The notes beneath the pieces were generated by a model. The model saw only the letters and a list, made by a program, of their open reading frames with translations. It ran no database searches and was not told where the DNA came from. A stretch of DNA of 64,000 bases from the IMG/VR virus record IMGVR_UViG_3300010355_000162. One strand, given 5' to 3'. This stretch comes from an uncultured virus (IMG/VR IMGVR_UViG_3300010355_000162). Its lineage: Duplodnaviria; Heunggongvirae; Uroviricota; Caudoviricetes. Position numbers and translations under genes: made by a program. Position 1 is the first letter of the stretch; each line of letters opens with the position of its first letter. Of the stretch, positions 1-64,000 are shown piece by piece.

Positions 1-242
1 ATGACCTGATTGGTTTGCTCCAACATCACGCTAGTCTGTGACTGCTGGCGCGGGTCGAGCTTCGTGGCGGTGCCGAGTGCGGCTGCGCACACCATCAGGT
101 GATGCAACACGTAGCCGTACCGGGATCGCGGATCATGCTCTGCGTCGAGCAGGTCGTGACCAGCAGGTTGGGGGGTGGGTGGAAGCGTAGCGGCTACATC
201 GCCGACAATCTTCTTCATTTGAAATGGGTTTGTGGATGACAT
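1..242 (-). CDS. Hypothetical protein, N-terminal part (continues past window start)
   Basis: ATG at 242, open frame MSSTNPFQMKKIVGDVAATLPP... to position 1. Confidence 0.6.
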   Translation of the reverse strand, partial: MSSTNPFQMKKIVGDVAATLPPTPQPAGHDLLDAEHDPRSRYGYVLHHLMVCAAALGTATKLDPRQQSQTSVMLEQTNQV

Positions 243-261
243 GAGGTTATCGGATCAAGGT

Positions 262-286
262 AAAAAACTCCCGGCCTGAGCCGGGG
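262..286 (-). terminator. Rho-independent terminator
   Basis: Minus strand CCCGGC-TCAG-GCCGGG then AGTTTTTT, downstream of ORF 342-554. Confidence 0.7.
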
Positions 287-341
287 TTAAACGTGTTGGT
301 CTTTTCCGTGCCTCATCTCAGAGCCACGGGCGGAGTGTATA

Positions 342-554
342 TCATTTCGTCACCCACTCGGTGAACCATGCGATCGCGAGGACTACACACGATGGTAGGA
401 ACCACGCAATGAACAGGAAGCACGTAGTCGTGAGGCCGTTGCCGATGAAGCGCCAGCGCTTGAACTTGATCGCACCCGTGCTGTGCAGCAGGTACAGACA
501 GAAGATGAGCCATAGGCTGATGATGCCGATTGATTGGGCGTAGAGGTTACTCAT
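342..554 (-). CDS. Small two-TM membrane protein
   Basis: 70 aa, two hydrophobic segments, start overlaps upstream ORF stop. Confidence 0.65.
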   Translation of the reverse strand: MSNLYAQSIGIISLWLIFCLYLLHSTGAIKFKRWRFIGNGLTTTCFLFIAWFLPSCVVLAIAWFTEWVTK

Positions 555-957
555 GTTTTACTCCTGGGATTCCGGCGACTTCGTCGGCCAGTTTTTGTAG
601 CTCTTTCAGTTTTGTGGCGATGTCCTCAATGGTGCTGCTTCGACGCACGATCTCTTGCGACGGGTGGCGGGTTACTGGCGTTCTGACGCGTGATTGAATC
701 ATGGCGCGTTCTTCATCCGTGAAGCTCATGGCGCTTATGGTTTCGTCGTAGAGGACCGCCGAGACTTCGAGGCCGCGGAGCGCGGCCCCACGCTTAACGT
801 CTTCGATTGTCAACAGGAAGATGTCCTTGCGGTTGAGCGCGTCGAGCAGGCGGCGCACGTCTACAAAGGTGCTGTGGTCGCGGGTGACGACGAGGGTGCG
901 TGTCGGCGACCGAAGGATCGCGCTGAGCACCATTAGTTCCATGTAAGAGAGTTTCAT
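547..957 (-). CDS. Hypothetical protein
   Basis: 136-aa ORF; upstream extended -10 TGCTATACT (minus strand, 988-996). Confidence 0.7.
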   Translation of the reverse strand: MKLSYMELMVLSAILRSPTRTLVVTRDHSTFVDVRRLLDALNRKDIFLLTIEDVKRGAALRGLEVSAVLYDETISAMSFTDEERAMIQSRVRTPVTRHPSQEIVRRSSTIEDIATKLKELQKLADEVAGIPGVKHE

Positions 958-1167
958 GTGTAGTGAGGTGAGTTGTAGGGAGCGCGTAGTATAGCACAGA
1001 AAATTCAGGCGGGCGAAAAAACGGCACCGGCAAAAATCTGGAAAGGAGTGCGTCTCCGGGCGGTGAAGCGGGTAACCCTACCCCCGCCTTCAAAACGATT
1101 TCCCCACGGCCCCCCATGCTTCGCCCTCCCAACCCTGCGCAACCATGCATGAACCACGTAACAACCC

Positions 1168-1196
1168 TTGACAATCCGTCTATAGGATGGCATAAT
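1168..1196 (+). promoter_or_regulatory. Sigma70-type early promoter
   Basis: TTGACA-17 nt-CATAAT. Confidence 0.8.
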
Positions 1197-1243
1197 TCAC
1201 TTACTCGCTGATGTCCAGCGACCAACAAAACGGAAGTCATATT

Positions 1244-1753
<510 letters not shown>

Positions 1754-1760
1754 AACCACC

Positions 1761-1812
1761 TTTCGCACCAAAACGGTGCAGCGTATAGGATCTATACGCT
1801 GCGCCACAACCT
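1761..1812 (+). repeat. Duplicated intergenic hairpin element, copy 1
   Basis: TTCGCACCAAAACGGTGCAGCGTATAGGATCTATACGCTGCGCCACAAC; near-identical copy at 2398-2448. Confidence 0.9.
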
Positions 1813-1828
1813 TAGGAGATACCCTACC

Positions 1829-2389
1829 ATGTCGAAAATCACTCTGAATATCGGTCTCAACGTCGGCGCGACCGAGCCACAAAATCAGCTTAGCGCGACG
1901 CTCGCGGCGCTTGTCGCTGCGGGGTTCGTTGTCACGGATACGCGTATCGCTTCGGGCGAATGGCAAGGCGTCACCGAGCGCACGTTGGTCGCGGTCGTGC
2001 TTCCTCTCGTGCATATTGACGCTAAGCTCGCGGGATTGTGCGTGATGCTCAATCAGGACGCAGTTGCGTACTATGTCGAGGAGTTCGGCGCGTTCCGTTT
2101 AGTATTCCCTGACGGCGCAGTGAACGCGGGCGACCGTGACCTATTCCAGCATATCGGTACCATCAAGCGCGACACGGAAAACGCACGTGCACCGGCACCG
2201 TCGCCCGTCGAGCATCGCGCTAACCTCACGATCATATGGAATCGCGCCGACGTTCGGTCGCAGTGGCCGGACGCCACCGACGCGCAATGCGCCGCCGTTT
2301 TCGACTACCTTGAACGCACGTTTGATGCGAATATCGGCGTGACATGGGATGTAATCGACGACGCATGCATCGAAGTCAAAAAAGCATAA
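1829..2389 (+). CDS. Putative SAM lyase (SAMase)-like domain fused to the C-terminal domain of ORF 1244-1753
   Basis: LNIGLNVG...GEWQGVTERTLV...LNQDAVA resembles phage SAM lyase signature; SD AGGAG. Confidence 0.55.
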   Translation: MSKITLNIGLNVGATEPQNQLSATLAALVAAGFVVTDTRIASGEWQGVTERTLVAVVLPLVHIDAKLAGLCVMLNQDAVAYYVEEFGAFRLVFPDGAVNAGDRDLFQHIGTIKRDTENARAPAPSPVEHRANLTIIWNRADVRSQWPDATDAQCAAVFDYLERTFDANIGVTWDVIDDACIEVKKA

Positions 2390-2397
2390 ACCACCCA

Positions 2398-2448
2398 TTC
2401 GCACCAAAACGGTGCAGCGTATAGGCTCTATGCGCTGCGCCACAACTC
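2398..2448 (+). repeat. Duplicated intergenic hairpin element, copy 2
   Basis: Same as 1761-1812 with a loop change and a G.U-compatible stem change. Confidence 0.9.
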
Positions 2449-2464
2449 TCGGAGATACTGGAAC

Positions 2465-2818
2465 ATGAACCAAATCACACTGAATATCGGACTGAACGTA
2501 GGACGCTCGGAACCATCGGGAATACTCAGCAATGCGCTAGTCGCGGTCGGGAACCGCTTCACCGTTGAATCAGTCGCGATAGTTCCGGGTGAGTGGGGCG
2601 GCGTGCCAGAGCGCTGCCTAGTCATCACTGCACGCAAACAACCGTTCAACACGCTGGGCGATTACAAGGCACTGTGTCACGCGTTGAGTCAGGACGCAAT
2701 CGCAGTGAGCGACGGCGCAACTATTAAAGTGTATAAACGCGACGGGTCTACAGAACAGGGTAATCCGGCGCTGTTTCATTACGACCTCGGCGCGCACAGT
2801 ACGTGGCAACGTGAATAG
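2465..2818 (+). CDS. Putative stand-alone SAM lyase (SAMase)-like protein
   Basis: LNIGLNVG...GEWGGVPERCLV...LSQDAIA; paralog of N-terminal domain of 1829-2389. Confidence 0.55.
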   Translation: MNQITLNIGLNVGRSEPSGILSNALVAVGNRFTVESVAIVPGEWGGVPERCLVITARKQPFNTLGDYKALCHALSQDAIAVSDGATIKVYKRDGSTEQGNPALFHYDLGAHSTWQRE

Positions 2819-2839
2819 GACGTGATGATTTACGTTTTG

Positions 2840-2860
2840 AGGCCCTTCAGGGCCTTTTTT
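2840..2860 (+). terminator. Rho-independent terminator
   Basis: AGGCCC-TTCA-GGGCCT followed by a T run. Confidence 0.85.
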
Positions 2861-2937
2861 GCGTTTATGGGATATGCGTTTTCAGTCGCGAGATGTGGAA
2901 AACTGAAAACGTGTTGCAGTAACGGCGCGCGTAAACA

Positions 2938-3001
2938 TGCGAAGTCGGTCGTCACATATGCGAAGTCGGTCGTCACATCTGCGCACTTAAGCGCGTACTC
3001 G
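2938..3001 (-). repeat. 21-bp period iteron-like array (left arm)
   Basis: TGCGAAGTCGGTCGTCACATA at 2938, near-copy at 2959, degenerate unit at 2980. Confidence 0.85.
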
Positions 3002-3046
3002 TATAAAACCTGCCTAATTATAGGGCAATCACGCCTCTCCTCACTG

Positions 3047-3059
3047 TAACTCATTGATT
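3047..3059 (-). promoter_or_regulatory. IHF-consensus site
   Basis: Reverse complement AATCAATGAGTTA matches WATCAANNNNTTR. Confidence 0.55.
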
Positions 3060-3276
3060 TCGTTCATCATTTAATTTTCAACCTTGTACATGCTAACGTG
3101 AACCCTGCCCAGCCACCTACCCCTGCCCAGCGACCAGACCGCGACACCCACAACACCAACGAAACAGGCGAACCGCGACGCAACTGCGAAACGCTCACCA
3201 TCGAGTCAAAGGTTCCGCATATCCTCGGCGTCGTTTTCTCTCGTTACTACAACATACAAAACCATTTATTCAATAT

Positions 3277-3289
3277 AATCAAAGACTTA
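3277..3289 (+). promoter_or_regulatory. IHF-consensus site
   Basis: AATCAAAGACTTA matches WATCAANNNNTTR, with AT-rich upstream flank. Confidence 0.6.
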
Positions 3290-3353
3290 CATACATGCAT
3301 ACATAAAACGCATTGATTTTCGTGCTTTTTTGTCGTGTCCGTTTTTTGGTTTT

Positions 3354-3464
3354 CGAGTCGCGCATTCAACTTCGCAGACCTGACAACCGACTTCGCAGAG
3401 TTCGGTAACGAGTTCGCAGACCTGACATACTACTTCGCATGTCTTGATACGGAATGCGCATATC
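3354..3464 (+). repeat. 21-bp period iteron-like array (right arm, inverted relative to left arm)
   Basis: CGCA cores end at 3376, 3397, 3418, 3439, 3460; ACCGACTTCGCA is the reverse complement of the left-arm unit. Confidence 0.85.
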
Positions 3465-3467
3465 TCG

Positions 3468-3496
3468 TTGACGTTCCGCGCTCGCTCTGCTATGCT
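3468..3496 (+). promoter_or_regulatory. Sigma70-type promoter
   Basis: TTGACG-17 nt-TATGCT, abutting the last iteron. Confidence 0.6.
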
Positions 3497-3526
3497 TCGG
3501 TTTCCATCGACTCAGTGTGTATTTTT

Positions 3527-4189
3527 ATGGCTATCATTCGCTACCCTTCCATTCAGATAAAGTACCCGCCCGGACTCCTAGCCCGTGTGCTTCACCTACG
3601 TGACACAATCGCACCGACGATTAAACTCACGATGTCCGTCACGATGCAAGCGCTCATCATGTACGCTAAGGACGACCACGATTACGGCGCACAGTGTATG
3701 CAGAAAACCGACGTTTTCCCGTGGGTCAACGCGTACCGCATGGCCGGAGACGTGCACGTTGAGAAACTGAATATCAGCGTGACTGAGGCATGGCAAGCGA
3801 GTTCTGCCGCTGGGTTGCAGCTGGACAGCAAACACGCGTTCGCGAAGCCGTCCGAAGCCCGCGACGCCGTTCTAATCGCGCTGTGGACATCGTTGGAGTC
3901 GCACGGTAAGCAGATCGACGCAGATGCGTTTCTCGCGTGCCTGAACGTCGCAAAGCGTATCCACGGTAATGAACGCGCGAGCGCTCGACGTAATGAAGCG
4001 TGCGCCAACATCGACGCAATCACGGCGCCAAAAACCCCAGCGATGAGCGAAGCCGTTACGGAATGCATTGATGCAGTGTTCGCCCACTTCTGCCCAACGC
4101 TCGCACTTGATGAGGAACTGTCGGACACGTTCACCACCGAGTTCAAAGCTAAGCGCGTCCTGAAGACCTTGAGTGAGGCACAGCGATGA
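3527..4189 (+). CDS. Hypothetical protein (candidate iteron-binding protein)
   Basis: 220 aa from ATG 3527 (MAIIRYPS...); the track's upstream extension is translated repeat. Confidence 0.7.
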   Translation: MAIIRYPSIQIKYPPGLLARVLHLRDTIAPTIKLTMSVTMQALIMYAKDDHDYGAQCMQKTDVFPWVNAYRMAGDVHVEKLNISVTEAWQASSAAGLQLDSKHAFAKPSEARDAVLIALWTSLESHGKQIDADAFLACLNVAKRIHGNERASARRNEACANIDAITAPKTPAMSEAVTECIDAVFAHFCPTLALDEELSDTFTTEFKAKRVLKTLSEAQR

Positions 4190-4596
4190 GCGAAGCCCTT
4201 GAAGACTTCAAAGCACGAGCGAAGCCGGGTGCAGTGGCCGTGCTCGTGCGCAGTGCGTACCATTTTTGGGTTGATTCACCGGGCGATGACCCTGACGCGA
4301 TGCACCGCGACCCCGTAGGCGAGACGATACTAAACAACTTCGCCGGTTGGGGCGTTCGGTTCATTGAGAGCCGCGAGGGTTACCGATTACAGAACCTCGA
4401 CGACAACCCCGATAGCGTCATGAACGCGTTGTTCACGCTCGAACAGGTGACGCCTACGACAAGGGGTTTTCGGTTCACGGCGTGCGCAACTGAATGTAGT
4501 GATGAAGGCCGTTTCTCGTGGGAATTCTATTGGCGTGAGAATTATCAGAGCCGGGTGTCCAACGAACCGAAGAAACCACTTGACAACCCCGTATGA
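4186..4596 (+). CDS. Hypothetical protein
   Basis: 136 aa, ATGA coupling. Confidence 0.75.
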   Translation: MSEALEDFKARAKPGAVAVLVRSAYHFWVDSPGDDPDAMHRDPVGETILNNFAGWGVRFIESREGYRLQNLDDNPDSVMNALFTLEQVTPTTRGFRFTACATECSDEGRFSWEFYWRENYQSRVSNEPKKPLDNPV

Positions 4597-4608
4597 ACGT
4601 GAAATAAT
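4580..4608 (+). promoter_or_regulatory. Sigma70-type early promoter
   Basis: TTGACA-ACCCCGTATGAACGTGA-AATAAT. Confidence 0.8.
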
Positions 4609-4647
4609 ACGTTCACTGAATCAACCGACCCTACGCCAAGAGGCACC

Positions 4648-4932
4648 ATGAGCACCGCAAACAACGCCGCGACGCAACCGACAAACCAGCACTACGGCGG
4701 ACACGTGGCCGATGGGTCTAGTATCCAGTCGCACAGTGCTGGTCTACTGTACCCGTACGTCATCCAGATGCAAGAGATGACGAGCGGCGACTTCGCGGGC
4801 ATGTGGTGCGCCACGATCCTGCCCGATGAACCGGGCGGCGCATGGTACAGCGTGACCCACGGCACGGCCTACGACGCCGCGCAACACTACATTTTGACCA
4901 CGTTAAAAGCCCTGAAGGAAAAGACACGATGA
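4648..4932 (+). CDS. Hypothetical protein
   Basis: 94 aa with SD. Confidence 0.75.
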   Translation: MSTANNAATQPTNQHYGGHVADGSSIQSHSAGLLYPYVIQMQEMTSGDFAGMWCATILPDEPGGAWYSVTHGTAYDAAQHYILTTLKALKEKTR

Positions 4933-5177
4933 GTAAATTATTTACGATCCACTCAGTCGAGAGCTACATCGCCTCGACACTCTCACACGCCGCACGTATC
5001 GGCGATGAGAACCACACCACGGCGGCGCACGAGACTAGCTGGATACTGGCGGAAGTGCGCCACTTCTGCGCGAGCGTGGCCGCGCTGGATGCAGACGGCC
5101 AACGTATCGCGGGCGAACGGCTGTTAGAGGCGCTGTCGACGCGGTACGTAGCGCCGCAACCGAAACAACCCACGTAG
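4929..5177 (+). CDS. Hypothetical protein
   Basis: 82 aa from ATGA overlap (MSKLFTIH...). Confidence 0.7.
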   Translation: MSKLFTIHSVESYIASTLSHAARIGDENHTTAAHETSWILAEVRHFCASVAALDADGQRIAGERLLEALSTRYVAPQPKQPT

Positions 5178-5206
5178 CCAGTAAACCACGCTAGGAGAGC
5201 GACACC

Positions 5207-5587
5207 ATGCGACACCAGACCGTCTGTTACCACACCCGCGACTCACGCGACAACGCCAAGAAACTCAACGTCGGCACGTTCACGAAAGCGTCAACGCTTG
5301 ACGAGACAATCAACCGGCTTGCGTCCACGTTCACCGTGGAGTTCACCGCGACAGGCCAAGCCGTGTTTGTCAATAAGCAAGGGCGCGCAGTTGACCTATA
5401 CGTGTCGGTTCACCCGGAGTTTACGACGACCGGCATCGAAGCAATCAAGGCGTACCGCGTGCGCCGCGATCAAGAGCGAGCAGAGGCCGCGAAGCGTGCG
5501 CACCACGAGCAGGCCGAGCTTGACGCGGCGCTGAATGGACTGTCTCACGCTGAGGCGATCCGACGTTTAACAAACCCGAAGGACTGA
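5207..5587 (+). CDS. Hypothetical protein
   Basis: 126 aa, SD AGGAG. Confidence 0.8.
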   Translation: MRHQTVCYHTRDSRDNAKKLNVGTFTKASTLDETINRLASTFTVEFTATGQAVFVNKQGRAVDLYVSVHPEFTTTGIEAIKAYRVRRDQERAEAAKRAHHEQAELDAALNGLSHAEAIRRLTNPKD

Positions 5588-5589
5588 CC

Positions 5590-6225
5590 ATGACACAGTT
5601 ATCAGTAGACACAACAAAGCCGCACTTATCCACGTTCGATGCAAGCCACTTTATTTGGGCGGGGCGAAGTCTCGTGGAGTGTAAGATCGCACGCGAAGCC
5701 TATGCCAACGTCACCGACACGCACGCGGACTTGTTTGTGCACACGACGGAATCCGCGATCCGTGAAGCCCTGTTTAATGCAGCGCTGGCGGCGCTTCGGA
5801 TGAGTACCCCGACGCAGGCGAAAGAATACGACGCGGAAACCCGCTACCGTGAGTGGGCGAGCGTAATTGCGCAGAACCACGACGTGCAAGAGTTGATACG
5901 CTTCAGCGTATCGGCGAACGTGAACGCCGCGTTCATTGCGGGCGAAGCCGTGAACCGCGAACGCATGGAGCACGCGCAAGCTCGAACGGCATGGCTCGAA
6001 CGCAAGGCACGCGACGCTGCGAACGCACCGAAAGACCCTAAGACGCTGACCGACGCCGAGTTGTGGAGCGCTATTGCGAACGCGGAAAAGCGGATCGAGC
6101 AAGAGAGACTGTCACCTCAGAAGTTGAAGTGGTTGACCGTGTCGACGCTAGTGTTGAAGGAAGCCAACGCACGCGGGTTCACGTATGAGAACCTTAAAGC
6201 GACGTTCGACAAGGTGCAGCAATGA
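5590..6225 (+). CDS. Hypothetical protein
   Basis: 211 aa. Confidence 0.75.
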   Translation: MTQLSVDTTKPHLSTFDASHFIWAGRSLVECKIAREAYANVTDTHADLFVHTTESAIREALFNAALAALRMSTPTQAKEYDAETRYREWASVIAQNHDVQELIRFSVSANVNAAFIAGEAVNRERMEHAQARTAWLERKARDAANAPKDPKTLTDAELWSAIANAEKRIEQERLSPQKLKWLTVSTLVLKEANARGFTYENLKATFDKVQQ

Positions 6226-6455
6226 CGAAACCACCAGACATCGCCGACATCGTGCGCACGATCATCCGCATGGGTGCCCAAATTAAACCGGGCACTGCGA
6301 CGAAGATATGCAAGGTCGCGGTGAGTCCGTATTTCAACCGTCGACACCGTGCAATACTACGGTGTCGCACCGTGAAGTGCGACGGGTACGAAACTCGTAG
6401 AGAGTACCGCACCGATGTGGGGTACTGTCTGGATCAAACCGCAGGAGAAAACTAA
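6222..6455 (+). CDS. Hypothetical protein
   Basis: 77 aa, ATGA coupling. Confidence 0.6.
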   Translation: MTKPPDIADIVRTIIRMGAQIKPGTATKICKVAVSPYFNRRHRAILRCRTVKCDGYETRREYRTDVGYCLDQTAGEN

Positions 6456-6833
6456 ATGGATCAGCAAGACGTTTTTAACCGCGTCGTGGCTCACGCACAC
6501 CAACAGGGGCGGCGAAGCATGCTGCCAACAGGCTCGTGCGCGTATCGCGGCGAAGACGGCACCAAGTGCTTCATCGGCGCACTCATCACGGATGAGGCGT
6601 ACGATTGGAGGCTCGAATGTCAAGGCGTAAGCAGTCACGAGGTCGCGCAAGCGTTGCGCGGCAGCGGCGTCGACATGCAGACGACCGAAGACTTCAACCT
6701 GTGCACCCGACTGCAAGCGATACACGACGAAAATTTTCTCGGTGAATTCGACACGTTGCAACACTGGGAAGCGGGATTCAAAGGAATCGCACGTGCATTC
6801 GACCTTACATATACACCACCGGCGACAGCCTAG
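6456..6833 (+). CDS. Phage hypothetical protein (C.YR....CF.GALI.DE.Y family), paralog 1
   Basis: Motif shared with next ORF. Confidence 0.8.
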   Translation: MDQQDVFNRVVAHAHQQGRRSMLPTGSCAYRGEDGTKCFIGALITDEAYDWRLECQGVSSHEVAQALRGSGVDMQTTEDFNLCTRLQAIHDENFLGEFDTLQHWEAGFKGIARAFDLTYTPPATA

Positions 6834-6844
6834 GAGCAAACCAG

Positions 6845-7249
6845 ATGAACGAGCAACAATTTTTCGACGCCGCGCTTGCCCACGCGCGCAAACAAAAAGC
6901 CCTCAGTCGCGGCAGTTACGACACTGACGCGGTGGGTAGCATCACCGGGTGCATGTACCGCAGCGGCAACAGGCGCATGTGCTTCGTCGGCGCACTCATC
7001 AAGGACGAGCACTACACACCGGGACTTGAGGGGAAGAACGCGAGCGGTGAGGCGGTACGGAACGCGCTCAAATTGTCAGGCGTTCACGTTAACGGTCGGT
7101 TGCTTCAGGATGTGCAGCAGATACACGACAACACACCCCTGCACACGGCGAACAAGGGTGCCGACGAGTTGCTGGCGTACTGGGAGAAGAAATTCAAAGC
7201 GCTAGCGGCGAAGCGTGGCCTTGCATACACACCACCGGGAAAACCCTAA
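6845..7249 (+). CDS. Phage hypothetical protein, paralog 2
   Basis: CMYRSGNRRMCFVGALIKDEHY...QQIHD...YTPP. Confidence 0.8.
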   Translation: MNEQQFFDAALAHARKQKALSRGSYDTDAVGSITGCMYRSGNRRMCFVGALIKDEHYTPGLEGKNASGEAVRNALKLSGVHVNGRLLQDVQQIHDNTPLHTANKGADELLAYWEKKFKALAAKRGLAYTPPGKP

Positions 7250-7278
7250 TTGACAACCCCGTAGTGACCTGATATAGT
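7250..7278 (+). promoter_or_regulatory. Sigma70-type early promoter
   Basis: TTGACA-ACCCCGTAGTGACCTGA-TATAGT. Confidence 0.8.
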
Positions 7279-7334
7279 TACACCATGCCCTGACAACTAC
7301 GTCACCGGCTCAACCCTACTAACTAGGAGCATCA

Positions 7335-7763
7335 ATGTCTATTCTGACCGGCGCAACGCGCAACCCAAACAAGAACGTCCCGACGATCAACCCCGAAACG
7401 ATTGCAGCACAAGGCCAGCACGTACCGCAGCGCCGCGACGTTCGCGGCCAGCTGGAAAACACCACGACGTACGAGCTGAGCCACGGCCACCCGGACGGCT
7501 ATCAGTATCTTGCGATCCACACTGGCCGCGTGTATGGCGGCGCGCTGCGCACCACGGCACAACTGTGGACGGTCGACGCGAGAGGCGCACGCACGTGGAC
7601 ATCGGGCGACTACACGTGCCACATCGCTACCCTTAAAGTCACCCGCGTGACGGCGAAGCTCACTCAAGCGCAACACGACGCAGCATGTGAAGACGCAGTA
7701 CGCCACATCGCAGCGGCGGCAGTGCTGCACGGTTACAACCTCACGGCAGTGGGGGTCGCATGA
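7335..7763 (+). CDS. Hypothetical protein, paralog of 7999-8430
   Basis: Shared NPN.N...TTTY.LS...YQ...TTA.L.TVD...W..GD...AA.LHGY. Confidence 0.8.
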   Translation: MSILTGATRNPNKNVPTINPETIAAQGQHVPQRRDVRGQLENTTTYELSHGHPDGYQYLAIHTGRVYGGALRTTAQLWTVDARGARTWTSGDYTCHIATLKVTRVTAKLTQAQHDAACEDAVRHIAAAAVLHGYNLTAVGVA

Positions 7764-7999
7764 ACGACGGACGCTACCGGCCACGCGTGGTACTCGTGGA
7801 AGTTGACGCCACGGATAACCCGGCGAAGTGCACTGACTGCGTGTTGAAGCAACAGGTTGCAGCGTGCCTTGAGGCACCGTGTTGCCCCGATATGCGTGAA
7901 GGGAAGACACCCCAGCACGTCTACTATGCGCACGCACCGCTGGTGCAGCAGTCCCCCTACGCGCACAAGAAAACTCTACAGAAACGAGCGAGCAAATAA
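7760..7999 (+). CDS. Small Cys-cluster protein (possible Zn-binding)
   Basis: 79 aa, CTDC...C....CC. Confidence 0.65.
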   Translation: MNDGRYRPRVVLVEVDATDNPAKCTDCVLKQQVAACLEAPCCPDMREGKTPQHVYYAHAPLVQQSPYAHKKTLQKRASK

Positions 8000-8430
8000 T
8001 GGCTACACCGAACCCGAACACCAACATCAAACACGTGTACCCCGGCGACGTTTCGCGTCGTGGCGAGACACGTACCGACACCCGCACGGGCGCAACTAGC
8101 TGGGCAAAAACGATCACGACCACGTACCCACTCAGCACGCCCGCGTCCGAGTTGGGCTATCAGTTGTTGGTCATCGTCACGACGTTCGCGTCAGGCTTCT
8201 CGCGAGTGACGACGACAGCGCGACTGTTCACCGTCGACAAAACGAAGAACATGGGGCGCGTCTGGTACACGGGCGACTTCGTCGTGCACATGGAAGCCTA
8301 CGCTGACGAAGGGCAGAGCGTCCGGGCACTCGCAAAAGAATCACACGATTCCGCCACGAGCTACGAGAACGCCCGCAAGCTCATCGAAGCCGCTGCACGC
8401 CTGCACGGTTACGAGGTCCGAGAGAAGTGA
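7999..8430 (+). CDS. Hypothetical protein, paralog of 7335-7763
   Basis: See 7335-7763. Confidence 0.8.
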   Translation: MATPNPNTNIKHVYPGDVSRRGETRTDTRTGATSWAKTITTTYPLSTPASELGYQLLVIVTTFASGFSRVTTTARLFTVDKTKNMGRVWYTGDFVVHMEAYADEGQSVRALAKESHDSATSYENARKLIEAAARLHGYEVREK

Positions 8431-8723
8431 TGGCAACGAGTAAACATCCACCACCAGTCGTCGTCATGCGCGGACGCTACGAAGGCGAAGCGGGGCAGTA
8501 CACGCACACGATGGACGGGTTGCCATACTTCTACGCACGCATGTACTACGTGCAGAGTCGACCGACCGGGCGCATGCGCATCGTCAACGTCATCTCGTTC
8601 GTGGACGGGCGACGAGCGTTACGTGTGGCCGGTTCGCGACAGGCGTACGGCATGCGCGGCGTGTTCTGTATCCCTTGCGCCGATGACGGCTTCGGTAACC
8701 TGATCCTAGCGCCACGCACATGA
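8427..8723 (+). CDS. Hypothetical protein
   Basis: 98 aa, coupled to neighbours. Confidence 0.7.
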   Translation: MMATSKHPPPVVVMRGRYEGEAGQYTHTMDGLPYFYARMYYVQSRPTGRMRIVNVISFVDGRRALRVAGSRQAYGMRGVFCIPCADDGFGNLILAPRT

Positions 8724-8965
8724 AAAAATTCACATTCGTCATGCGTTGCGACGGACACGCGACGCATGGAGAACCCAACGATTCATACACCGCGTTAGTT
8801 GAAGCGAGCGACCGCGTCGAAGCGGCGAAACTCGCGAAGGCAGAGATTACCGCAGCGATGAAGGAAGACGACATTGACGCGGGCACGATCCACATCCTCA
8901 TCGTATTTGAAGGACACCCAAAAATCGACGGCTTCGGCTTTCAGACAGGAAAATATGAGCGATAA
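8720..8965 (+). CDS. Hypothetical protein
   Basis: 81 aa, coupled. Confidence 0.7.
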   Translation: MKKFTFVMRCDGHATHGEPNDSYTALVEASDRVEAAKLAKAEITAAMKEDDIDAGTIHILIVFEGHPKIDGFGFQTGKYER

Positions 8966-9263
8966 ACAAACCCCAACGATCCCCAGCGGCCACGTCCTAG
9001 TGTTCCGCCGCTCAACCAACACCAACGCGTTCGGCTTGCGCGGATATTGGACGTACGACCCGGAGTCAGGCATCGCGGCTAGTTGCGCGATCAGTGACCA
9101 CGCACAGGTCGACGTGTACCTCGGCGCGGTCATCTCCATCGACTCCCCCCACATCAAGGGTGCAGAGCTGAAGCACAACGAAGGACGCGTGAAGGCGGAA
9201 GGCCGCGCTCGTGCGAAGTTCGAGCAGGGCGACATCGTTGCAGGCGTGAAGGTGCGCGAGTGA
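8955..9263 (+). CDS. Hypothetical protein
   Basis: 102 aa from ATG 8955 with SD AGGA. Confidence 0.7.
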   Translation: MSDKQTPTIPSGHVLVFRRSTNTNAFGLRGYWTYDPESGIAASCAISDHAQVDVYLGAVISIDSPHIKGAELKHNEGRVKAEGRARAKFEQGDIVAGVKVRE

Positions 9264-10090
9264 TCGGCGCATTGTTTTTGATCCGTTCGGGTTCCAAAGG
9301 CAACGTGCTTTGGCTCTCGACACTGCACCCGGCGAAACCTGACACGACAGTGCTCACGATGTACAAGTTTCATCCGGGGCACTTCGAGTCGGGTAAGACC
9401 GAAGCCGGGGTTGAGGCGTTGCTAGGGCAGTGCCTAGACCTCGAAGCCTTCGAGCGCGCCGCGCACTATGGACAGTTTATTTCGGCACCAGTGCTTCGAC
9501 AAGAGCGCCCGCTGGACGCCCGGTTCCCTGACGGCCTCGCGCCTGAGCAGCACATGGCGCGCATCCTGAAGACCGCACCGGAACCGAAGTCCGCAGCAAC
9601 GCTACTGGCCGAGGGCTTAGAGGTACGCTCGCCTCTCATCTACGTGTCGTCGCGCATCCTGTACGCAGTACAGACTGTCGACGAGTCCGTCTGGTTGATG
9701 CACTTCCACAACGTCGGGAAGACTACGCCAGATCACGCTGCACCGTTGTCGGAGTACGCGAACGTGCCGCCTGTGTTGGTGCGCGGGGTACGTTCGATCA
9801 GCCTAGCATCTATGGCAGAGCGTGCATACCGGCAGCTGGCGATGCTTGAGATACCTGACCTCAACCTGTACGCCCCCCTCGTGGCCGTGGAACCGGGCGA
9901 GCTGGTGACGAGCGCAGGCATGAACACGTTCATCGACACGTGCCTATGGCGGTACCGTACCGAAGGTAAAGTACATGTGCCGCCGTGGATCACGTTGGCC
10001 GAACGTCGGTTCCTCGACCTCGAACCGTGGCTCACAAACGATTGGCGCTCGGAGTACAAGTATCATGGCTACGCATTCCAGCGCACCTAA
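9260..10090 (+). CDS. Hypothetical protein
   Basis: 276 aa, GTGA coupling. Confidence 0.8.
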   Translation: MIGALFLIRSGSKGNVLWLSTLHPAKPDTTVLTMYKFHPGHFESGKTEAGVEALLGQCLDLEAFERAAHYGQFISAPVLRQERPLDARFPDGLAPEQHMARILKTAPEPKSAATLLAEGLEVRSPLIYVSSRILYAVQTVDESVWLMHFHNVGKTTPDHAAPLSEYANVPPVLVRGVRSISLASMAERAYRQLAMLEIPDLNLYAPLVAVEPGELVTSAGMNTFIDTCLWRYRTEGKVHVPPWITLAERRFLDLEPWLTNDWRSEYKYHGYAFQRT

Positions 10091-10286
10091 GCCCCACCGA
10101 CATGCGGCGCTCATCGTGGAATTCGCACGACAAGTGGCGACCGGCGAACGCCACGCAGGTTGGTGGAACTGGTACGTGAAGGACGAGACGGATACATTCG
10201 TCATCATCCTCATGCCGATGTGGAACCCGACAGCGGAGTATAGCTACTCGAAATCCACGTCACACCCTGACATACGACGAGGTTGA
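10065..10286 (+). CDS. Small phage protein (PH.HA.LI motif)
   Basis: 73 aa from ATG 10065, SD GGAG. Confidence 0.65.
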   Translation: MATHSSAPKPHRHAALIVEFARQVATGERHAGWWNWYVKDETDTFVIILMPMWNPTAEYSYSKSTSHPDIRRG

Positions 10287-10311
10287 CAACCCCGAAGTAA
10301 CGTAGTATTAT
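10283..10311 (+). promoter_or_regulatory. Sigma70-type early promoter
   Basis: TTGACA-ACCCCGAAGTAACGTAG-TATTAT. Confidence 0.8.
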
Positions 10312-10336
10312 TCACACACTATAAGATTCTAACTAC

Positions 10337-10528
10337 ATGGAAACTGCAAACCAAACGAGATCGCGAACCCTTGGAAGTGTAGCGGCTGACATGTTCAGGA
10401 TGCCACACATGCAGGGGCTCACGATCCCGCAACAACAAACGGTGCGTACCGCGCTTCGGCTCGCGTACAACGCTGGAAACAAGGCTGGCTTCCATTCCGG
10501 GGTCCGGTCTAACACAACATCACTTTGA
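10337..10528 (+). CDS. Hypothetical protein
   Basis: 63 aa directly after promoter. Confidence 0.6.
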   Translation: METANQTRSRTLGSVAADMFRMPHMQGLTIPQQQTVRTALRLAYNAGNKAGFHSGVRSNTTSL

Positions 10529-10537
10529 AAGCACAAC

Positions 10538-10891
10538 ATGCGCGGAACATCCGACTTTGATAAGAACAACTACCCCTACGCAGTAACGAGCAACGGGTAC
10601 ACGTGGTACGTAAACTTTATCCCCGAAAACAAGAGCGTTTTCGAGGGCGAAGGCTCGGGCGAAGATCGCCGTAAAGCGGCAGCTGATTACGCAATGGCGG
10701 CAAATAAAAAATACTGGGACGACGCCGCCAGCATTCGTGCGCTCGCTGGTCAGGTGCGTGAACCCAGCGCTGAAGGACCCGCAGCTGCACAGGCCGCGCT
10801 CGACGATGTAATCACGAAGCAAGGTGAGAGTGTAGCGACTCAAGCCGCAGCGGTCGTCGCGACTACGGCTAGCGAGTACGCAGGTACCTAA
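10538..10891 (+). CDS. Hypothetical protein
   Basis: 117 aa. Confidence 0.7.
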   Translation: MRGTSDFDKNNYPYAVTSNGYTWYVNFIPENKSVFEGEGSGEDRRKAAADYAMAANKKYWDDAASIRALAGQVREPSAEGPAAAQAALDDVITKQGESVATQAAAVVATTASEYAGT

Positions 10892-11082
10892 TGAATCGCA
10901 ACCGCGATACTTACCCGTTCGACTACGAGGCAACGAACGCAGCGTGGTTCGTTGTCGACCAGCGCACGCTGAGTCGAGTGGGTAAGTTCAACACGCAGAC
11001 GGAGGCCCGTACCGAACGCGACAAACGCAACCTCGCGTACTGGGCAACCATCGACGCTAACGCACGGAGAGCAGGGAAGTGA
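10891..11082 (+). CDS. Hypothetical protein (weak paralog of N-terminus of 10538-10891)
   Basis: YP.....N..W.V...N..YW pattern. Confidence 0.65.
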   Translation: MNRNRDTYPFDYEATNAAWFVVDQRTLSRVGKFNTQTEARTERDKRNLAYWATIDANARRAGK

Positions 11083-11636
11083 ATATCACAACACCAGTCG
11101 AGCGAGCCGGTAAGATGGCCCAGCTCGCATTGACGTACTCGGACCACCCGGATCGTTTGGTCAAGGCGATCCGTGCGCGTGTACCTGAAGCACACATCGT
11201 CGCTTCCGGGCTACTCAACCAAGTATTCCAGCACCCACCGGGTTCAACCGCACGCGGGGCCGCACTACAGACGTGGGCGGAGTTCTTCGGGGCCGCTGTC
11301 GATTCCATCGCTCGTGAAGTTATCGAACTAGACAACGGCGCGCTCCCTACACACCAACAGATCATGGACGAGGCGGTGCGCGTCGAGTGGGTTGTTGTGC
11401 AGGACATCGCCGGAGTGCGCATGCGTAACTCACGACTCCACGGGCACCGTATCATCCTGCGTCGCATCGTACACGGTAACCCTATCACGTTTCACGATAT
11501 TACATGCGAACGCATAGGTTCAAGATCGACCGAAGGTCTGCGTCCGCTTGAGTTCATCAAGCGGCCAGCTTCACGCGGCCACGGCTGGCGTGAGGACATG
11601 GTCAACTACTGCATGGAGTGGCGTATCTATGCATGA
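11079..11636 (+). CDS. Hypothetical protein
   Basis: 185 aa, coupled. Confidence 0.7.
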   Translation: MNITTPVERAGKMAQLALTYSDHPDRLVKAIRARVPEAHIVASGLLNQVFQHPPGSTARGAALQTWAEFFGAAVDSIAREVIELDNGALPTHQQIMDEAVRVEWVVVQDIAGVRMRNSRLHGHRIILRRIVHGNPITFHDITCERIGSRSTEGLRPLEFIKRPASRGHGWREDMVNYCMEWRIYA

Positions 11637-11853
11637 CCACACCCGCTACAGCCGCGCCGTTGATGACCCGTGGCAGTCACGCTTCCCGCGTTCTGAGTAC
11701 GAAGCTCGCGGGTTCCACACCGGGGGGCCGGTCGTTGAGTCCCCGCCGTCTAAGGCCGAGAAGTACGGGCCGCTTGTGTGCCTGTTCCTCTTCGTCATCA
11801 TCCTCTTCACCATCATATTTGTGATCCACTATGGCAACCCAAAAATTTCGTGA
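11629..11853 (+). CDS. Small single-TM membrane protein
   Basis: 74 aa, LVCLFLFVIILFTIIFVI. Confidence 0.65.
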   Translation: MHDHTRYSRAVDDPWQSRFPRSEYEARGFHTGGPVVESPPSKAEKYGPLVCLFLFVIILFTIIFVIHYGNPKIS

Positions 11854-12691
11854 CCACCCGGCGATCAAACGCACAGGTGACGGCTACTCTATCCAGTACG
11901 CAGCACTGCACGTAGACCCCGGCTGGAACGTACGCACGTCAGGCCCGGAGCTAGACGAGCACATCGAGCAGATCGCTGCGGCGATCAACGGCGGCACCCG
12001 CGTGCCCCCGTTACAGATTTACCTGAACAGCGAAGGTGAACCGACCATCGTTGACGGCCACTGCCGCCATGCTGCATACGGTCGATTGATCGAACGCGGT
12101 GTTGATGTCGGTCTGGTTGCCGTCAGTGAGTTCGCCGGTAACGATGCAGACCGCATCGCCTACATGTTCACTTCGTCGCAGGGCAAGGGGCTTACGCAGT
12201 ACGAGCAGTCGCTGGCATTCCAGCGTCTTGTGTCTCTCGGCTGGACACCGGCTGAGATCGCGAAGAAAACGGGCAAGACCACGAGCTACGTGTCGTCGAT
12301 GCTTGTCGTCGCGAACGCGAACACTGACGTGCACACGCTCGTCAAGGCGGGCGAAGTCTCGGTCGGTGCAGCCGTGCGCACCGTGCGCAAGTCCGGCGAG
12401 AAGGCTGGCGCTGTGCTGAAGGCCAAGATCAACGCCGCCAAGGCCGCAGCACCGGGCAAGAAAGTGAAGATCACCGAGAAGGACATCGACCCGAACCGGC
12501 TCTCACCTGAAGCCGTTGCAGCGGTGCGTGAGTTCTTTGTCGACCTGAATATCCACCTCGGCACGGCGGCATACAACGCAGCGGTGAAGAACCTCGACTC
12601 CCCGCCCGAAGTGACGGACGGATTTGATGTATCATTACCCCTGACTAACGTCGTAGCGTTGGTCCGTCTTCAACAATACTTCACGGAGTAA
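11831..12691 (+). CDS. ParB/Srx N-terminal domain protein with HTH
   Basis: PG.NVR...L...I......PP....IVDGHCR motif, then WTPAEIAKKTGKTTSYVS HTH. Confidence 0.85.
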   Translation: MATQKFRDHPAIKRTGDGYSIQYAALHVDPGWNVRTSGPELDEHIEQIAAAINGGTRVPPLQIYLNSEGEPTIVDGHCRHAAYGRLIERGVDVGLVAVSEFAGNDADRIAYMFTSSQGKGLTQYEQSLAFQRLVSLGWTPAEIAKKTGKTTSYVSSMLVVANANTDVHTLVKAGEVSVGAAVRTVRKSGEKAGAVLKAKINAAKAAAPGKKVKITEKDIDPNRLSPEAVAAVREFFVDLNIHLGTAAYNAAVKNLDSPPEVTDGFDVSLPLTNVVALVRLQQYFTE

Positions 12692-12693
12692 TC

Positions 12694-12933
12694 ATGGCAA
12701 CAAAGAAAAAGAAACCCGAAGGCAAGAGCTGCCCCGGTTCCCAGCACCCACGAGCGTTGCTCACACCGGCTAAGGTAGTGCGCCTGCGTAAACAGTGGGC
12801 CGATGGCAAGATCACGAAAGTCGACATCGCATCGAACTTTGGTATCTCCTACTTCACCGCACGCCGTGCAGCGTTGGGCCTGTCCTACAAGGACGTGCCT
12901 ATGCCTGAGCCGAAAGCTGGCAATGCAGAGTAG
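12694..12933 (+). CDS. Small HTH DNA-binding protein
   Basis: G..HP.A.LT...V..LR...IA..FGIS pattern seen at C-termini of phage HNH-type proteins. Confidence 0.65.
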   Translation: MATKKKKPEGKSCPGSQHPRALLTPAKVVRLRKQWADGKITKVDIASNFGISYFTARRAALGLSYKDVPMPEPKAGNAE

Positions 12934-13249
12934 TTCACGTCGTGGGGCGATCCTATCGGATGCAGTGGCGGCGATGGCGATGGCGGTGGCCTCGTCGATG
13001 GGCGCGGCTACCGTAGGTACAACAGGGCACCGTATGCCATTCGAGAGTGTCACCGACGTGTCGCGCACCGCGAAGCGTAGCCGCAAGAAACGGAATGCAG
13101 GTGTCCGGTTCCCTAGCTTCGATCCGCTGCCGCCTCGTGCGTTGCAGGTACCGTTCGCTAACCGTCCGAAGTTTGACCCGGTCGAACGCAACCGCGCCGC
13201 TGCCAAGCGAGCACGCAAGGCACGACGTGTCACACGCCATAGTCGCTGA
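12923..13249 (+). CDS. Basic hypothetical protein
   Basis: 108 aa, Arg/Lys-rich C-terminus. Confidence 0.55.
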   Translation: MQSSSRRGAILSDAVAAMAMAVASSMGAATVGTTGHRMPFESVTDVSRTAKRSRKKRNAGVRFPSFDPLPPRALQVPFANRPKFDPVERNRAAAKRARKARRVTRHSR

Positions 13250-13523
13250 GAACGACATCAAGTGCCGCATCACTGCGGCCTTGAAAGCGAACGGCGGGAA
13301 GCTGAAGTATGCAGAGCTTCGCGATGCAACCTTCCCGACCGAGCAGTACCCCCGCGCATTCAACTACCAAACCAACGGCGGACCCCCTGGGTGCCAGATG
13401 GCGTTCGCACGCGCGATGAAACAACTGCTGAGTAACCAACGCGTAAGCGTCACTGGGCAGTCGAAAGATCACTACCTCAACCACACAGTGTGGCTCAACG
13501 ACACGATTGGAACGAAAGATTAG
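13228..13523 (+). CDS. Hypothetical protein
   Basis: YPRAFNYQTNGGPPGC motif; start uncertain (GTG 13228 assumed). Confidence 0.6.
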
Positions 13524-13525
13524 TC

Positions 13526-13942
13526 ATGGCAATGTATATCGGCGGCGTTCACCCGGACCTCTCACGTGTCCGGTTTGAGCAGTTCCCTCTTCGGGTACTC
13601 GCATCAGCTCACACGATCCGCATCGGAAACCGGCAGTTCGCCGTGCAGCGCTCGAAGCCCGACCGCATCTACGTTAGCGGTCCGATCGTGAACGGGAGCT
13701 TCAGCGGTGTGTCGTCGGGCTTAATGTCCTACGTCGAAGCTGCGTACAAGCTAGGCTCGATCACGAAGGAAGCCTACGCCGCAGCACAGGCCGAGGTGAA
13801 CCGCCAAAAATCTAGCAGCATCAAGCTAACCCTTGCTTCGGAGCTGCGTCGATGCGCAGAGCGTCTTGGGTTGTCGCTCACAAGCGATCAGAAGGCCGCA
13901 CTTGACCGGCTCGTCACACGACCCGTAACGGATCACGAATGA
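13526..13942 (+). CDS. Hypothetical protein
   Basis: 138 aa from ATG 13526. Confidence 0.7.
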   Translation: MAMYIGGVHPDLSRVRFEQFPLRVLASAHTIRIGNRQFAVQRSKPDRIYVSGPIVNGSFSGVSSGLMSYVEAAYKLGSITKEAYAAAQAEVNRQKSSSIKLTLASELRRCAERLGLSLTSDQKAALDRLVTRPVTDHE

Positions 13943-14193
13943 GCCTAACCAAGCTGCGCAAGCACACAGCGCTGAGCGACACGAAGCTAGAGCCCCGTAC
14001 ACTGGCGCTCCTCGAAGCCTCCGGCATGGTTACTGTGGGGCACTTACTGAACGCTTACTATGAAGAGCGGCTGCGTTCGATCGAAGGGATCGGAGTGCGC
14101 CGTGCTGGCGAGGTCTATTTCGAGGTCGTCGCCCCTATCCAAGAACGCAGTCGTTGGTTCGCATTGAACAGAAAGTCCCGTAAGAAATCATGA
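13939..14193 (+). CDS. RNA polymerase alpha-CTD-like (HhH) protein
   Basis: L..RT...L...G..TVG.LL......L..I.GIG.R...EV pattern. Confidence 0.7.
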   Translation: MSLTKLRKHTALSDTKLEPRTLALLEASGMVTVGHLLNAYYEERLRSIEGIGVRRAGEVYFEVVAPIQERSRWFALNRKSRKKS

Positions 14194-16289
14194 AACTCAT
14201 TGGTGGCGACTTTGAAACATACTGGGCACCAGACTACACGCTGTCTAAGATGACGACGGAGTCGTACGTCCGCGATCCCCGGTTCGAGCCCATCATGCTG
14301 TCCCTCGGCACGTCGCGGGCCGACATGGTCACGGCGTACGGGCACGATAACATCGCGTACCTGCTGAAGCAGTACGACTGGGATGACACGATGTTCATCG
14401 CGCACAACAACATGTTCGACGGGTTCATCCTCGGGGAGCAGTTCGGTGTGTACCCGAAGGCGTACGCCTGCACCATGAGTATGTCCCGCGCATTGGGTCT
14501 GCACATCCACGGCGGCGCATCGCTTGATAAGCTCACGGAACTGGCACGGCGGTGCGGCGTGGACCTGCCGCAGAAGGGCCATCAAGTTGAGTCGTACAAG
14601 GGGTTCCACCTCGCGGACTTTTCACCGGCACAGCTGGCTGACTACACCAGCTACTGCCAGTCAGACACGATCTCAACCTACGGGTTGTTTCAATGGTACA
14701 TGAAGCTCGGGTTCCCGATGGCTGAAGTGCGTGCAGTTGACGAGTTCATTCGTCTGATGGCTGAGCCTCGGCTGGCTCTTGACGGTAACTTGTTGGCCCG
14801 CCGACTCGCTACGTTTGAAGAGCGCCGAATCAACATGCTTGAGCGTTTGGGTGTTAGCCTGCAACAGATACGATCTGACGCCATGTTCGCAGACCTGCTG
14901 CGTCAGTACAACGTCGATCCACCGATGAAGTTCTCGCCGAAGCGCAGGAACCCTGATGGTTCACCGCTCGCGGTTTACGCGTTCAGCAAAACCGACGACG
15001 AGTTCACTGACCTACAGGAGCACGATGACCCCGATGTCCAGCTCCTAGTATCGGCACGGCTGAAGTTGAAGAGCACTATCGAAGAGTCCCGGATGAACCG
15101 ACTACTCGGCATCTCTGAACGTGGTCTATTACCCGTACCGTTGCAATACTACGGCGCGCATACAGGTCGACCCGCTGCGACTGGCAAGATCAACATGGCG
15201 AACCTCACGCGTCCTGCCAACCCACGGCATAATGATGAGGGTATGTTGGTCAAACTACCGGGCGACCGCTTCGATCACATCGTTGCGATCAACAACCGCG
15301 ACAACGGTAAGCCGCCGACAAAGTTCATGGTCAAGGGCGACCCGGCGTTCTGGCCCGTCAAGAAACACTACCTCGCAGGTCTTCGCGATTGCATCGTGGC
15401 ACCACCGGACCACGTCATCGTCGTATCCGACTTGAACGCCATTGAAGCTCGCGGCCTAGCGTGGCTGGCGCAGCAGCTGGACCTACTAGAAGACTTCAGA
15501 TCGAGCGACGCGTTGCCCCCCGACTTGCCGGACTCCGAAGTGCGCGACGTGTACACCCGGTTCGGCGACGTGCTTTATGGCCGCACCATCACCAAGGCAG
15601 ACAAGCGTGAGCGCCAGATGTCTAAAACGGCGATATTGGGGCTTGGTTATCTAATGGGTCCTACGAAGTTCATACGGGCTGCTAAAATACAAGGCGGCAT
15701 AGACATTGACCTCGACTTCGCGAAGACCGCTGTGAACGTGTACCGCACGAAGAACGACCGCATCAAGGCATTCTGGAAAGACTGCAAGACTGCACTAGCC
15801 AGCATGGTCAACGGTGAAGAGTATTCGTTCGGACCGAACGGACTCTACACGGCGGTGCCTGCACGCGGCAAGGGTCCGGCGACCATCGTCATGCCTAACG
15901 GCTTGAACCTCATCTACACCGGCCTCGGCACGCAGCCGGGGAAGTACGGCGACGACTACTTCTACTACACACCGAAGGGTCGCAATCTGGTGAAGACCAA
16001 GATTCACCCCGGCCAAGTGGCAGAGAACCTGTGCCAAGCACTTGCGCGTATCATCATCAACGACCAGTGGCTTCGCATCAAGACCGCCGCTGTGCGTGAA
16101 AAGCTCGTCCCACGTTCGCCAGTAGTAGGCCACGTGTACGATGAGATCATCTGCTGTGTACCGACTGAGCACGGCCAGCGGATCAAAGAAATCATGCTTC
16201 ACGAGATGACCATCGGTCCCTCGTGGGCGAAAGGGCTCCCGCTCAAGGCGGAAGCTGACTTAGCACAACGATACGGAGACGCGAAATGA
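14190..16289 (+). CDS. polA: Family A DNA polymerase with 3'-5' exonuclease
   Basis: DFET (ExoI), AHN..FD, YC..D, YYGAHTGR, SDLNAIEAR (motif A), R..SKTAILGLGY (motif B), VYDEI (motif C). Confidence 0.95.
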   Translation: MKLIGGDFETYWAPDYTLSKMTTESYVRDPRFEPIMLSLGTSRADMVTAYGHDNIAYLLKQYDWDDTMFIAHNNMFDGFILGEQFGVYPKAYACTMSMSRALGLHIHGGASLDKLTELARRCGVDLPQKGHQVESYKGFHLADFSPAQLADYTSYCQSDTISTYGLFQWYMKLGFPMAEVRAVDEFIRLMAEPRLALDGNLLARRLATFEERRINMLERLGVSLQQIRSDAMFADLLRQYNVDPPMKFSPKRRNPDGSPLAVYAFSKTDDEFTDLQEHDDPDVQLLVSARLKLKSTIEESRMNRLLGISERGLLPVPLQYYGAHTGRPAATGKINMANLTRPANPRHNDEGMLVKLPGDRFDHIVAINNRDNGKPPTKFMVKGDPAFWPVKKHYLAGLRDCIVAPPDHVIVVSDLNAIEARGLAWLAQQLDLLEDFRSSDALPPDLPDSEVRDVYTRFGDVLYGRTITKADKRERQMSKTAILGLGYLMGPTKFIRAAKIQGGIDIDLDFAKTAVNVYRTKNDRIKAFWKDCKTALASMVNGEEYSFGPNGLYTAVPARGKGPATIVMPNGLNLIYTGLGTQPGKYGDDYFYYTPKGRNLVKTKIHPGQVAENLCQALARIIINDQWLRIKTAAVREKLVPRSPVVGHVYDEIICCVPTEHGQRIKEIMLHEMTIGPSWAKGLPLKAEADLAQRYGDAK

Positions 16290-16474
16290 TTACGATCACA
16301 CAACTCAGAGGACGCCACTGGATCAAACGGGGGGACATGCTGCACGTCACGCACTACCCCAGCTCCGGCGCAGCGGCGCAGGCGGCACGCAAGATCATGG
16401 CGGGACTCGTCAAATTTCAACCGATTACGCTTGAGGTCAAGCGCAACCAGTTTCAGGAGGGCGTATGTCTGTAA
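16286..16474 (+). CDS. Hypothetical protein
   Basis: 62 aa, coupled. Confidence 0.55.
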   Translation: MITITQLRGRHWIKRGDMLHVTHYPSSGAAAQAARKIMAGLVKFQPITLEVKRNQFQEGVCL

Positions 16475-16926
16475 TCGTTTGGGATGGGAAGTACCTAGCA
16501 GCGGACAAGCAAGCGACCAACGGATCGCTCGCCCGCACGACTACGAAGATCGGCAAGCGCGTGCTGAACAATAAAGACAGCAGCTTCCTATGGGGTGTGA
16601 CAGGTGATGCTGACCTCGGCGCTGCACGTGTTGAGTGGATCGCCCAAACACGCAGTAAGAGCGACGCCGGTCAATACCCCGCCGCGCTGCCGGGTGCATC
16701 GGCTACCGTTATGGTGATCGACCAGCACGGTATCTGGATGTGGGAGAACGTACCCTTCCCGATGAAACTCGAAGACGAGTACGTAGCGATCGGTTCAGGC
16801 CGCGACTTCGCACTGGGAGCCATACATCGTAACGCAGATGCAGCGCAGGCCGTCATCACCGCATCAGTGTTTGATGTGTATTGCGGTGGCGGTGTTGACC
16901 TACTATCAATGGATGACTTGCGATGA
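16465..16926 (+). CDS. Ntn-hydrolase, HslV/proteasome beta-like
   Basis: MSVIVWDG..LAAD.Q.T......TKI...AIGSG..FALGA...D.Y.GG. Confidence 0.8.
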   Translation: MSVIVWDGKYLAADKQATNGSLARTTTKIGKRVLNNKDSSFLWGVTGDADLGAARVEWIAQTRSKSDAGQYPAALPGASATVMVIDQHGIWMWENVPFPMKLEDEYVAIGSGRDFALGAIHRNADAAQAVITASVFDVYCGGGVDLLSMDDLR

Positions 16927-17054
16927 AGTATCTTGACTCCGTCAATGACTGTGCTGATGTAATCGCAAAGGCCGAACGCTGGCATGGCCGGTTGCAGGTT
17001 TTGCTTGTCGCGGTCGCACTTGCAGTAGCTTTGTTTTGGGACATTAAGCTATGA
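16923..17054 (+). CDS. 43-aa single-TM protein
   Basis: MKYLDSVND...LLVAVALAVALFW; ATGA overlaps at both ends. Confidence 0.6.
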   Translation: MKYLDSVNDCADVIAKAERWHGRLQVLLVAVALAVALFWDIKL

Positions 17055-17887
17055 TTACATCTGATCCCGTGCGGCTAGCAGCCGCTGCGTATGTCAAGCG
17101 GAACCTTACCCCTGACATGGCTCAACGCGGCCCGTTACCTATGACGGTCCACGACTTCACCGACTTCAACAATCGAAATTACGTGGACACTATGGACCCC
17201 AAACACATCGTGCACTCGCACACCGCACTCGACACATTCAAGACTTGTCCGCAGCAGTACCGCGCCAAGTACATCACGAAGGAAGTGAAGTTCGAGCAGA
17301 CGACGGCGACGCTCCTTGGCGATCGGATGCACAAAGCGCTCGAATCCCGCATCCGCGACGGCATCATGCTCCCTACGGAGTTCGCTCACCTTGAGCCTAT
17401 GGTGGCGAAGGTACTTGAGTTCCCCGGTATCCGCTATGTCGAGCACAAGCTGGCGTTCAACGACAACGGCGTGCCTATCCCGTACTGGGATAAGAACGGC
17501 TACTTCCGTGGCGCTGCCGACTTGATGGTCTTCGACCAAGAGAAGGGGTACCTTCGCATCTTCGACTGGAAGTCTGGCAAGCCCCGCGCCAACAAGGACC
17601 AGCTCGACCGCATGGCGCTCGCTGCGTACCAGTGCATCAAGGGCGTGAAGAAAATCCGTGCCGCGTTCGTGTACCCGCTACTCGCTGCACCTGTGCAGGC
17701 CGAGACGTACCACGACACAGACATGCCACGTCTGATGCAGCTCCTACAACACGACATCAAGCGTGTCGACACGGCGATCGAACTAAATCAATTCCCACCG
17801 TCACCGAGCGGCTTGTGCAAGCAATGGTGCGATGTGCTGAGCTGCACGTTCAACGGTCGCAAACCGTCGTCGGGGGAGTCCGCATAA
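17051..17887 (+). CDS. PD-(D/E)XK / Cas4-like exonuclease
   Basis: F.TCP, G...H..LE, RG.AD, DWKSGK, Q, C.W.C...C. Confidence 0.9.
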   Translation: MITSDPVRLAAAAYVKRNLTPDMAQRGPLPMTVHDFTDFNNRNYVDTMDPKHIVHSHTALDTFKTCPQQYRAKYITKEVKFEQTTATLLGDRMHKALESRIRDGIMLPTEFAHLEPMVAKVLEFPGIRYVEHKLAFNDNGVPIPYWDKNGYFRGAADLMVFDQEKGYLRIFDWKSGKPRANKDQLDRMALAAYQCIKGVKKIRAAFVYPLLAAPVQAETYHDTDMPRLMQLLQHDIKRVDTAIELNQFPPSPSGLCKQWCDVLSCTFNGRKPSSGESA

Positions 17888-18222
17888 TGACACCCGAAGG
17901 CAAGGTCAAGAAAGACGTGAAGGCATTGTTCGCAGCGGACGGCGTGCACTACACGATGCCCGTGTCGAACGGCATGGGTAAGATGGGGCAGGGCGACTTC
18001 ATCGCTTGTGTCAACGGGCGCTATCTGAGCGTGGAGACGAAGGCCGAAGGTAAAAAGATGACGACCCTTCAGGAGCTGAACGCGGAGAAGGTACGTGCGG
18101 CAGGCGGCATCGCCGTCGTCATTCGCCCTAGCACCGTAGTGTCCCTAAGTTCGTTGGTGCACTACTTGAAGCACGGCGAACACACATCAGTCTCCGTACT
18201 CGCACGCGAACTATGCCAGTAG
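17887..18222 (+). CDS. VRR-NUC nuclease / resolvase
   Basis: MTPEGKVK...DFIAC..G.Y..VETK...T.LQ......AGG. Confidence 0.9.
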   Translation: MTPEGKVKKDVKALFAADGVHYTMPVSNGMGKMGQGDFIACVNGRYLSVETKAEGKKMTTLQELNAEKVRAAGGIAVVIRPSTVVSLSSLVHYLKHGEHTSVSVLARELCQ

Positions 18223-19793
18223 CCATACCCAGCAAAAAGGCGCTGGTACTAAACCTCAAAGACCCAAGCCGCGTCACTGCGGTGATCCCGAAGTACGAGT
18301 TCATCAACTCGAACGGGATCGTGTACCTCGCTGTCCCGCATACAACCGATGCGTGGCACATCCTGCGGAACCTAGGAATCAACGTCAAAGGGTACGAGCC
18401 GATGCGCTCGTACTACCACTACCCAAAGCTCTCAGGTATCTACGAGCCGATGGATCATCAACGCGAGACAGCGGTGTTCTGCGCAACGCACAAGCGATGC
18501 TACGTACTCAACACCATGCGCACCGGCAAGACAGCGTCGACGTTGTGGGCCGCTGACTTCCTTCGCCGATCCAAACAAGTCAAGCGCACGCTGATCCTGT
18601 GTACGATGTCGTGCATGGTGAAGGTGTGGAAGAACGCAATCTGGTCCCTCTTCCCCGACGCCCGTGTTAACGTGCTGCATGGTTCAGCCGAGACACGTAT
18701 CAAGTTGCTTGACCAAGACGCTGAGTATTACGTCATCAACCACGACGGCATCAAGACCATCGAGAAACAGCTGACCCTTGCGATCAAGCACGGGTTCATC
18801 GACCTCATCATCAACGACGAAGGCGCTGAGTTCCGCAACGCAGGTACCGATAAGTACAAGGTACTGTACCGTGTGGCGAAGGGTTGCCCGCGTATCTGGT
18901 GGCTGACCGGCACGCCTACACCACGTAGTCCTGAAGACGCGTGGGCACAGTGCAAGATCGTGACACCGGAGACAACGCCGCCTACGTTCAAGTCGTGGCA
19001 GGACAGCGTGATGTTCAGGGTGAGCCAATTCAAGTGGGTACCGCGGCACGACTCCGACGCCAAGGTGCACGCACTCATGCAGCCAGCGATCCGGTTCCGC
19101 AAAGAGGACGTGATCGACGTGATGCCGGTGACGTTTGAAGAACGCGAAGCGCCGCTGACAACAGAGCAGAAGCACGTGTTCGACGAGATCAAAAAGCAAG
19201 GCGCAATCCGCTCGGCGAACGGCACCATCAGTGCGGTCAATAAAGGCGTACTGTTGCAGAAGCTCATTCAAATTTCGATGGGTGTTGTGCGTGCTGATGA
19301 CGGGACCGAAGTGCTATACAAGCCGAAGCCTCGCCTCGCCGTCGTGCGTGAGATCATCGAGCAGGCCGAAGGTAAGGTCATCGTGTTCGCACCGTTTCAT
19401 GCTGTGGTCGACATGTTGGTGCGTGAGATCAAAGAGTACACGACGGTCGACTTCATCGACGGGCGCGTATCCGGCACGGCACGTGACAAAGTCATCACTG
19501 AGTTCCAAGAACGCGAACACTTGCGGGTACTGGTAGCACACCCACGTACTACCGGCCACGGCCTTGAGCTGGCCGCAGCGAACACGATCATCTGGTTCGG
19601 CCCCATCTTCTCACCCGACTACTACGAACAGGCTAACCACCGCGTGCAGTCCGGGCAGCAGAAACATTCCATCGGTATCTACCACATCGGCGCGACCTCG
19701 ATGGAGTGGAAGTATTACGGCATCCTACGTAATAGCGTTAACGCGCAACAGAAGATGTTGGATTTGTACAACGAAGTTGTCGGCACTACTTGA
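18213..19793 (+). CDS. SNF2-family (SF2) helicase
   Basis: HQ, RTGKT, INDEG, LTGTP, GHGLEL, QA.HR. Confidence 0.93.
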   Translation: MPVAIPSKKALVLNLKDPSRVTAVIPKYEFINSNGIVYLAVPHTTDAWHILRNLGINVKGYEPMRSYYHYPKLSGIYEPMDHQRETAVFCATHKRCYVLNTMRTGKTASTLWAADFLRRSKQVKRTLILCTMSCMVKVWKNAIWSLFPDARVNVLHGSAETRIKLLDQDAEYYVINHDGIKTIEKQLTLAIKHGFIDLIINDEGAEFRNAGTDKYKVLYRVAKGCPRIWWLTGTPTPRSPEDAWAQCKIVTPETTPPTFKSWQDSVMFRVSQFKWVPRHDSDAKVHALMQPAIRFRKEDVIDVMPVTFEEREAPLTTEQKHVFDEIKKQGAIRSANGTISAVNKGVLLQKLIQISMGVVRADDGTEVLYKPKPRLAVVREIIEQAEGKVIVFAPFHAVVDMLVREIKEYTTVDFIDGRVSGTARDKVITEFQEREHLRVLVAHPRTTGHGLELAAANTIIWFGPIFSPDYYEQANHRVQSGQQKHSIGIYHIGATSMEWKYYGILRNSVNAQQKMLDLYNEVVGTT

Positions 19794-19817
19794 CAACCTC
19801 GCAGTAACGTGTATTAT
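19790..19817 (+). promoter_or_regulatory. Sigma70-type promoter (early-class spacer)
   Basis: TTGACA-ACCTCGCAGTAACGTG(16)-TATTAT. Confidence 0.7.
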
Positions 19818-19854
19818 TCAGTTTCGTCAGTCCCATCAACAACACAAGGTTCAT

Positions 19855-20487
19855 ATGCCAAGACTCCTACAAGACCCCGTTAACCGCGAATTCTTCGTTC
19901 GCGAAGACGGGGCAAAAGTTACCGTATCTCAGAGCGGTGCCGAAGACCTCGGCGAATACACCATCACCGAGCTACGTGCGATGGCGAAAGCGATCAATGC
20001 TTTCATCGCCGCACAACCGCTCGCACCTACGCCAAATCTCAAAGACCTCAGTGATCCGCAGATCGTATCGCTGTATATGTCGATGAAGGAGCGACGCGAA
20101 GAACTCAACGGCGTACATAAAGCCGCCGACGAGAAGCGCAGTACCAAAGTCGACGAGGTCAAGGCCGACATCCTGCGTCGCCTCAATGAGCGCGGCGTCG
20201 AGAGCTTCTCGATCGCAGGCGTCGGGTCAGTTAAGCGCACTAAGAAAACCCAAGTCGCTGCGGGTGACTGGCCTTTGTTTTGGGATTGGTTCCTTGACGA
20301 AGTCAAGAAGGAAGAGGCCAAACCCACGACCGATCCGTCACGCAACAGGCACGCACCGTTCGCGTTCCTGTATAAAAAATTGTCGTCGACCGCTGTCGAG
20401 GATTACATGGGGGCAGATGGCCCCCCTCCGAAGGGCGTCAACGTCAACTCATACTTCGATGTTTCGATTACGAAACCCCGCAAGTAA
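19855..20487 (+). CDS. Phage replication-module protein
   Basis: 210 aa; coiled coil then DW..F...L.K.L...PP.GV motif, upstream of SSB-like gene. Confidence 0.75.
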   Translation: MPRLLQDPVNREFFVREDGAKVTVSQSGAEDLGEYTITELRAMAKAINAFIAAQPLAPTPNLKDLSDPQIVSLYMSMKERREELNGVHKAADEKRSTKVDEVKADILRRLNERGVESFSIAGVGSVKRTKKTQVAAGDWPLFWDWFLDEVKKEEAKPTTDPSRNRHAPFAFLYKKLSSTAVEDYMGADGPPPKGVNVNSYFDVSITKPRK

Positions 20488-20514
20488 TCACCAACCACTC
20501 AAGGAAATTTCACA

Positions 20515-21924
20515 GTGAATCAATCAGCTAATCCTCTGGCCGTCATCGGCCAAACCGGGCTCGCACTTCCCGACGACTTCTACGCAGCCGCAGCCGGACT
20601 TGATGCTGGCGACATCGGCGGTGGACTTGTCGGTGGCGGGTTCAACCGCATCGCCCTTCGTCAAGGTTCCTTCATTCAGATCACCGATGCTGGTGAAGTT
20701 GAAGTGCCAACCAAATACCTCGACGGTATCATCATCGCCGGTAACCCGGACGTGTCCCGTCAATACTTCGAGGACGCCTACGTTCCGGGCTCTGGTCAGA
20801 AGCCTGCATGCACGAGCCACAACGGCGTGACACCGGACTTCCCTGCACGTGTGAAAGCTGGTACGCCCGCTTCGCGCATGCCCGGTAAGTCCTGCAACGT
20901 GTGCCCGCTCAACGTGTCGGGTTCCGGCAAGGACGGCAAGGGCCGCGCATGCGCGTTCCGTAAGCGCATCGTGCTCATCTCCGCAGAAGACTTGTTCAGC
21001 GGCGTAGAGAACCCAACACCGTACGTGTTCGACGTTAGCTCGATGTCGATGTTCGGTGATGGCTGGCAAGAGCGCGGCATGTTCAGCTTCCAGCAGTACG
21101 TTCGCGAACTGGCTCGCCCACGTGACCGTCTGCCTAACGGTATCCCGGTACAGATGGTCGTGACTCGCATCGTATTCGATACGCGTCAAACGGTTCCTGT
21201 TGTCGTATTCAACGTCGCACCGCAGTCGCCGCAAGCTCCATCGTTCCTGTCGGGATCGCAAGCTAAGTTCGTAAAAGAGCTGGGCGAGTCGGAAGCCGTT
21301 ACACGATTGCTGACTGCGTCTGAGTACGAGGCCGCAGCTCCGGCAGCACCAGCAGGTGACGCGGGTCAAGTTCAATCGCAGCCGATTAACGTCGACGCAC
21401 TGAGCAAGAAACAAACGCCAGCAGTGCGCACGTGGCAGCAGGTCGCCCTCGAAGGCGAAGCTGACCCTGATGACATCGCGTCAGTCGAAGCTGTAGGCGG
21501 ACCGTACACGGTGAAGGGTAAGAAACTTTGGGACGCGCTCATCGGCATGGACTTGCCTGAAGAACCGAAGGCAGCAACGCCACCGCCACCACCGCCCGCA
21601 CCTGTTCCACTGTGGAGTGATGGCCTCGACGCAGACACGATCGAGATGGTGACGGATGCAGGCGGTCCTGAGTCGACGCTCGGCGCGAAGCTCATCGCGA
21701 AGTTCCGTGCGAAGGCAGGTGCAGCAGCTCCGGCCCCAGCACCGGCAGCGTCGGGATCGAAGGGTCGTGGCCGCAAGACCACCCCAGCAGCTGAGACGCA
21801 GCAAGCTGCACCGCCAGCACCGGCCCCTACACCAGCGCCTGCACCCGCACCTACCCCAGCAGCACCGGGCGTCGATGCGGATCAACTCGGCAACATGATG
21901 AACGGGTTTGACGACGAGGCGTAA
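20515..21924 (+). CDS. Putative ssDNA-binding protein with Pro/Ala-rich extension and acidic tail
   Basis: P.C.S.NG..P, C..CP.N..GSG..GKGRAC Zn motif; ends FDDEA. Confidence 0.7.
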   Translation: MNQSANPLAVIGQTGLALPDDFYAAAAGLDAGDIGGGLVGGGFNRIALRQGSFIQITDAGEVEVPTKYLDGIIIAGNPDVSRQYFEDAYVPGSGQKPACTSHNGVTPDFPARVKAGTPASRMPGKSCNVCPLNVSGSGKDGKGRACAFRKRIVLISAEDLFSGVENPTPYVFDVSSMSMFGDGWQERGMFSFQQYVRELARPRDRLPNGIPVQMVVTRIVFDTRQTVPVVVFNVAPQSPQAPSFLSGSQAKFVKELGESEAVTRLLTASEYEAAAPAAPAGDAGQVQSQPINVDALSKKQTPAVRTWQQVALEGEADPDDIASVEAVGGPYTVKGKKLWDALIGMDLPEEPKAATPPPPPPAPVPLWSDGLDADTIEMVTDAGGPESTLGAKLIAKFRAKAGAAAPAPAPAASGSKGRGRKTTPAAETQQAAPPAPAPTPAPAPAPTPAAPGVDADQLGNMMNGFDDEA

Positions 21925-21932
21925 ACCAACTA

Positions 21933-22123
21933 TATTGCGGGCTTACCCCGCATAACGCACTCCCGGAGAGATTCGGTTCTCTCCGGGTAATCAACGTCGG
22001 GCTCGCCAGCTCGACCCACCGACTAGAAAAGATAATCCATCATGCACGCTCTACCCTACGAAATCTCCAACTGTCTTTGCATGAGCAGTTGTGGGGCTGG
22101 CGAACGGGGGGTGGAGCGTGCAT
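21933..22123 (+). other. Structured intergenic region (three short hairpins plus one ~82-nt hairpin)
   Basis: TGCGGG/CCCGCA, CCCGGAGAGA/TCTCTCCGGG, GTCGGGCT/AGCTCGAC, ATGCACGCTCTACCC/GGGTGGAGCGTGCAT. Confidence 0.75.
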
Positions 22124-22126
22124 AAT

Positions 22127-25100
22127 GTGTTATCGACAGCAGAGTTCCTGCGACTGGTTACTCCGCAGGATGGCGAGAAGTCCATCTGCGTTATCACCGG
22201 CACATCAGCAGTCACTGGCCGTCCGACGTGGCGCAACTACCGCGCACCAGATGCCGACGCACTAGCCGAGATCGCGATGCAGCAGGATGCCACCGGGCGT
22301 CCCGTCTATTTCGCCCTCGCCGGTTTCGTACCGGGCACACTTGAAGACTACGCGGGCCGCAAGCACGCCAACGTATCGAGTCTCCGCTCGCTGTGGATCG
22401 ACATCGACGTAGCCAAGGACGACACCCGCAAGTACGACAAGATCGCCACGGCAGGCGTGAAGGTCACGGAGTTCGCTCGCGCGACTGGGCTACCTGACCC
22501 GCTGATCGTCGTGAGTGGCGGCGGTGTGCATGCATACTGGCCGCTGTCTGAGGACGTGTCGAAGGCCGAGTGGCAACCTGTCGCCGACCAGCTGAAAGTC
22601 GCTGCACGTGGCTGGGGTTTGAAGTTCGACCCGACCCGCACAGGTGACTCGGCCTCGGTACTCCGCCCTGTAGGTACCACGAACCGGAAGCGCGACAAGG
22701 CGAAGATGGTCACGCATGTGCCGACCGGATTCCAGATCGTGCCTCTGGCCCATATCGGTGCGATGGTCGGCGCTGTCGCCGTCGCTGCGGACCCGATGGC
22801 CGCTGCCCTCAGTGCGATACCCGAAGAGCTGTACGAGGGTGCCGCAACGAACGCTGCGATCACGAACCTCGCGATCCACCCGCGCTCGGCCAAGCTGATA
22901 TTTATGAAGTGCGCGCAGATGCGCAACTCATTCCTCGATATGAAGTACGGTTCAGACGGCGTGGCCGCTGACGGTACTACAGGCACACCCGTGCCGGAAC
23001 CACTGTGGCTCGCGGGCATAAGCGTGTTGGCACGCTGCACGAACGGGCGCAAGCACGCACACACGTACTCGAAGCCCTACCCCGGATACTCCGCTGATGA
23101 AGTCGACGACAAGCTGCGTCGATTCAGCGACAGTCCCCGCAAGTGCTCGACGTTTAACGAACAGAATCCCGGTGGCTGCATCGGGTGTCCGCACATCGGC
23201 AAGATCACGTCACCATTGCAGCTGGGCGTGGCCGAAGGTGCACTGCTACCTGAAGAGCCGCCACCAACAACGACGATTCGCGGCGAAGCGATTGTCGAGC
23301 TGAAGGTACCGAAAGAGTCACGCGGTTTCGCAGGTGAATCCGGCACTGAGTCGACGACCTATGCCGCAGAGGAAGTCGAGACGATCATCGAGTGCGCGCC
23401 ACCGCGCTACCCGTACCGCCGCGTTGCGACCGGGCTCGCCAAGGTATCGAAGGAACCCAAGGTCGACGAGCAGACCGGCGAGAAGTTACCCGGCCTGTTC
23501 ATCGAAGTCGAGACTGTGTTCTCGCACTACGACATCTACCCAACCATCGTCACCGACACGCGTCGCCGTGATGAGGATGATGCCACACTGAGCGTGCACT
23601 GGCAGGTAGGGGTCAAGGGTGATCCACTCAGCTACGTCGACGTAGTCATCCCGAAGACCGTGCTCGCGTCGGACGCTGAGCTGAAGTCATTCCTCTACTC
23701 CCACACCCCGTACGCGGCAGCGACCGGCGAGCACATGATCGTTGCCGAGTACATGCGCGCCTACGTGAAGCAGCTCAAGCCCGAGCAGACCCAGCGCGTC
23801 GCGATGGGTTTCGGCTGGGAGAACACGTCACGTTCGGTGATGACTGAGGAGATGTCGTTCATCACAGGCCGCACTCGTATCCGCCGCAAGCGTGACTCGC
23901 AGGGCCGGTTCGTCGTGGTCGATGAGCCTTGCTACCCTGATGTCGGCATGACGGCACTGCTGGATCGCGTGAAGCCGAAGGGCACCCTCGAAGGCTGGGC
24001 GAAGGCCGCAGCGTTCTACGGCAAGACACACGCCACATACAAGCACGTCGTCGCGGCGCTCTGCGGTATGGGTTCGCCGATGATTTACTTCACGGGCGAG
24101 CGCTCAAGCATCGTCGTGATGAACGGTACGTCAGGTTGCGGTAAGTCGAAGGTGCAGGAGTTCATCGCGTCGGCATGGGCTGATCCATCACCCGGTAACT
24201 CGTTCGTGATGGCCGGTGACTCCACCAACAACGCCCGCATGATCCACCTCGGTGCGGTCAACAATCTCCCAGCGCTCGCCGAAGACGTGCAGCGCATGGA
24301 GCGCGACGAGCTGAGCAAGTTCATCATGTCTGCGGCCAACGGCGAAGAGCGCATGCGCGCCAAGGTTAGTCAAGGTACCACCGAGCTGCAAGCGCGGCGC
24401 ACATGGTGTACGACAACCGTCGTATCGACGAACCACGACTGGCGCAACATCCTCGCGTCGGTCGGCGTGAACGCTGAAGGTGAGTACGGTCGTCTGGTGC
24501 AGATCAACATGGACCGCGTGCCTGACCACCTGTGGGGCAACAAGTACGAGTTCAATGAGGCGCTCGCCCACAACCACGGCGTAGTCGGTCCAGTGCTCGT
24601 ACGTCGGTTCCTTGCTAACCCTGAGCGGGAGCTTAAACGACTCAACAGTTACTCGGATACGCTCTGCAAGATCATTGACAGCAACGCGCACACGAACCCC
24701 GCACTCAAGAATTTCTCGCGTAGCGAGATGCGTATCTTCCTCGCCACGATGTGCACCGCGCTGTGGACTCTATACCACCTGCGCCAGCTGAAGCTCGTGG
24801 ATTGGGAACCGGCCCTTGTCGTTCAAGCGATGATCGAATTGCTGACCGAAGGTACGGAGACGTTCGTTGAGTCCCGCGTCGAGAGCACAACGCTATTAGG
24901 TCAGTTCGTCAACGAGAACTACGGCAATCTCGCACTCGTGACACACCAAGGCGTGACGCCGCTCGGTGTCGACGCCGCAGAGCCAGACGCCGTAACCGGC
25001 AAGATGGCGCTGAACAAGATCGTCGGTCGTGTCGACAACATACTTCACGCGATTGAGGTCGCCAGTACATCACTGCGTGTGTGGTTGCTAGATCGCGGCG

Positions 25101-25279
25101 TGAGCATGAAGCACTTCACTGACGGGCTCATCGCCACCGGGCATACCATCGAGAAACAACAGCTCTCGCTGACACGCGGCTTCGCGTTCGAGATCAAGAT
25201 GGCGCGGACAGAGGTATACGTTATCAAAGGGTACAGCACCCGAGAAATAGTTTCACAATCAACAGAGGACTCCACATGA
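22127..25279 (+). CDS. Primase-helicase (RepB'/AEP-like primase plus DUF927-like P-loop domain)
   Basis: WIDID, SGGGVHAYW, LRP.GT.N.K; C..F....P..C.GCP; Walker A GTSGCGKS; start GTG 22127 assumed. Confidence 0.88.
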   Translation: MLSTAEFLRLVTPQDGEKSICVITGTSAVTGRPTWRNYRAPDADALAEIAMQQDATGRPVYFALAGFVPGTLEDYAGRKHANVSSLRSLWIDIDVAKDDTRKYDKIATAGVKVTEFARATGLPDPLIVVSGGGVHAYWPLSEDVSKAEWQPVADQLKVAARGWGLKFDPTRTGDSASVLRPVGTTNRKRDKAKMVTHVPTGFQIVPLAHIGAMVGAVAVAADPMAAALSAIPEELYEGAATNAAITNLAIHPRSAKLIFMKCAQMRNSFLDMKYGSDGVAADGTTGTPVPEPLWLAGISVLARCTNGRKHAHTYSKPYPGYSADEVDDKLRRFSDSPRKCSTFNEQNPGGCIGCPHIGKITSPLQLGVAEGALLPEEPPPTTTIRGEAIVELKVPKESRGFAGESGTESTTYAAEEVETIIECAPPRYPYRRVATGLAKVSKEPKVDEQTGEKLPGLFIEVETVFSHYDIYPTIVTDTRRRDEDDATLSVHWQVGVKGDPLSYVDVVIPKTVLASDAELKSFLYSHTPYAAATGEHMIVAEYMRAYVKQLKPEQTQRVAMGFGWENTSRSVMTEEMSFITGRTRIRRKRDSQGRFVVVDEPCYPDVGMTALLDRVKPKGTLEGWAKAAAFYGKTHATYKHVVAALCGMGSPMIYFTGERSSIVVMNGTSGCGKSKVQEFIASAWADPSPGNSFVMAGDSTNNARMIHLGAVNNLPALAEDVQRMERDELSKFIMSAANGEERMRAKVSQGTTELQARRTWCTTTVVSTNHDWRNILASVGVNAEGEYGRLVQINMDRVPDHLWGNKYEFNEALAHNHGVVGPVLVRRFLANPERELKRLNSYSDTLCKIIDSNAHTNPALKNFSRSEMRIFLATMCTALWTLYHLRQLKLVDWEPALVVQAMIELLTEGTETFVESRVESTTLLGQFVNENYGNLALVTHQGVTPLGVDAAEPDAVTGKMALNKIVGRVDNILHAIEVASTSLRVWLLDRGVSMKHFTDGLIATGHTIEKQQLSLTRGFAFEIKMARTEVYVIKGYSTREIVSQSTEDST

Positions 25280-27240
25280 AAGACTTATCCCTGCGCGCAC
25301 AGATGGTGACGCGCCGTACTTACAACCGACCTCTCGACGAAGCGGGCACCGTGTTCGAGACATGGAAGGAAACCGTTAACCGCGTAGTCCACCATCAGGT
25401 GTGGTTGTGGGAACGCCAGCTCGGGCGAAAGCTCAACATCACCGAAGCCGCCGAGCTTGAAGAGCTGCGCACATTGATGGAAGAACGCAAGGCACTCCTG
25501 TCCGGGCGCACGCTCTGGTTGGGCGGCACTGACACAGCGAAGGCCCGCGAAGCGTCGCAGTTCAACTGCGCCTTCACACACGTCGAAACGGTCTACGACG
25601 TGGTCGACGTACTCTGGCTCCTGCTGCAAGGCTGTGGCGTGGGTTTCCGTCCGATTGTGGGTACCCTTAACGGCTTCGGTAAGCGCATCCCAACCATCAA
25701 TATCGTACGCAGCGTCCGCACTGAGAAGGGCGGCAACGAGAACAACGTCGAGACATGGACCCCCGAGACGAAAACGTGGACCTTGTCGCTCGGCGACAGC
25801 GCCGTGGCTTGGGCGAAGTTCATGGGCAAACTGTTGGCTGGTAAGTATCCTGCCGACACGCTGGTGCTCGACTTCAGCCAGATTCGCCCTGCTGGTCAAC
25901 GCCTCAAGGGTTACGGCTGGCTGTCGTCTGGTGATGCGGCTATCGCCAAGGCATCCAAAGCGATCGTAGACATCTTAAACCGCCGCGCCGGGTCACTGCT
26001 GTCACGCATTGACATCCTGGACCTCGTCAACTGGCTCGGCACTGTACTGTCGTCGCGTCGCTCAGCCGAGATCGCGCTCGTCGAATACGGTGAGCAGGAG
26101 TGGGAAGCGTTCGCGAACGCGAAGCACGAATACTGGGTGAAGAACCCACAGCGCGGCCAGTCCAACAACAGCTTGTTGTTCACGTCGAAACCATCCCGCG
26201 ACGAGATCGGTCGTACGATCGACATGATGATCGCTGCCGGTGGATCGGAACCGGGCTTCATCAACTACGAGAACATGGTGCGTCGTGCGCCGTGGGCGAA
26301 GGGTATGAACCCATGCGCTGAGATCATGCTCGCCAACAAGGGTTTCTGCAACCTAGTGACGGTCAACGTCGCTGCGTTCGCCGATGATAATGCAGGTCTG
26401 CACCGTGCAGGCTACATCATGGGCCGTGCGAACTATCGCCAGACCTGCGTGAACCTGAAGGACGGCGTACTGCAAGAGGCATGGCACCTGAACAATGAGT
26501 ACCTGCGACTGTGCGGTGCGAGCCTCACGGGTCAAGCGCAGCGCCCGGACCTGATGCCGTACGACTATGCAGCGCTTCGCCGCACCACGACACACGGCGC
26601 GTACTCGATGGCGTACGAGCTTGGCACGCCTGTCCCGAAGAACGTCACGACCGTGAAGCCTGAAGGCACCGGCTCGAAGATCATGGACTGCACTGAGGGC
26701 ATGCACAAGCCTCTTGGTCGCTACATCTTCAACAACATCAACTTCTCGAAGCACGATCCGATCGTCGCCGTCGCCCGTGCAGCAGGCTACAAGGTCCGCG
26801 AGAGCCCTGCCGACAAAGAGAACGTGCTCATCACGTTCCCAGTGCAGTACGAAGGCGTAGCGTTCACGACGGTTAACGGTACGGAAGTCAGTGTTGAGTC
26901 GGCAGTGAGCCAGCTCGACCGTTACCTGATGTTGATGAACAACTGGTGCGACCAGAACGTATCGGCGACGATCAGCTACGATGCAAGCGAGCGCGACGCG
27001 ATCGTGGACTGGCTTGACCGCAACTGGGATAGCTACGTCGGCGTGAGCTTCCTGTTCCGTGCTGACCCAACCAAGACCGCTCGCGACCTTGGCTACGACT
27101 ATCTTCCGCAGGAAGTAGTAACCAAAGAGGTGTATGATGCATACGTTGCAACCCTCTCCCCCGTTGACCTTGACGCAACCAACAGCCACAACACGATGAA
27201 CGTCGAAGAGTGTGCCGGTGGCATCTGCCCAGTGAGATAA
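25276..27240 (+). CDS. nrdJ: Class II (B12-dependent) ribonucleotide reductase
   Basis: RRTY.R, GR.LW, FNC, GCGVGF, RRSAEI, NPCAEI, FCNL, TTVKP.GT, C-terminal C.GG.CP. Confidence 0.93.
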   Translation: MKDLSLRAQMVTRRTYNRPLDEAGTVFETWKETVNRVVHHQVWLWERQLGRKLNITEAAELEELRTLMEERKALLSGRTLWLGGTDTAKAREASQFNCAFTHVETVYDVVDVLWLLLQGCGVGFRPIVGTLNGFGKRIPTINIVRSVRTEKGGNENNVETWTPETKTWTLSLGDSAVAWAKFMGKLLAGKYPADTLVLDFSQIRPAGQRLKGYGWLSSGDAAIAKASKAIVDILNRRAGSLLSRIDILDLVNWLGTVLSSRRSAEIALVEYGEQEWEAFANAKHEYWVKNPQRGQSNNSLLFTSKPSRDEIGRTIDMMIAAGGSEPGFINYENMVRRAPWAKGMNPCAEIMLANKGFCNLVTVNVAAFADDNAGLHRAGYIMGRANYRQTCVNLKDGVLQEAWHLNNEYLRLCGASLTGQAQRPDLMPYDYAALRRTTTHGAYSMAYELGTPVPKNVTTVKPEGTGSKIMDCTEGMHKPLGRYIFNNINFSKHDPIVAVARAAGYKVRESPADKENVLITFPVQYEGVAFTTVNGTEVSVESAVSQLDRYLMLMNNWCDQNVSATISYDASERDAIVDWLDRNWDSYVGVSFLFRADPTKTARDLGYDYLPQEVVTKEVYDAYVATLSPVDLDATNSHNTMNVEECAGGICPVR

Positions 27241-27242
27241 CT

Positions 27243-27436
27243 ATGAATGACCCACGAATCGACGAAGCGATACGCATGCTAAAAGAGGCTGGATTCACCC
27301 ACGAAGCCGCTGTCCGCATCGCCCCTGAAGCAGCCACTTGGCTGACCCAAAAGGTGAAACCCGAAGTCGTCGGCTTCGCGGGCGACAAGCTCGGGTTCGC
27401 TAACCCAGCACAGGTTACCTACGGGCCGACAGGTGG
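27243..27436 (+). CDS. Hypothetical protein truncated by gap
   Basis: MNDPRIDEA... open into the N run. Confidence 0.6.
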
Positions 27437-28156
27437 NNNNNNNNNNNNNNNNNNNNNNNNNNNNNNNNNNNNNNNNNNNNNNNNNNNNNNNNNNNNNNNN
27501 NNNNNNNNNNNNNNNNNNNNNNNNNNNNNNNNNNNNNNNNNNNNNNNNNNNNNNNNNNNNNNNNNNNNNNNNNNNNNNNNNNNNNNNNNNNNNNNNNNNN
27601 NNNNNNNNNNNNNNNNNNNNNNNNNNNNNNNNNNNNNNNNNNNNNNNNNNNNNNNNNNNNNNNNNNNNNNNNNNNNNNNNNNNNNNNNNNNNNNNNNNNN
27701 NNNNNNNNNNNNNNNNNNNNNNNNNNNNNNNNNNNNNNNNNNNNNNNNNNNNNNNNNNNNNNNNNNNNNNNNNNNNNNNNNNNNNNNNNNNNNNNNNNNN
27801 NNNNNNNNNNNNNNNNNNNNNNNNNNNNNNNNNNNNNNNNNNNNNNNNNNNNNNNNNNNNNNNNNNNNNNNNNNNNNNNNNNNNNNNNNNNNNNNNNNNN
27901 NNNNNNNNNNNNNNNNNNNNNNNNNNNNNNNNNNNNNNNNNNNNNNNNNNNNNNNNNNNNNNNNNNNNNNNNNNNNNNNNNNNNNNNNNNNNNNNNNNNN
28001 NNNNNNNNNNNNNNNNNNNNNNNNNNNNNNNNNNNNNNNNNNNNNNNNNNNNNNNNNNNNNNNNNNNNNNNNNNNNNNNNNNNNNNNNNNNNNNNNNNNN
28101 NNNNNNNNNNNNNNNNNNNNNNNNNNNNNNNNNNNNNNNNNNNNNNNNNNNNNNNN
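27437..28156. other. Assembly gap (720 N)
   Basis: Run of n. Confidence 1.
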
Positions 28157-28300
28157 CTCAAGTCCCCGATCGGCAGCGGCGGCTACGGCCTTCGCCCGTA
28201 CGAAGACTGGCGCAGCTACACCGAAGGGGGCATGCGCGATCCGTCGCTCCCTCGGGCTTACTACTACGTCCCCGCTCTCAACGAAACTATGGATTGGTAA
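28157..28300 (+). CDS. C-terminal fragment of a gene starting in or before the gap
   Basis: ...LKSPIGSGGYGLRPYEDW...NETMDW*, stop 2 nt before next ATG. Confidence 0.55.
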   Translation, partial: LKSPIGSGGYGLRPYEDWRSYTEGGMRDPSLPRAYYYVPALNETMDW

Positions 28301-28302
28301 AA

Positions 28303-29169
28303 ATGAAAGACCCAAATCGCTCTGTCGATGTCCGCCCCCTCATCATCTACCACGGCAACTGCGCTGACGGTTTCGGTGCAGCGTGGGTATTCCACCACCA
28401 CTTCGGCGCTGATGTCTGTGACTTCCACGCTGGTGTGTATGGCGAAGCACCGCCCGATGTCAAGGGTCGCTACGTGTACCTCGTCGACTTCTCCTACAAA
28501 CGCGCAATTGTCGAACAGCTGGTTCAAGATGCTGAATCGGTGACGTTGATCGACCACCACGTGACCGCGATCGACGACCTGAAAGACCTGCCCGGACTGC
28601 ACCAGTACACCGACATCAATCGCAGCGGCGCTCGCCTCGCGTGGGACTTCCTGCACCAAGACTACAGCGGCCCGGATGAACCGCCACGACTGCTACTCCA
28701 CATCGAGGATCGCGATCTCTGGCGCTTCAAGCTCCCGAACACCCGCGAGATTCAAGCAAACGTATTCAGTCACCCCTACTCGTTCGAGCTGTGGGATAAG
28801 CTGATGTCGGCTGGCCCTGTCGAGCTACTTGAAATGACCGTGGCTGGCGCAGCGATTGAACGCAAGCACTTCAAGGACATCGCAGAACTGCTAGCTAAGT
28901 GCAAGCGCAACATCGTCATCAACGGCGAGTTGATCCCCGCTGCGAGCTTACCGTACACGATGTCGTCGGACGCCGCAGGTATCATGGCCGAGGATGCACC
29001 ATACGCGGTGTGCTACTACGACACGCCGACCGAGCGTTGCTTCAGCCTACGTAGCCGCAAGGACGGCGGCGCTGACGTGAGTGAGGTGGCGAAGTCGTTC
29101 GGCGGTGGCGGGCACAAGAATGCGGCGGGATTCGCCGTGCCGCGAGATCACATCCTCGCGCGAATGTAG
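28303..29169 (+). CDS. DHH/DHHA1 phosphoesterase (nanoRNase-like)
   Basis: YH..C.DG, VDFS, DHH, SLRS, GGGGHKNAAGF. Confidence 0.92.
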   Translation: MKDPNRSVDVRPLIIYHGNCADGFGAAWVFHHHFGADVCDFHAGVYGEAPPDVKGRYVYLVDFSYKRAIVEQLVQDAESVTLIDHHVTAIDDLKDLPGLHQYTDINRSGARLAWDFLHQDYSGPDEPPRLLLHIEDRDLWRFKLPNTREIQANVFSHPYSFELWDKLMSAGPVELLEMTVAGAAIERKHFKDIAELLAKCKRNIVINGELIPAASLPYTMSSDAAGIMAEDAPYAVCYYDTPTERCFSLRSRKDGGADVSEVAKSFGGGGHKNAAGFAVPRDHILARM

Positions 29170-29172
29170 AGC

Positions 29173-29202
29173 AAAAAGAAAGGGGCCGATTGGCCCCTTT
29201 TT
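29173..29202. terminator. Bidirectional terminator between convergent genome halves
   Basis: A run, AAAGGGGCC-GATT-GGCCCCTTT, T run. Confidence 0.9.
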
Positions 29203-29759
29203 CATTTCCCGGATTCTGTGACCCGGAGTGCGTATAGCGTTCGTCGTATCCACGACTGTAGCCCATCTACTTTGTCGGCGCACTCGGTCGCGATACGATA
29301 GTTTTCAATGGCGGCGCTGGTCGCTCTGGCGGCGACATCAACGCAGGACTCGGCTCGGTCGGCTGGGGGCAGATCGGCACCTGATTTGTCTGCTGTGTTG
29401 CGCAACCCGAGCTGAGCAATAGCAGCATCAGCAAGAAGCTCGCGATCACGTAGCGTTTGAATAAGGGTATCCCGTTCATCGTATTGGCCTTTCACAACCT
29501 TACTGTTGGCCGCATGAAGCGCGGCGAATTTAGCTTCAAGCTCGCGATCATCTGCGGCTTGCTTGACATCGAACGCACGATTACGAAGGCGTGCTGCCTC
29601 TTTCTCGGCGTCCCATTTCGCCTGTACTTCAGTGCGACCGATCTCGATCTTCTCGCCGTCGTAGCTGTGCTTGTAGGCACAACCACCGGCACTCACCGCA
29701 GCAACGATACCGGCGTATACCAGCAGGTTCCAAGGGAAAGGAATGATACCGCCCATCAC
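29202..29759 (-). CDS. Inner-membrane spanin (Rz-like)
   Basis: N-terminal TM, EVQAKWD, coiled coil, C...V.GLQ.WI. Confidence 0.85.
   Translation of the reverse strand: MMGGIIPFPWNLLVYAGIVAAVSAGGCAYKHSYDGEKIEIGRTEVQAKWDAEKEAARLRNRAFDVKQAADDRELEAKFAALHAANSKVVKGQYDERDTLIQTLRDRELLADAAIAQLGLRNTADKSGADLPPADRAESCVDVAARATSAAIENYRIATECADKVDGLQSWIRRTLYALRVTESGK
29267..29479 (-). CDS. Embedded outer-membrane lipoprotein spanin (Rz1-like)
   Basis: Alternate frame inside Rz; hydrophobic signal, lipobox SSGC, Pro-rich mature part. Confidence 0.8.
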   Translation of the reverse strand: MNGIPLFKRYVIASFLLMLLLLSSGCATQQTNQVPICPQPTEPSPALMSPPERPAPPLKTIVSRPSAPTK

Positions 29760-29953
29760 TTACTCTCCCGGCACGCACGAGCGATGTCGGTCCACTTCAG
29801 GCTGACCCATGCTTGGGGTTCAGGCATCCGCAGTGACAGCGACTCCTCATTGCAGGTGATGAACGCGGTGCCCGATGACCCGTAGGTCTTGAACGCCGCG
29901 AAGATAGCGAACGCGATGAGGATCGCGAGCATGAGCTTGGTGTGCTTACTCAT
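29756..29953 (-). CDS. Small membrane-anchored protein in lysis cassette
   Basis: 65 aa, N-terminal TM, 2 Cys. Confidence 0.65.
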   Translation of the reverse strand: MSKHTKLMLAILIAFAIFAAFKTYGSSGTAFITCNEESLSLRMPEPQAWVSLKWTDIARACRESK

Positions 29954-30006
29954 TTAGCGAGCCCTGCGATCATAGCGAGGCCGATCCCCGACACCACGAT
30001 CATCAT
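29950..30006 (-). CDS. 18-aa hydrophobic mini-ORF
   Basis: MMIVVSGIGLAMIAGLAK*; ATGA overlaps on both sides. Confidence 0.45.
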   Translation of the reverse strand: MMIVVSGIGLAMIAGLAK

Positions 30007-30575
30007 AAAGTACGCGAAGGCGTTGCGGGAACGGCGGTGCCGCGACTCGGGGGTGTTATTGTTCCGGTAGGACATTCAAGTGCTCCGTATTTGGCATAAC
30101 GCGACTGCCCGATGTAGATGCGACGAGGGTACTGTTCGTTCTCGCGCTGGTTGGCCGCAGTGATGCCGGGGTTGATAAGGCTGGTCGACGGATAATCACC
30201 GGGGGTAGCGGTACGTTTTTGACGTTTCATCCGCCAACCAGCGCCCCCATTGTAGTCCCCCAACGCAAAAAGTAAACGGTCGCACGTGGAGTTAACCGGC
30301 GTCACTCCACGTGCGAGACTGCGCATGTACAGGGCCTGCAACGTCAGGGCATCTTTTGGGTCATACGGGTCGACGTTACCCAGTCCGTTCACCGATGCAA
30401 CCCAACGCAGCGTCGCTGGCATGAATTGCGTAAGGCCCACAGCACCTACAGGTGAGCGGGCCTTCGGGTTCCACCCCGACTCCTGTCGCACTTGTGCGAG
30501 CAGCAGCGCCGGGGGTACAGCAGGAATGTGCTTGGCGTAGATATTCAACGCCAAGGCGAGCAGAGCTTGCTCCAT
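30003..30575 (-). CDS. Endolysin, SLT-type lytic transglycosylase
   Basis: QESGWNP.A.S.VGA.GL.QFMP.T, YNGG.G, EN..YP..I. Confidence 0.92.
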   Translation of the reverse strand: MEQALLALALNIYAKHIPAVPPALLLAQVRQESGWNPKARSPVGAVGLTQFMPATLRWVASVNGLGNVDPYDPKDALTLQALYMRSLARGVTPVNSTCDRLLFALGDYNGGAGWRMKRQKRTATPGDYPSTSLINPGITAANQRENEQYPRRIYIGQSRYAKYGALECPTGTITPPSRGTAVPATPSRTL

Positions 30576-30880
30576 CAGCGCATCGTGCAGAGGCCGATGA
30601 AGACCACGGCGCACACCAAGAAAAAGATCACGTCGCGCTCGCGTTCTTTGAGCGACGTAGTGCACTTCGTCAGGTGACAAACAACAATCGACGTGATGAT
30701 ACCGGCACCTACGCTCAGCGGCAGATGCCCGATCTTGTAGATGATGTTCGCGAGACTCGCGATATACACCCCAGCGAACGTGTTAGGTTCATACGCTGCG
30801 GCTTCGACGCCGACCCACGAAGACAGTGCATAGAGCAGCAGTGCGTTCAGGGCCAGCAGGATTGCGTTAATAAAGGTCAT
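30575..30880 (-). CDS. Putative holin
   Basis: 101 aa, three or more hydrophobic segments, directly upstream of endolysin. Confidence 0.7.
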   Translation of the reverse strand: MTFINAILLALNALLLYALSSWVGVEAAAYEPNTFAGVYIASLANIIYKIGHLPLSVGAGIITSIVVCHLTKCTTSLKERERDVIFFLVCAVVFIGLCTMR

Positions 30881-33717
30881 GGAATACTCACTTCAAAACA
30901 TGTGGTTCCGCACATCTGGTGCGTCAGTTGCGAGGTGCCCGGATTCAGCGCCACCGCGATTGCTGCGGTGTAACCGGGTGGGAGCCCCGTGACGTTGAGT
31001 GTAAACTGATTTCCACCGCCAGCGGAATCGGTCGTAAGGGCAGAATTGACTACGCCAAACGCATTATCTACACACAACGCAGACCCGCCGAACGACGGTC
31101 CGCCGAACTTCGCGGTGAACGGTACAGCGATCGCGCCGCCCGGTGCGGACACCGTCAACACGTAACCGCTGGCACCCTGTACCAGCTGCGCGACGAGGCA
31201 GGTCGAACCTTGAATGCGCTTCGACGTATTCGATGGACACAAGGTGATCGGGCTCGCCCCCGCAGGTACGATACTCCACGTCACGTCGTAGTCGGCGTAC
31301 TGCCCGACCGGCGCAGAGAACGTATTCACGCCGCCCGGACCGATGGTCTGCACCGGGCTGACGAGTGAGTACGGCAACCCGTTGACAGTGCCGACGCCGT
31401 TGAGCGTGTAGGTACCGCCGACGTTCCCGGTGACGGTCGTCACGAGGAGTTGATCCGCCGCGTTGAACACGTTACCGCCGAGCGGTGCGTAGGCGCTAGA
31501 ACCTTGGGCCGCGACGATATTCAGGCTGGTGCATGATGTGCCACCGGCAGTGATCGTCAACCGCACCGTGTACGTCGTGCTCGTACATCCGGCCTTGGAG
31601 CCGGTGATGGTGAACGTGTAGATGCCGACCAACGGGTTAGGCCAGTTGAGATCAAACACGGTGCCTGTCTGGACGCCCGCCATACCCGCAGGGAGCCCCA
31701 CGGTAGAGAACGTGACGCCGACGCCACCGACGAAGCTCATGTTCCACGGTACCCCGGCGACGCCGGTCGTGTTGATGGTGCTGCCCGGTGGGGGCGCAGG
31801 ACTGAAGTCATCAGGTGGGGACACCTGAGCTACACAGCCGCCCGACGACCCGCACGCACTAGAACACGCCGACAACGTGGCGTATGGACCTGATGCACCG
31901 CTTGGCGCACTAGCTGCCGGAGCGCAGTTGCCGGATAAGCAGTAGTAGTTGAGTGTAGGGCCGGAGCCGCACGCGTCCACTTCGTTCGAGGCGCAGGTTG
32001 GGTTCGCAAACTCGCGGACTTGGTACTTCTGTGGGTTGTTCGCCGACACAACGCTGAACGCGCTAAACACGGCGGTACCCCACGTAACCCAAGAACCCCA
32101 AACCCCACCGATCATCTCGCGGAATTCATAGACCGCACCCGGCGTTGCGTTCTGCACTTGGCCGTTGAACACACCCGCATTGCATCCAGCAGCGAATAGC
32201 TGAAGGTTGCACGTGGTTGGGGTCGCTGTGCAGGTACTGGTACGCTGCGGTACGCTGAACGTGCAGCCGCTGGCGCAGACGTTAGGCTGTGGGAGCACAG
32301 GCTTCCAGATCGCTACACCTGCACCCGTACAGGCAGCAGGCGAAGTCGCAGCCACACCGGACGCGTCCGTCAGGAGTGTGACCAGTGCACCGGGCAGTGG
32401 CGTGACGCCATCCGACTGATAGGCTTGGAACTGCAATGAGCAGTTCGGCGGGCCGGACAGCACGCGAAGCTGGGTCGTCTGGCCGACAGTGACGGTCGCC
32501 GGGTGGATGTCCCAGTCGATGACGCAGGTCGGAGCCACACCGCTGACGGTGCGGGTCGTGACCGAATTACACGGCAGTGCGCCCGTGAGGCACGCGTTCT
32601 GCGAAGCGGCCAGACGGAACTCCAAGCGCTGCCCTACATCGCTCGGCTGGATCACGTACGTGCTGACCCCCGCAGGAACTGGGATGGTCGATACAGGCAC
32701 AGTCGGCGTCGCCGAGTTCAGGTCGTACACACTCAGCATGAGGACAGCTGAAGGCGGGCAACCGGGCGGCAGCGTCACTGTCGTCGTGACCGTCTGGCCC
32801 ACAGATGGGTTGCTCGGTACCATAGACCAACCGAACGAGCATGTGGTCGACGGCGTGACTATCCGTTCGGTCTGAGCCACACGTGGAGTGCAGCCTTCGA
32901 GGCACGGCAGCTGAAGCGCAGCCGGTTTGAATACTAGGTGTTGGCCTGTATCCGCTGCCTGCGTCGTGTAGGTCGATACGCCGTTCGGTGGGTTCACCGT
33001 GGTTATAGGTACCGTAGGCGTAGCGGAGTTCAGGTCGAAGACATCAAGGGCGAGCGTCGCGCTAGCAGGGCACCCCGGTGGAAGCTGCACGGTCGTCGTG
33101 ATGACACCACCGGCCTGAACCGAGATCGGCGACATCGACCACGTGTAGCTGCACGGCGCAGCAAGGATCGCGATCGGTAGCGAGATGTCGACACAGCCGC
33201 AGGAGCAGTTGTTCTTCACGGCCAGCAGCACGCGAGCGCCGTCGACCTTCTGTTTGACTGACCCGGTGATGACGATCCGGCTACCGATGATCTCTGCCTT
33301 CAGGCAGTACGGTACCGACCCGCCACAAAGCTCAAACGGGCCGGTGCCCGTTAGTTCGATCTCTGCATAGTACGGTTTACCGACTGTAGCGTCCGGCAAT
33401 ACAGGCAGCGGGAGCTTGAACGCGACTTCGGTGCAGGGGCACGCGTCGACCGTAGTCGAGAACGGCAGCTCTGCAATGATCTGGTCAGACGGGCACGTGC
33501 TGCACCCGCTAGCCACGTCGACAACGATCTCGAATGACGTGCCGGTACCCGTGGGGGTGCCGGAGAAAATCAGCTGGTCGCCGATGACGCTGGCCTTCAT
33601 GCCCGCAGGCAGCGAGCATGCGAGAATTTTGAATGGGCGCTGGCCGGTCAGTGTGACGGCCTCTTGGTACTCGGTACCCGTCGCGGCGGCGGGCAGCGTG
33701 ATATTGATGGTCGACAT
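30877..33717 (-). CDS. Cys-rich multi-Ig tail fibre/appendage protein
   Basis: He_PIG-like LP.A..G..Y...SGTP repeats; duplicated CS..WSM.P...LPPGCP...DLNSATPTVP units; about 40 Cys. Confidence 0.75.
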   Translation of the reverse strand: MSTINITLPAAATGTEYQEAVTLTGQRPFKILACSLPAGMKASVIGDQLIFSGTPTGTGTSFEIVVDVASGCSTCPSDQIIAELPFSTTVDACPCTEVAFKLPLPVLPDATVGKPYYAEIELTGTGPFELCGGSVPYCLKAEIIGSRIVITGSVKQKVDGARVLLAVKNNCSCGCVDISLPIAILAAPCSYTWSMSPISVQAGGVITTTVQLPPGCPASATLALDVFDLNSATPTVPITTVNPPNGVSTYTTQAADTGQHLVFKPAALQLPCLEGCTPRVAQTERIVTPSTTCSFGWSMVPSNPSVGQTVTTTVTLPPGCPPSAVLMLSVYDLNSATPTVPVSTIPVPAGVSTYVIQPSDVGQRLEFRLAASQNACLTGALPCNSVTTRTVSGVAPTCVIDWDIHPATVTVGQTTQLRVLSGPPNCSLQFQAYQSDGVTPLPGALVTLLTDASGVAATSPAACTGAGVAIWKPVLPQPNVCASGCTFSVPQRTSTCTATPTTCNLQLFAAGCNAGVFNGQVQNATPGAVYEFREMIGGVWGSWVTWGTAVFSAFSVVSANNPQKYQVREFANPTCASNEVDACGSGPTLNYYCLSGNCAPAASAPSGASGPYATLSACSSACGSSGGCVAQVSPPDDFSPAPPPGSTINTTGVAGVPWNMSFVGGVGVTFSTVGLPAGMAGVQTGTVFDLNWPNPLVGIYTFTITGSKAGCTSTTYTVRLTITAGGTSCTSLNIVAAQGSSAYAPLGGNVFNAADQLLVTTVTGNVGGTYTLNGVGTVNGLPYSLVSPVQTIGPGGVNTFSAPVGQYADYDVTWSIVPAGASPITLCPSNTSKRIQGSTCLVAQLVQGASGYVLTVSAPGGAIAVPFTAKFGGPSFGGSALCVDNAFGVVNSALTTDSAGGGNQFTLNVTGLPPGYTAAIAVALNPGTSQLTHQMCGTTCFEVSIP

Positions 33718-34340
33718 TAAACGGTAACTCCGAACGGTGCGCAGTAGTCGAGGCGCTGGTTGAGTTCATACTTGCCGCCGCAGTTCTCGATGACGAACTG
33801 CACGAAGTCGTCAGTCGTCGGCGCGACCGGGGTACCGGAGAATACCGCAGCGTTCCCAGTCGTACTGCCCGTAGGTGTGATCGTCATCCATGCAGGTTTC
33901 TGCAACACGGTCACGGTGAATGGGGCAGTGCCTTCCCACGCGATCACGTGCGAGTAAGCGAGCCCGCCGACAGCAGCCGGGAGTGTCTTACCGGCGATGA
34001 CCTTGAGCGCGGTACACGACGCCGATGCGGCGCAGCCACCGGCAGAGATCAGCTCGCACACCGTCGAGGTCGTCAAGACGTAACGGACGCACGAACCTTT
34101 GACGAACGCGTGCGCCGTCGTACCTTCCTGGCCGCGCTCGACGACGGGCGAACCCGACGCGCACCCGGTAACCTTCACGATCTCCGTGAAGGTGCCGTCA
34201 GTGATTTCAAGTTTAGACGTGTTGCCGGTGCCAATGGTGGCACACAGGGTTGATGCGTCGCTGAGTGGTAGTTCCGTAGCCGTGGCGGACAGGTCCGCCG
34301 ACAGGGTTGTACGAATACCATCTAGTCCAATAAAGCTCAT
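33717..34340 (-). CDS. Tail protein with N-terminal attachment domain and Ig-like domain
   Basis: EIVKVT...V.RGQEGTTA..F..G motif plus KPAWM...SGTP. Confidence 0.75.
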   Translation of the reverse strand: MSFIGLDGIRTTLSADLSATATELPLSDASTLCATIGTGNTSKLEITDGTFTEIVKVTGCASGSPVVERGQEGTTAHAFVKGSCVRYVLTTSTVCELISAGGCAASASCTALKVIAGKTLPAAVGGLAYSHVIAWEGTAPFTVTVLQKPAWMTITPTGSTTGNAAVFSGTPVAPTTDDFVQFVIENCGGKYELNQRLDYCAPFGVTV

Positions 34341-34364
34341 GGGGCTCTCCGTTTATTGGTCGCG

Positions 34365-34394
34365 ATGGTACTGCGAACGGCCCCTAACCGTCAA
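34365..34394 (-). promoter_or_regulatory. Late-class promoter (18-nt spacer)
   Basis: TTGACG-GTTAG(N13)-TACCAT. Confidence 0.6.
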
Positions 34395-34837
34395 CGATCG
34401 TCAGGGCACCCGCAGACTGGTTCGCAGGGCTTGTCGCAGCCACCAACGCAAGGCGGATCGTCCTCGCAGGACGGTGGCGGCGGGCAGGTAGCCTTCGGCG
34501 CGCAGTCGTCGTCTTGGCACGGTTGCAGGTCGCGGGTGTAGGCCGGACCGAACTGAGCACGGGGAATCCGCATGCGGATCGTGTGGATCGGCTTGTTGCA
34601 GAAGTACACCGTACCGATGTAGCTGCCCGGTTTCGCGTTCGCGAAGTCGTCGTCAATGACGAAGCAGACCTTACCACTCTCGTCCGCCACACACGGGTAG
34701 ATCGCGAATACCTTGCGCACACCCTCGCGGTGGATACGCAGGGTCAAGTCGTCAGGGTTATATCCCTCGCTCAACGCCTTCGGCGGTTGCGCCACGCAGA
34801 CGCGTGACGTGTGGACGGTGATCTGCAATGCGTTCAT
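34391..34837 (-). CDS. Cys-rich virion protein
   Basis: 148 aa, 13 Cys, Cys/Pro/Asp tail. Confidence 0.75.
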   Translation of the reverse strand: MNALQITVHTSRVCVAQPPKALSEGYNPDDLTLRIHREGVRKVFAIYPCVADESGKVCFVIDDDFANAKPGSYIGTVYFCNKPIHTIRMRIPRAQFGPAYTRDLQPCQDDDCAPKATCPPPPSCEDDPPCVGGCDKPCEPVCGCPDDR

Positions 34838-37800
34838 CAGTTGCTCGTTCCAAGGAAAGTGAACCGACGCTCAATAACTTTTCGGTCGGCGTCTGGCAAG
34901 AATATCAGAGACTCCGACGCTTTTGCGTCGAGTTTCTTGCGGGCGTTCGCGAGATCGGTGTCCTTGATCGCCTTCTCAGGGTACAGCGCATTGAACCGTT
35001 GGCGTGCGGCCTCTGCATCCGCGAGCTGGGGCTCACGATCTTTGCCGAGGTTTTCAGCGTGATAGATGTGGCGGTAGCCTTCGAGGATCAACCGACGTTC
35101 AGACACGAACTCCGACTGCAACGCCTTGACTGCCGACACTTTGTTCTGCGCTTCAGCCAGTGCAGCAGGGCGGAAGCCGAGGGCCTGCATCATCATATCG
35201 ACCGACGTGAGGCGGTCTTCACCGAGGATCGGCGTACCATCTCGCTGCGTCGGGCGTCCTTCGTTCTCGGCTTGGTTCACGGCCTTGATGATGTTACCTA
35301 CGGCAGCAGGCATACCCGCCTGCGTAGCTTGCCACAGCGACTCGCCGACGCCGTTGACTTGGTAGTTCTTGGCGAAGTTCGTCGCAGCCTTGTAGTAGCT
35401 CTCTGCCGCACCGAGCGTCGGTCCGAGGAGTTGGATCGCGTAGTCTTGCGGCGAGTTGTATTCCTTACCGAATGGATCACGCAGCACGAGGCCGCTGAGC
35501 GACACACGGCTCGATACGCCTGCGCCGAGCACGCCGTAGTAGAGGTGGTTACCTACACCCTCACCGTACGTTTCGTAGATCGCATTACGGATGCGTTCTT
35601 TCACGGGTTTGTCACGCTCTTCTTCATCGCCGACGCCTTGTGCTGCGATACCGGCCAGCAGCATGAACGGTGCCGTGACCATGTACGGCAGACCCGCGGC
35701 ACCAGCAATCAGGGCGTGCATACCGACGACGCCAACCAACCGGGTCGCTGCATACTTGCGCTCTTCCGGTGTACGTGCCGAGTCGACCGCGTTACGCAAG
35801 TCAGTGTAGAGTCCTGTCGCGACTGCGATGCCGTACCCTTTGAGCTGCAACACGACACGGCCTACCGGCATCCGGCTGTAGAACGACTTGTTCGATGACG
35901 AGCTATCCGGGTTCGTACGGTACCGGGCTTCGGATGCCAGCTGCAACGCGAGGTCGGACTGGGTCATGCCGCGAGCACGTGCCATCTCCTTCACCTTCGG
36001 TGACTCCATCCCTGCACGGTACGAAGCCAGCAACATGCCCATGTTCGCCGCCGTGTCGGTCTTCTCCATCAACCATCCGCCGAAGCGCAGTGCACGAGCG
36101 AGCCGTGGGTTTGCGTCGTTGGTGATGTCCGCGATCTCGCGAGCTTCCGCAGGAACGAACGTCCCCATCTTCTCCGCATAATCAAACACCGTCTTGATGT
36201 CGCCGGTCAAGTCCTTCGCCGTTTTCTTCGCGGCCATCGCCTGCACCACTTGGGTGTACGCCGGGGCCAACTTGCCGATATGGGAAATCCCATAACGGGC
36301 GGTGATCTCTGCGGTCTGCATCGCAGTTGCGCCGATGGTGTTGACCGCAGCGGACGAGATGTTGCCGAACATGGTGTGCACGAAGCCCAACGCGTTCAGG
36401 TTGTTCGCGACGCGGTTCATCGTCGAGTCCTCTTGCGAATACGACAACGCCTTCACGACCGTGTTCAGCGCTTGATCTGCACGGACGGTGTACACCGGGG
36501 AACCGTCGCGACGCAGCGCTTCGATGTGGCTACGTGCCGTCACGATCGCTTGGTCGGTCTTCGGTTGGAACGTGATCGACGCGATGTTGTTCTCGGCCTG
36601 CCGCATGGCGCGTAGGTTCGCCGTCAACAGGTCAGGGTCCGCACCGAGTACGAACTTCCGGGTCTGCTGGTTCTGGTTGAACTTGTTCACGCTGGCCGCT
36701 GCGATCTCGCTACGCATCGTGTCGATCGTCGCTTGGATCACGTCCTCGGATGCCCCTTGGCGCGACATCTTCTCAGCCACCTTCACGATGAACTGTTCCG
36801 TAGCAACATCGAACTTCGGCTTCATCCGCGGGTTGAAGATACCTACGCCTGCGACCACGTCGTCCGGGTACGCCTTCACGAGCGCTGCACGCACGTTGTC
36901 GGCTTCGGCGCGAGATTGGTGACGACTGAAGTGGATCGTTGCACCGGCTTCATCAGTGACGTGGTTTGTGTACTGGCCGTCGCGTTGCTGCGCGAAGTAA
37001 ACTTCGAGCTTGGCGAACCGCGCTTCGTCGCCGATCTGTTTGGCCGACTTCGCATCGACACCAGCAGCGAGGAGCTGTTGCTCAACTGCATCTGCGCGAC
37101 GCTTGAGCTGGTCAGCGAACTGCGCCTGCGTAGCACGGAACAGTTTCTTGTCCCGATCCGTCGCGTTGTCCCACAGAATCTGCACCCGAGTCTCGTCGGC
37201 GGTCGTCGGGGCACGGTGCCCTTTACGCTGGCGGTCCGGGTTGAACTGCAACTGGGTGGCACCGGCCATCACTTCATTCATCACCTTCGCATCCGCAGCA
37301 CGGGTCTGCGGTACGAGCGTGTCGTCGATTTTCTTGAGCTGTGTATTCACAGCGGCAGCGCGCATCGCACCAATCTCGATGATCTTGTCGATGAGGTTCA
37401 CGCCGCCTGAGCGGAACTGTTTATCTACGAGGTTCGCGATGTCGCGCAACGCCATGACGTTAAGCGTGATAGACGCTGCCCAGTCGAGTGCACCGTTAAG
37501 GTTGCTCTTACCTGCATCCTTCACAGACTGCGTCGCGGCGAGGACGCCGTCCTTCGTACGCAGCTCGTAGTTCGCCGCTGGACCCTTCATGCCTTCGGGT
37601 GCCATCAGGATCGCGTCAGCCGCGAAGAGCGTGCGGCCTAGTAGGTTGTCGTTACCCACGAGGTTGATGAGCTTGTCGAGCCCGGTCAACCGCATGAACG
37701 CATTGAACACTTGACGGATCAACGACACGCCGTCGTCCTTCATCGCATACAGCTCTTGCTGGAAGCTCGGGTTCGCGTGGGCTTCGGCGACGAACTCTTC

Positions 37801-40800
37801 GAGGTTCGTCAGGCCGTACGCCGACTTGTCACCGATGCGTCGCTGCACCTGTGCGTAGATACGTTCGAGTTCCTTCACCGCTGCGTTCTGTGCTGGGGTA
37901 CGTTTGCTCGATGGCGTACGGATAATCTCGATCGTCGCCGCGTGTGCTATCTCGTGGAGCACGACGTGTTCTGTCAAACCGAGTTCAGGATCAACCGTGA
38001 CTGTCTTTGTCTCGGGGTCGTATTTACCGACCGCCTGGAACCCAGCGGACTTCGCGTTCGTTACTTTACCCATCTCGATGTTCACGGCTTGAAGGCCGAG
38101 CGATCGGAAGTGAGCAGCCACGGCACGGGACAATGGCGTCGCACCCTTAGTCGCGATGTTCGTCAACACAGACTGGATCGCGTTGGCGTCGATAGCAGCC
38201 TTCGCCGCATCGGTCAGGTTGTTCGACGTAAAGTCGGGCGGTACCTGCGGGTTGCCGGTGATGTCGGTCGCGGCCTGTGCGAGCTTCAAAAACGCGATGT
38301 CACGCTCGTTCAGAGCTGCGATTGCGTCGAGTTCTGGTTGCGACAACTGTGACCCAGCCTGCCGGAGTCCGCCATCGAGTTCCTTCATCGCTGCGTTGTG
38401 CGCGTCCTTCACCGCGTTCGGTACGCGAGCCTTGCCGTCCTCTGCAATCTCAGCTGCAGTGAGTGCAGCTTGGAACACTTCGAGTCGCGCTGTCGCTTCT
38501 GGTGAAGGTAGCGCTTCGGTAACGAACGTAGCGTCGGCCACGCGCTTCTGTAAGCTCGCGACGTTGAACCCCGTGGTACCTTCGGTGATCGGCTGTGAGT
38601 ACGCCAACGGGAAGAGCACGTACTTCTGCGGCGCGAATGGACGCTGGGTTGGCGGCACGTAACCGGCCTCGCCGCGTTGAGCGATGTTGCCGTCTGCGTC
38701 GCGTAGGTGAGGGCCATAATTGACCCATGAGTTCTGGCCGCGAGTCTCCGTTGTCAGAGCGCGACGGGCGTCCGGGTCGGCTATGGTCGACATATGGACG
38801 GCCCATGCCTTCTCCTCGCCGAGCGGTCCGAACTGGTTGTTGTAGACACCGTGCGCGAGCCAGTCGTGCACCACACGGAACACGTCGTTCGCCAACATGG
38901 CATGCGTCTTACCGTCGCTACTCCGTACCGTGTACGGCGTCTTCGACAGCAGTGGATGATTCACCGCGCCGCCGTCCGAGCCGAAGCCCGCATCGGTGCG
39001 CAGGAAGTACAGGTGGTTGTTCTTCGTGAGGTCTTCGTGCATCGCAGTCGATGACGGATAAGGCTCAGACTCACCGGCCCATGCCTCGACCTTCAGACCA
39101 CCTGCGATCGCTGCATCGTACTGACGCAGTGTCTCTTTAACCAACGCCTCGTACCCACGCTGGGTAGCTGGGTCATCGCTGGCGTCGGCAGGTAGCGACT
39201 CGTACACGTCGGCAATCGCCTTGTGCTCGCGGACGAACTCGGGCGTGCTCTTCGGTACGAACGAATCCAGCGCCGGTTTAACCTTCGCTGGGATCAACGC
39301 AGCAGCTGCGTCTATGCTTGACCGAGGAACTGGGTTACCAGTAACGCGGGGTGCCTTCTCTTGTAACCCCAAGTCAGTGCGAGTGAGCCCTACCGCATCC
39401 ATCAGCGGACGTAGAACCTCGATAGGGTATTCACCGAGAAGAACTGCTGCGATTGCGTCAGCTATTACCTCGTCCGGCTTAGTTGCGTGGCGGCGGACCT
39501 TCGGGTCTGCGTGCCGGTGTACGTCAGGGCGGTAGTCTTTTGATATTGCGACCAAGCTATCATAGTTTGCGATCTGCCGGTTCAGTTCAACTTTAGGGAA
39601 CCCCGAGAACGATACTCCGCGTTTCTGCATAATCGCGTGGCCGAGTTCATGTGCAAACACGTGGTTACTCGTGCTCGCACCAGCGACTTCTGTATCTATA
39701 GCTGGAATCGCAACTGACCCCCGATCTGCATGGAAACCGCTACCTGTTTCCTGAACGCTGATCTCTAGATTGTTAGCTATATCAACTAAGCGGCGTCGAG
39801 CAGTTTCTACGCTTGACCGAGGACTTTCGGATCGACTTGCACTAGGAACTGGGTTACCAGCAACGCGTGCAGCATCTCCTGCCTTGACGCTAGCGACATC
39901 TGCATTCGCGGCAGCAGCTCGAACAGGGCTTGCTGCTGGTGCACTGGCAGGCTTAACAGGTTTCGCTGCATCGGTGTTACGTTTAGGCTCACTTGACGGT
40001 TGCTCCACCTTTGCGGAGCTTGGCGGTGAGGGCAGCTTTACGTCGACTGTCGGGTCGAGGTTTTTTAGTTCCGCCGCCAGCGTCGCGAGCTGGGGTTCAC
40101 TTACCGCTTTTGGGGATGGGGCTTGCGCACCCCCAGGGGCGCGGGTAGTCTGCATCTCTGCCTTGAACGCATCAACCATTGCACGCACTTCAGCGCGAGC
40201 GGACGCCGGGACTTTCGCCGCAGCCTTCTCCACTTCGATGAGCCCTTGCTCGGAGCGAGCGATGCCGGTCGGCGCAACCATGTCGCGCAAGAACTGCAAC
40301 GCTGGTTCCGCTTTGAGTTTGGCTTCCGCTGCAACCACGGCACGACGAGCCGCGAGCACATCGCTACGGCCTTGCTGCGCACGTGGGATGGAGTTCAGGG
40401 CGTCGTTCGCGGCCTTGATGCCAACCGCGTCGATTAAGTTCTCTGGCTTCAGCGCGTCGGACGCGAGCGCTTCCTGCACCTTGTTCGGGGTAGCAGGCGC
40501 GGCTGGCTCCTGCGCGACAGGCGGTGTTTGCGGTGCGGCCTGTGCAGGTTGGGCTACCTTCGCTGCACCGATCAACGACGTATGAACGTCTTGACGTGCG
40601 ACATCGAGAGTCTTCATCGCCGACACGAACTCGACGGGGTCCATCTGGCCGCGTAGCGCTACCAGCTGTTTGACCTGCGCACCGATAGCATTGATCTGGT
40701 CGACGCCCACCTGCACGTCCTTACCGGCTTCGAGTGCTTTCGCGAAGGACGCCTCATCGGCGTTGATCGCTTTCGTGAGCTTGGCCTGTTCAGACGCCGC

Positions 40801-42612
40801 CTTCGTGATCGACTTCTCGTCCCACTTGACTGGCTTTAAGAGCTGCGCTTCCGCAGCCTGAATGACTCCCTGCGCCGCCTCTGCTGGGTCGACGGTACCA
40901 CTGGCTTGCGCGGCGGCTTGCGCCTTAGCGATTGCATCTTGCACCTCGGGGATCGCGGCGATCGCCGCTGCACGTTGGTCGGCGGGTACGTTAGCTACTG
41001 ATTGACGAATCTGTGCGACCGCGACTGCGTCGGTAGGAAGCCCGGATGCAGCGGTCTGAATAATCTTGTCTCGCGTGTCGACAACGGCCTGCGCCGCAGC
41101 AGCGGCTTGCTGTTGTTGAGCCAGCGCTTCGGCCTCGATTTGTTGCTGCTGCACGGCCTGAGCCTGCGCCTGTGCTGCATCCATCTCTGCTGCGGCGGAG
41201 TCGGCAGCACGTTGCTGCGTCACTGCGGCACCTTGCTGAGCGATACTACCCGCGGCGCTACCTGCACCACCCATCGCACCGCCAAGAACCGCAGCGGCGG
41301 TATTAAACCCCGGCTTGAAGTCTCGACCTTGCGCTGCATCGGCACCGATACGTGCGGCCTCAGCGACCAGACCTTCTTCGACGCTCTGCGCACCGACTTC
41401 CTTGGCAGCGGCGCGAACACCGGAACCGATGGTACCCTTCGCCACACTCTTACCGGCAGCAGCGCCGCCAGTCAGCAGGCTCGTGATCGCGCCCGGAGCC
41501 TTCTCAAGACCCGGAGCTAGGATCGTACCCGCAGCGGTGATCGACGCGGCGTACTGTGCCGCTGAACGTGCGGCGGTATCCAGCTGTTCGGGTGTCGCTT
41601 GACCGTTGGTACGTGTTTGGAGTTCTGCAACTGCATCACGTGCTGCGCTACCGGCTTCGGACGAACCGAACACCGCAGCGACCGGCACGTTCTCAATAAG
41701 CCCAGCAGCGGCCTTCGCGAGCCCGCCTTGCGCACGTAGCTTTTCGAGCGCTGACCCAAACTTCACCAGTGTCTCGACACTCTTCGCCGTCTTGACGATA
41801 CCGCCCGCGACACCGGCAGGGCCGATGATGCCGCCGAGGAGTCCAGCGCTGGTGTAGGCCGGAGCATCCGCGAACGCGGAGATCATCCCTGCGATGTCGT
41901 CTTTGTTTAGTGCGTCGCCGAAACGCTTATGCGCCGCCGCTTGCTCCTTCGTAGCTGTGGCCGACGCGATCTTTTCACCGATAGCATTGACGGTGTCACC
42001 GACCTGCACCGCGAGGTTCGATCGTGTTGCACCGAGGAGCGTTGCTGCACCGGAGAGCGTATCGCCCAGTGACGATACAACGCTACCTACCAGCGCACCG
42101 GCTTGACCGCCGAGGTTGCGGAATATGCCGGGTTCCTGCTGGCGGGCGGTACGCAGTTGTTGCTCAAGCGTACCCATCTTGTCAGCCAGTAGTAACGACG
42201 CGTACGCGTAGTCTTTGTTCCCGGCAAGGGACTGCTGCAAGCTCTGCAATTGTTGCTTGCGCAGTTGTGCGGATTCAACCGCCGTGAGGTTACGACCGAG
42301 CACCTTAGCTTGGTCGAGTTCCTTCTGCGCGAGCCACCCGTCACTGTTCGTAACCTTGTCGATTGCCCATGCGTGCTCGGCCCGCTTCTGCTGGCTGTCC
42401 GCGAGGTCAGTAGCTTTCTTGGCGAAGTCGAGTTGCTTGACTTGCTGTGCGAGTACGTCGTCAGCTGCGACGCGTTGCTCGCGGGCTAACGACACTGCCT
42501 GGGCAATGGCGTTACCTGACCCAGCATCTAACGGCGCGACAAGACTGAACGGTGCAGTGGGGGTTGGCGACGCGAAGGGGTTAAGTAGTAACTGGTCAAC
42601 CGGATTGGGCAT
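34837..42612 (-). CDS. Giant internal virion (ejection) / polyvalent protein
   Basis: 2591 aa from ATG 42612; Ala-rich; two HExxH motifs; FRVVHD...ETRGQNSW domain; no Cys seen. Confidence 0.85.
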   Translation of the reverse strand: MPNPVDQLLLNPFASPTPTAPFSLVAPLDAGSGNAIAQAVSLAREQRVAADDVLAQQVKQLDFAKKATDLADSQQKRAEHAWAIDKVTNSDGWLAQKELDQAKVLGRNLTAVESAQLRKQQLQSLQQSLAGNKDYAYASLLLADKMGTLEQQLRTARQQEPGIFRNLGGQAGALVGSVVSSLGDTLSGAATLLGATRSNLAVQVGDTVNAIGEKIASATATKEQAAAHKRFGDALNKDDIAGMISAFADAPAYTSAGLLGGIIGPAGVAGGIVKTAKSVETLVKFGSALEKLRAQGGLAKAAAGLIENVPVAAVFGSSEAGSAARDAVAELQTRTNGQATPEQLDTAARSAAQYAASITAAGTILAPGLEKAPGAITSLLTGGAAAGKSVAKGTIGSGVRAAAKEVGAQSVEEGLVAEAARIGADAAQGRDFKPGFNTAAAVLGGAMGGAGSAAGSIAQQGAAVTQQRAADSAAAEMDAAQAQAQAVQQQQIEAEALAQQQQAAAAAQAVVDTRDKIIQTAASGLPTDAVAVAQIRQSVANVPADQRAAAIAAIPEVQDAIAKAQAAAQASGTVDPAEAAQGVIQAAEAQLLKPVKWDEKSITKAASEQAKLTKAINADEASFAKALEAGKDVQVGVDQINAIGAQVKQLVALRGQMDPVEFVSAMKTLDVARQDVHTSLIGAAKVAQPAQAAPQTPPVAQEPAAPATPNKVQEALASDALKPENLIDAVGIKAANDALNSIPRAQQGRSDVLAARRAVVAAEAKLKAEPALQFLRDMVAPTGIARSEQGLIEVEKAAAKVPASARAEVRAMVDAFKAEMQTTRAPGGAQAPSPKAVSEPQLATLAAELKNLDPTVDVKLPSPPSSAKVEQPSSEPKRNTDAAKPVKPASAPAASPVRAAAANADVASVKAGDAARVAGNPVPSASRSESPRSSVETARRRLVDIANNLEISVQETGSGFHADRGSVAIPAIDTEVAGASTSNHVFAHELGHAIMQKRGVSFSGFPKVELNRQIANYDSLVAISKDYRPDVHRHADPKVRRHATKPDEVIADAIAAVLLGEYPIEVLRPLMDAVGLTRTDLGLQEKAPRVTGNPVPRSSIDAAAALIPAKVKPALDSFVPKSTPEFVREHKAIADVYESLPADASDDPATQRGYEALVKETLRQYDAAIAGGLKVEAWAGESEPYPSSTAMHEDLTKNNHLYFLRTDAGFGSDGGAVNHPLLSKTPYTVRSSDGKTHAMLANDVFRVVHDWLAHGVYNNQFGPLGEEKAWAVHMSTIADPDARRALTTETRGQNSWVNYGPHLRDADGNIAQRGEAGYVPPTQRPFAPQKYVLFPLAYSQPITEGTTGFNVASLQKRVADATFVTEALPSPEATARLEVFQAALTAAEIAEDGKARVPNAVKDAHNAAMKELDGGLRQAGSQLSQPELDAIAALNERDIAFLKLAQAATDITGNPQVPPDFTSNNLTDAAKAAIDANAIQSVLTNIATKGATPLSRAVAAHFRSLGLQAVNIEMGKVTNAKSAGFQAVGKYDPETKTVTVDPELGLTEHVVLHEIAHAATIEIIRTPSSKRTPAQNAAVKELERIYAQVQRRIGDKSAYGLTNLEEFVAEAHANPSFQQELYAMKDDGVSLIRQVFNAFMRLTGLDKLINLVGNDNLLGRTLFAADAILMAPEGMKGPAANYELRTKDGVLAATQSVKDAGKSNLNGALDWAASITLNVMALRDIANLVDKQFRSGGVNLIDKIIEIGAMRAAAVNTQLKKIDDTLVPQTRAADAKVMNEVMAGATQLQFNPDRQRKGHRAPTTADETRVQILWDNATDRDKKLFRATQAQFADQLKRRADAVEQQLLAAGVDAKSAKQIGDEARFAKLEVYFAQQRDGQYTNHVTDEAGATIHFSRHQSRAEADNVRAALVKAYPDDVVAGVGIFNPRMKPKFDVATEQFIVKVAEKMSRQGASEDVIQATIDTMRSEIAAASVNKFNQNQQTRKFVLGADPDLLTANLRAMRQAENNIASITFQPKTDQAIVTARSHIEALRRDGSPVYTVRADQALNTVVKALSYSQEDSTMNRVANNLNALGFVHTMFGNISSAAVNTIGATAMQTAEITARYGISHIGKLAPAYTQVVQAMAAKKTAKDLTGDIKTVFDYAEKMGTFVPAEAREIADITNDANPRLARALRFGGWLMEKTDTAANMGMLLASYRAGMESPKVKEMARARGMTQSDLALQLASEARYRTNPDSSSSNKSFYSRMPVGRVVLQLKGYGIAVATGLYTDLRNAVDSARTPEERKYAATRLVGVVGMHALIAGAAGLPYMVTAPFMLLAGIAAQGVGDEEERDKPVKERIRNAIYETYGEGVGNHLYYGVLGAGVSSRVSLSGLVLRDPFGKEYNSPQDYAIQLLGPTLGAAESYYKAATNFAKNYQVNGVGESLWQATQAGMPAAVGNIIKAVNQAENEGRPTQRDGTPILGEDRLTSVDMMMQALGFRPAALAEAQNKVSAVKALQSEFVSERRLILEGYRHIYHAENLGKDREPQLADAEAARQRFNALYPEKAIKDTDLANARKKLDAKASESLIFLPDADRKVIERRFTFLGTSN
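39311..39867 (-). repeat. Direct repeats flanking an in-frame HExxH cassette
   Basis: AGGAACTGGGTTACCAG(T/C)AACGCG at 39325 and 39844; TCTA(T/C)GCTTGACCGAGGA at 39311 and 39806. Confidence 0.85.
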
Positions 42613-43360
42613 AGGAACTCGCTGGGATATGGGTCTGGTCCCACATGATAGACGCGGCGTCACGCATGATCTTCATTGGAGTGGGTCCGAATACGTCGCC
42701 GCTGAACGATACATCAGTCGGGACTGGTGACGCCTGCTGCGGTGCAACCTGCGCGAAGAAGTCCGGGGTCGGTGCAGTTGGTGCTGGACCTGCGGCCATG
42801 AGTTCGCGTTCGAGGATCGACATCAAGTACGGGTCGCTCGTCGGCGTTGGTTGTGGTCCGGCCATCATGGCATCCGGCACGCGCGAGCGCTCGCCCGCCA
42901 ACATCGCGGTGAACTGCTGATCCGAGCGCTTCGGTTGCGCGTAGTTGCTTGACGGCAGCGAGGCCCAAATCTTCCCGAGCTTCGGTGTTGCCTTCTCGAA
43001 CTCACCGTTCTTCACCGCATCCAGCACGCCCGCATTGCGGATCAGCGCGAGCGCTGCGCGGTCTTGGTTCTGAGGCGAGAAATCGTTGAGCCCGAGCTGT
43101 TTGGCTAGGCCGTTCCACGTGCGTTCGCGGAACTGGTACTTGCCTGCCGCCGACGTGGAGTTCTTCACACCGTCAGTCTGGCGGAACGCGAAGTATTGCC
43201 GTGGGTGATCCGCCATCGACGCCATCGGCTTATTGCCGAACATCATGTCGTAGCCGCCGTTAGGTCCAGACGTGTTCACGCCCTCTGCCGCAGCGATCGC
43301 GTCGAGGTACGCCCGTACGTTCGGGTTCTGTAGGTCTTGCAGGTCAGATTCGAGAGACAT
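42596..43360 (-). CDS. Virion-associated lambda-R-like muramidase/transglycosylase (ejection protein)
   Basis: A.LD.IA.AEG, GYD, HPR, SAAGKYQF..TW, DFSP.NQD, WASLP. Confidence 0.9.
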   Translation of the reverse strand: MSLESDLQDLQNPNVRAYLDAIAAAEGVNTSGPNGGYDMMFGNKPMASMADHPRQYFAFRQTDGVKNSTSAAGKYQFRERTWNGLAKQLGLNDFSPQNQDRAALALIRNAGVLDAVKNGEFEKATPKLGKIWASLPSSNYAQPKRSDQQFTAMLAGERSRVPDAMMAGPQPTPTSDPYLMSILERELMAAGPAPTAPTPDFFAQVAPQQASPVPTDVSFSGDVFGPTPMKIMRDAASIMWDQTHIPASSYAQSG

Positions 43361-43365
43361 GTCGG

Positions 43366-44736
43366 TTACCTGTTCCCTTGACCACGGGAGGGGTCGTACC
43401 AGAGTTGACGCCTAGGCTCCGCGGGCGGTGCACCGGGCTTTAATGTCGGGTACGTTGCCGCATTAAACTTCAGCATTTCCTCGAATTTGGCGGGGGTCAT
43501 CCCGAAAGACCTTACTAGCTCCGGGTCGCGCTGGGCGATGTCGACCAACTGTAACATTGTCGGGCCGTCTAACTTCACGTGTCCAATGTCACTAGATTGA
43601 AGTCCCATAGCCCGTAGTGCCCGAGTATCTAGTATTTTTCGGTGCTTTCGCGCCGCCGACGCTTTCGCCTGCTGCGCTGCTTCAAATTCGCTCACCGCTG
43701 CACTACGTCGCGCAATAGCTTCGACCGGGTTAAGTCCGTTCGCGGTGAGCCACGCTATCTCTGCGTCCATACCCGCTAGGTTTGGACCCCCTACCGTAGT
43801 GCTGGTTTGAGCTGTGTCGCTGGGTGTGCTGGTTTGAGCTGTGTCGCTGGGTGTGCTAGGGGTCGCCGCGGAGGTCACCATCCCGGTAGGTTGCACGGTA
43901 CCTCGGTTAAACCTAGTCAGCATATCTGCGTTAGACTGGCTGATCATCGGCGTCATACCTGCCGCATCTTTAATGTCCGGTGTGTTCGGCTCTGCAATAG
44001 ACGCGGTCATACCTACTGCGGGGGCTGCATTATCAGGAGAGGGGAACCTCCGGGTACCGACTACCATGCTAGGCGCAGCAGCTCCACCGTACCCAGCAGT
44101 CCCGGTTGGACGCAGCGCGGATTGCGCGGCTGCGATACTTGCCATTACTTGGTCTGACTTCACTTTCTGTTGGTTCATGGCGATGTTAAACATCGTAGGC
44201 TGGACCACCGTCTGCTTACCCGCTGTGTCCGTGTGGACGATAAGCCCGCTCGGGGCGCGCCACAGAGTGCTCGGGTCAACGCCCATATGAGATGCGATAC
44301 CGTCTAGGTTTCCGGCAAGATAGTCCTTAGAGAACGCCGCCTGTTTCACACCCGCTTGTGCGTTCAGGAGGTCTATCTGTTTGTTTGCGTTGTTGAACCC
44401 GAAACCATCGGTAAGTAGCTTTGCATACCCCTGTGGGTCATTTGCGTATGCTGATAGCGTGTCCGCCTGAACCCCCGTTAAAGCCTTCATCGCTGGGTGC
44501 AGTGTACGAGCGAGCTCGTCAGTGCGAGATAACCCCGCCAGCGCGTACGGGAACTGTTGCCCTCTCTGGTCGATCGTCTGCTGGTTGAACGCGCGAGTAA
44601 CCGCGTCGTTCATCAACGTGTTGTTCGTCTTGTTCGCATCCATCGCATCAGCGAAGACATTGCGACCGGCCTGCTCTTCGCGCTTGAACGCTACGTCGTA
44701 TGCAGCCAGACCATCGAGGAATACGTTGCGTGCCAT
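43366..44736 (-). CDS. Internal virion/ejection protein
   Basis: 456 aa, Ala/Gln-rich, no Cys, position in ejection cluster. Confidence 0.7.
   Translation of the reverse strand: MARNVFLDGLAAYDVAFKREEQAGRNVFADAMDANKTNNTLMNDAVTRAFNQQTIDQRGQQFPYALAGLSRTDELARTLHPAMKALTGVQADTLSAYANDPQGYAKLLTDGFGFNNANKQIDLLNAQAGVKQAAFSKDYLAGNLDGIASHMGVDPSTLWRAPSGLIVHTDTAGKQTVVQPTMFNIAMNQQKVKSDQVMASIAAAQSALRPTGTAGYGGAAAPSMVVGTRRFPSPDNAAPAVGMTASIAEPNTPDIKDAAGMTPMISQSNADMLTRFNRGTVQPTGMVTSAATPSTPSDTAQTSTPSDTAQTSTTVGGPNLAGMDAEIAWLTANGLNPVEAIARRSAAVSEFEAAQQAKASAARKHRKILDTRALRAMGLQSSDIGHVKLDGPTMLQLVDIAQRDPELVRSFGMTPAKFEEMLKFNAATYPTLKPGAPPAEPRRQLWYDPSRGQGNR
43799..43857 (-). repeat. Perfect 27-bp tandem duplication (STPSDTAQT x2)
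   Basis: GTGCTGGTTTGAGCTGTGTCGCTGGGT x2. Confidence 0.95.
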
Positions 44737-44739
44737 GAT

Positions 44740-45726
44740 TTATCCTTTTGTGCTGGGGAGTAACCCAGCAATACCGCCGAGGTTCGCTGCTGTAGCGCTC
44801 GACATACTAAATGCGCTCACGTCGCCCATAACAGGACTACCGAAAGCATTACCCCCGCCACCGGCCATGACTGAGGAAGACGACACTGGTGCACCGAATA
44901 AGGACTCCCGGTTGCCCGCAGCTTGCCCCGCAGACCGGCCCATCTGGGCGATACCGAACGAACCCATCCCACTGAAGAAATCTGCGCTCGCGTCGAGAGC
45001 ATCCATCCCTAACCGTGCCGTCTGACCTGACTGACCGGCCAGCGCCGTCATGCCGTTGAGGGCGTTCTGTATCCCAGTGCCTGCACCAACCAGCAAGTTC
45101 GCGCCGGTCGAGATCGTGTTCTGCGCGATCTGCGCGGCGGATACATTGCGCTGCCAGTAGAACTGGGTCCACTGGAATTTCTTCTGCGCCTCGAACTGCT
45201 CTGCTACGCCGATCGCCTTAACCATCAGGCCAGCTTGCAGCGCCGCGAAGCGGAAGTCGTTATCACAGCACACGCCCACCTGACCTACACGAGTCGTACG
45301 GAGTCCGGTGCGCTTTGCCTTATTGACGATAGCCGCGGTTTGTACGGCTACACGGTTGTACACGCCGCCGTCCTCTCGGTACTCGCAGTAGGCCGTACCG
45401 CATGCGGCCACCTTCTCGACGATCGCCTTACCCCACGTGTTGCCGTAGCCCCACAGATAGGCCGATGCCTTCGTGAACTGCGGCTTCGTCATCGTGTTGT
45501 ACGAGTCGAGCATCAGCGTCTTCTGCTGGTCGATCATCTTCTGCTGCGACTGAGCGAGATCGCCCATCTGCGCGTACATCTGGTATTGCTTGTAGGCACC
45601 GACCAACGCCAGTAACGCGGACGACACAGACTGCCACGAGAACAGGTCTTGCGCCCGCCCTTTATTCCACTCGGTAACGGCGGCTTTGTCGAACGAATTA
45701 ACTGTCGTGGTTACGGTATCAGCCAT
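44740..45726 (-). CDS. Internal virion/ejection (pilot-like) protein
   Basis: 328 aa, Gly/Ala/Gln-rich, one hydrophobic segment. Confidence 0.65.
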   Translation of the reverse strand: MADTVTTTVNSFDKAAVTEWNKGRAQDLFSWQSVSSALLALVGAYKQYQMYAQMGDLAQSQQKMIDQQKTLMLDSYNTMTKPQFTKASAYLWGYGNTWGKAIVEKVAACGTAYCEYREDGGVYNRVAVQTAAIVNKAKRTGLRTTRVGQVGVCCDNDFRFAALQAGLMVKAIGVAEQFEAQKKFQWTQFYWQRNVSAAQIAQNTISTGANLLVGAGTGIQNALNGMTALAGQSGQTARLGMDALDASADFFSGMGSFGIAQMGRSAGQAAGNRESLFGAPVSSSSVMAGGGGNAFGSPVMGDVSAFSMSSATAANLGGIAGLLPSTKG

Positions 45727-46130
45727 TACAGCACCTGTAGATTCACGAGTTCAGCGCGGATCAAGGACGTGTCCTTGCCTTCGATCATCGCGCACGTGGT
45801 TGCAACATCGTGGAACGCACGACGCCCCATCACCACACGGACTTTATCGTCGTCGGTAGTTGCGGTCTGTGCCGCTGCGACAGCATCGCTCCATGACTTA
45901 ACGCCGAGTACCATCACAGTCCCGAGTCGGTTCTGGTTGGCGGCGTAGAACTCGTTGCCGACGAAGCCGGTCAACATATCGGAGAACGCCGTCGCGATAA
46001 CGGGCAGCTGCTCTCGTCCTTGGCCTACTTCATCGAACGATTTAACGACCTCGAAGTAGCGCATGCATAGATCGACGGCCCCTGCGGACAGGTGACGCGC
46101 GAGAATGGGTTTGGTTTGATCTTTCCACAT
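45726..46130 (-). CDS. Hypothetical protein (probably leaderless)
   Basis: 134 aa from ATG 46130 (MWKDQTKP...). Confidence 0.7.
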   Translation of the reverse strand: MWKDQTKPILARHLSAGAVDLCMRYFEVVKSFDEVGQGREQLPVIATAFSDMLTGFVGNEFYAANQNRLGTVMVLGVKSWSDAVAAAQTATTDDDKVRVVMGRRAFHDVATTCAMIEGKDTSLIRAELVNLQVL

Positions 46131-46136
46131 TCGCGT

Positions 46137-46166
46137 ATTGTCGCCTATCCGCGAGCTGTCGGTCAA
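46137..46166 (-). promoter_or_regulatory. Late-class promoter (18-nt spacer)
   Basis: TTGACC-GACAG(N13)-GACAAT, 6 nt before ATG. Confidence 0.6.
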
Positions 46167-47683
46167 TCCGCCTTCAAAAGCTCCCAGCGCGTAGCTGCTA
46201 CGTGGATTTCCTCGATGGCGATCTCGCGCCCGGTGGCTGGTAAGACCAAACTCACCCAGTAATCTTGACCCCGCTTCATGGGCAGGTTGAACGGGACGTT
46301 GCTGTCTGCATCCGTGAGCGTGACGCGGCGTAGCAGGCCGAGCTTGCGCTCGTGCAGCTCGAACACGATACCGGCAAGGTTGCGGCCTACGACCTTTGCT
46401 GCCGTAAGTTTCACGATACCTACCTCGACAAAGATGCGGCTGATCCACGTCGCTGCGAGATACCCGGTGCCGGAGTTCCATGCGCGCCCGTCGAGCACGG
46501 GGTACCCGCTGTGGCAGCAGGCCGTCTTGAACGGTGCGATCTCGACCATCTGGCCCAGCTCGTAGCTGCCTTCGTTGTTGTCCTTCACATCGAGCAAGAA
46601 GCCGCGATCCGCATTCGCCCCGTACGCGACGCCTTGGCACCACGTCAACACGGTCGGGGACCACTTCTCGCGCCACGTATCCTCGTTGATGAGGTTCCGC
46701 GTGAAGAGCTGCAACCCGTTCGGCACGGTCGGCGTCAACGCGACGAGCCCCATCGTGCTCGGGTAGATGACGCCGAAGTCTGTCGAAGCCGCTGGCCCGG
46801 TGGCTGGATGCGACTGCGAGTAGTACGTGATATTCGCGTCGACCAACCCCTCGTCGATCCCCTGCGTAATCATCGGCTTGCGTAGAAGCGCCGGAGTCTG
46901 GTTCGTCGTAACGAACACCACGTCGTAGTACGGCACAAGGTCGCGAATCGTGTGTTTGACGTACACCACCTGACGGCGCGGCCACGCATGCGCCAAGTGA
47001 CGCTCGCTGATCCACACCGTATTGTCGCTGTACGCGTAGTAGTAACCTTCGAGGTCTTTCGTGATGCACTTGATGCCGTTCGGCACACACCAGTCGTCGG
47101 TGTTGTACCCGTCATTACTCATGTCCCACGTCGTCAAGTCATAGACGAAGTTGGCCGGTCCGGTGAACTCGCCGACGAGCACTTCATTCCCGAACGGAAG
47201 CAAGAAGTCCTCTTCGGTTTGTTGACCGGTCAGGCTGTCCGTAACGTACGCGTAGAGCCGCATCGGATATGACCCGGCGTTCACGATGATCCGTGAGCCT
47301 TGCTGGACACGCACCGTGCTACTGACATTGGACTTCGCCGACTCTTCACCGTACTTATTCACCGTGCTGTAGCGGAACGCGATCGCGTCCTTACCTGCGG
47401 TGACGACGCGCACTGACGGGATGTCGGTAGGCCGCGACGGCACAACAACCGTGCCGTCTGCGTGCACGAGCTGGCCGTTCACGACCTTGATCTGGTCCTC
47501 GACTTCGCCGATACCGATCTCGACTTCACAGTCTGGCGCGCAAGCCGCTGCGGGGGACGCCGTGCGCATGGCGCGAAGCGTACCGTCCCACACACGGACG
47601 TTCTTCGCCGTCGTGCCGAACATGGTGTTGAGTTGCTTGGCGTCGAGCGCGGGTACGAGCCCGCCGAACCGGGTGATCCGCAT
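46163..47683 (-). CDS. Tail nozzle / stabilisation protein
   Basis: F.G..P......L......A.N.....G.L start; WISE....HAWP; IYPS..GLV. Confidence 0.75.
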   Translation of the reverse strand: MRITRFGGLVPALDAKQLNTMFGTTAKNVRVWDGTLRAMRTASPAAACAPDCEVEIGIGEVEDQIKVVNGQLVHADGTVVVPSRPTDIPSVRVVTAGKDAIAFRYSTVNKYGEESAKSNVSSTVRVQQGSRIIVNAGSYPMRLYAYVTDSLTGQQTEEDFLLPFGNEVLVGEFTGPANFVYDLTTWDMSNDGYNTDDWCVPNGIKCITKDLEGYYYAYSDNTVWISERHLAHAWPRRQVVYVKHTIRDLVPYYDVVFVTTNQTPALLRKPMITQGIDEGLVDANITYYSQSHPATGPAASTDFGVIYPSTMGLVALTPTVPNGLQLFTRNLINEDTWREKWSPTVLTWCQGVAYGANADRGFLLDVKDNNEGSYELGQMVEIAPFKTACCHSGYPVLDGRAWNSGTGYLAATWISRIFVEVGIVKLTAAKVVGRNLAGIVFELHERKLGLLRRVTLTDADSNVPFNLPMKRGQDYWVSLVLPATGREIAIEEIHVAATRWELLKAD

Positions 47684-49065
47684 TACGCCACCCCGCCGCC
47701 GTTCGCGCCGTTACCGCCCGGTTGACCGCCGTCACCGTTGTCGCCGCCTGTGCCGGTACCTGGACCTTCACCAGCGCCGCCACCGTCGCCACCGGAGAAC
47801 CCGCCCGCGCCAGACGACGAGGTGCACTCGTTACCGACGTTGAACGGACGCGTAAGCGGTGAGAAGTTCGTCGCGACTGCGCACGTCGGATGTGACGCGT
47901 ACAAGGTCAATGTGCGGCATCCACTTCCGGTAGGACCGAGCTGCACCGTAGTCTCACCGAACCCGGTGCCGTCGACCGTGATCTCGTTGTCTGTCAGGAT
48001 GTCGTCAGGAGCGCCGAGTGCGGAGCCAAAGTACCCGTACCAGATCGTGACCTTCGTGTTCGCGGGGAACCATCGTGCCGTCACTTTCCACGCGTATACG
48101 TTCGGGCTCGTCGGGTCGGTCGGCGTAGCGATGACCGTGCCCATGCAGAACACAGGCTTGTTCGGGTTCTCGTACTCGGCCTGCACCGACATCGACGCAC
48201 GCATCTTGCTGCACTCGTTGACGAGTGTCAGTGTGTAGACCTCACACACGGGCTCCCAGGACGTTGCGCAGGGCTTCGGCAGCAGCGTGCCGGTGATACA
48301 CACCTTACCGGGGGATAGCTCCCAGCGTAAGCCCGGTGGAAGCGCAGGAAGCTCATCCACCGTAGCCGTCGTGCCGGTGTAGGTCTGGCAGTACGTGTTG
48401 GGTTCGCCCTCGACGAACGTCGGTGATCCGGTGATCTCGCCTAACGTGATCGGAACGCATGGCGGCTCCACCGCCTTCGTCGTGATCGAACCGCTAATGG
48501 TGAACGTGTTGCACGGGCTCACGACCTCAATGCTGTAGCTCAGCGGGTACGACACTTCATCCGCGCCCGGTGGAGTGCCGGTGATCGACAGCTGTGTCTC
48601 GTAGACCGCTACGCTCACGCCCGCAGGTAGCGTCGTCGCACCGATCACGGTGCCGGACTCAACCTCTTTCGAGAACTGCACGAATCCGTCGCTCGCGGAC
48701 AGGTCTTGCGTGATGTTCGCTTGCTTGACGCAAGGCTTCGTCACCGTGAAGTCGAACGGGATAATCGTGCAGTCCGAGCACTCGTTCGAGAGCACTACCA
48801 CGCCCGACGCTTTACCGGCCTCAGTCGGCTTACCGCTGAAGACGATGTCGCTACCGTTGATGGTGATGGTCAGCCACTCAGGCTTCAGCTCGACGCGCTC
48901 GATAACGGGCGACGTACCTTCGACCGCAGTGGTCCACGAACTATCCACACCGACGACGAACGTGTCAGGTGCAAACGTCGCTGCGTCCGCATTGATCGGC
49001 GTGCAGGCGCAGGGGTCCTCTTGAGCCCAACCAACGAACGGCACGGTAGGGTTTGTGATGTTCAT
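47683..49065 (-). CDS. Cys-rich multi-Ig tail protein
   Basis: KPEWL...SGKPT, LPAGV...ITGTP, LPPGL...ITGT; Gly-rich C-terminus. Confidence 0.75.
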   Translation of the reverse strand: MNITNPTVPFVGWAQEDPCACTPINADAATFAPDTFVVGVDSSWTTAVEGTSPVIERVELKPEWLTITINGSDIVFSGKPTEAGKASGVVVLSNECSDCTIIPFDFTVTKPCVKQANITQDLSASDGFVQFSKEVESGTVIGATTLPAGVSVAVYETQLSITGTPPGADEVSYPLSYSIEVVSPCNTFTISGSITTKAVEPPCVPITLGEITGSPTFVEGEPNTYCQTYTGTTATVDELPALPPGLRWELSPGKVCITGTLLPKPCATSWEPVCEVYTLTLVNECSKMRASMSVQAEYENPNKPVFCMGTVIATPTDPTSPNVYAWKVTARWFPANTKVTIWYGYFGSALGAPDDILTDNEITVDGTGFGETTVQLGPTGSGCRTLTLYASHPTCAVATNFSPLTRPFNVGNECTSSSGAGGFSGGDGGGAGEGPGTGTGGDNGDGGQPGGNGANGGGVA

Positions 49066-49808
49066 ACCAGTTTCCCTGCTGCGGAACATGCGGTGCGGTC
49101 GTACATCGACTCGTCACCGATGGTGAAGTTGTTGAGTGTGCGGTTCTTCATGCGTCGCTTCGCCCACTCCCATTCCTGTTTGACGGCGCTGTACCGCGTA
49201 CGGTCGAACGTCCCGCCATTGAGCAGGAGCTTGGAGCCGGCGCCGATGCCGATCTCCTCTTTCCATTGCTCGAAGAACGACATAGGTACCACGCACGAGA
49301 AGCGCGATGGGATCACCGACAGCTCAACCTCGATTGCGTCGTACTGGTCTGCATTCGGTGCAGGCATCAGGATAATCGTCGTACCGCCATCTGCGACATA
49401 GAACTTACCGTCGCCACACGCGACCAGCTCCTCGCTGCCGCAGGCCGTGTTCAACGCGAACCCGCGCATACACGCAGGGCGCTTCAGACACGGGGACTGC
49501 TGCACCGGCTCAGTACAAACCTCGACGGGCGTACAGGGCCGCTCACGCGTGCCGGTGTACTTGACGCCGTTGACGCAGACGCTCTCGACATACGCGAGTG
49601 TGTAGCCTTCTGGCGTCGGTATGTCGTACGTAGACACCCCGGCCTGCGCATCGACGGTCAGTACGGCCCGCACTTGGCGCGTGACCCGTGCTGCTTCGAT
49701 CGTCGCGTTCAGGATCGCGGCTTCGGCAGCAAGCGTACTGGCCGCAGGGACCAGCATTAACGCTGTGTCAAAGAACGCGGACAGGGGGACGGTTTCGTCG
49801 AGTTTCAC
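49062..49808 (-). CDS. Adaptor / tail tubular A-like protein
   Basis: 248 aa; G...Y.IP, L.P.P, W.E.I..GA..L. Confidence 0.65.
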   Translation of the reverse strand: MKLDETVPLSAFFDTALMLVPAASTLAAEAAILNATIEAARVTRQVRAVLTVDAQAGVSTYDIPTPEGYTLAYVESVCVNGVKYTGTRERPCTPVEVCTEPVQQSPCLKRPACMRGFALNTACGSEELVACGDGKFYVADGGTTIILMPAPNADQYDAIEVELSVIPSRFSCVVPMSFFEQWKEEIGIGAGSKLLLNGGTFDRTRYSAVKQEWEWAKRRMKNRTLNNFTIGDESMYDRTACSAAGKLV

Positions 49809-49809
49809 G

Positions 49810-50580
49810 TTAGCCTCGGATTACGTTAGGGTCAGTTTTCTCGCCGCCCATCTGCCCGAGGTAGTACCCGCTCGCGAAGCGCGAGTCCTGACGGTACTTG
49901 ATCCCGAGCATGTTGAAGAACGTGTTGCGGTGCTCGATGGAAGCACGCAGTGCGGCCTCACTCTCGTACTGGATGCCGAGCATCAAGTACAACGTGAACT
50001 CGGTCAGCGCGGCGATATAGCGGCACGGCAGCTCGACATCGGGTTCATCCGGGGAGTAGCACGGTGCGCAGGTCTGCACGGTGATGCGGACCTTCGGAGC
50101 TAGTCCGTCAGGTACTGCGGGCGTAACGCTCATCTCGCCGGGGTTACGCGGGTCGAAGTTGAACCCGCCGAGCAGCCACTTACCGCAGGTGTTCGTCGCA
50201 TCAGGCGTCGTGCCGGAGCCGCTGTCTGCGGTGGCCGGGGTGCACTTGCGGTTCGCATAGAACTGGAACGCTCGAATCTCGTTCGCATCTACAGCAGACA
50301 CGGTGGCCGCAGCCGTCGTCGTGCCGTCAGCGTTCTTGCAGATGTTCTCTGCGGTGCCGACAATTGCGATCACACCAGACGGTAGCTTTTGCCGCGTACC
50401 GGGGACCAGCGCGATCTCCTGTGACTCAGTGAAAATGTCGGGGCGATAGCTCGATATGGCGTCGACCCCGATGGTCGCTGCGCGGTAGATGTCGTCCGGT
50501 TCCCAAGTGATCCCCGGACGGTCCGCTAGCAGCATCGCTACGGAAGTGGCGAAGTCCCCGATGGATTTGCAGTTTGCCAT
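49810..50580 (-). CDS. Head-tail adaptor-like protein
   Basis: LL.D.....W...D, RPD, LVPGTRQ.LP, Y.AAL..F.LY, H...F...LG. Confidence 0.7.
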   Translation of the reverse strand: MANCKSIGDFATSVAMLLADRPGITWEPDDIYRAATIGVDAISSYRPDIFTESQEIALVPGTRQKLPSGVIAIVGTAENICKNADGTTTAAATVSAVDANEIRAFQFYANRKCTPATADSGSGTTPDATNTCGKWLLGGFNFDPRNPGEMSVTPAVPDGLAPKVRITVQTCAPCYSPDEPDVELPCRYIAALTEFTLYLMLGIQYESEAALRASIEHRNTFFNMLGIKYRQDSRFASGYYLGQMGGEKTDPNVIRG

Positions 50581-50987
50581 GTTTTCGCATTCTCGTAGTA
50601 GGTGAGCACGTCCTCGGGTTCGAGGGCGGTGTCTTGGTTAATCACCCGGCTAGCAATCTCGTGATGGCATTGGAGTACATGCAGCGCGAAGGCCCGGATC
50701 GACTTACCTTTGTCAAGTTTCCGGTATTCTGCCCAAAGTGCGGCCAATAAAGCAAGTTTCGCCGCGATCTGCATCTCGTCCACTTGGACGGACGCCGCAG
50801 CATACAGGCTCTCTTTACGCTGGAAACACACCCGGTTGATCTCGGTTTGGAGTTCGTCCGGCGTCAGTCGCTTGTCGAACCGGCGCACCCGCAGGTGCGT
50901 TGCATCCTCGGGTAGCGAGGGCTCGATGTTCGTACCCGCGTAGATCGCGTTACGGTCGTCGACGTTGATGATGTAGCAGTGACTCAT
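50538..50987 (-). CDS. Hypothetical protein
   Basis: 149 aa, coupled. Confidence 0.7.
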   Translation of the reverse strand: MSHCYIINVDDRNAIYAGTNIEPSLPEDATHLRVRRFDKRLTPDELQTEINRVCFQRKESLYAAASVQVDEMQIAAKLALLAALWAEYRKLDKGKSIRAFALHVLQCHHEIASRVINQDTALEPEDVLTYYENAKTWQTANPSGTSPLP

Positions 50988-51469
50988 TAGAACACCCCGG
51001 AGCGTGATGCTGCGAGTATGCTGCCGTTCGATCGCGAACTGGCTACAGCGTTGTTGATACGGTCGACAGCGTTCTCCATGTCCTCAGTCGTACCACCCGC
51101 GCCCATGATCTCACGGACAGCCTTCTCGACGGCATCGTCGTCTTGGCTTGATGGAACTGCGATGGCACCGGCTTGACGGAAGGAGAGCTTGCCTTCGAGG
51201 ATCATGATGACCTTCTTGAAGTGCATCGCCCGGTTGGCCTGTTCGTCGGTCACACGCTCGTCAGTGTAATACTCGACTACGTCGGCAAGGCCCATGCCGT
51301 GTGGTTTGATGAACGACCCTTGCTTGCCGCTCTTCTGCAACGGTGTGAAGGTGCCGTACTCGAAGCCCTTCTCTACCGCTACGTTAACGAGGTACGCGTG
51401 CTTGTAGTCGCGCGGGAGCTTATTGGGTGCCGTAGCTTTGCGGACGGCAGCGGTTACGTTGGCAGACAT
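50987..51469 (-). CDS. Hypothetical protein
   Basis: 160 aa. Confidence 0.75.
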   Translation of the reverse strand: MSANVTAAVRKATAPNKLPRDYKHAYLVNVAVEKGFEYGTFTPLQKSGKQGSFIKPHGMGLADVVEYYTDERVTDEQANRAMHFKKVIMILEGKLSFRQAGAIAVPSSQDDDAVEKAVREIMGAGGTTEDMENAVDRINNAVASSRSNGSILAASRSGVF

Positions 51470-51478
51470 ATTTAGAAT

Positions 51479-51513
51479 AAAAAAATGCCGGGAGGATTAC
51501 CCGTCCCGGCATT
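51479..51513 (-). terminator. Rho-independent terminator after capsid operon
   Basis: AATGCCGGGA...TCCCGGCATT then T run on minus strand. Confidence 0.85.
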
Positions 51514-51541
51514 CTACGCGCTAACGCTGATTGGTCAAGGT

Positions 51542-52225
51542 TTAGACCGAGCGCAAGCCACCCAAACCGACGACTGGTGCCGTCACTTCAAGGTTGATAC
51601 AAGCCAGCTTGTTCACGCCGCAGCCGAACTTACGGGCCGAGCACGAGGTGCAGCCGCCAGTCGTCGGGTCCGTCGCAGTCGGCAAAGCGTCGATCACGAG
51701 GACCACGGCTTTGTGTTTCTGACACGGTTGTGGACCGGACTCACCGGCTTCAGCAGGGCGGGTGCCTTGCGTCGAACCGTAGTAGAGCGCGTTCGCGTTG
51801 AGTTGTACGACGTTGTGCCACACTTGGCTCACAACTTCGCCGTCCTCGTTAGGGAACACGACCTCTGGTGTGTCGACATCGTTCTTGAGGTTAAGCACGT
51901 CGTGCAGTTCCAAGTGGTACTTGAAACCTTTACAGCCGTGTTTGTTCTCTACACCGACGCGGTCGAGCAAGTAACCGGCATGCACCGGAAACAGGATCAG
52001 CTTGTCGCCAGCAGCCACTTTGTCAGCGTCCGCCCAGCAAGTGAGCTGTCGCTCTTTGCCGAAGTTCAGCGCACGGAAGTAGCGCTCGTCGCGCTCGAAG
52101 CCGTGTGCAACGTCAGGGCCGTTGTTGTGGCAGCAGTCCGGCAATGCGTCACCGATGCAGCTACCCTCACCGAGCGAAGCCTTACCGATAGCGCCACCGC
52201 CGATGGACAGATTGTAAAATTTCAT
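51542..52225 (-). CDS. Cys-rich capsid decoration/cement protein
   Basis: Follows major capsid gene before terminator; 10 Cys in 227 aa. Confidence 0.6.
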   Translation of the reverse strand: MKFYNLSIGGGAIGKASLGEGSCIGDALPDCCHNNGPDVAHGFERDERYFRALNFGKERQLTCWADADKVAAGDKLILFPVHAGYLLDRVGVENKHGCKGFKYHLELHDVLNLKNDVDTPEVVFPNEDGEVVSQVWHNVVQLNANALYYGSTQGTRPAEAGESGPQPCQKHKAVVLVIDALPTATDPTTGGCTSCSARKFGCGVNKLACINLEVTAPVVGLGGLRSV

Positions 52226-52258
52226 GTTGAAACCTCTGTTGTTTGGTGGATGGGTTGA

Positions 52259-53269
52259 TTACGCGCGGTACACGTAACCTACGGCGATCGCTTCCTTGTG
52301 GGTCACTGCCCAGCCGTCGCGAATCATCGTGGTCGAGAACAGGTCGAAACCTGCACCGTTGCGTACATCACGCTCGCTCAACACGATGCCGGTTGCGGCG
52401 TCGAAGTATTTGCGCTTGATCCACACGACGCGGTAAACCGGGCGTGCTTGACCTGCAATGTCGACCGTGTCGACGGCAGCTTGACAGCTACCGGCGTAAA
52501 CCTGGAACCCGCAGCGCAAGCTGATGGATTCGCAGTATTTCGAGTCGGTGATGGATGACGACTTGCCGTTCCGTTCCGCATTCACCAGCAAGGTGCTGTT
52601 GAGGATCAGATACTTCAAGAACGTCGGCACGATCGCCGCTACGTCAGCCGCGCCGAGCAACATCTCGTCGAACACTTGCGGACCTTGAAGCAGGTACTCT
52701 AGTGCATACATCGAACCGGAAGGACCACCGACTTCGAGTGACGTGAGGCCGACAGGCAACGTAGGCGTACCGAGTCGAAGACCCGATTCACCGGCTCGGT
52801 TACCTTGCGTACACTGGGATGCCAGCGCTGGTACGCCGCAAGCCATACGCGCATCGGCATCTTCTGCCAACGCTACCTCGAACTCGCCGTTGATGGCGTT
52901 CTTGTGCATGGATGCGTCGCAGTCCACCTTGTCGTCGAGCTTGTTCGACTTCGTACGAGCGTAGTGGAAACCACCCAGCTTGTACTGGCGCTTGCAGTAC
53001 GTAGCAACGTCAGCTTCGAGCTTACCGTTGATCGCATAACCGCGCACGTTTGGACGACCGTACGACAGGAACTCGCGTGGACGACCGCACGAGGATGGGT
53101 CCGGCAACAAGCGCTGTGCAGCGTTCGCCAACGGAATCTTCGTGTAGATTTGGTCGCAGTAGATATTTTCGATAATCCCTGCGTACTCTGGATACGTGTT
53201 GCAGGTCTGATCGGGGTAGCCAGAAGCTACCTGATTCGTACCGCCACCGTAAAATTGTGAGCCACTCAT
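52259..53269 (-). CDS. Major capsid protein (putative)
   Basis: 336 aa after scaffold, SD GAGG, HK97-like C-terminal G..V....A pattern; 10 Cys. Confidence 0.75.
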   Translation of the reverse strand: MSGSQFYGGGTNQVASGYPDQTCNTYPEYAGIIENIYCDQIYTKIPLANAAQRLLPDPSSCGRPREFLSYGRPNVRGYAINGKLEADVATYCKRQYKLGGFHYARTKSNKLDDKVDCDASMHKNAINGEFEVALAEDADARMACGVPALASQCTQGNRAGESGLRLGTPTLPVGLTSLEVGGPSGSMYALEYLLQGPQVFDEMLLGAADVAAIVPTFLKYLILNSTLLVNAERNGKSSSITDSKYCESISLRCGFQVYAGSCQAAVDTVDIAGQARPVYRVVWIKRKYFDAATGIVLSERDVRNGAGFDLFSTTMIRDGWAVTHKEAIAVGYVYRA

Positions 53270-53299
53270 TTGTGATACCTCGTTGTGGGATGATTCCCG

Positions 53300-54262
53300 T
53301 TATGGAACTAGCGTCCCCGCTTGAGCGTGCTTGTTTTGGATGTCCCGTAGAGCTTGAATCTTCGCCTTATCAGGGTTCGGACTGCTGATCTCTGCGTCGA
53401 TCCGCGACTTGATTTGCGCAGCGGAGACTTTTTTGACACCCTCTGTGACAGCGCTTGGTGCACCCGCCGCTTGAGCAGGAGTAGCCATATGTGCGAAACC
53501 AGTTACCGGCTGATTCTTTTTGTTGTCCGCCAAGAATCGGTCAGCGTATCGACTCAACACCGCTGCGGCCTTCTGTGGGTCATTCTCAACCCAGTAGTTG
53601 TACGCGTTGACGCGGGGCATACCGGAGTCATCTTCGGCGTTCAGGAAGTCATCCCATCCGTCGAGTGCCTTCGCTGCCTGCACCTTGGTGTCGGCGTTCG
53701 TGAAGTTCCCTACTACGCCTTGGCGCAGTGCCGCAGTGGATCGCAAGGTCAAGTCACGCGTATCCGTCAAGTCCTTGCGGACCGGGGTCAACGCTTCATC
53801 GAGCATCTTCCGGGCCATCGCGAGGACGCGGGCTTCGGTGTTCTGCGCGACGCGAGCGTTCAACTGCAACGACTCTTTCCATGCGGCCTGATCTTCGGCA
53901 CTGATACCGCTCAGGTAATCCGGCAATTCAGCTTCAGGAGCTGCTGCGGGCTTCGGAGCTTGTCCGAGGTTCAGTTCTGCAAGGCGCTTGTTAACGCCAG
54001 CTTCGACTAACTCTTGGACCTTGCGGTCACGTGCGGCAGCTTCTTCTGCTTGCTTACGGATCGCACCGGCTTGGCGCTTCGATACTGCTGCGGGTTCTTC
54101 ACTTGGTTCTGTTTTCGCGGCAGGTGCTTGTGTACCTGCCTGAGCTGGTTGTCCACCAGCTCCATTTAGCAACTCTTGTTCAAGCGTCGCTTGCAGCTCT
54201 GCATCGGTTTCCGGTGCAGCGCCTGCGTTGCCTGAAGGGGGTTGATTTGCGTTCTGATTCAT
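53300..54262 (-). CDS. Capsid scaffolding protein (putative)
   Basis: Ala/Glu/Pro-rich, coiled coil, W..FL...D..G; no Cys. Confidence 0.7.
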   Translation of the reverse strand: MNQNANQPPSGNAGAAPETDAELQATLEQELLNGAGGQPAQAGTQAPAAKTEPSEEPAAVSKRQAGAIRKQAEEAAARDRKVQELVEAGVNKRLAELNLGQAPKPAAAPEAELPDYLSGISAEDQAAWKESLQLNARVAQNTEARVLAMARKMLDEALTPVRKDLTDTRDLTLRSTAALRQGVVGNFTNADTKVQAAKALDGWDDFLNAEDDSGMPRVNAYNYWVENDPQKAAAVLSRYADRFLADNKKNQPVTGFAHMATPAQAAGAPSAVTEGVKKVSAAQIKSRIDAEISSPNPDKAKIQALRDIQNKHAQAGTLVP

Positions 54263-54558
54263 ACTAAGCCTTTTTGCTGTGACGATGCGGCAGAAGTTGC
54301 CGGACGATTGACAAGCGTCTGACGAAGGACTTCGACAGCTTGAAGCGCACCAAGTGCTGCGGCCTGCGAGCGTACAAGTTGTTCTGTAGATAGCCCGAGG
54401 GTACCTTTAGCAACTTGGAGCAAAGAGGCTTCACACGTGACGGCGTAGGCACGAAACCATTCGTCGATCAGCTTACTCGGAAACTCCGGCGCGGACACGA
54501 GTTCCCGCATGTCTTTCGACACGGTGGCGAAGTCTCGTGGTGCGTTCAGGGCTTCCAT
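54259..54558 (-). CDS. Small head-assembly region protein (probably leaderless)
   Basis: 99 aa, coupled to scaffold. Confidence 0.7.
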   Translation of the reverse strand: MEALNAPRDFATVSKDMRELVSAPEFPSKLIDEWFRAYAVTCEASLLQVAKGTLGLSTEQLVRSQAAALGALQAVEVLRQTLVNRPATSAASSQQKGLV

Positions 54559-54565
54559 CGGGGGG

Positions 54566-54595
54566 ACTATAAAAACTACGGGGGCTATCTGTCAA
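54566..54595 (-). promoter_or_regulatory. Late-class promoter for head operon (18-nt spacer)
   Basis: TTGACA-GATAG(N13)-TATAGT. Confidence 0.75.
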
Positions 54596-54597
54596 AT

Positions 54598-54627
54598 AAA
54601 AAACGCCCCGAAGGGCGTTTCTTTTTT
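54598..54627. terminator. Rho-independent terminator (bidirectional-looking)
   Basis: A run, AAACGCCC-CGAA-GGGCGTTT, T run. Confidence 0.85.
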
Positions 54628-54641
54628 GTAGTGGTAGGCGG

Positions 54642-54806
54642 TTAACAGCGCTTTTTATCGTCGTCGCGATCGCCTTTTTTCTTTTTCGCTGCGCGGGATG
54701 CGTTAGCGGTGGACTTGAATTCGCCGTTCGCTTGCGCGGTCGGTTTACCGAAGCTCTTATCCAACGCGCAACCGCACGACTTGCTCTTGCCTTTACTTGA
54801 TTTCAT
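54642..54806 (-). CDS. Small basic protein with CxC
   Basis: 54 aa MKSSKGKSKSCGC...KKRC. Confidence 0.6.
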   Translation of the reverse strand: MKSSKGKSKSCGCALDKSFGKPTAQANGEFKSTANASRAAKKKKGDRDDDKKRC

Positions 54807-55089
54807 CTTTTGGTTCCTCATCTGGTAGATCACACCACCCGCTTCGCTCGCCGATGGTCATGGCTGCGACGACGACAATCAACGCTGCTCCGGTGACGAC
54901 ACGCCAGACCTCGCCTGTGGACAAGAGTCCAAGGCCAAACCCAAGCATAATGCCTCGGGCGGACATGCAGTATTTGCAATGCGATCCAATGGTCGCGTCG
55001 AGCACGCGAACGAGCACGTCACCTTTCTCAGTAACGCGCGAAAGCCAGTGGGTGTAGAGCCAACAGAAGATTGCACGATAGAGTTTCAT
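54793..55089 (-). CDS. Small membrane protein with DsbB-like CxxC-x3-R motif
   Basis: 98 aa; C38-K-Y-C41-M-S-A-R45, two hydrophobic segments, also C9 and C86. Confidence 0.55.
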   Translation of the reverse strand: MKLYRAIFCWLYTHWLSRVTEKGDVLVRVLDATIGSHCKYCMSARGIMLGFGLGLLSTGEVWRVVTGAALIVVVAAMTIGERSGWCDLPDEEPKDEIK

Positions 55090-55144
55090 CGGTTGTAGCT
55101 GACGTATTTGTCGAGGGGTAGATTGTATCCGACAGGGAGTCCGG

Positions 55145-55471
55145 TCAGCCAAAAAGTTTCGGGGCGACTGCTATCGCCACTACGGCTAAGATCGCAGCGA
55201 GGACTAAACCTGCTGCGACGGCCCGAATGACCCACTTTTTTATGCTGGTGGCGACCTCCGCGACGCCATCCAAACCTTTCAGTTTCTGGTCATGGGCGTC
55301 GGCCCGCTTCTCCAGCGCCGTCATACGCCGGTCTGCCGTCACATAGTTCTGCTCGCTATGCAGCTTGTTCAGCGCAAGGTCACTCCTGAGCTGGTGAACT
55401 TCACCCGTCAGGTTCTGCATGTTTTGGTTTAGGTCACCAAGCAGGCGTAGTAGCAGTTCTTCAGCGTTCAT
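55145..55471 (-). CDS. Coiled-coil protein with C-terminal TM anchor
   Basis: 108 aa. Confidence 0.7.
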   Translation of the reverse strand: MNAEELLLRLLGDLNQNMQNLTGEVHQLRSDLALNKLHSEQNYVTADRRMTALEKRADAHDQKLKGLDGVAEVATSIKKWVIRAVAAGLVLAAILAVVAIAVAPKLFG

Positions 55472-55473
55472 GG

Positions 55474-55974
55474 CTACCCCGTCCGGTACCAGATCGCACC
55501 AACCAGTACGAACGCGTTCCTCACTCCGAGTCCGGCTGCGCTGTGCGCGGGCAGCGTAGTGTTCGCCCCGACGGTGCCGACGATCGCCTGTATCGTAGTA
55601 CCCGCGGCGGGCGTTAGCGTAATTGACCCAGTCGACCCCGCGGCCCTGCTAAGGCTGATAAGGTGGTTGGCATCAAACACTCCTGCAAACGTGAGCGTGA
55701 TATTGGTCGCGCCGTTCTGCACCACGATGAACGAGTCCGCTCCGGTTATGGTCCCCGTTGCGGTGACGACGCGGGCCGTACGAGTCGCGGGTACACGCAG
55801 CCCAGCGGCGGTGGCGGTTACTTTGTTTTGTTGCCCTGCGGCACTGGCGATCCGCACGCTACCTGTGAGCGTGTGGTTCGCTACCCCCGAAGTCGTGAAG
55901 TCGACCGTCGCCGAGTCGACCGCGATAAGTGTTGTGCCGGGGTCCCCCAGCTTGTGTTTGCCTCTGTGGGCCAT
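55474..55974 (-). CDS. Fibre-like structural protein
   Basis: 166 aa; DSATVDFTTSG..NHTL module shared with the 1183-aa protein. Confidence 0.7.
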   Translation of the reverse strand: MAHRGKHKLGDPGTTLIAVDSATVDFTTSGVANHTLTGSVRIASAAGQQNKVTATAAGLRVPATRTARVVTATGTITGADSFIVVQNGATNITLTFAGVFDANHLISLSRAAGSTGSITLTPAAGTTIQAIVGTVGANTTLPAHSAAGLGVRNAFVLVGAIWYRTG

Positions 55975-55993
55975 GATCGTTCCCTCTGTAAAT

Positions 55994-56099
55994 CCCATCA
56001 CGCAGGGCGACACTCAGATCAATACCGCCCCGCAGGGCAGTGCTCGGATCAATACCGCCCCGCAGGGCAATGCTCGGATCAGTGCCGCCCCGTGATGGG
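55994..56099. repeat. Intergenic 30-bp tandem repeats inside an inverted repeat
   Basis: GATCAATACCGCCCCGCAGGGCA(G/A)TGCTCG x2 plus partial units; CCCATCACG...CGTGATGGG ends. Confidence 0.9.
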
Positions 56100-56112
56100 G
56101 CTCGCGTGTTTA

Positions 56113-56952
56113 TTATCCCGGTAGGCGCGTCTCGAACCAGCAGTTTGCTTGGTCCGGGTTGAACCCTGTATCTATCTCAAGACTGGTGTATCCGTTTGCT
56201 GCGGTCGCCGCCGCATTCTGTACGAACGGGTGCACCGCATGCGCGCATACTATCGTCCCGCTGGTGGGGCCTGTCAGCCGTGCGCGCTCGTCGTTCGGGT
56301 CTTGGATCGAGTACCGAAACTTGAAGTAGTTCGGGCGGTACATGCTTGCGTATCCGAACCCTCTCGGGTCTGCGGAGAGCCCGGAGGCGCGTATGAACGA
56401 GGGTACAAACAAGTTCGTTGTGTTGCCTGCACCTCCACCCGCCGTGGTCATGTAGCTAACCGCGGTCCGCACAAAATACAGCCCGAGGGTGTCGATGAAA
56501 AACCGCTGCCCGACCTTAGTGACCGACCATTCAGACACACGCGGTCCTAGGTTCGCCGGGTCACCCCCGCGGAACCGGGACACAGGCAGTACAGGGGCCA
56601 CGGGTGACCCGCCGGTAGGCGATGCAAGTCCAGCGTCGCTGGGGATACCGTGCGTAGGGTGACGGTATCCGTTCGCTCCGCCGCCGTGGGCTTTGCGGCG
56701 CTCTTTGCGAAACCACAGTAGCTCAAGACGGAGGTCGAAGGCCAACGCCGCTTCGGGGACTTCAAGCGCGGTGAACACGGGGCACTTCGCCAGTGCCATC
56801 TTGGTACCGTCATGTAGCCGGGTGAAATCTACACCTGCGGGGTTGTGCAGTTGTAGCGGGCCGCTGTTCAGCAGTCCGCCGAGCGTGATATGAGGGACAG
56901 GCAGTACGATACCTGCCGCCGACTGGATTAAGGATGCGCCAGTGCCGCTCAT
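56113..56952 (-). CDS. Hypothetical protein (structural cluster)
   Basis: 279 aa from ATGA overlap. Confidence 0.75.
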   Translation of the reverse strand: MSGTGASLIQSAAGIVLPVPHITLGGLLNSGPLQLHNPAGVDFTRLHDGTKMALAKCPVFTALEVPEAALAFDLRLELLWFRKERRKAHGGGANGYRHPTHGIPSDAGLASPTGGSPVAPVLPVSRFRGGDPANLGPRVSEWSVTKVGQRFFIDTLGLYFVRTAVSYMTTAGGGAGNTTNLFVPSFIRASGLSADPRGFGYASMYRPNYFKFRYSIQDPNDERARLTGPTSGTIVCAHAVHPFVQNAAATAANGYTSLEIDTGFNPDQANCWFETRLPG

Positions 56953-57497
56953 TGCTGGGTCCACACTACGTTGAACGCAGAGTTGCCCTCAGCCTCGATA
57001 CTCATAGCCGAAAGCGCTTCTGCGATGTTAGAGCTGTCCTGTGCAACGCTCCACGTCTTCGTCTCACCTTGCGTGAGGAAGAGGCGGTTCGCAGAACCTG
57101 CGCCGGGGAAGTCGACGCGGACACGGTTTGCGCCGCCCGGAGTTGCGTCGGCTCGTAGGACGGTGACGGTGACGCTCTGCACGTAACCGAACGTATTACC
57201 TACCCACGTAGTGCCGTTGCTATCGGGATCATACGCAGCGGCCAGCGTGCCTGATGCGTAGTTCGCGCCGAGGGGCCACACAGTACCGACTGTTGGCTTG
57301 CATAGACCCGGAGTAACCGTTTCACCGGCACCGAGTGTGATCGGGATGTTCGCTGCATCGGTGTAACGCGTTGCGAACACGTACGCTTGACCGCTGGCGT
57401 TCGTGCGGTACTCCGTGTGGATCAACACCGGACCCAACGGGTTACCGGATGGGTCTACACGGCAACCTAAAACTGCGCTAAGTTGATTACATTTCAT
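56949..57497 (-). CDS. Cys-containing fibre-cluster protein, paralog of 57573-58574
   Basis: H.EYRT...G......TR.TDA...P module. Confidence 0.75.
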   Translation of the reverse strand: MKCNQLSAVLGCRVDPSGNPLGPVLIHTEYRTNASGQAYVFATRYTDAANIPITLGAGETVTPGLCKPTVGTVWPLGANYASGTLAAAYDPDSNGTTWVGNTFGYVQSVTVTVLRADATPGGANRVRVDFPGAGSANRLFLTQGETKTWSVAQDSSNIAEALSAMSIEAEGNSAFNVVWTQQ

Positions 57498-57545
57498 CGC
57501 GAAAATCCCTGTGAATTCGTGTGGCGCAGTACGCCGGTTTTACCC

Positions 57546-57575
57546 ATTGTACTGCGCGTCTAGGCTATCGGACTA
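57546..57575 (-). promoter_or_regulatory. Late-class promoter candidate (18-nt spacer)
   Basis: TAGTCC-GATAG(N13)-TACAAT; -10 partly within a 9-bp stem (57524-57557). Confidence 0.5.
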
Positions 57576-58574
57576 GCCCCAAGTTGCCACTACGCCGATC
57601 GGCGCTGCTACGTCGCAATCCTGATTGCATTTGCCGACGGTGCCGGTCGGGGTGTAAGGAGTAACGAGGTCGTTTGCGAAGTCGCCCGTTGTCGTGGTCG
57701 GCGCGCCCGCGGCGTCGAACAACGTAACCGTGCGTCGAACGAACTCCGTCACTACACCCGCCGCGCTAACGTCGCACAGTGGGATGAACTCCACGTCGGC
57801 TGGAACCACAGCGGCGGCAGGGCATGCGCCTTCTGCGAGCGTCAGCGGATCAACAGTAGCGGTCACGTCAATGCCGTCCAGTGTGTTCACGCGAACCAAC
57901 GCCCCGGTGACCGCCGAGTACCACGCCTTGCCTTCGGTGCAGCCTGTAGCACTAGCAGCAGGAGAAGTAGCACCGACGAACGGAGTGACGGCGGGCAGCT
58001 TGTTGCTGTACTGCCCTGCGCCTGTCGGTCCGGCCCAAAATGTGTAGCTGCCGGGGGTAAGTGAAGGGTCAAACAGAACAACCGGTTGGTTCGTTGCTGG
58101 GTCTTCAGCGGCTACGATGCTTCCTGCGGGAAGCCCGAGTGCCGCCAACACCGCGTCAATGCCAGTCTGCGCGCTAGCCCACGGCAGGTCTGGTGTTGTG
58201 CCTGCGAACGGCAAACCATCCATTCCGTACACGTTGCCGCCGACCTCGATTGCGTGCAAGAAGAAGTCTGCCACGACGCTAGAGCCAGGGAAGTCGGCAG
58301 CGATGTTCGGGAAGTTCGGGAACTGGAACGCGCCCAAAGGCGTGCCCCAGTGTACAGGGTTCGCTACGAGCGTATCCGGCACGCAGGCACCGGGTTTCAC
58401 GTTCGCTGGGTTCACGGTCACGGGTACGCCGTTAGCATCCGTGAAGCGCGTTGCGTGCAGGGTACGTGCCCCGTTCGCTGCGGTGCGGTACTCGTTGTGA
58501 ACGAACACCTGCGTAGGTATCCCTGCGTTATTCCAACACGCGAGGGATAAGGTCATATCAGAGCACTTACTCAT
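57573..58574 (-). CDS. Cys-containing fibre-cluster protein
   Basis: 333 aa; C-terminus C..A.P.GV..TWG shared with 58591-59367. Confidence 0.75.
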   Translation of the reverse strand: MSKCSDMTLSLACWNNAGIPTQVFVHNEYRTAANGARTLHATRFTDANGVPVTVNPANVKPGACVPDTLVANPVHWGTPLGAFQFPNFPNIAADFPGSSVVADFFLHAIEVGGNVYGMDGLPFAGTTPDLPWASAQTGIDAVLAALGLPAGSIVAAEDPATNQPVVLFDPSLTPGSYTFWAGPTGAGQYSNKLPAVTPFVGATSPAASATGCTEGKAWYSAVTGALVRVNTLDGIDVTATVDPLTLAEGACPAAAVVPADVEFIPLCDVSAAGVVTEFVRRTVTLFDAAGAPTTTTGDFANDLVTPYTPTGTVGKCNQDCDVAAPIGVVATWG

Positions 58575-58590
58575 CTTCTTTCTCCGTTAG

Positions 58591-59367
58591 TTACACGCCC
58601 CAAGTCGAAATAACTCCGACAGGGGTAGCTGGTTCACATTGAGCTGGCAAACACTCGCCGAAGGTCATCCCAACTGGCGGTGTCCCCCAAGCTCCTGTGA
58701 TTGGGTCTTGCCACAACGAGCCGAGTACGGTCGGCACAGGTGAGGCGTTGTCTGCGATTACCTGCATGCCGTTGATCGGTTGCCCGTTCAAGCAGCCGCG
58801 TACGAGTACGACTTCGATACTGTCGTCGTCGGGTTGGAACAGTGGGCCGGTAGGTTCCGCTGCATTCGTTACGGTGTTCCAACGCGACAGTTCGGCTGGC
58901 GGTACAACGGTCACGTCGTACTGCACTATGACTGCCTCGTGCGCGGCGTTGACCAACGTCACGACTTCGCGGTCAGCTGCTGGCGTGCCGGTCGAGCAAA
59001 GGACTACCTTCTGTACGAAATCAGGGTGCGGGATCGACTGCACGATGCTGTTCGCTGTGGCTGGTACGAGCGCGTCCGCACAGGTGCGGCCTTGCACCGG
59101 CACCGTCGAGCCGTTTGATGTACCGCAATCGAACGGCAGGTTCTCGCCAGTACCACACGGTACCTCGTCTGCCATTGTGTATCCGACGAGCGGGTTGTAC
59201 GCGGGATCAAGCGCCGAGTAGGTCACTACACGAGTGCATCCAACGGCTGTGGTAGTAATCGTGCGCACTGCGCGAATCTTGGAGCATCCTGCGGGCAGGA
59301 GCTTCAAGCAGACTGCGGTCGCCTCGACCGAGTCCACGCACAGCGGTTTATTTGAGCATCCGTTCAT
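58591..59367 (-). CDS. Cys-rich fibre-cluster protein
   Basis: 258 aa; ends CEPATPVGVISTWGV. Confidence 0.75.
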   Translation of the reverse strand: MNGCSNKPLCVDSVEATAVCLKLLPAGCSKIRAVRTITTTAVGCTRVVTYSALDPAYNPLVGYTMADEVPCGTGENLPFDCGTSNGSTVPVQGRTCADALVPATANSIVQSIPHPDFVQKVVLCSTGTPAADREVVTLVNAAHEAVIVQYDVTVVPPAELSRWNTVTNAAEPTGPLFQPDDDSIEVVLVRGCLNGQPINGMQVIADNASPVPTVLGSLWQDPITGAWGTPPVGMTFGECLPAQCEPATPVGVISTWGV

Positions 59368-59634
59368 CTAGGCACCTGCAAATTCTGGGAATTGATACGC
59401 AGCGAAAGCAGTGAGCCCTGCACTCACCAACTCGTCATACACAACGCGGCGTTGTTTGCGGTCTACGTCTGCGAGCTTGCCGAAACGCACGGGTTCACCG
59501 AGTCGGTATAACCCGGCTCCCGCACCTTCGACGAACACTTGAACTGCTGGACGACCTTCCACCAGCACTGCGCGACGCAGAGCTGATGGGGCCGGTGCTG
59601 GTGCGCCGGCGGCGCATGCGGTACACGTTGTCAT
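59368..59634 (-). CDS. Small protein with N-terminal CxxC
   Basis: 88 aa MTTCTAC... Confidence 0.65.
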   Translation of the reverse strand: MTTCTACAAGAPAPAPSALRRAVLVEGRPAVQVFVEGAGAGLYRLGEPVRFGKLADVDRKQRRVVYDELVSAGLTAFAAYQFPEFAGA

Positions 59635-59636
59635 GT

Positions 59637-62600
59637 TTATACCTGTGTGTAGACTTCAGTGAATCGGCAGTCGGTACCCGGCAGGCCGGTCAAGCACTGT
59701 GGGTTGTACGCGCCGTTAGCGATGTCGGCACAGAACAAGCCGCCCGCGCCGCCCGATGGGTCGCTGTACGATCCAGCCGGTGAGTGACCCCACACGACGA
59801 CGGTGTACTGGTCGCCAGGGATGTTCGGTACGAACCACGAATTCGTGTAGACGCCCAGTGTCGCGCCGACCAGCGAGCCCGGTACTGGGTCCCATGTACT
59901 CGTGCCGGTGTTCCACTTGTACAACTCCCAGAACCCGAGGATTCCGTCACCAAGGTTATCGGTAGCGAAGTTACACATGTTCGGACCAGCGTTGAACTCC
60001 GTGCCAGCGGTGCCGATGATGATGCCGGTGCCGCCAGTGATGTTCACCGTCAAGCAGCACGGACCTGCGTAGGCCGGTGGCACACAGAAGACGCCGCCGT
60101 TACCGATCGTGATGTTCTTGTTCGCGCAACCCGCGGTCTTTGCGATCAACTGCATCACTTCGGAGCCGACGACTGGGATCGGACCAGTAATGGTGACGAC
60201 CGTGGTGCCGTTGGCGCTGATAGTCAGCGGCGTTACGCCGTTCAGCAAAACGGTGCCGTTGAATCGCTCTTCGATCGTAATCGTCTGGCCGGGACACAGT
60301 CCACTGACCGTTACGTCCATCACGTTACAGTCGGGGTTCGACGTGTTGTGTGGGGTACGCGCTGCGGCGGTGATAGTGAACGCGCACGGATCACACGCTG
60401 CGGTTGCAGTGTGCGTCACGATCGCCGACGTATTGTTACCGAGCACAGGATCGGTCACGCCTACGGGCGCTGCGACCGTTGCTTGGTTGTTGTACGCACC
60501 GGCAGTAGCAACGGTGCCGGTAACCGCGAACGATGCGCTGCCGCCGTTAGGCAACGTGGTGATCGCGTAGCCGCCTGCAAGGTCGAGCGCCGTAGGCGTA
60601 CCGCCTGCTGCACCGCTGCCGTACGTAGCGACGATGCCTGTGACGGTGAAGCCCGCAGGTAGCGAGTCGGTCACGATTGCGCCATCAGCTGCGCTCGGTC
60701 CCGTGTTCGACACCGTGACGGTGTATGTGAACGGGGTACCTGCGACGCCCGTCAACGGCAGTACGGTCTTCGTTACCGAAAGGTTCGCTTGGAGCGTAGC
60801 CGTGTGTGGGGCCGATGCCGAGTTGTTGCCCGGTACTGGGTCCGGGACGCCGCCCGGTGAAGTGATCGTGGCCGTGTTGTTGTACGAACCCGCGCCGCCA
60901 CCCGAGTAATCACCGAGGATCGTGAGGACGACAGAGCCGCCAGCAGGGAACGTGGTGATCGGATGACCTGCGGCCAGCATCACGTCGTCCGGCAGGGCCG
61001 TAACAGCGCCGCCGAACTGATTCTTCAGGATGCTGTCGACTACGAAGCCAGCGGGCAGCACGTCAGTGATGATCGCACCGTCAGCCGCGTCTGGTCCGTT
61101 GTTCGTGATGGTTACCGTGTACTCGATCTGCTGGCCTACGAGCGCCGACGACTGGTCTACAGTCTTCGTGATCGCCAAGTCCGCGCTGAGCGTAACCACC
61201 GATGCGGTATGAGTCACGACAGCCGACGTGTTGTTCGCGAGTACAGGATCAATCACCGAGGCGGGTGGCTGCACGGATGCTTGGTTGTTGTACGCGCCTG
61301 CGGCGGCTACGGTACCCGTGATGGTGTACACGCACTCGCCGAGCGCCGGGAGCGTTGGGATGACGAAGCCGCCACTGAGCGCGGCGGCAGACGGGATAAC
61401 AGACGACGCGCCGCCAGTGAAGCTAGCTGCGACGTTAGACACGCTGAAGCCCGCGGGAAGAACGTCCGTCAATACGGTGTTGTCCGCTGCGTCAGGACCG
61501 GCGTTGTAGACCGTGATGACGAAATCGAACGGGGTACCGGGCGTGCCAGTCAAAGCGGACACCGATTTGGTTACGCTCACGTCGGCTGTCAGCGCAGTGG
61601 CACACAGGCCGACAGCGTCGCACACTGCGATGCGTACGCACGAGCCGTCAGCACGGCGTGCAACGATCGTGTCGCTTGCGCTTGCTGCTTCAATGCTCAA
61701 TGCGCCGATGCTGTCGCAGAGCGAAGGTGCCGGTGCGACGTATAAACCATCCGGGTTGACCATCACTGCGTTACCTGCGGTAGCGCTGATCTTCACTGCG
61801 GCTTGCAACGTATGGTTGTCGGTGCCGCTGGCGGTCAAGTCGACCGTAGGCGTGTCGTTCGCGACCAACGGAGTCTGCGCGGGAACCACTACCGGGGCTA
61901 CGTACAGGCCATCGGCGTTCACGCTGATTGCGTTACCTGCGGTCGCGCTCACCTTCACATCGGCTTGCAGCGTGTGGTTGTCGATACCGCTGGCGGTCAG
62001 GTCGACCGTAGCTGTATCGTTCGCGACCAGCGGAGTCTGCACACTGACCGGAGCCGCAGGTACGTACAGACCGTCTGCGTTCACTGCAAGCGTGTTGCCT
62101 GCGGTCGCACTCACCTTTACGTCGGCTTGCAATGTGTGGTTGTCCGTACCGCTAGCAGTCAAGTCAACCGTCGCCGTGTCGTTCGCAACCAAGGGGGTCT
62201 GAGCTGGTACTGCTGGGATCGTGATGACTGTTGCTGCTGAACCGTCACCAGGAGTGAACGTCCACTGGTTCACGCCGGACGCTACAAGCGTCGCGACCTG
62301 TGGAATGTTGCCTGCCTGGGTGCCGGAGTTCCAGCTGAACGGCGCAGCGTTGTTCGTCAGGGCTGCCGCTGGGTGCTGGGTCACGCACGCGTTAACCGCG
62401 TTGCAGAATCCGACCGCGTCAAACGCGTAGACGACTTCGTTCTCACCGTTGGCCGAGGCTGTCAACCATGCAGGCTGAGTGCCGGTAACCGTCTGATCAG
62501 GGTAGGCCGCAAGCACTGCTGCGTCGAACCCGGCTTGACTGAACGAGAACGTGATGATGTCGTCGCCAGCGCCTGTAGCGCCGAGCCACGAAGGCAGCGT

Positions 62601-63188
62601 TCCGAGGACCTGCTGCAAGGTCAACGGGGTTTGGGCTGGGATGCACGAGTTCACCGCTGCGCAGAACGCCGCTGCGTTGAACACGCCGATGTAACCGTCG
62701 CGTCCAGAAGGCGCGATAGTCAGGAACGAAGACAGCGCAACCGGCGCTGTACCACCGTTAAACAAGTGGAGTGGTGGGTTGTCCGCAACGCACTCTTCGC
62801 AGCATTTGTCTGCGCTCTCGGCTTCCGCAACGACGTACGGTACGCCTTCGGTGGCGGTGGAGTTGAACACCAACCAGCCGGGGCCGCAGATCGTTACGAC
62901 TGGCTTCTCCGACGTGATGACCAACGGGGCACCGCAGCGCATGAATGGGACGGACAGGCCGCTGCCACAGTCTGCGCCGTCCTCAAGGTGTACGGAAATC
63001 TCGGTGCCTACTGGCAACGTATACGCCGTCAGCTTTAGGCATGCGCCGGACTCAAGCCGGGTGCGCACGGTCTTGCCGCTAGACGGGCCGAATAGTGGGC
63101 CGGTGATACCGCATACAACTTCAGCGGTAGGGCAGCAACCGTTACCGTCGACGCGGGTCACTTGGTTGGTGGAAGGGCGCTTAGCCAT
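59637..63188 (-). CDS. Large fibre/adhesin with three DUF11 domains and three DGLYV repeats
   Basis: A(D/N)(L/V).(V/I)TK...N.GP.AAD...TD.LP...DPV..NN x3; QTPLVANDT.TVDLTASG.DNHTLQA...DGLYV x3; about 30 Cys. Confidence 0.85.
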   Translation of the reverse strand: MAKRPSTNQVTRVDGNGCCPTAEVVCGITGPLFGPSSGKTVRTRLESGACLKLTAYTLPVGTEISVHLEDGADCGSGLSVPFMRCGAPLVITSEKPVVTICGPGWLVFNSTATEGVPYVVAEAESADKCCEECVADNPPLHLFNGGTAPVALSSFLTIAPSGRDGYIGVFNAAAFCAAVNSCIPAQTPLTLQQVLGTLPSWLGATGAGDDIITFSFSQAGFDAAVLAAYPDQTVTGTQPAWLTASANGENEVVYAFDAVGFCNAVNACVTQHPAAALTNNAAPFSWNSGTQAGNIPQVATLVASGVNQWTFTPGDGSAATVITIPAVPAQTPLVANDTATVDLTASGTDNHTLQADVKVSATAGNTLAVNADGLYVPAAPVSVQTPLVANDTATVDLTASGIDNHTLQADVKVSATAGNAISVNADGLYVAPVVVPAQTPLVANDTPTVDLTASGTDNHTLQAAVKISATAGNAVMVNPDGLYVAPAPSLCDSIGALSIEAASASDTIVARRADGSCVRIAVCDAVGLCATALTADVSVTKSVSALTGTPGTPFDFVITVYNAGPDAADNTVLTDVLPAGFSVSNVAASFTGGASSVIPSAAALSGGFVIPTLPALGECVYTITGTVAAAGAYNNQASVQPPASVIDPVLANNTSAVVTHTASVVTLSADLAITKTVDQSSALVGQQIEYTVTITNNGPDAADGAIITDVLPAGFVVDSILKNQFGGAVTALPDDVMLAAGHPITTFPAGGSVVLTILGDYSGGGAGSYNNTATITSPGGVPDPVPGNNSASAPHTATLQANLSVTKTVLPLTGVAGTPFTYTVTVSNTGPSAADGAIVTDSLPAGFTVTGIVATYGSGAAGGTPTALDLAGGYAITTLPNGGSASFAVTGTVATAGAYNNQATVAAPVGVTDPVLGNNTSAIVTHTATAACDPCAFTITAAARTPHNTSNPDCNVMDVTVSGLCPGQTITIEERFNGTVLLNGVTPLTISANGTTVVTITGPIPVVGSEVMQLIAKTAGCANKNITIGNGGVFCVPPAYAGPCCLTVNITGGTGIIIGTAGTEFNAGPNMCNFATDNLGDGILGFWELYKWNTGTSTWDPVPGSLVGATLGVYTNSWFVPNIPGDQYTVVVWGHSPAGSYSDPSGGAGGLFCADIANGAYNPQCLTGLPGTDCRFTEVYTQV

Positions 63189-63189
63189 G

Positions 63190-63477
63190 TTAGATTGCTC
63201 CGAATCGGTTGACTTGGTTTTCGATGTTCCCCAGCAGGATACGCATCGCGGTGTCGCGATCCGTGTTACCTACCGGAGTCGACATGAAGGGCTCGCTGTT
63301 GAACAGGGTCTTGCGCTGCCGTGCACGGCTGATGCCGTTGCCGGTGTACCATTGCTTGATACCAGCGCCGAACGTGACCTGGGTTTGCGCCGGTTCATCG
63401 GCGGATACCGTGCCAGCACCGTAAACAAGGTCGAAGACCGTGTTTCCTACCTTTAGCGTACGTCCGTCGAGATTCAT
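63190..63477 (-). CDS. Hypothetical protein
   Basis: 95 aa. Confidence 0.7.
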   Translation of the reverse strand: MNLDGRTLKVGNTVFDLVYGAGTVSADEPAQTQVTFGAGIKQWYTGNGISRARQRKTLFNSEPFMSTPVGNTDRDTAMRILLGNIENQVNRFGAI

Positions 63478-63506
63478 GGCGCTTGTTAGATCACTAATAA
63501 AGCGCC

Positions 63507-63536
63507 ATTGTCGCGAGGTGCCGACCTATCTGTCAA
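63507..63536 (-). promoter_or_regulatory. Late-class promoter (18-nt spacer)
   Basis: TTGACA-GATAG(N13)-GACAAT. Confidence 0.7.
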
Positions 63537-64000
63537 CCTGCCGGTAGGCGGTTCCTGGCGTCTTGACTCACTGGGACAGCACTGCGGCCATCCAGCGCTG
63601 GGGGTGTGACCGCGGGCGTCGGAGAGCCGACGATACGGTTAATCGTCTCGCGATCCTGCGGGTCTTCGAGGTAGCGGGTGTCCGCGCCGCGATCCCGCAT
63701 GATGTTCTTGACCAACTCAGCCACGAAACGCCCGTCGAGCTGCTGCCCGGACTCACGCAACGCACCGATAACCGCAGGCAGATACTGCAACAATTCGACC
63801 TGATGGGCCTTCTGTGCGTCCTGCGAGGCCACGCTCGTGAGCCCTTTGAGATCGACCGAGGCGTCAGCCTTGATACTCTCGTCCGGGTTGTACAGCATGT
63901 GGTAAACCCACAGGTCGCGGAACATCGGTAGGAAGCACTGCATATCCGCAGACACGGCGCGGTAGTTGATGACCTTCGTACTGTTGCCTTGTACGGTGTC
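63533..64000 (-). CDS. Portal protein, C-terminal part (putative)
   Basis: Frame open to window end; QGNSTKVI...M.Y..D.SIKAD.....G......Q..LLQ pattern; position upstream of head genes. Confidence 0.7.
   Translation of the reverse strand, partial: DTVQGNSTKVINYRAVSADMQCFLPMFRDLWVYHMLYNPDESIKADASVDLKGLTSVASQDAQKAHQVELLQYLPAVIGALRESGQQLDGRFVAELVKNIMRDRGADTRYLEDPQDRETINRIVGSPTPAVTPPALDGRSAVPVSQDARNRLPAG

Follow-up and report, generated by a model that had tools for sequence, protein, structure and literature searches.

A conserved, undescribed family of small phage membrane proteins with an invariant CxYCxxxR motif

We describe a conserved, unnamed family of phage membrane proteins that carries a clear motif and stands as such whichever function proves right. 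Its first described member, a 98-aa protein (P0001), is an inner-membrane protein encoded in a late operon of an uncultured phage, within the 64,000-nucleotide stretch of DNA analysed here (the window). The protein could be a new disulfide-handling or metal-binding phage protein. By its sequence, the motif resembles a redox-type CxYC(x3)[R/K] centre, and our best guess, a tentative one, is that the protein provides a cytoplasm-facing thiol-disulfide centre serving a Cys-rich virion. The initial annotation of this gene had proposed a mini-DsbB that oxidises the virion from the cytoplasmic side. The conservation of the motif, the cytoplasmic placement of the cysteines, and the Cys-rich virion all gained support from our analysis, but any relationship to DsbB did not.

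The protein and its family

Translation of positions 54793-55089 on the minus strand confirmed a 98-aa product with C9, C38-K-Y-C41-M-S-A-R45, and C86. The open frame reaches an upstream TTG at 55152, which would give 119 aa; homologue starts match the ATG at 55089. The gene and its parts are as follows.

54793..55089, minus strand: target gene, 98-aa protein (P0001), first described member of the family
54955..54978, minus strand: codons of C38-K-Y-C41-M-S-A-R45; C38, Y40, C41, and R45 invariant in 31/31 sequences
55063..55065, minus strand: C9 codon, in the N-terminal amphipathic helix (residues 3-19); Cys in 27/31
54832..54834, minus strand: C86 codon, in the conserved G-E-[R/K]-x-W-L-C after membrane helix 2; Cys in 28/31
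54916..54966, minus strand: predicted membrane helix 1 (residues ~42-58), Gly-rich, family consensus L-G-x-G-x-G-L
54850..54903, minus strand: predicted membrane helix 2 (residues ~63-80), strongly hydrophobic

A basic amphipathic N-terminal helix bearing C9 leads through a short helix to G-S-x-C-x-Y-C-x-x-x-R, then to a hairpin, and finally to G-E-[R/K]-x-W-L-C86. The invariant G-S-x-C-x-Y-C-x-x-x-R lies at the N-terminal end of the Gly-rich membrane helix. AlphaFold2 and hydropathy both indicate two membrane helices, not four. The AlphaFold2 model, which is all-helical and of moderate confidence only (pLDDT 67, with 52-65 in the N-terminal domain), places them at residues 39-56 and 61-82, and the Kyte-Doolittle maxima in a 15-residue window are 1.47 for helix 1 and 2.46 for helix 2. 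The N-terminal helix is amphipathic and, in homologues, too short and too polar to span the membrane. At the other end, the tail beyond E81 holds three basic and seven acidic residues.

The part of the protein before the hairpin contains 5-9 Lys and Arg residues and is net positive in all 31 sequences, and the hairpin is nearly charge-free. From this basic N-terminus and charge-free hairpin, we infer that all four Cys lie on the cytoplasmic side of the membrane and that both termini are in the cytoplasm. The charge distribution thus agrees with the orientation first suggested for the cysteines.

Among 1.84 billion representatives, there were 31 matches at E<=1e-3. The family is small, its members come from uncultured phages only, and their sole name in the sources is "hypothetical protein." The family alignment (A2) holds 31 sequences with a mean column identity of 29%; excluded from it are the 57-aa fragment P0005 as well as P0030, P0033, and P0035 (1026, 661, and 193 aa), whose matches were multi-stretch and of a low-complexity type. 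That C38, Y40, C41, and R45 are invariant throughout an alignment this divergent indicates that the motif is beyond chance, and it is retained among members that share only 29-45% identity with P0001. W15, V27, and E81, like C86, are each conserved in 28 sequences. Hence the CxxCxxxR motif and the distal cysteines, first picked out in a single protein, are conserved family-wide, and the initial proposal is not refuted on that score.

Two of the four sequences without C9 (P0009 and P0021) have their first Cys 4 residues upstream, and in both the spacing from E81 to the last Cys is also shorter. C86 is missing from one truncated sequence, from one with an aberrant C-terminus, and from P0018, which lacks C9 as well and has two new Cys (C29 and C35) in its N-terminal domain. 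None of the four Cys sites is replaced by His in any of the 31 sequences. Judged by this pattern of substitution, C9 and C86 appear to behave like a pair, unlike fixed ligands.

Searches beyond this set were unproductive. A megablast search with window positions 52000-58000 found no close relatives in cultured phages, and tblastn with P0001 and with P0009 gave no match. With P0020, tblastn returned two rows at E 0.7 under tail-assembly genes, which we dismissed as chance. No fused or longer form of the family appeared among 8000 candidates scored, which is weak evidence, and scores in the ESM Atlas (0.75) were at chance level.

Gene neighbourhood and cysteine distribution

The target gene is flanked by the following features.

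55145..55471, minus strand: neighbouring gene upstream, for a Cys-free protein of 108 aa with a coiled coil and a C-terminal membrane helix
54642..54806, minus strand: gene downstream, for a basic peptide of 54 aa with Cys in C11-G-C13 and at the C-terminus; it begins before the target gene has ended
54601..54620, no single strand assigned: GC-rich hairpin terminator with T-runs on both strands, closing the operon of the target gene
54566..54595, minus strand: sigma-70-like promoter by consensus match only (TTGACA, 18-nt spacer, TATAGT; 11/12 matches), preceding the head-gene operon

Both Cys-containing neighbours named in the initial annotation, the C-G-C peptide and a protein with an N-terminal C-x-x-C at 59368-59634, are present. 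All three Cys of the C-G-C peptide are retained in seven aligned sequences of 50-54 aa (its own and six relatives, 87-94% identical). The 108-aa upstream neighbour has a sub-threshold Pfam match to XhlA (E 0.0012, 19.4 bits vs a cut-off of 34.7) and a weak match to DUF1515 (E 0.008). The terminator and the promoter stand between the target gene and the downstream head genes; the hairpin was listed on the plus strand, and its minus-strand T-run was read directly from the sequence. In the window, the target gene is part of the fibre module, and the lysis cassette is at 29202-30880, a distance of 24 kb. This cassette comprises a 101-aa multi-helix holin candidate beside an SLT endolysin (30003-30680, E 4.7e-19), together with an i-spanin in whose gene a lipobox-bearing o-spanin is embedded.

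Two further loci carrying family members could be compared with the window. L001 was recovered from IMG/VR with alignment A3, and L004 by scanning for a degenerate DNA motif, a search in which both scans re-found the record of L001 (as L005). In L001, fibre genes are followed by the family member, a 108-aa single-pass coiled-coil protein, Phage_holin_2_4 (E 3e-11), an M15_4 endolysin, and spanins. In L004, fibre genes come first, then the family member, an 88-aa single-pass protein, a DUF7940 two-helix protein (E 1.9e-17), a GH19 endolysin (E 1.4e-11), and spanins. The family member is two genes upstream of the endolysin in both, and a recognised holin (L001) or the holin-like DUF7940 protein (L004) is encoded between the two. 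The single-pass neighbours of the three loci have no detectable relationship to one another.

Other candidate loci were rejected. A3 gave no locus in GTDB genomes, and its match in a metagenome collection (L002) was a false positive, 20 residues inside a 517-aa ORF; by eye, the neighbours of that ORF were labelled as a 5-cytosine-methylase-like gene and a Vsr-like gene. Scans of IMG/VR with single proteins (P0001, P0013, and P0007) yielded either no locus or, as L003, a chance match of 12 residues. None of six further loci from the second motif scan matched the family HMM, and none of the 21 motif-scan loci in GTDB genomes held a true member. For the phrog_399 structural protein, a homologue search turned up one 98%-identical fragment and two records already known, and nothing else.

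The gene context is ambiguous. The family member lies downstream of tail-fibre genes in 3/3 loci and directly upstream of a holin-endolysin cassette in 2/3 (L001 and L004, not the window). The first of these, together with the 24-kb distance to the lysis cassette of the window, counts for the thiol-disulfide reading; the second opens a lysis-related reading that the initial annotation had not seen. Moreover, all three loci come from a single broad phage lineage, and neither the link to fibre genes nor that to a Cys-rich virion can therefore count as independent evidence.

Is the virion of this phage rich in cysteine? It had been described so from the sequence, and outside the ejection and scaffold proteins this is correct: the other late ORFs contain 185 Cys in 6397 residues (2.9%), compared with 91 in 7018 (1.3%) for early ORFs. 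The ejection proteins, however, are nearly Cys-free. The ejection block (2608 + 254 + 456 aa) contains a single Cys in its 3318 aa, and the probability of at most one Cys in that length is 6e-18 at the early-gene frequency. Its 254-aa member, a virion peptidoglycan hydrolase, matches phrog_17230 (E 6.8e-59). The scaffold-like protein has none in 320 aa. A distant relative, phage G001, has the same pattern, with no Cys in 389 + 284 + 2253 aa; the G001 counts leave out short high-Cys ORFs antisense to the main coding strand (e.g. 29550-29918), which are probably spurious. This difference in Cys between the virion proteins that are ejected and those that are exposed stands apart from the question of the 98-aa protein.

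A thiol-disulfide centre and its rivals

In the reading that we tentatively favour, CxYC would be a redox-active dithiol/disulfide centre. Both the N-terminus of the helix and the Arg that comes a turn later would stabilise its thiolate, a setting shared with glutaredoxin-type CxYCxxx[K/R] sites and DsbB CxxCxxxR. The exchange partner of the centre would be C9/C86, a second Cys pair of flexible position, and its substrates would be the outer virion proteins, which are rich in Cys and encoded by the same set of late genes. Topology, redox activity, and substrate are steps that we infer, and the electron sink is so above all; it may be quinone, a choice suggested solely by the membrane location and the Arg.

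Profile searches bear on this proposal. None of the six best PDB matches is significant (E 0.28-0.99). Five of them are thiol-disulfide oxidoreductases by name, and no Zn-finger protein is among the six. The top matches are 1a8l, the P. furiosus protein disulfide oxidoreductase, and 1j08, a glutaredoxin-like protein; the other three are VKOR structures (3kp9, 4nv2, and 4nv6), whose matches (E 0.74-0.78, 13 bits) are not significant and span only the motif and a single helix. In these matches CxYC aligns with CxYC, and in the 1a8l alignment R45 is seen opposite K or R.

Several observations favour a redox centre. First, the motif includes an invariant Tyr and an Arg at +4, and a plain Cys4 metal site requires neither. 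Second, CxYC aligns with named oxidoreductases in five of the six best, albeit non-significant, matches. Third, C9 and C86 shift or vanish jointly (P0018, P0009, and P0021) and never become His. Fourth, Cys is sharply partitioned in both the window phage and G001. The charge distribution, which would put all four Cys in the cytoplasm, and the place after fibre genes in 3/3 loci also count in its favour, as does the use of inverted DsbB or VKOR to form disulfides in the E. coli cytoplasm (PMC5471842). Other observations weaken the case. No disulfide-generating enzyme turned up as a homologue, the membrane helices number just two, and the one from which DsbB draws most of its quinone contacts is missing. 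In addition, the window ORFs that we scanned contain no thioredoxin-like partner, and DsbB was found in neither of two related phage records. The holin and endolysin genes directly downstream in 2/3 loci, and the fact that four cytoplasmic Cys are mostly Zn or Fe-S sites, also count against a redox centre.

The main rival, possible if somewhat unlikely, takes up these last two points: the four Cys would hold a structural or regulatory metal, either Zn2+ or an Fe-S cluster possibly shared by two copies, and the protein would be a lysis accessory, that is, an antiholin, a holin partner, or a timing factor. Four cytoplasmic Cys are most often a Zn or Fe-S site and would usually be read as Cys4. 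The protein is also small, with two membrane helices, a charged C-terminal tail, and a conserved G-x-x-x-G-type motif; the L001 and L004 members directly precede their holin or holin-like and endolysin cassettes; and the window neighbour has its weak XhlA-like match, below the cut-off. Yet the window phage already has a complete lysis cassette 24 kb away, and the target gene sits in a different, terminator-closed operon. No member matches Pfam holin families (0/31), the target has no match in PHROGs, and L001 and L004 each have their own recognised holin or holin-like DUF7940 protein. Moreover, C9 and C86 (27/31 and 28/31) are not invariant, shift position, and are never His.

A further proposal, which we consider unlikely, develops the thiol-disulfide centre into a minimal two-helix, cytoplasm-facing, disulfide-generating phage enzyme that is not descended from DsbB, VKOR, or Erv. 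CxYCxxxR would pass electrons to a membrane acceptor (such as quinone), and C9/C86, perhaps with the C-G-C peptide, would cross-link outer virion proteins before lysis. Ejection and scaffold proteins, held nearly Cys-free, would escape this cross-linking.

Could the same chemistry serve to sense rather than to oxidise? It is quite unlikely, in our estimate, that the protein is a membrane thiol redox sensor that reads the quinone or cytoplasmic thiol pool and tunes lysis timing or late assembly without itself oxidising the virion. The reactive CxYC beside the membrane would suit such a role, holins adjoin the gene in 2/3 loci, and there is precedent in the ArcB kinase, which senses quinone through membrane-proximal cytoplasmic Cys. 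However, no output domain or partner was identified, and the evidence does not separate sensing from catalysis.

The position after tail-fibre genes in 3/3 loci also recalls small inner-membrane exclusion proteins found beside receptor-binding genes, such as T4 Imm and those of the Cor/Llp type. Superinfection exclusion or another modification of the host membrane, with the Cys serving the fold only, is distinctly improbable: such proteins tend to be expressed early and to evolve rapidly, whereas this gene is in a late structural operon and its 4-residue motif is invariant despite 29-45% identity to P0001. Very improbable is a carrier of a thiophilic metal ion (Zn2+, Cu+, or Hg2+-like) built like MerF or MerE, the two-helix mercury transporters with Cys pairs. 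The two-helix hairpin with Cys at its cytoplasmic ends would fit, and 1/31 members has a weak NCBIfam match to MerC (E 0.029), but membrane helix 1 lacks a vicinal CC or a CPC, none of the family matches is significant, and we saw no metal-handling genes among the neighbours.

Literal descent from DsbB or VKOR by truncation, the "mini-DsbB" of the initial annotation, is close to refuted, since the identical C-x-x-C-x-x-x-R spacing before a Gly-rich helix, which hhalign does pair (SHCKYCMSARGIMLGF-GLGLL of the family against a 22-letter stretch of DsbB), is outweighed by the probability of that alignment (1.9% over 21 columns, A2 vs E. coli DsbB), the non-significant VKOR matches, the absence of DsbB chains from the PDB profile matches at E<=10, the lack of any match to Pfam DsbB (PF02600) or VKOR (PF07884) in all 31 members, and the two membrane helices in place of four. 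In comparisons of the structural model, Foldseek against the PDB gave nothing at E<=0.001 and no DsbB or VKOR, and VIA-align wide gave generic helical hairpins (best Z 5.7), with no DsbB or VKOR among the 50 matches listed; both used the model, whose pLDDT is only 67. The target itself has no Pfam match at E<=1 and none in PHROG or NCBIfam. Judged from these profile comparisons and the helix count, the family is not a homologue of DsbB or VKOR.

Comparison with known systems

Class II holins and pinholins, such as Phage_holin_2_4 and S of phage 21, resemble the family in having fewer than 100 aa, two membrane helices of which the first is Gly-rich, a charged C-terminus, and, in 2/3 loci, adjoining lysis genes. 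They differ in that the family has no holin family match and possesses a basic N-terminal domain, 37 residues long, with the invariant Cys motif. Of the three loci, L001 holds a recognised holin, whereas the window and L004 have holin candidates only.

DsbB generates disulfides in the inner membrane of bacteria and depends on quinone to do so. Like the family, it is a membrane protein in which C-x-x-C-x-x-x-R opens a Gly-rich membrane helix and two further Cys are present; the E. coli K-12 protein reads C41-V-L-C44-I-Y-E-R48, in agreement with the initial annotation. Beyond this, the two differ. There is no detectable homology, and DsbB has four membrane helices to the two found here. Its motif is periplasmic, whereas the motif here is predicted to be cytoplasmic. 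The second Cys pair of DsbB is in the TM3-TM4 loop; the two other Cys here are C9, in the N-terminal helix, and C86, after helix 2, with no such loop. No DsbA-like partner is known for the family. The "TM1" said to be missing is the helix that supplies most of the quinone contacts in DsbB (PMC4555120).

With VKOR, the likeness is that C-M-Y-C opening a membrane helix in the Synechococcus protein aligns with C-K-Y-C and helix 1. VKOR differs from the family in its core of four helices, its loop Cys, and the thioredoxin domain that is often fused to it. VKOR also occurs in giant viruses (PMC13486548).

Glutaredoxins and archaeal protein disulfide oxidoreductases share a hydrophobic stretch, small residues, C-x-Y-C, and a basic residue four positions on. 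The general glutaredoxin active-site signature is C-P/Q-Y-C-x-x-x-K/R. These proteins have a thioredoxin fold, however, and our model is all-helical and mostly membrane hairpin.

The closest functional analogy lies in viruses of eukaryotes. Poxviruses encode the E10R-A2.5L-G4L pathway, and large DNA viruses encode Erv-family sulfhydryl oxidases; a 2026 paper that cites both states that no disulfide-forming enzyme is described for bacteriophages (PMC13576161). What would be shared is a virus-encoded disulfide route for virion proteins in a reducing cytoplasm, and the analogy is functional only: the poxvirus and Erv enzymes have the Erv fold and are soluble proteins that use FAD, and the 98-aa protein bears no resemblance to them. 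Present tools for making disulfides in the E. coli cytoplasm are Erv1p or inverted, cytoplasm-facing DsbB or VKOR (PMC5471842). If a disulfide-forming role holds, the family would be a candidate tool for producing disulfide-bonded proteins in the bacterial cytoplasm. It would also be the smallest membrane thiol oxidase known, and it would explain how a Cys-rich particle is assembled in a reducing cell. Eukaryotic large DNA viruses encode disulfide-forming enzymes of their own; a phage system, if true, would be the first.

The target protein and its family

The target gene encodes a 98-aa protein (54793-55089, minus strand). Translation gives MKLYRAIFC9...C38KYC41MSAR45...C86, and so confirms the cysteines that the initial annotation had read there, an observation made stronger by their conservation in the family. 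The frame is open upstream to a TTG at 55152; homologues all start where the ATG at 55089 lies. Two hydrophobic helices follow the motif:

residues ~42-58: membrane helix 1, Gly-rich (Kyte-Doolittle 15-residue mean at most 1.47)
residues ~63-80: membrane helix 2, strongly hydrophobic (Kyte-Doolittle 15-residue mean at most 2.46)

AlphaFold2, run on the family alignment, predicts helices at residues 3-19, 26-33, 39-56 and 61-82 (mean pLDDT 67, pTM 0.48).

Pfam, PHROG and NCBIfam gave no match of any weight for the target. Of the 31 proteins that an exhaustive phmmer search of 1.84 billion cluster representatives returned at E<=1e-3, 5 reach E<=1e-10, and almost all have 71-135 aa. A word-indexed search yielded further close relatives (65-84% identity), and a profile search just two extra members. 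Where sources give family members any name, it is 'hypothetical protein'. No relatives were found among 50,697 deposited phage genomes, and none of the 21 loci from a motif scan in which each prokaryote species was represented by one genome was a true family member. Longer or fused forms were absent among 8000 candidates scored, which is weak evidence.

We aligned 31 family sequences, excluding one 57-aa fragment and three long proteins with multi-stretch matches. Mean column identity is 29%, and all 31 sequences keep C38, Y40, C41 and R45. Motif conservation, which the initial annotation had proposed as a test, is thus complete for CxxCxxxR; C86, like W15, V27 and E81, is kept in 28 of 31 sequences and C9 in 27. 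The consensus reads F-C-W-L-Y-x-x-W-L ... D-P-L-V-R-x-I-D-x-x-x-G-S-x-C-K-Y-C-x-x-x-R, followed by L-G-x-G-x-G-L, a short aromatic turn, the second helix and T-x-G-E-R-x-W-L-C. Two members of 134-135 aa (P0011 and P0022) share a conserved C-terminal extension of ~50 residues that matched nothing compared.

Gene order and the lysis genes

The late order in the window is DUF11 protein, fibre-like proteins, a 108-aa protein combining a coiled coil with a membrane helix at its C-terminus, target, 54-aa peptide and terminator. The two cysteine-motif neighbours and the position upstream of the head operon described initially are all present, and a terminator and a promoter lie between target and operon:

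59368-59634: 88-aa protein starting MTTC-TA-C, the CxxC protein of the initial annotation
54642-54806, minus strand: very basic 54-aa peptide with C-G-C and a C-terminal Cys, probably disordered, translationally coupled to the target gene
54601-54620: GC-rich hairpin with T-runs on either strand, following the 54-aa gene
directly past the hairpin, minus strand: sigma-70-like promoter, TTGACA, 18-nt spacer, TATAGT (11/12 consensus matches)
after the promoter: head operon, with a 99-aa ORF, a 320-aa scaffold-like protein and a 336-aa presumed capsid protein

The scaffold and capsid labels are presumed from gene order and composition; neither protein matches Pfam or PHROGs. The 54-aa peptide was seen in close relatives only, and all three cysteines are kept in an alignment of 7 sequences (that of the window and six relatives sharing 87-94% identity with it). 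In Erv2 and in small PDI mimics, disulfides are shuttled by C-x-C motifs.

Several features of the neighbouring genes may be recorded here. Several fibre-like proteins of the window (56949-59367, minus strand) and of a distant relative, G001 (locus L004, 4845-6269), have in common an N-terminal domain of ~70 residues with conserved cysteines, C-x8-C and, ~50 residues on, G-x-C. Two window paralogues (333 and 182 aa) carry it, as does G001; a third Cys-rich fibre-like ORF (258 aa) had no match in the comparison with G001. The 1183-aa protein (59637-63188, minus strand) carries three near-identical ~50-residue repeats (QTPLVANDT.TVDLTASG.DNHTLQA.VK.SATAGN) followed by three DUF11 domains (E 1.2e-56), and has homologues in G001 and in G002, another phage record.

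Family gene contexts come from three loci, all of one broad lineage:

window, 29202-30880, minus strand: complete lysis cassette where the late region ends, 24 kb from the target, with a 101-aa multi-helix holin candidate, SLT endolysin (E 4.7e-19), two small single-helix ORFs and a 185-aa i-spanin
L001 (G002): two fibre genes, family member, 108-aa protein with N-terminal membrane helix and coiled coil, Phage_holin_2_4 (E 3e-11), M15_4 endolysin, spanins, terminase
L004 (G001): fibre genes, 111-aa ORF, family member, 88-aa single-pass protein, DUF7940 two-helix protein (E 1.9e-17), GH19 endolysin (E 1.4e-11), spanins, DUF11 protein

Within the i-spanin gene of the window cassette, another frame encodes a 70-aa o-spanin (lipobox L-S-S-G-C). 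The family member lies ahead of the holin in two of the three loci, an arrangement that would suit a metal-binding accessory of lysis. That role is possible, and only slightly less likely than the reading favoured below. The family member follows fibre genes in all three loci, and in the window, where the fibre and lysis modules are apart, it remains with the fibres. Modules have been shuffled between window 54259-63500 and G001. The module of DUF11, fibre and family-member genes precedes the head operon in the window; in G001 it follows the tail genes, with the lysis cassette inserted. In every locus the family member adjoins a single-pass membrane protein; these neighbours show no detectable kinship to one another.

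Cysteine content of the phage proteins

The window covers most of a podovirus-like genome, including replication and nucleotide genes (family A DNA polymerase, SNF2 helicase, DUF927 primase-like protein, ribonucleotide reductase) and structural genes (SU10-type adaptor, 2608-aa protein, 1183-aa DUF11-repeat protein). Cysteine is unevenly distributed:

34837-44736: presumed ejection block, consecutive proteins of 2608, 254 and 456 aa, Cys 1/3318 (0.03%)
scaffold-like protein: Cys 0/320 (0%)
18 other late ORFs: Cys 185/6397 (2.9%)
26 early ORFs: Cys 91/7018 (1.3%)

Single late proteins reach 4.2-8.8% and exposed virion proteins have 2.4-8.8%; the median is 0.8% in a crude baseline of 41 ORFs drawn from four viral loci of unrelated origin. 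At the early-gene frequency, the probability of at most one Cys in 3318 residues is 6e-18. Within the block, the 254-aa protein matches phrog_17230 (E 6.8e-59) and is a virion peptidoglycan hydrolase. G001, whose proteins are 23-65% identical to those of the window, has no Cys in 389 + 284 + 2253 aa (2926 aa; piece L007 15434 to piece L008 4241) and 2-6% in its capsid-to-fibre proteins. Because both phages show the same partition, the Cys-rich virion claimed initially is real, and it stands alongside strong Cys avoidance in proteins that must exit the particle.

A 148-aa protein (34391-34837, minus strand) without a family match has 13 Cys (8.8%), its last 40 residues being nearly all Cys, Pro and Asp (C-x4-C-x5-C-x5-C-x5-C-x3-C-x3-C-x3-C-x-C). 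An apparent GC dip at 26-28 kb is due to a 720-N masked run (27437-28156) within ORF 27433-29169, which has a DHHA1 domain in its C-terminal part.

Topology and comparison with known thiol-disulfide proteins

Basic sides of membrane proteins are as a rule cytoplasmic (the positive-inside rule). In all 31 sequences the region up to R45 has a net positive charge, with 5-9 Lys+Arg, and on this ground the N-terminus is probably cytoplasmic, with the hairpin bringing the C-terminus back to the same side. Between R45 and E81 lie 22-43 residues, no more than two of them charged. The N-terminal helix is amphipathic and contains D, Q or K in a good number of homologues; a signal peptide is absent. The hairpin could be re-entrant instead of spanning, since helix 1 is weakly hydrophobic and the shortest members barely reach double-bilayer length. 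All four cysteines would lie on one side either way. The C9 and C86 sites vary together, which supports the distal pair lying close to each other on one side: P0018 lacks both and has new cysteines at C29 and C35, and in P0009 and P0021 the first Cys is four residues earlier and the spacing before the last shorter. P0032 lacks C9 alone.

A CxxC at a helix N-terminus beside a positive charge is the classic reactive-thiolate arrangement. Cys-to-His changes never occur at the four sites, and this, with the mobile distal cysteines, seems to point to a redox pair more than to a Cys4 metal site with fixed ligands, in a small sample; however, helix-capping CxxC motifs occur in zinc sites too. We tentatively favour a thiol-disulfide centre that faces the cytoplasm and acts for the Cys-rich virion, a possible reading whose electron acceptor would be pure conjecture. 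A redox sensor is unlikely, exclusion or another membrane role still less likely, and a metal-ion carrier very improbable; some probability is given to none of the named readings. No phage-encoded disulfide-forming pathway was found in the open-access papers and preprints searched.

Descent from DsbB or VKOR, as in the 'mini-DsbB' lacking TM1 first proposed, is the least credible reading, whereas a DsbB-like mechanism is possible. The E. coli motif is as given there (C41-V-L-C44-I-Y-E-R48). Profile-profile comparison of the family alignment with E. coli DsbB gives 1.9% probability over 21 columns, and no family member among the 31 reaches E<=1 against the DsbB or VKOR profiles of Pfam. The suggested Foldseek check of the predicted structure (model pLDDT 67) gave nothing in the PDB at E<=0.001; a wide structural search against representatives gave generic helical hairpins only among the matches listed (best Z 5.7). 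DsbB was absent from both related phage records (control genomes positive 6/14). According to PMC4555120, quinone contacts of DsbB come from the CxxC helix and the preceding helix A (positions 25, 29, 33); because helix A supplies these, a protein lacking TM1 would be without half of a DsbB-type quinone site. By these sequence comparisons the target is no relative of DsbB or VKOR.

The favoured thiol-disulfide centre may be set beside other known proteins. Searching all PDB sequences with the family profile gave six chains at E 0.28-0.99, none significant and none DsbB; five are thiol-disulfide oxidoreductases by name. At this non-significant level, the CQYC...K and CPYC...R of P. furiosus protein disulfide oxidoreductase align to the family CkYC...R, a glutaredoxin-like protein is among the six, and the CMYC and next membrane helix of Synechococcus VKOR (three entries) align to the family motif and helix 1. 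C-P-Y-C with a basic residue one helical turn on is the glutaredoxin signature.
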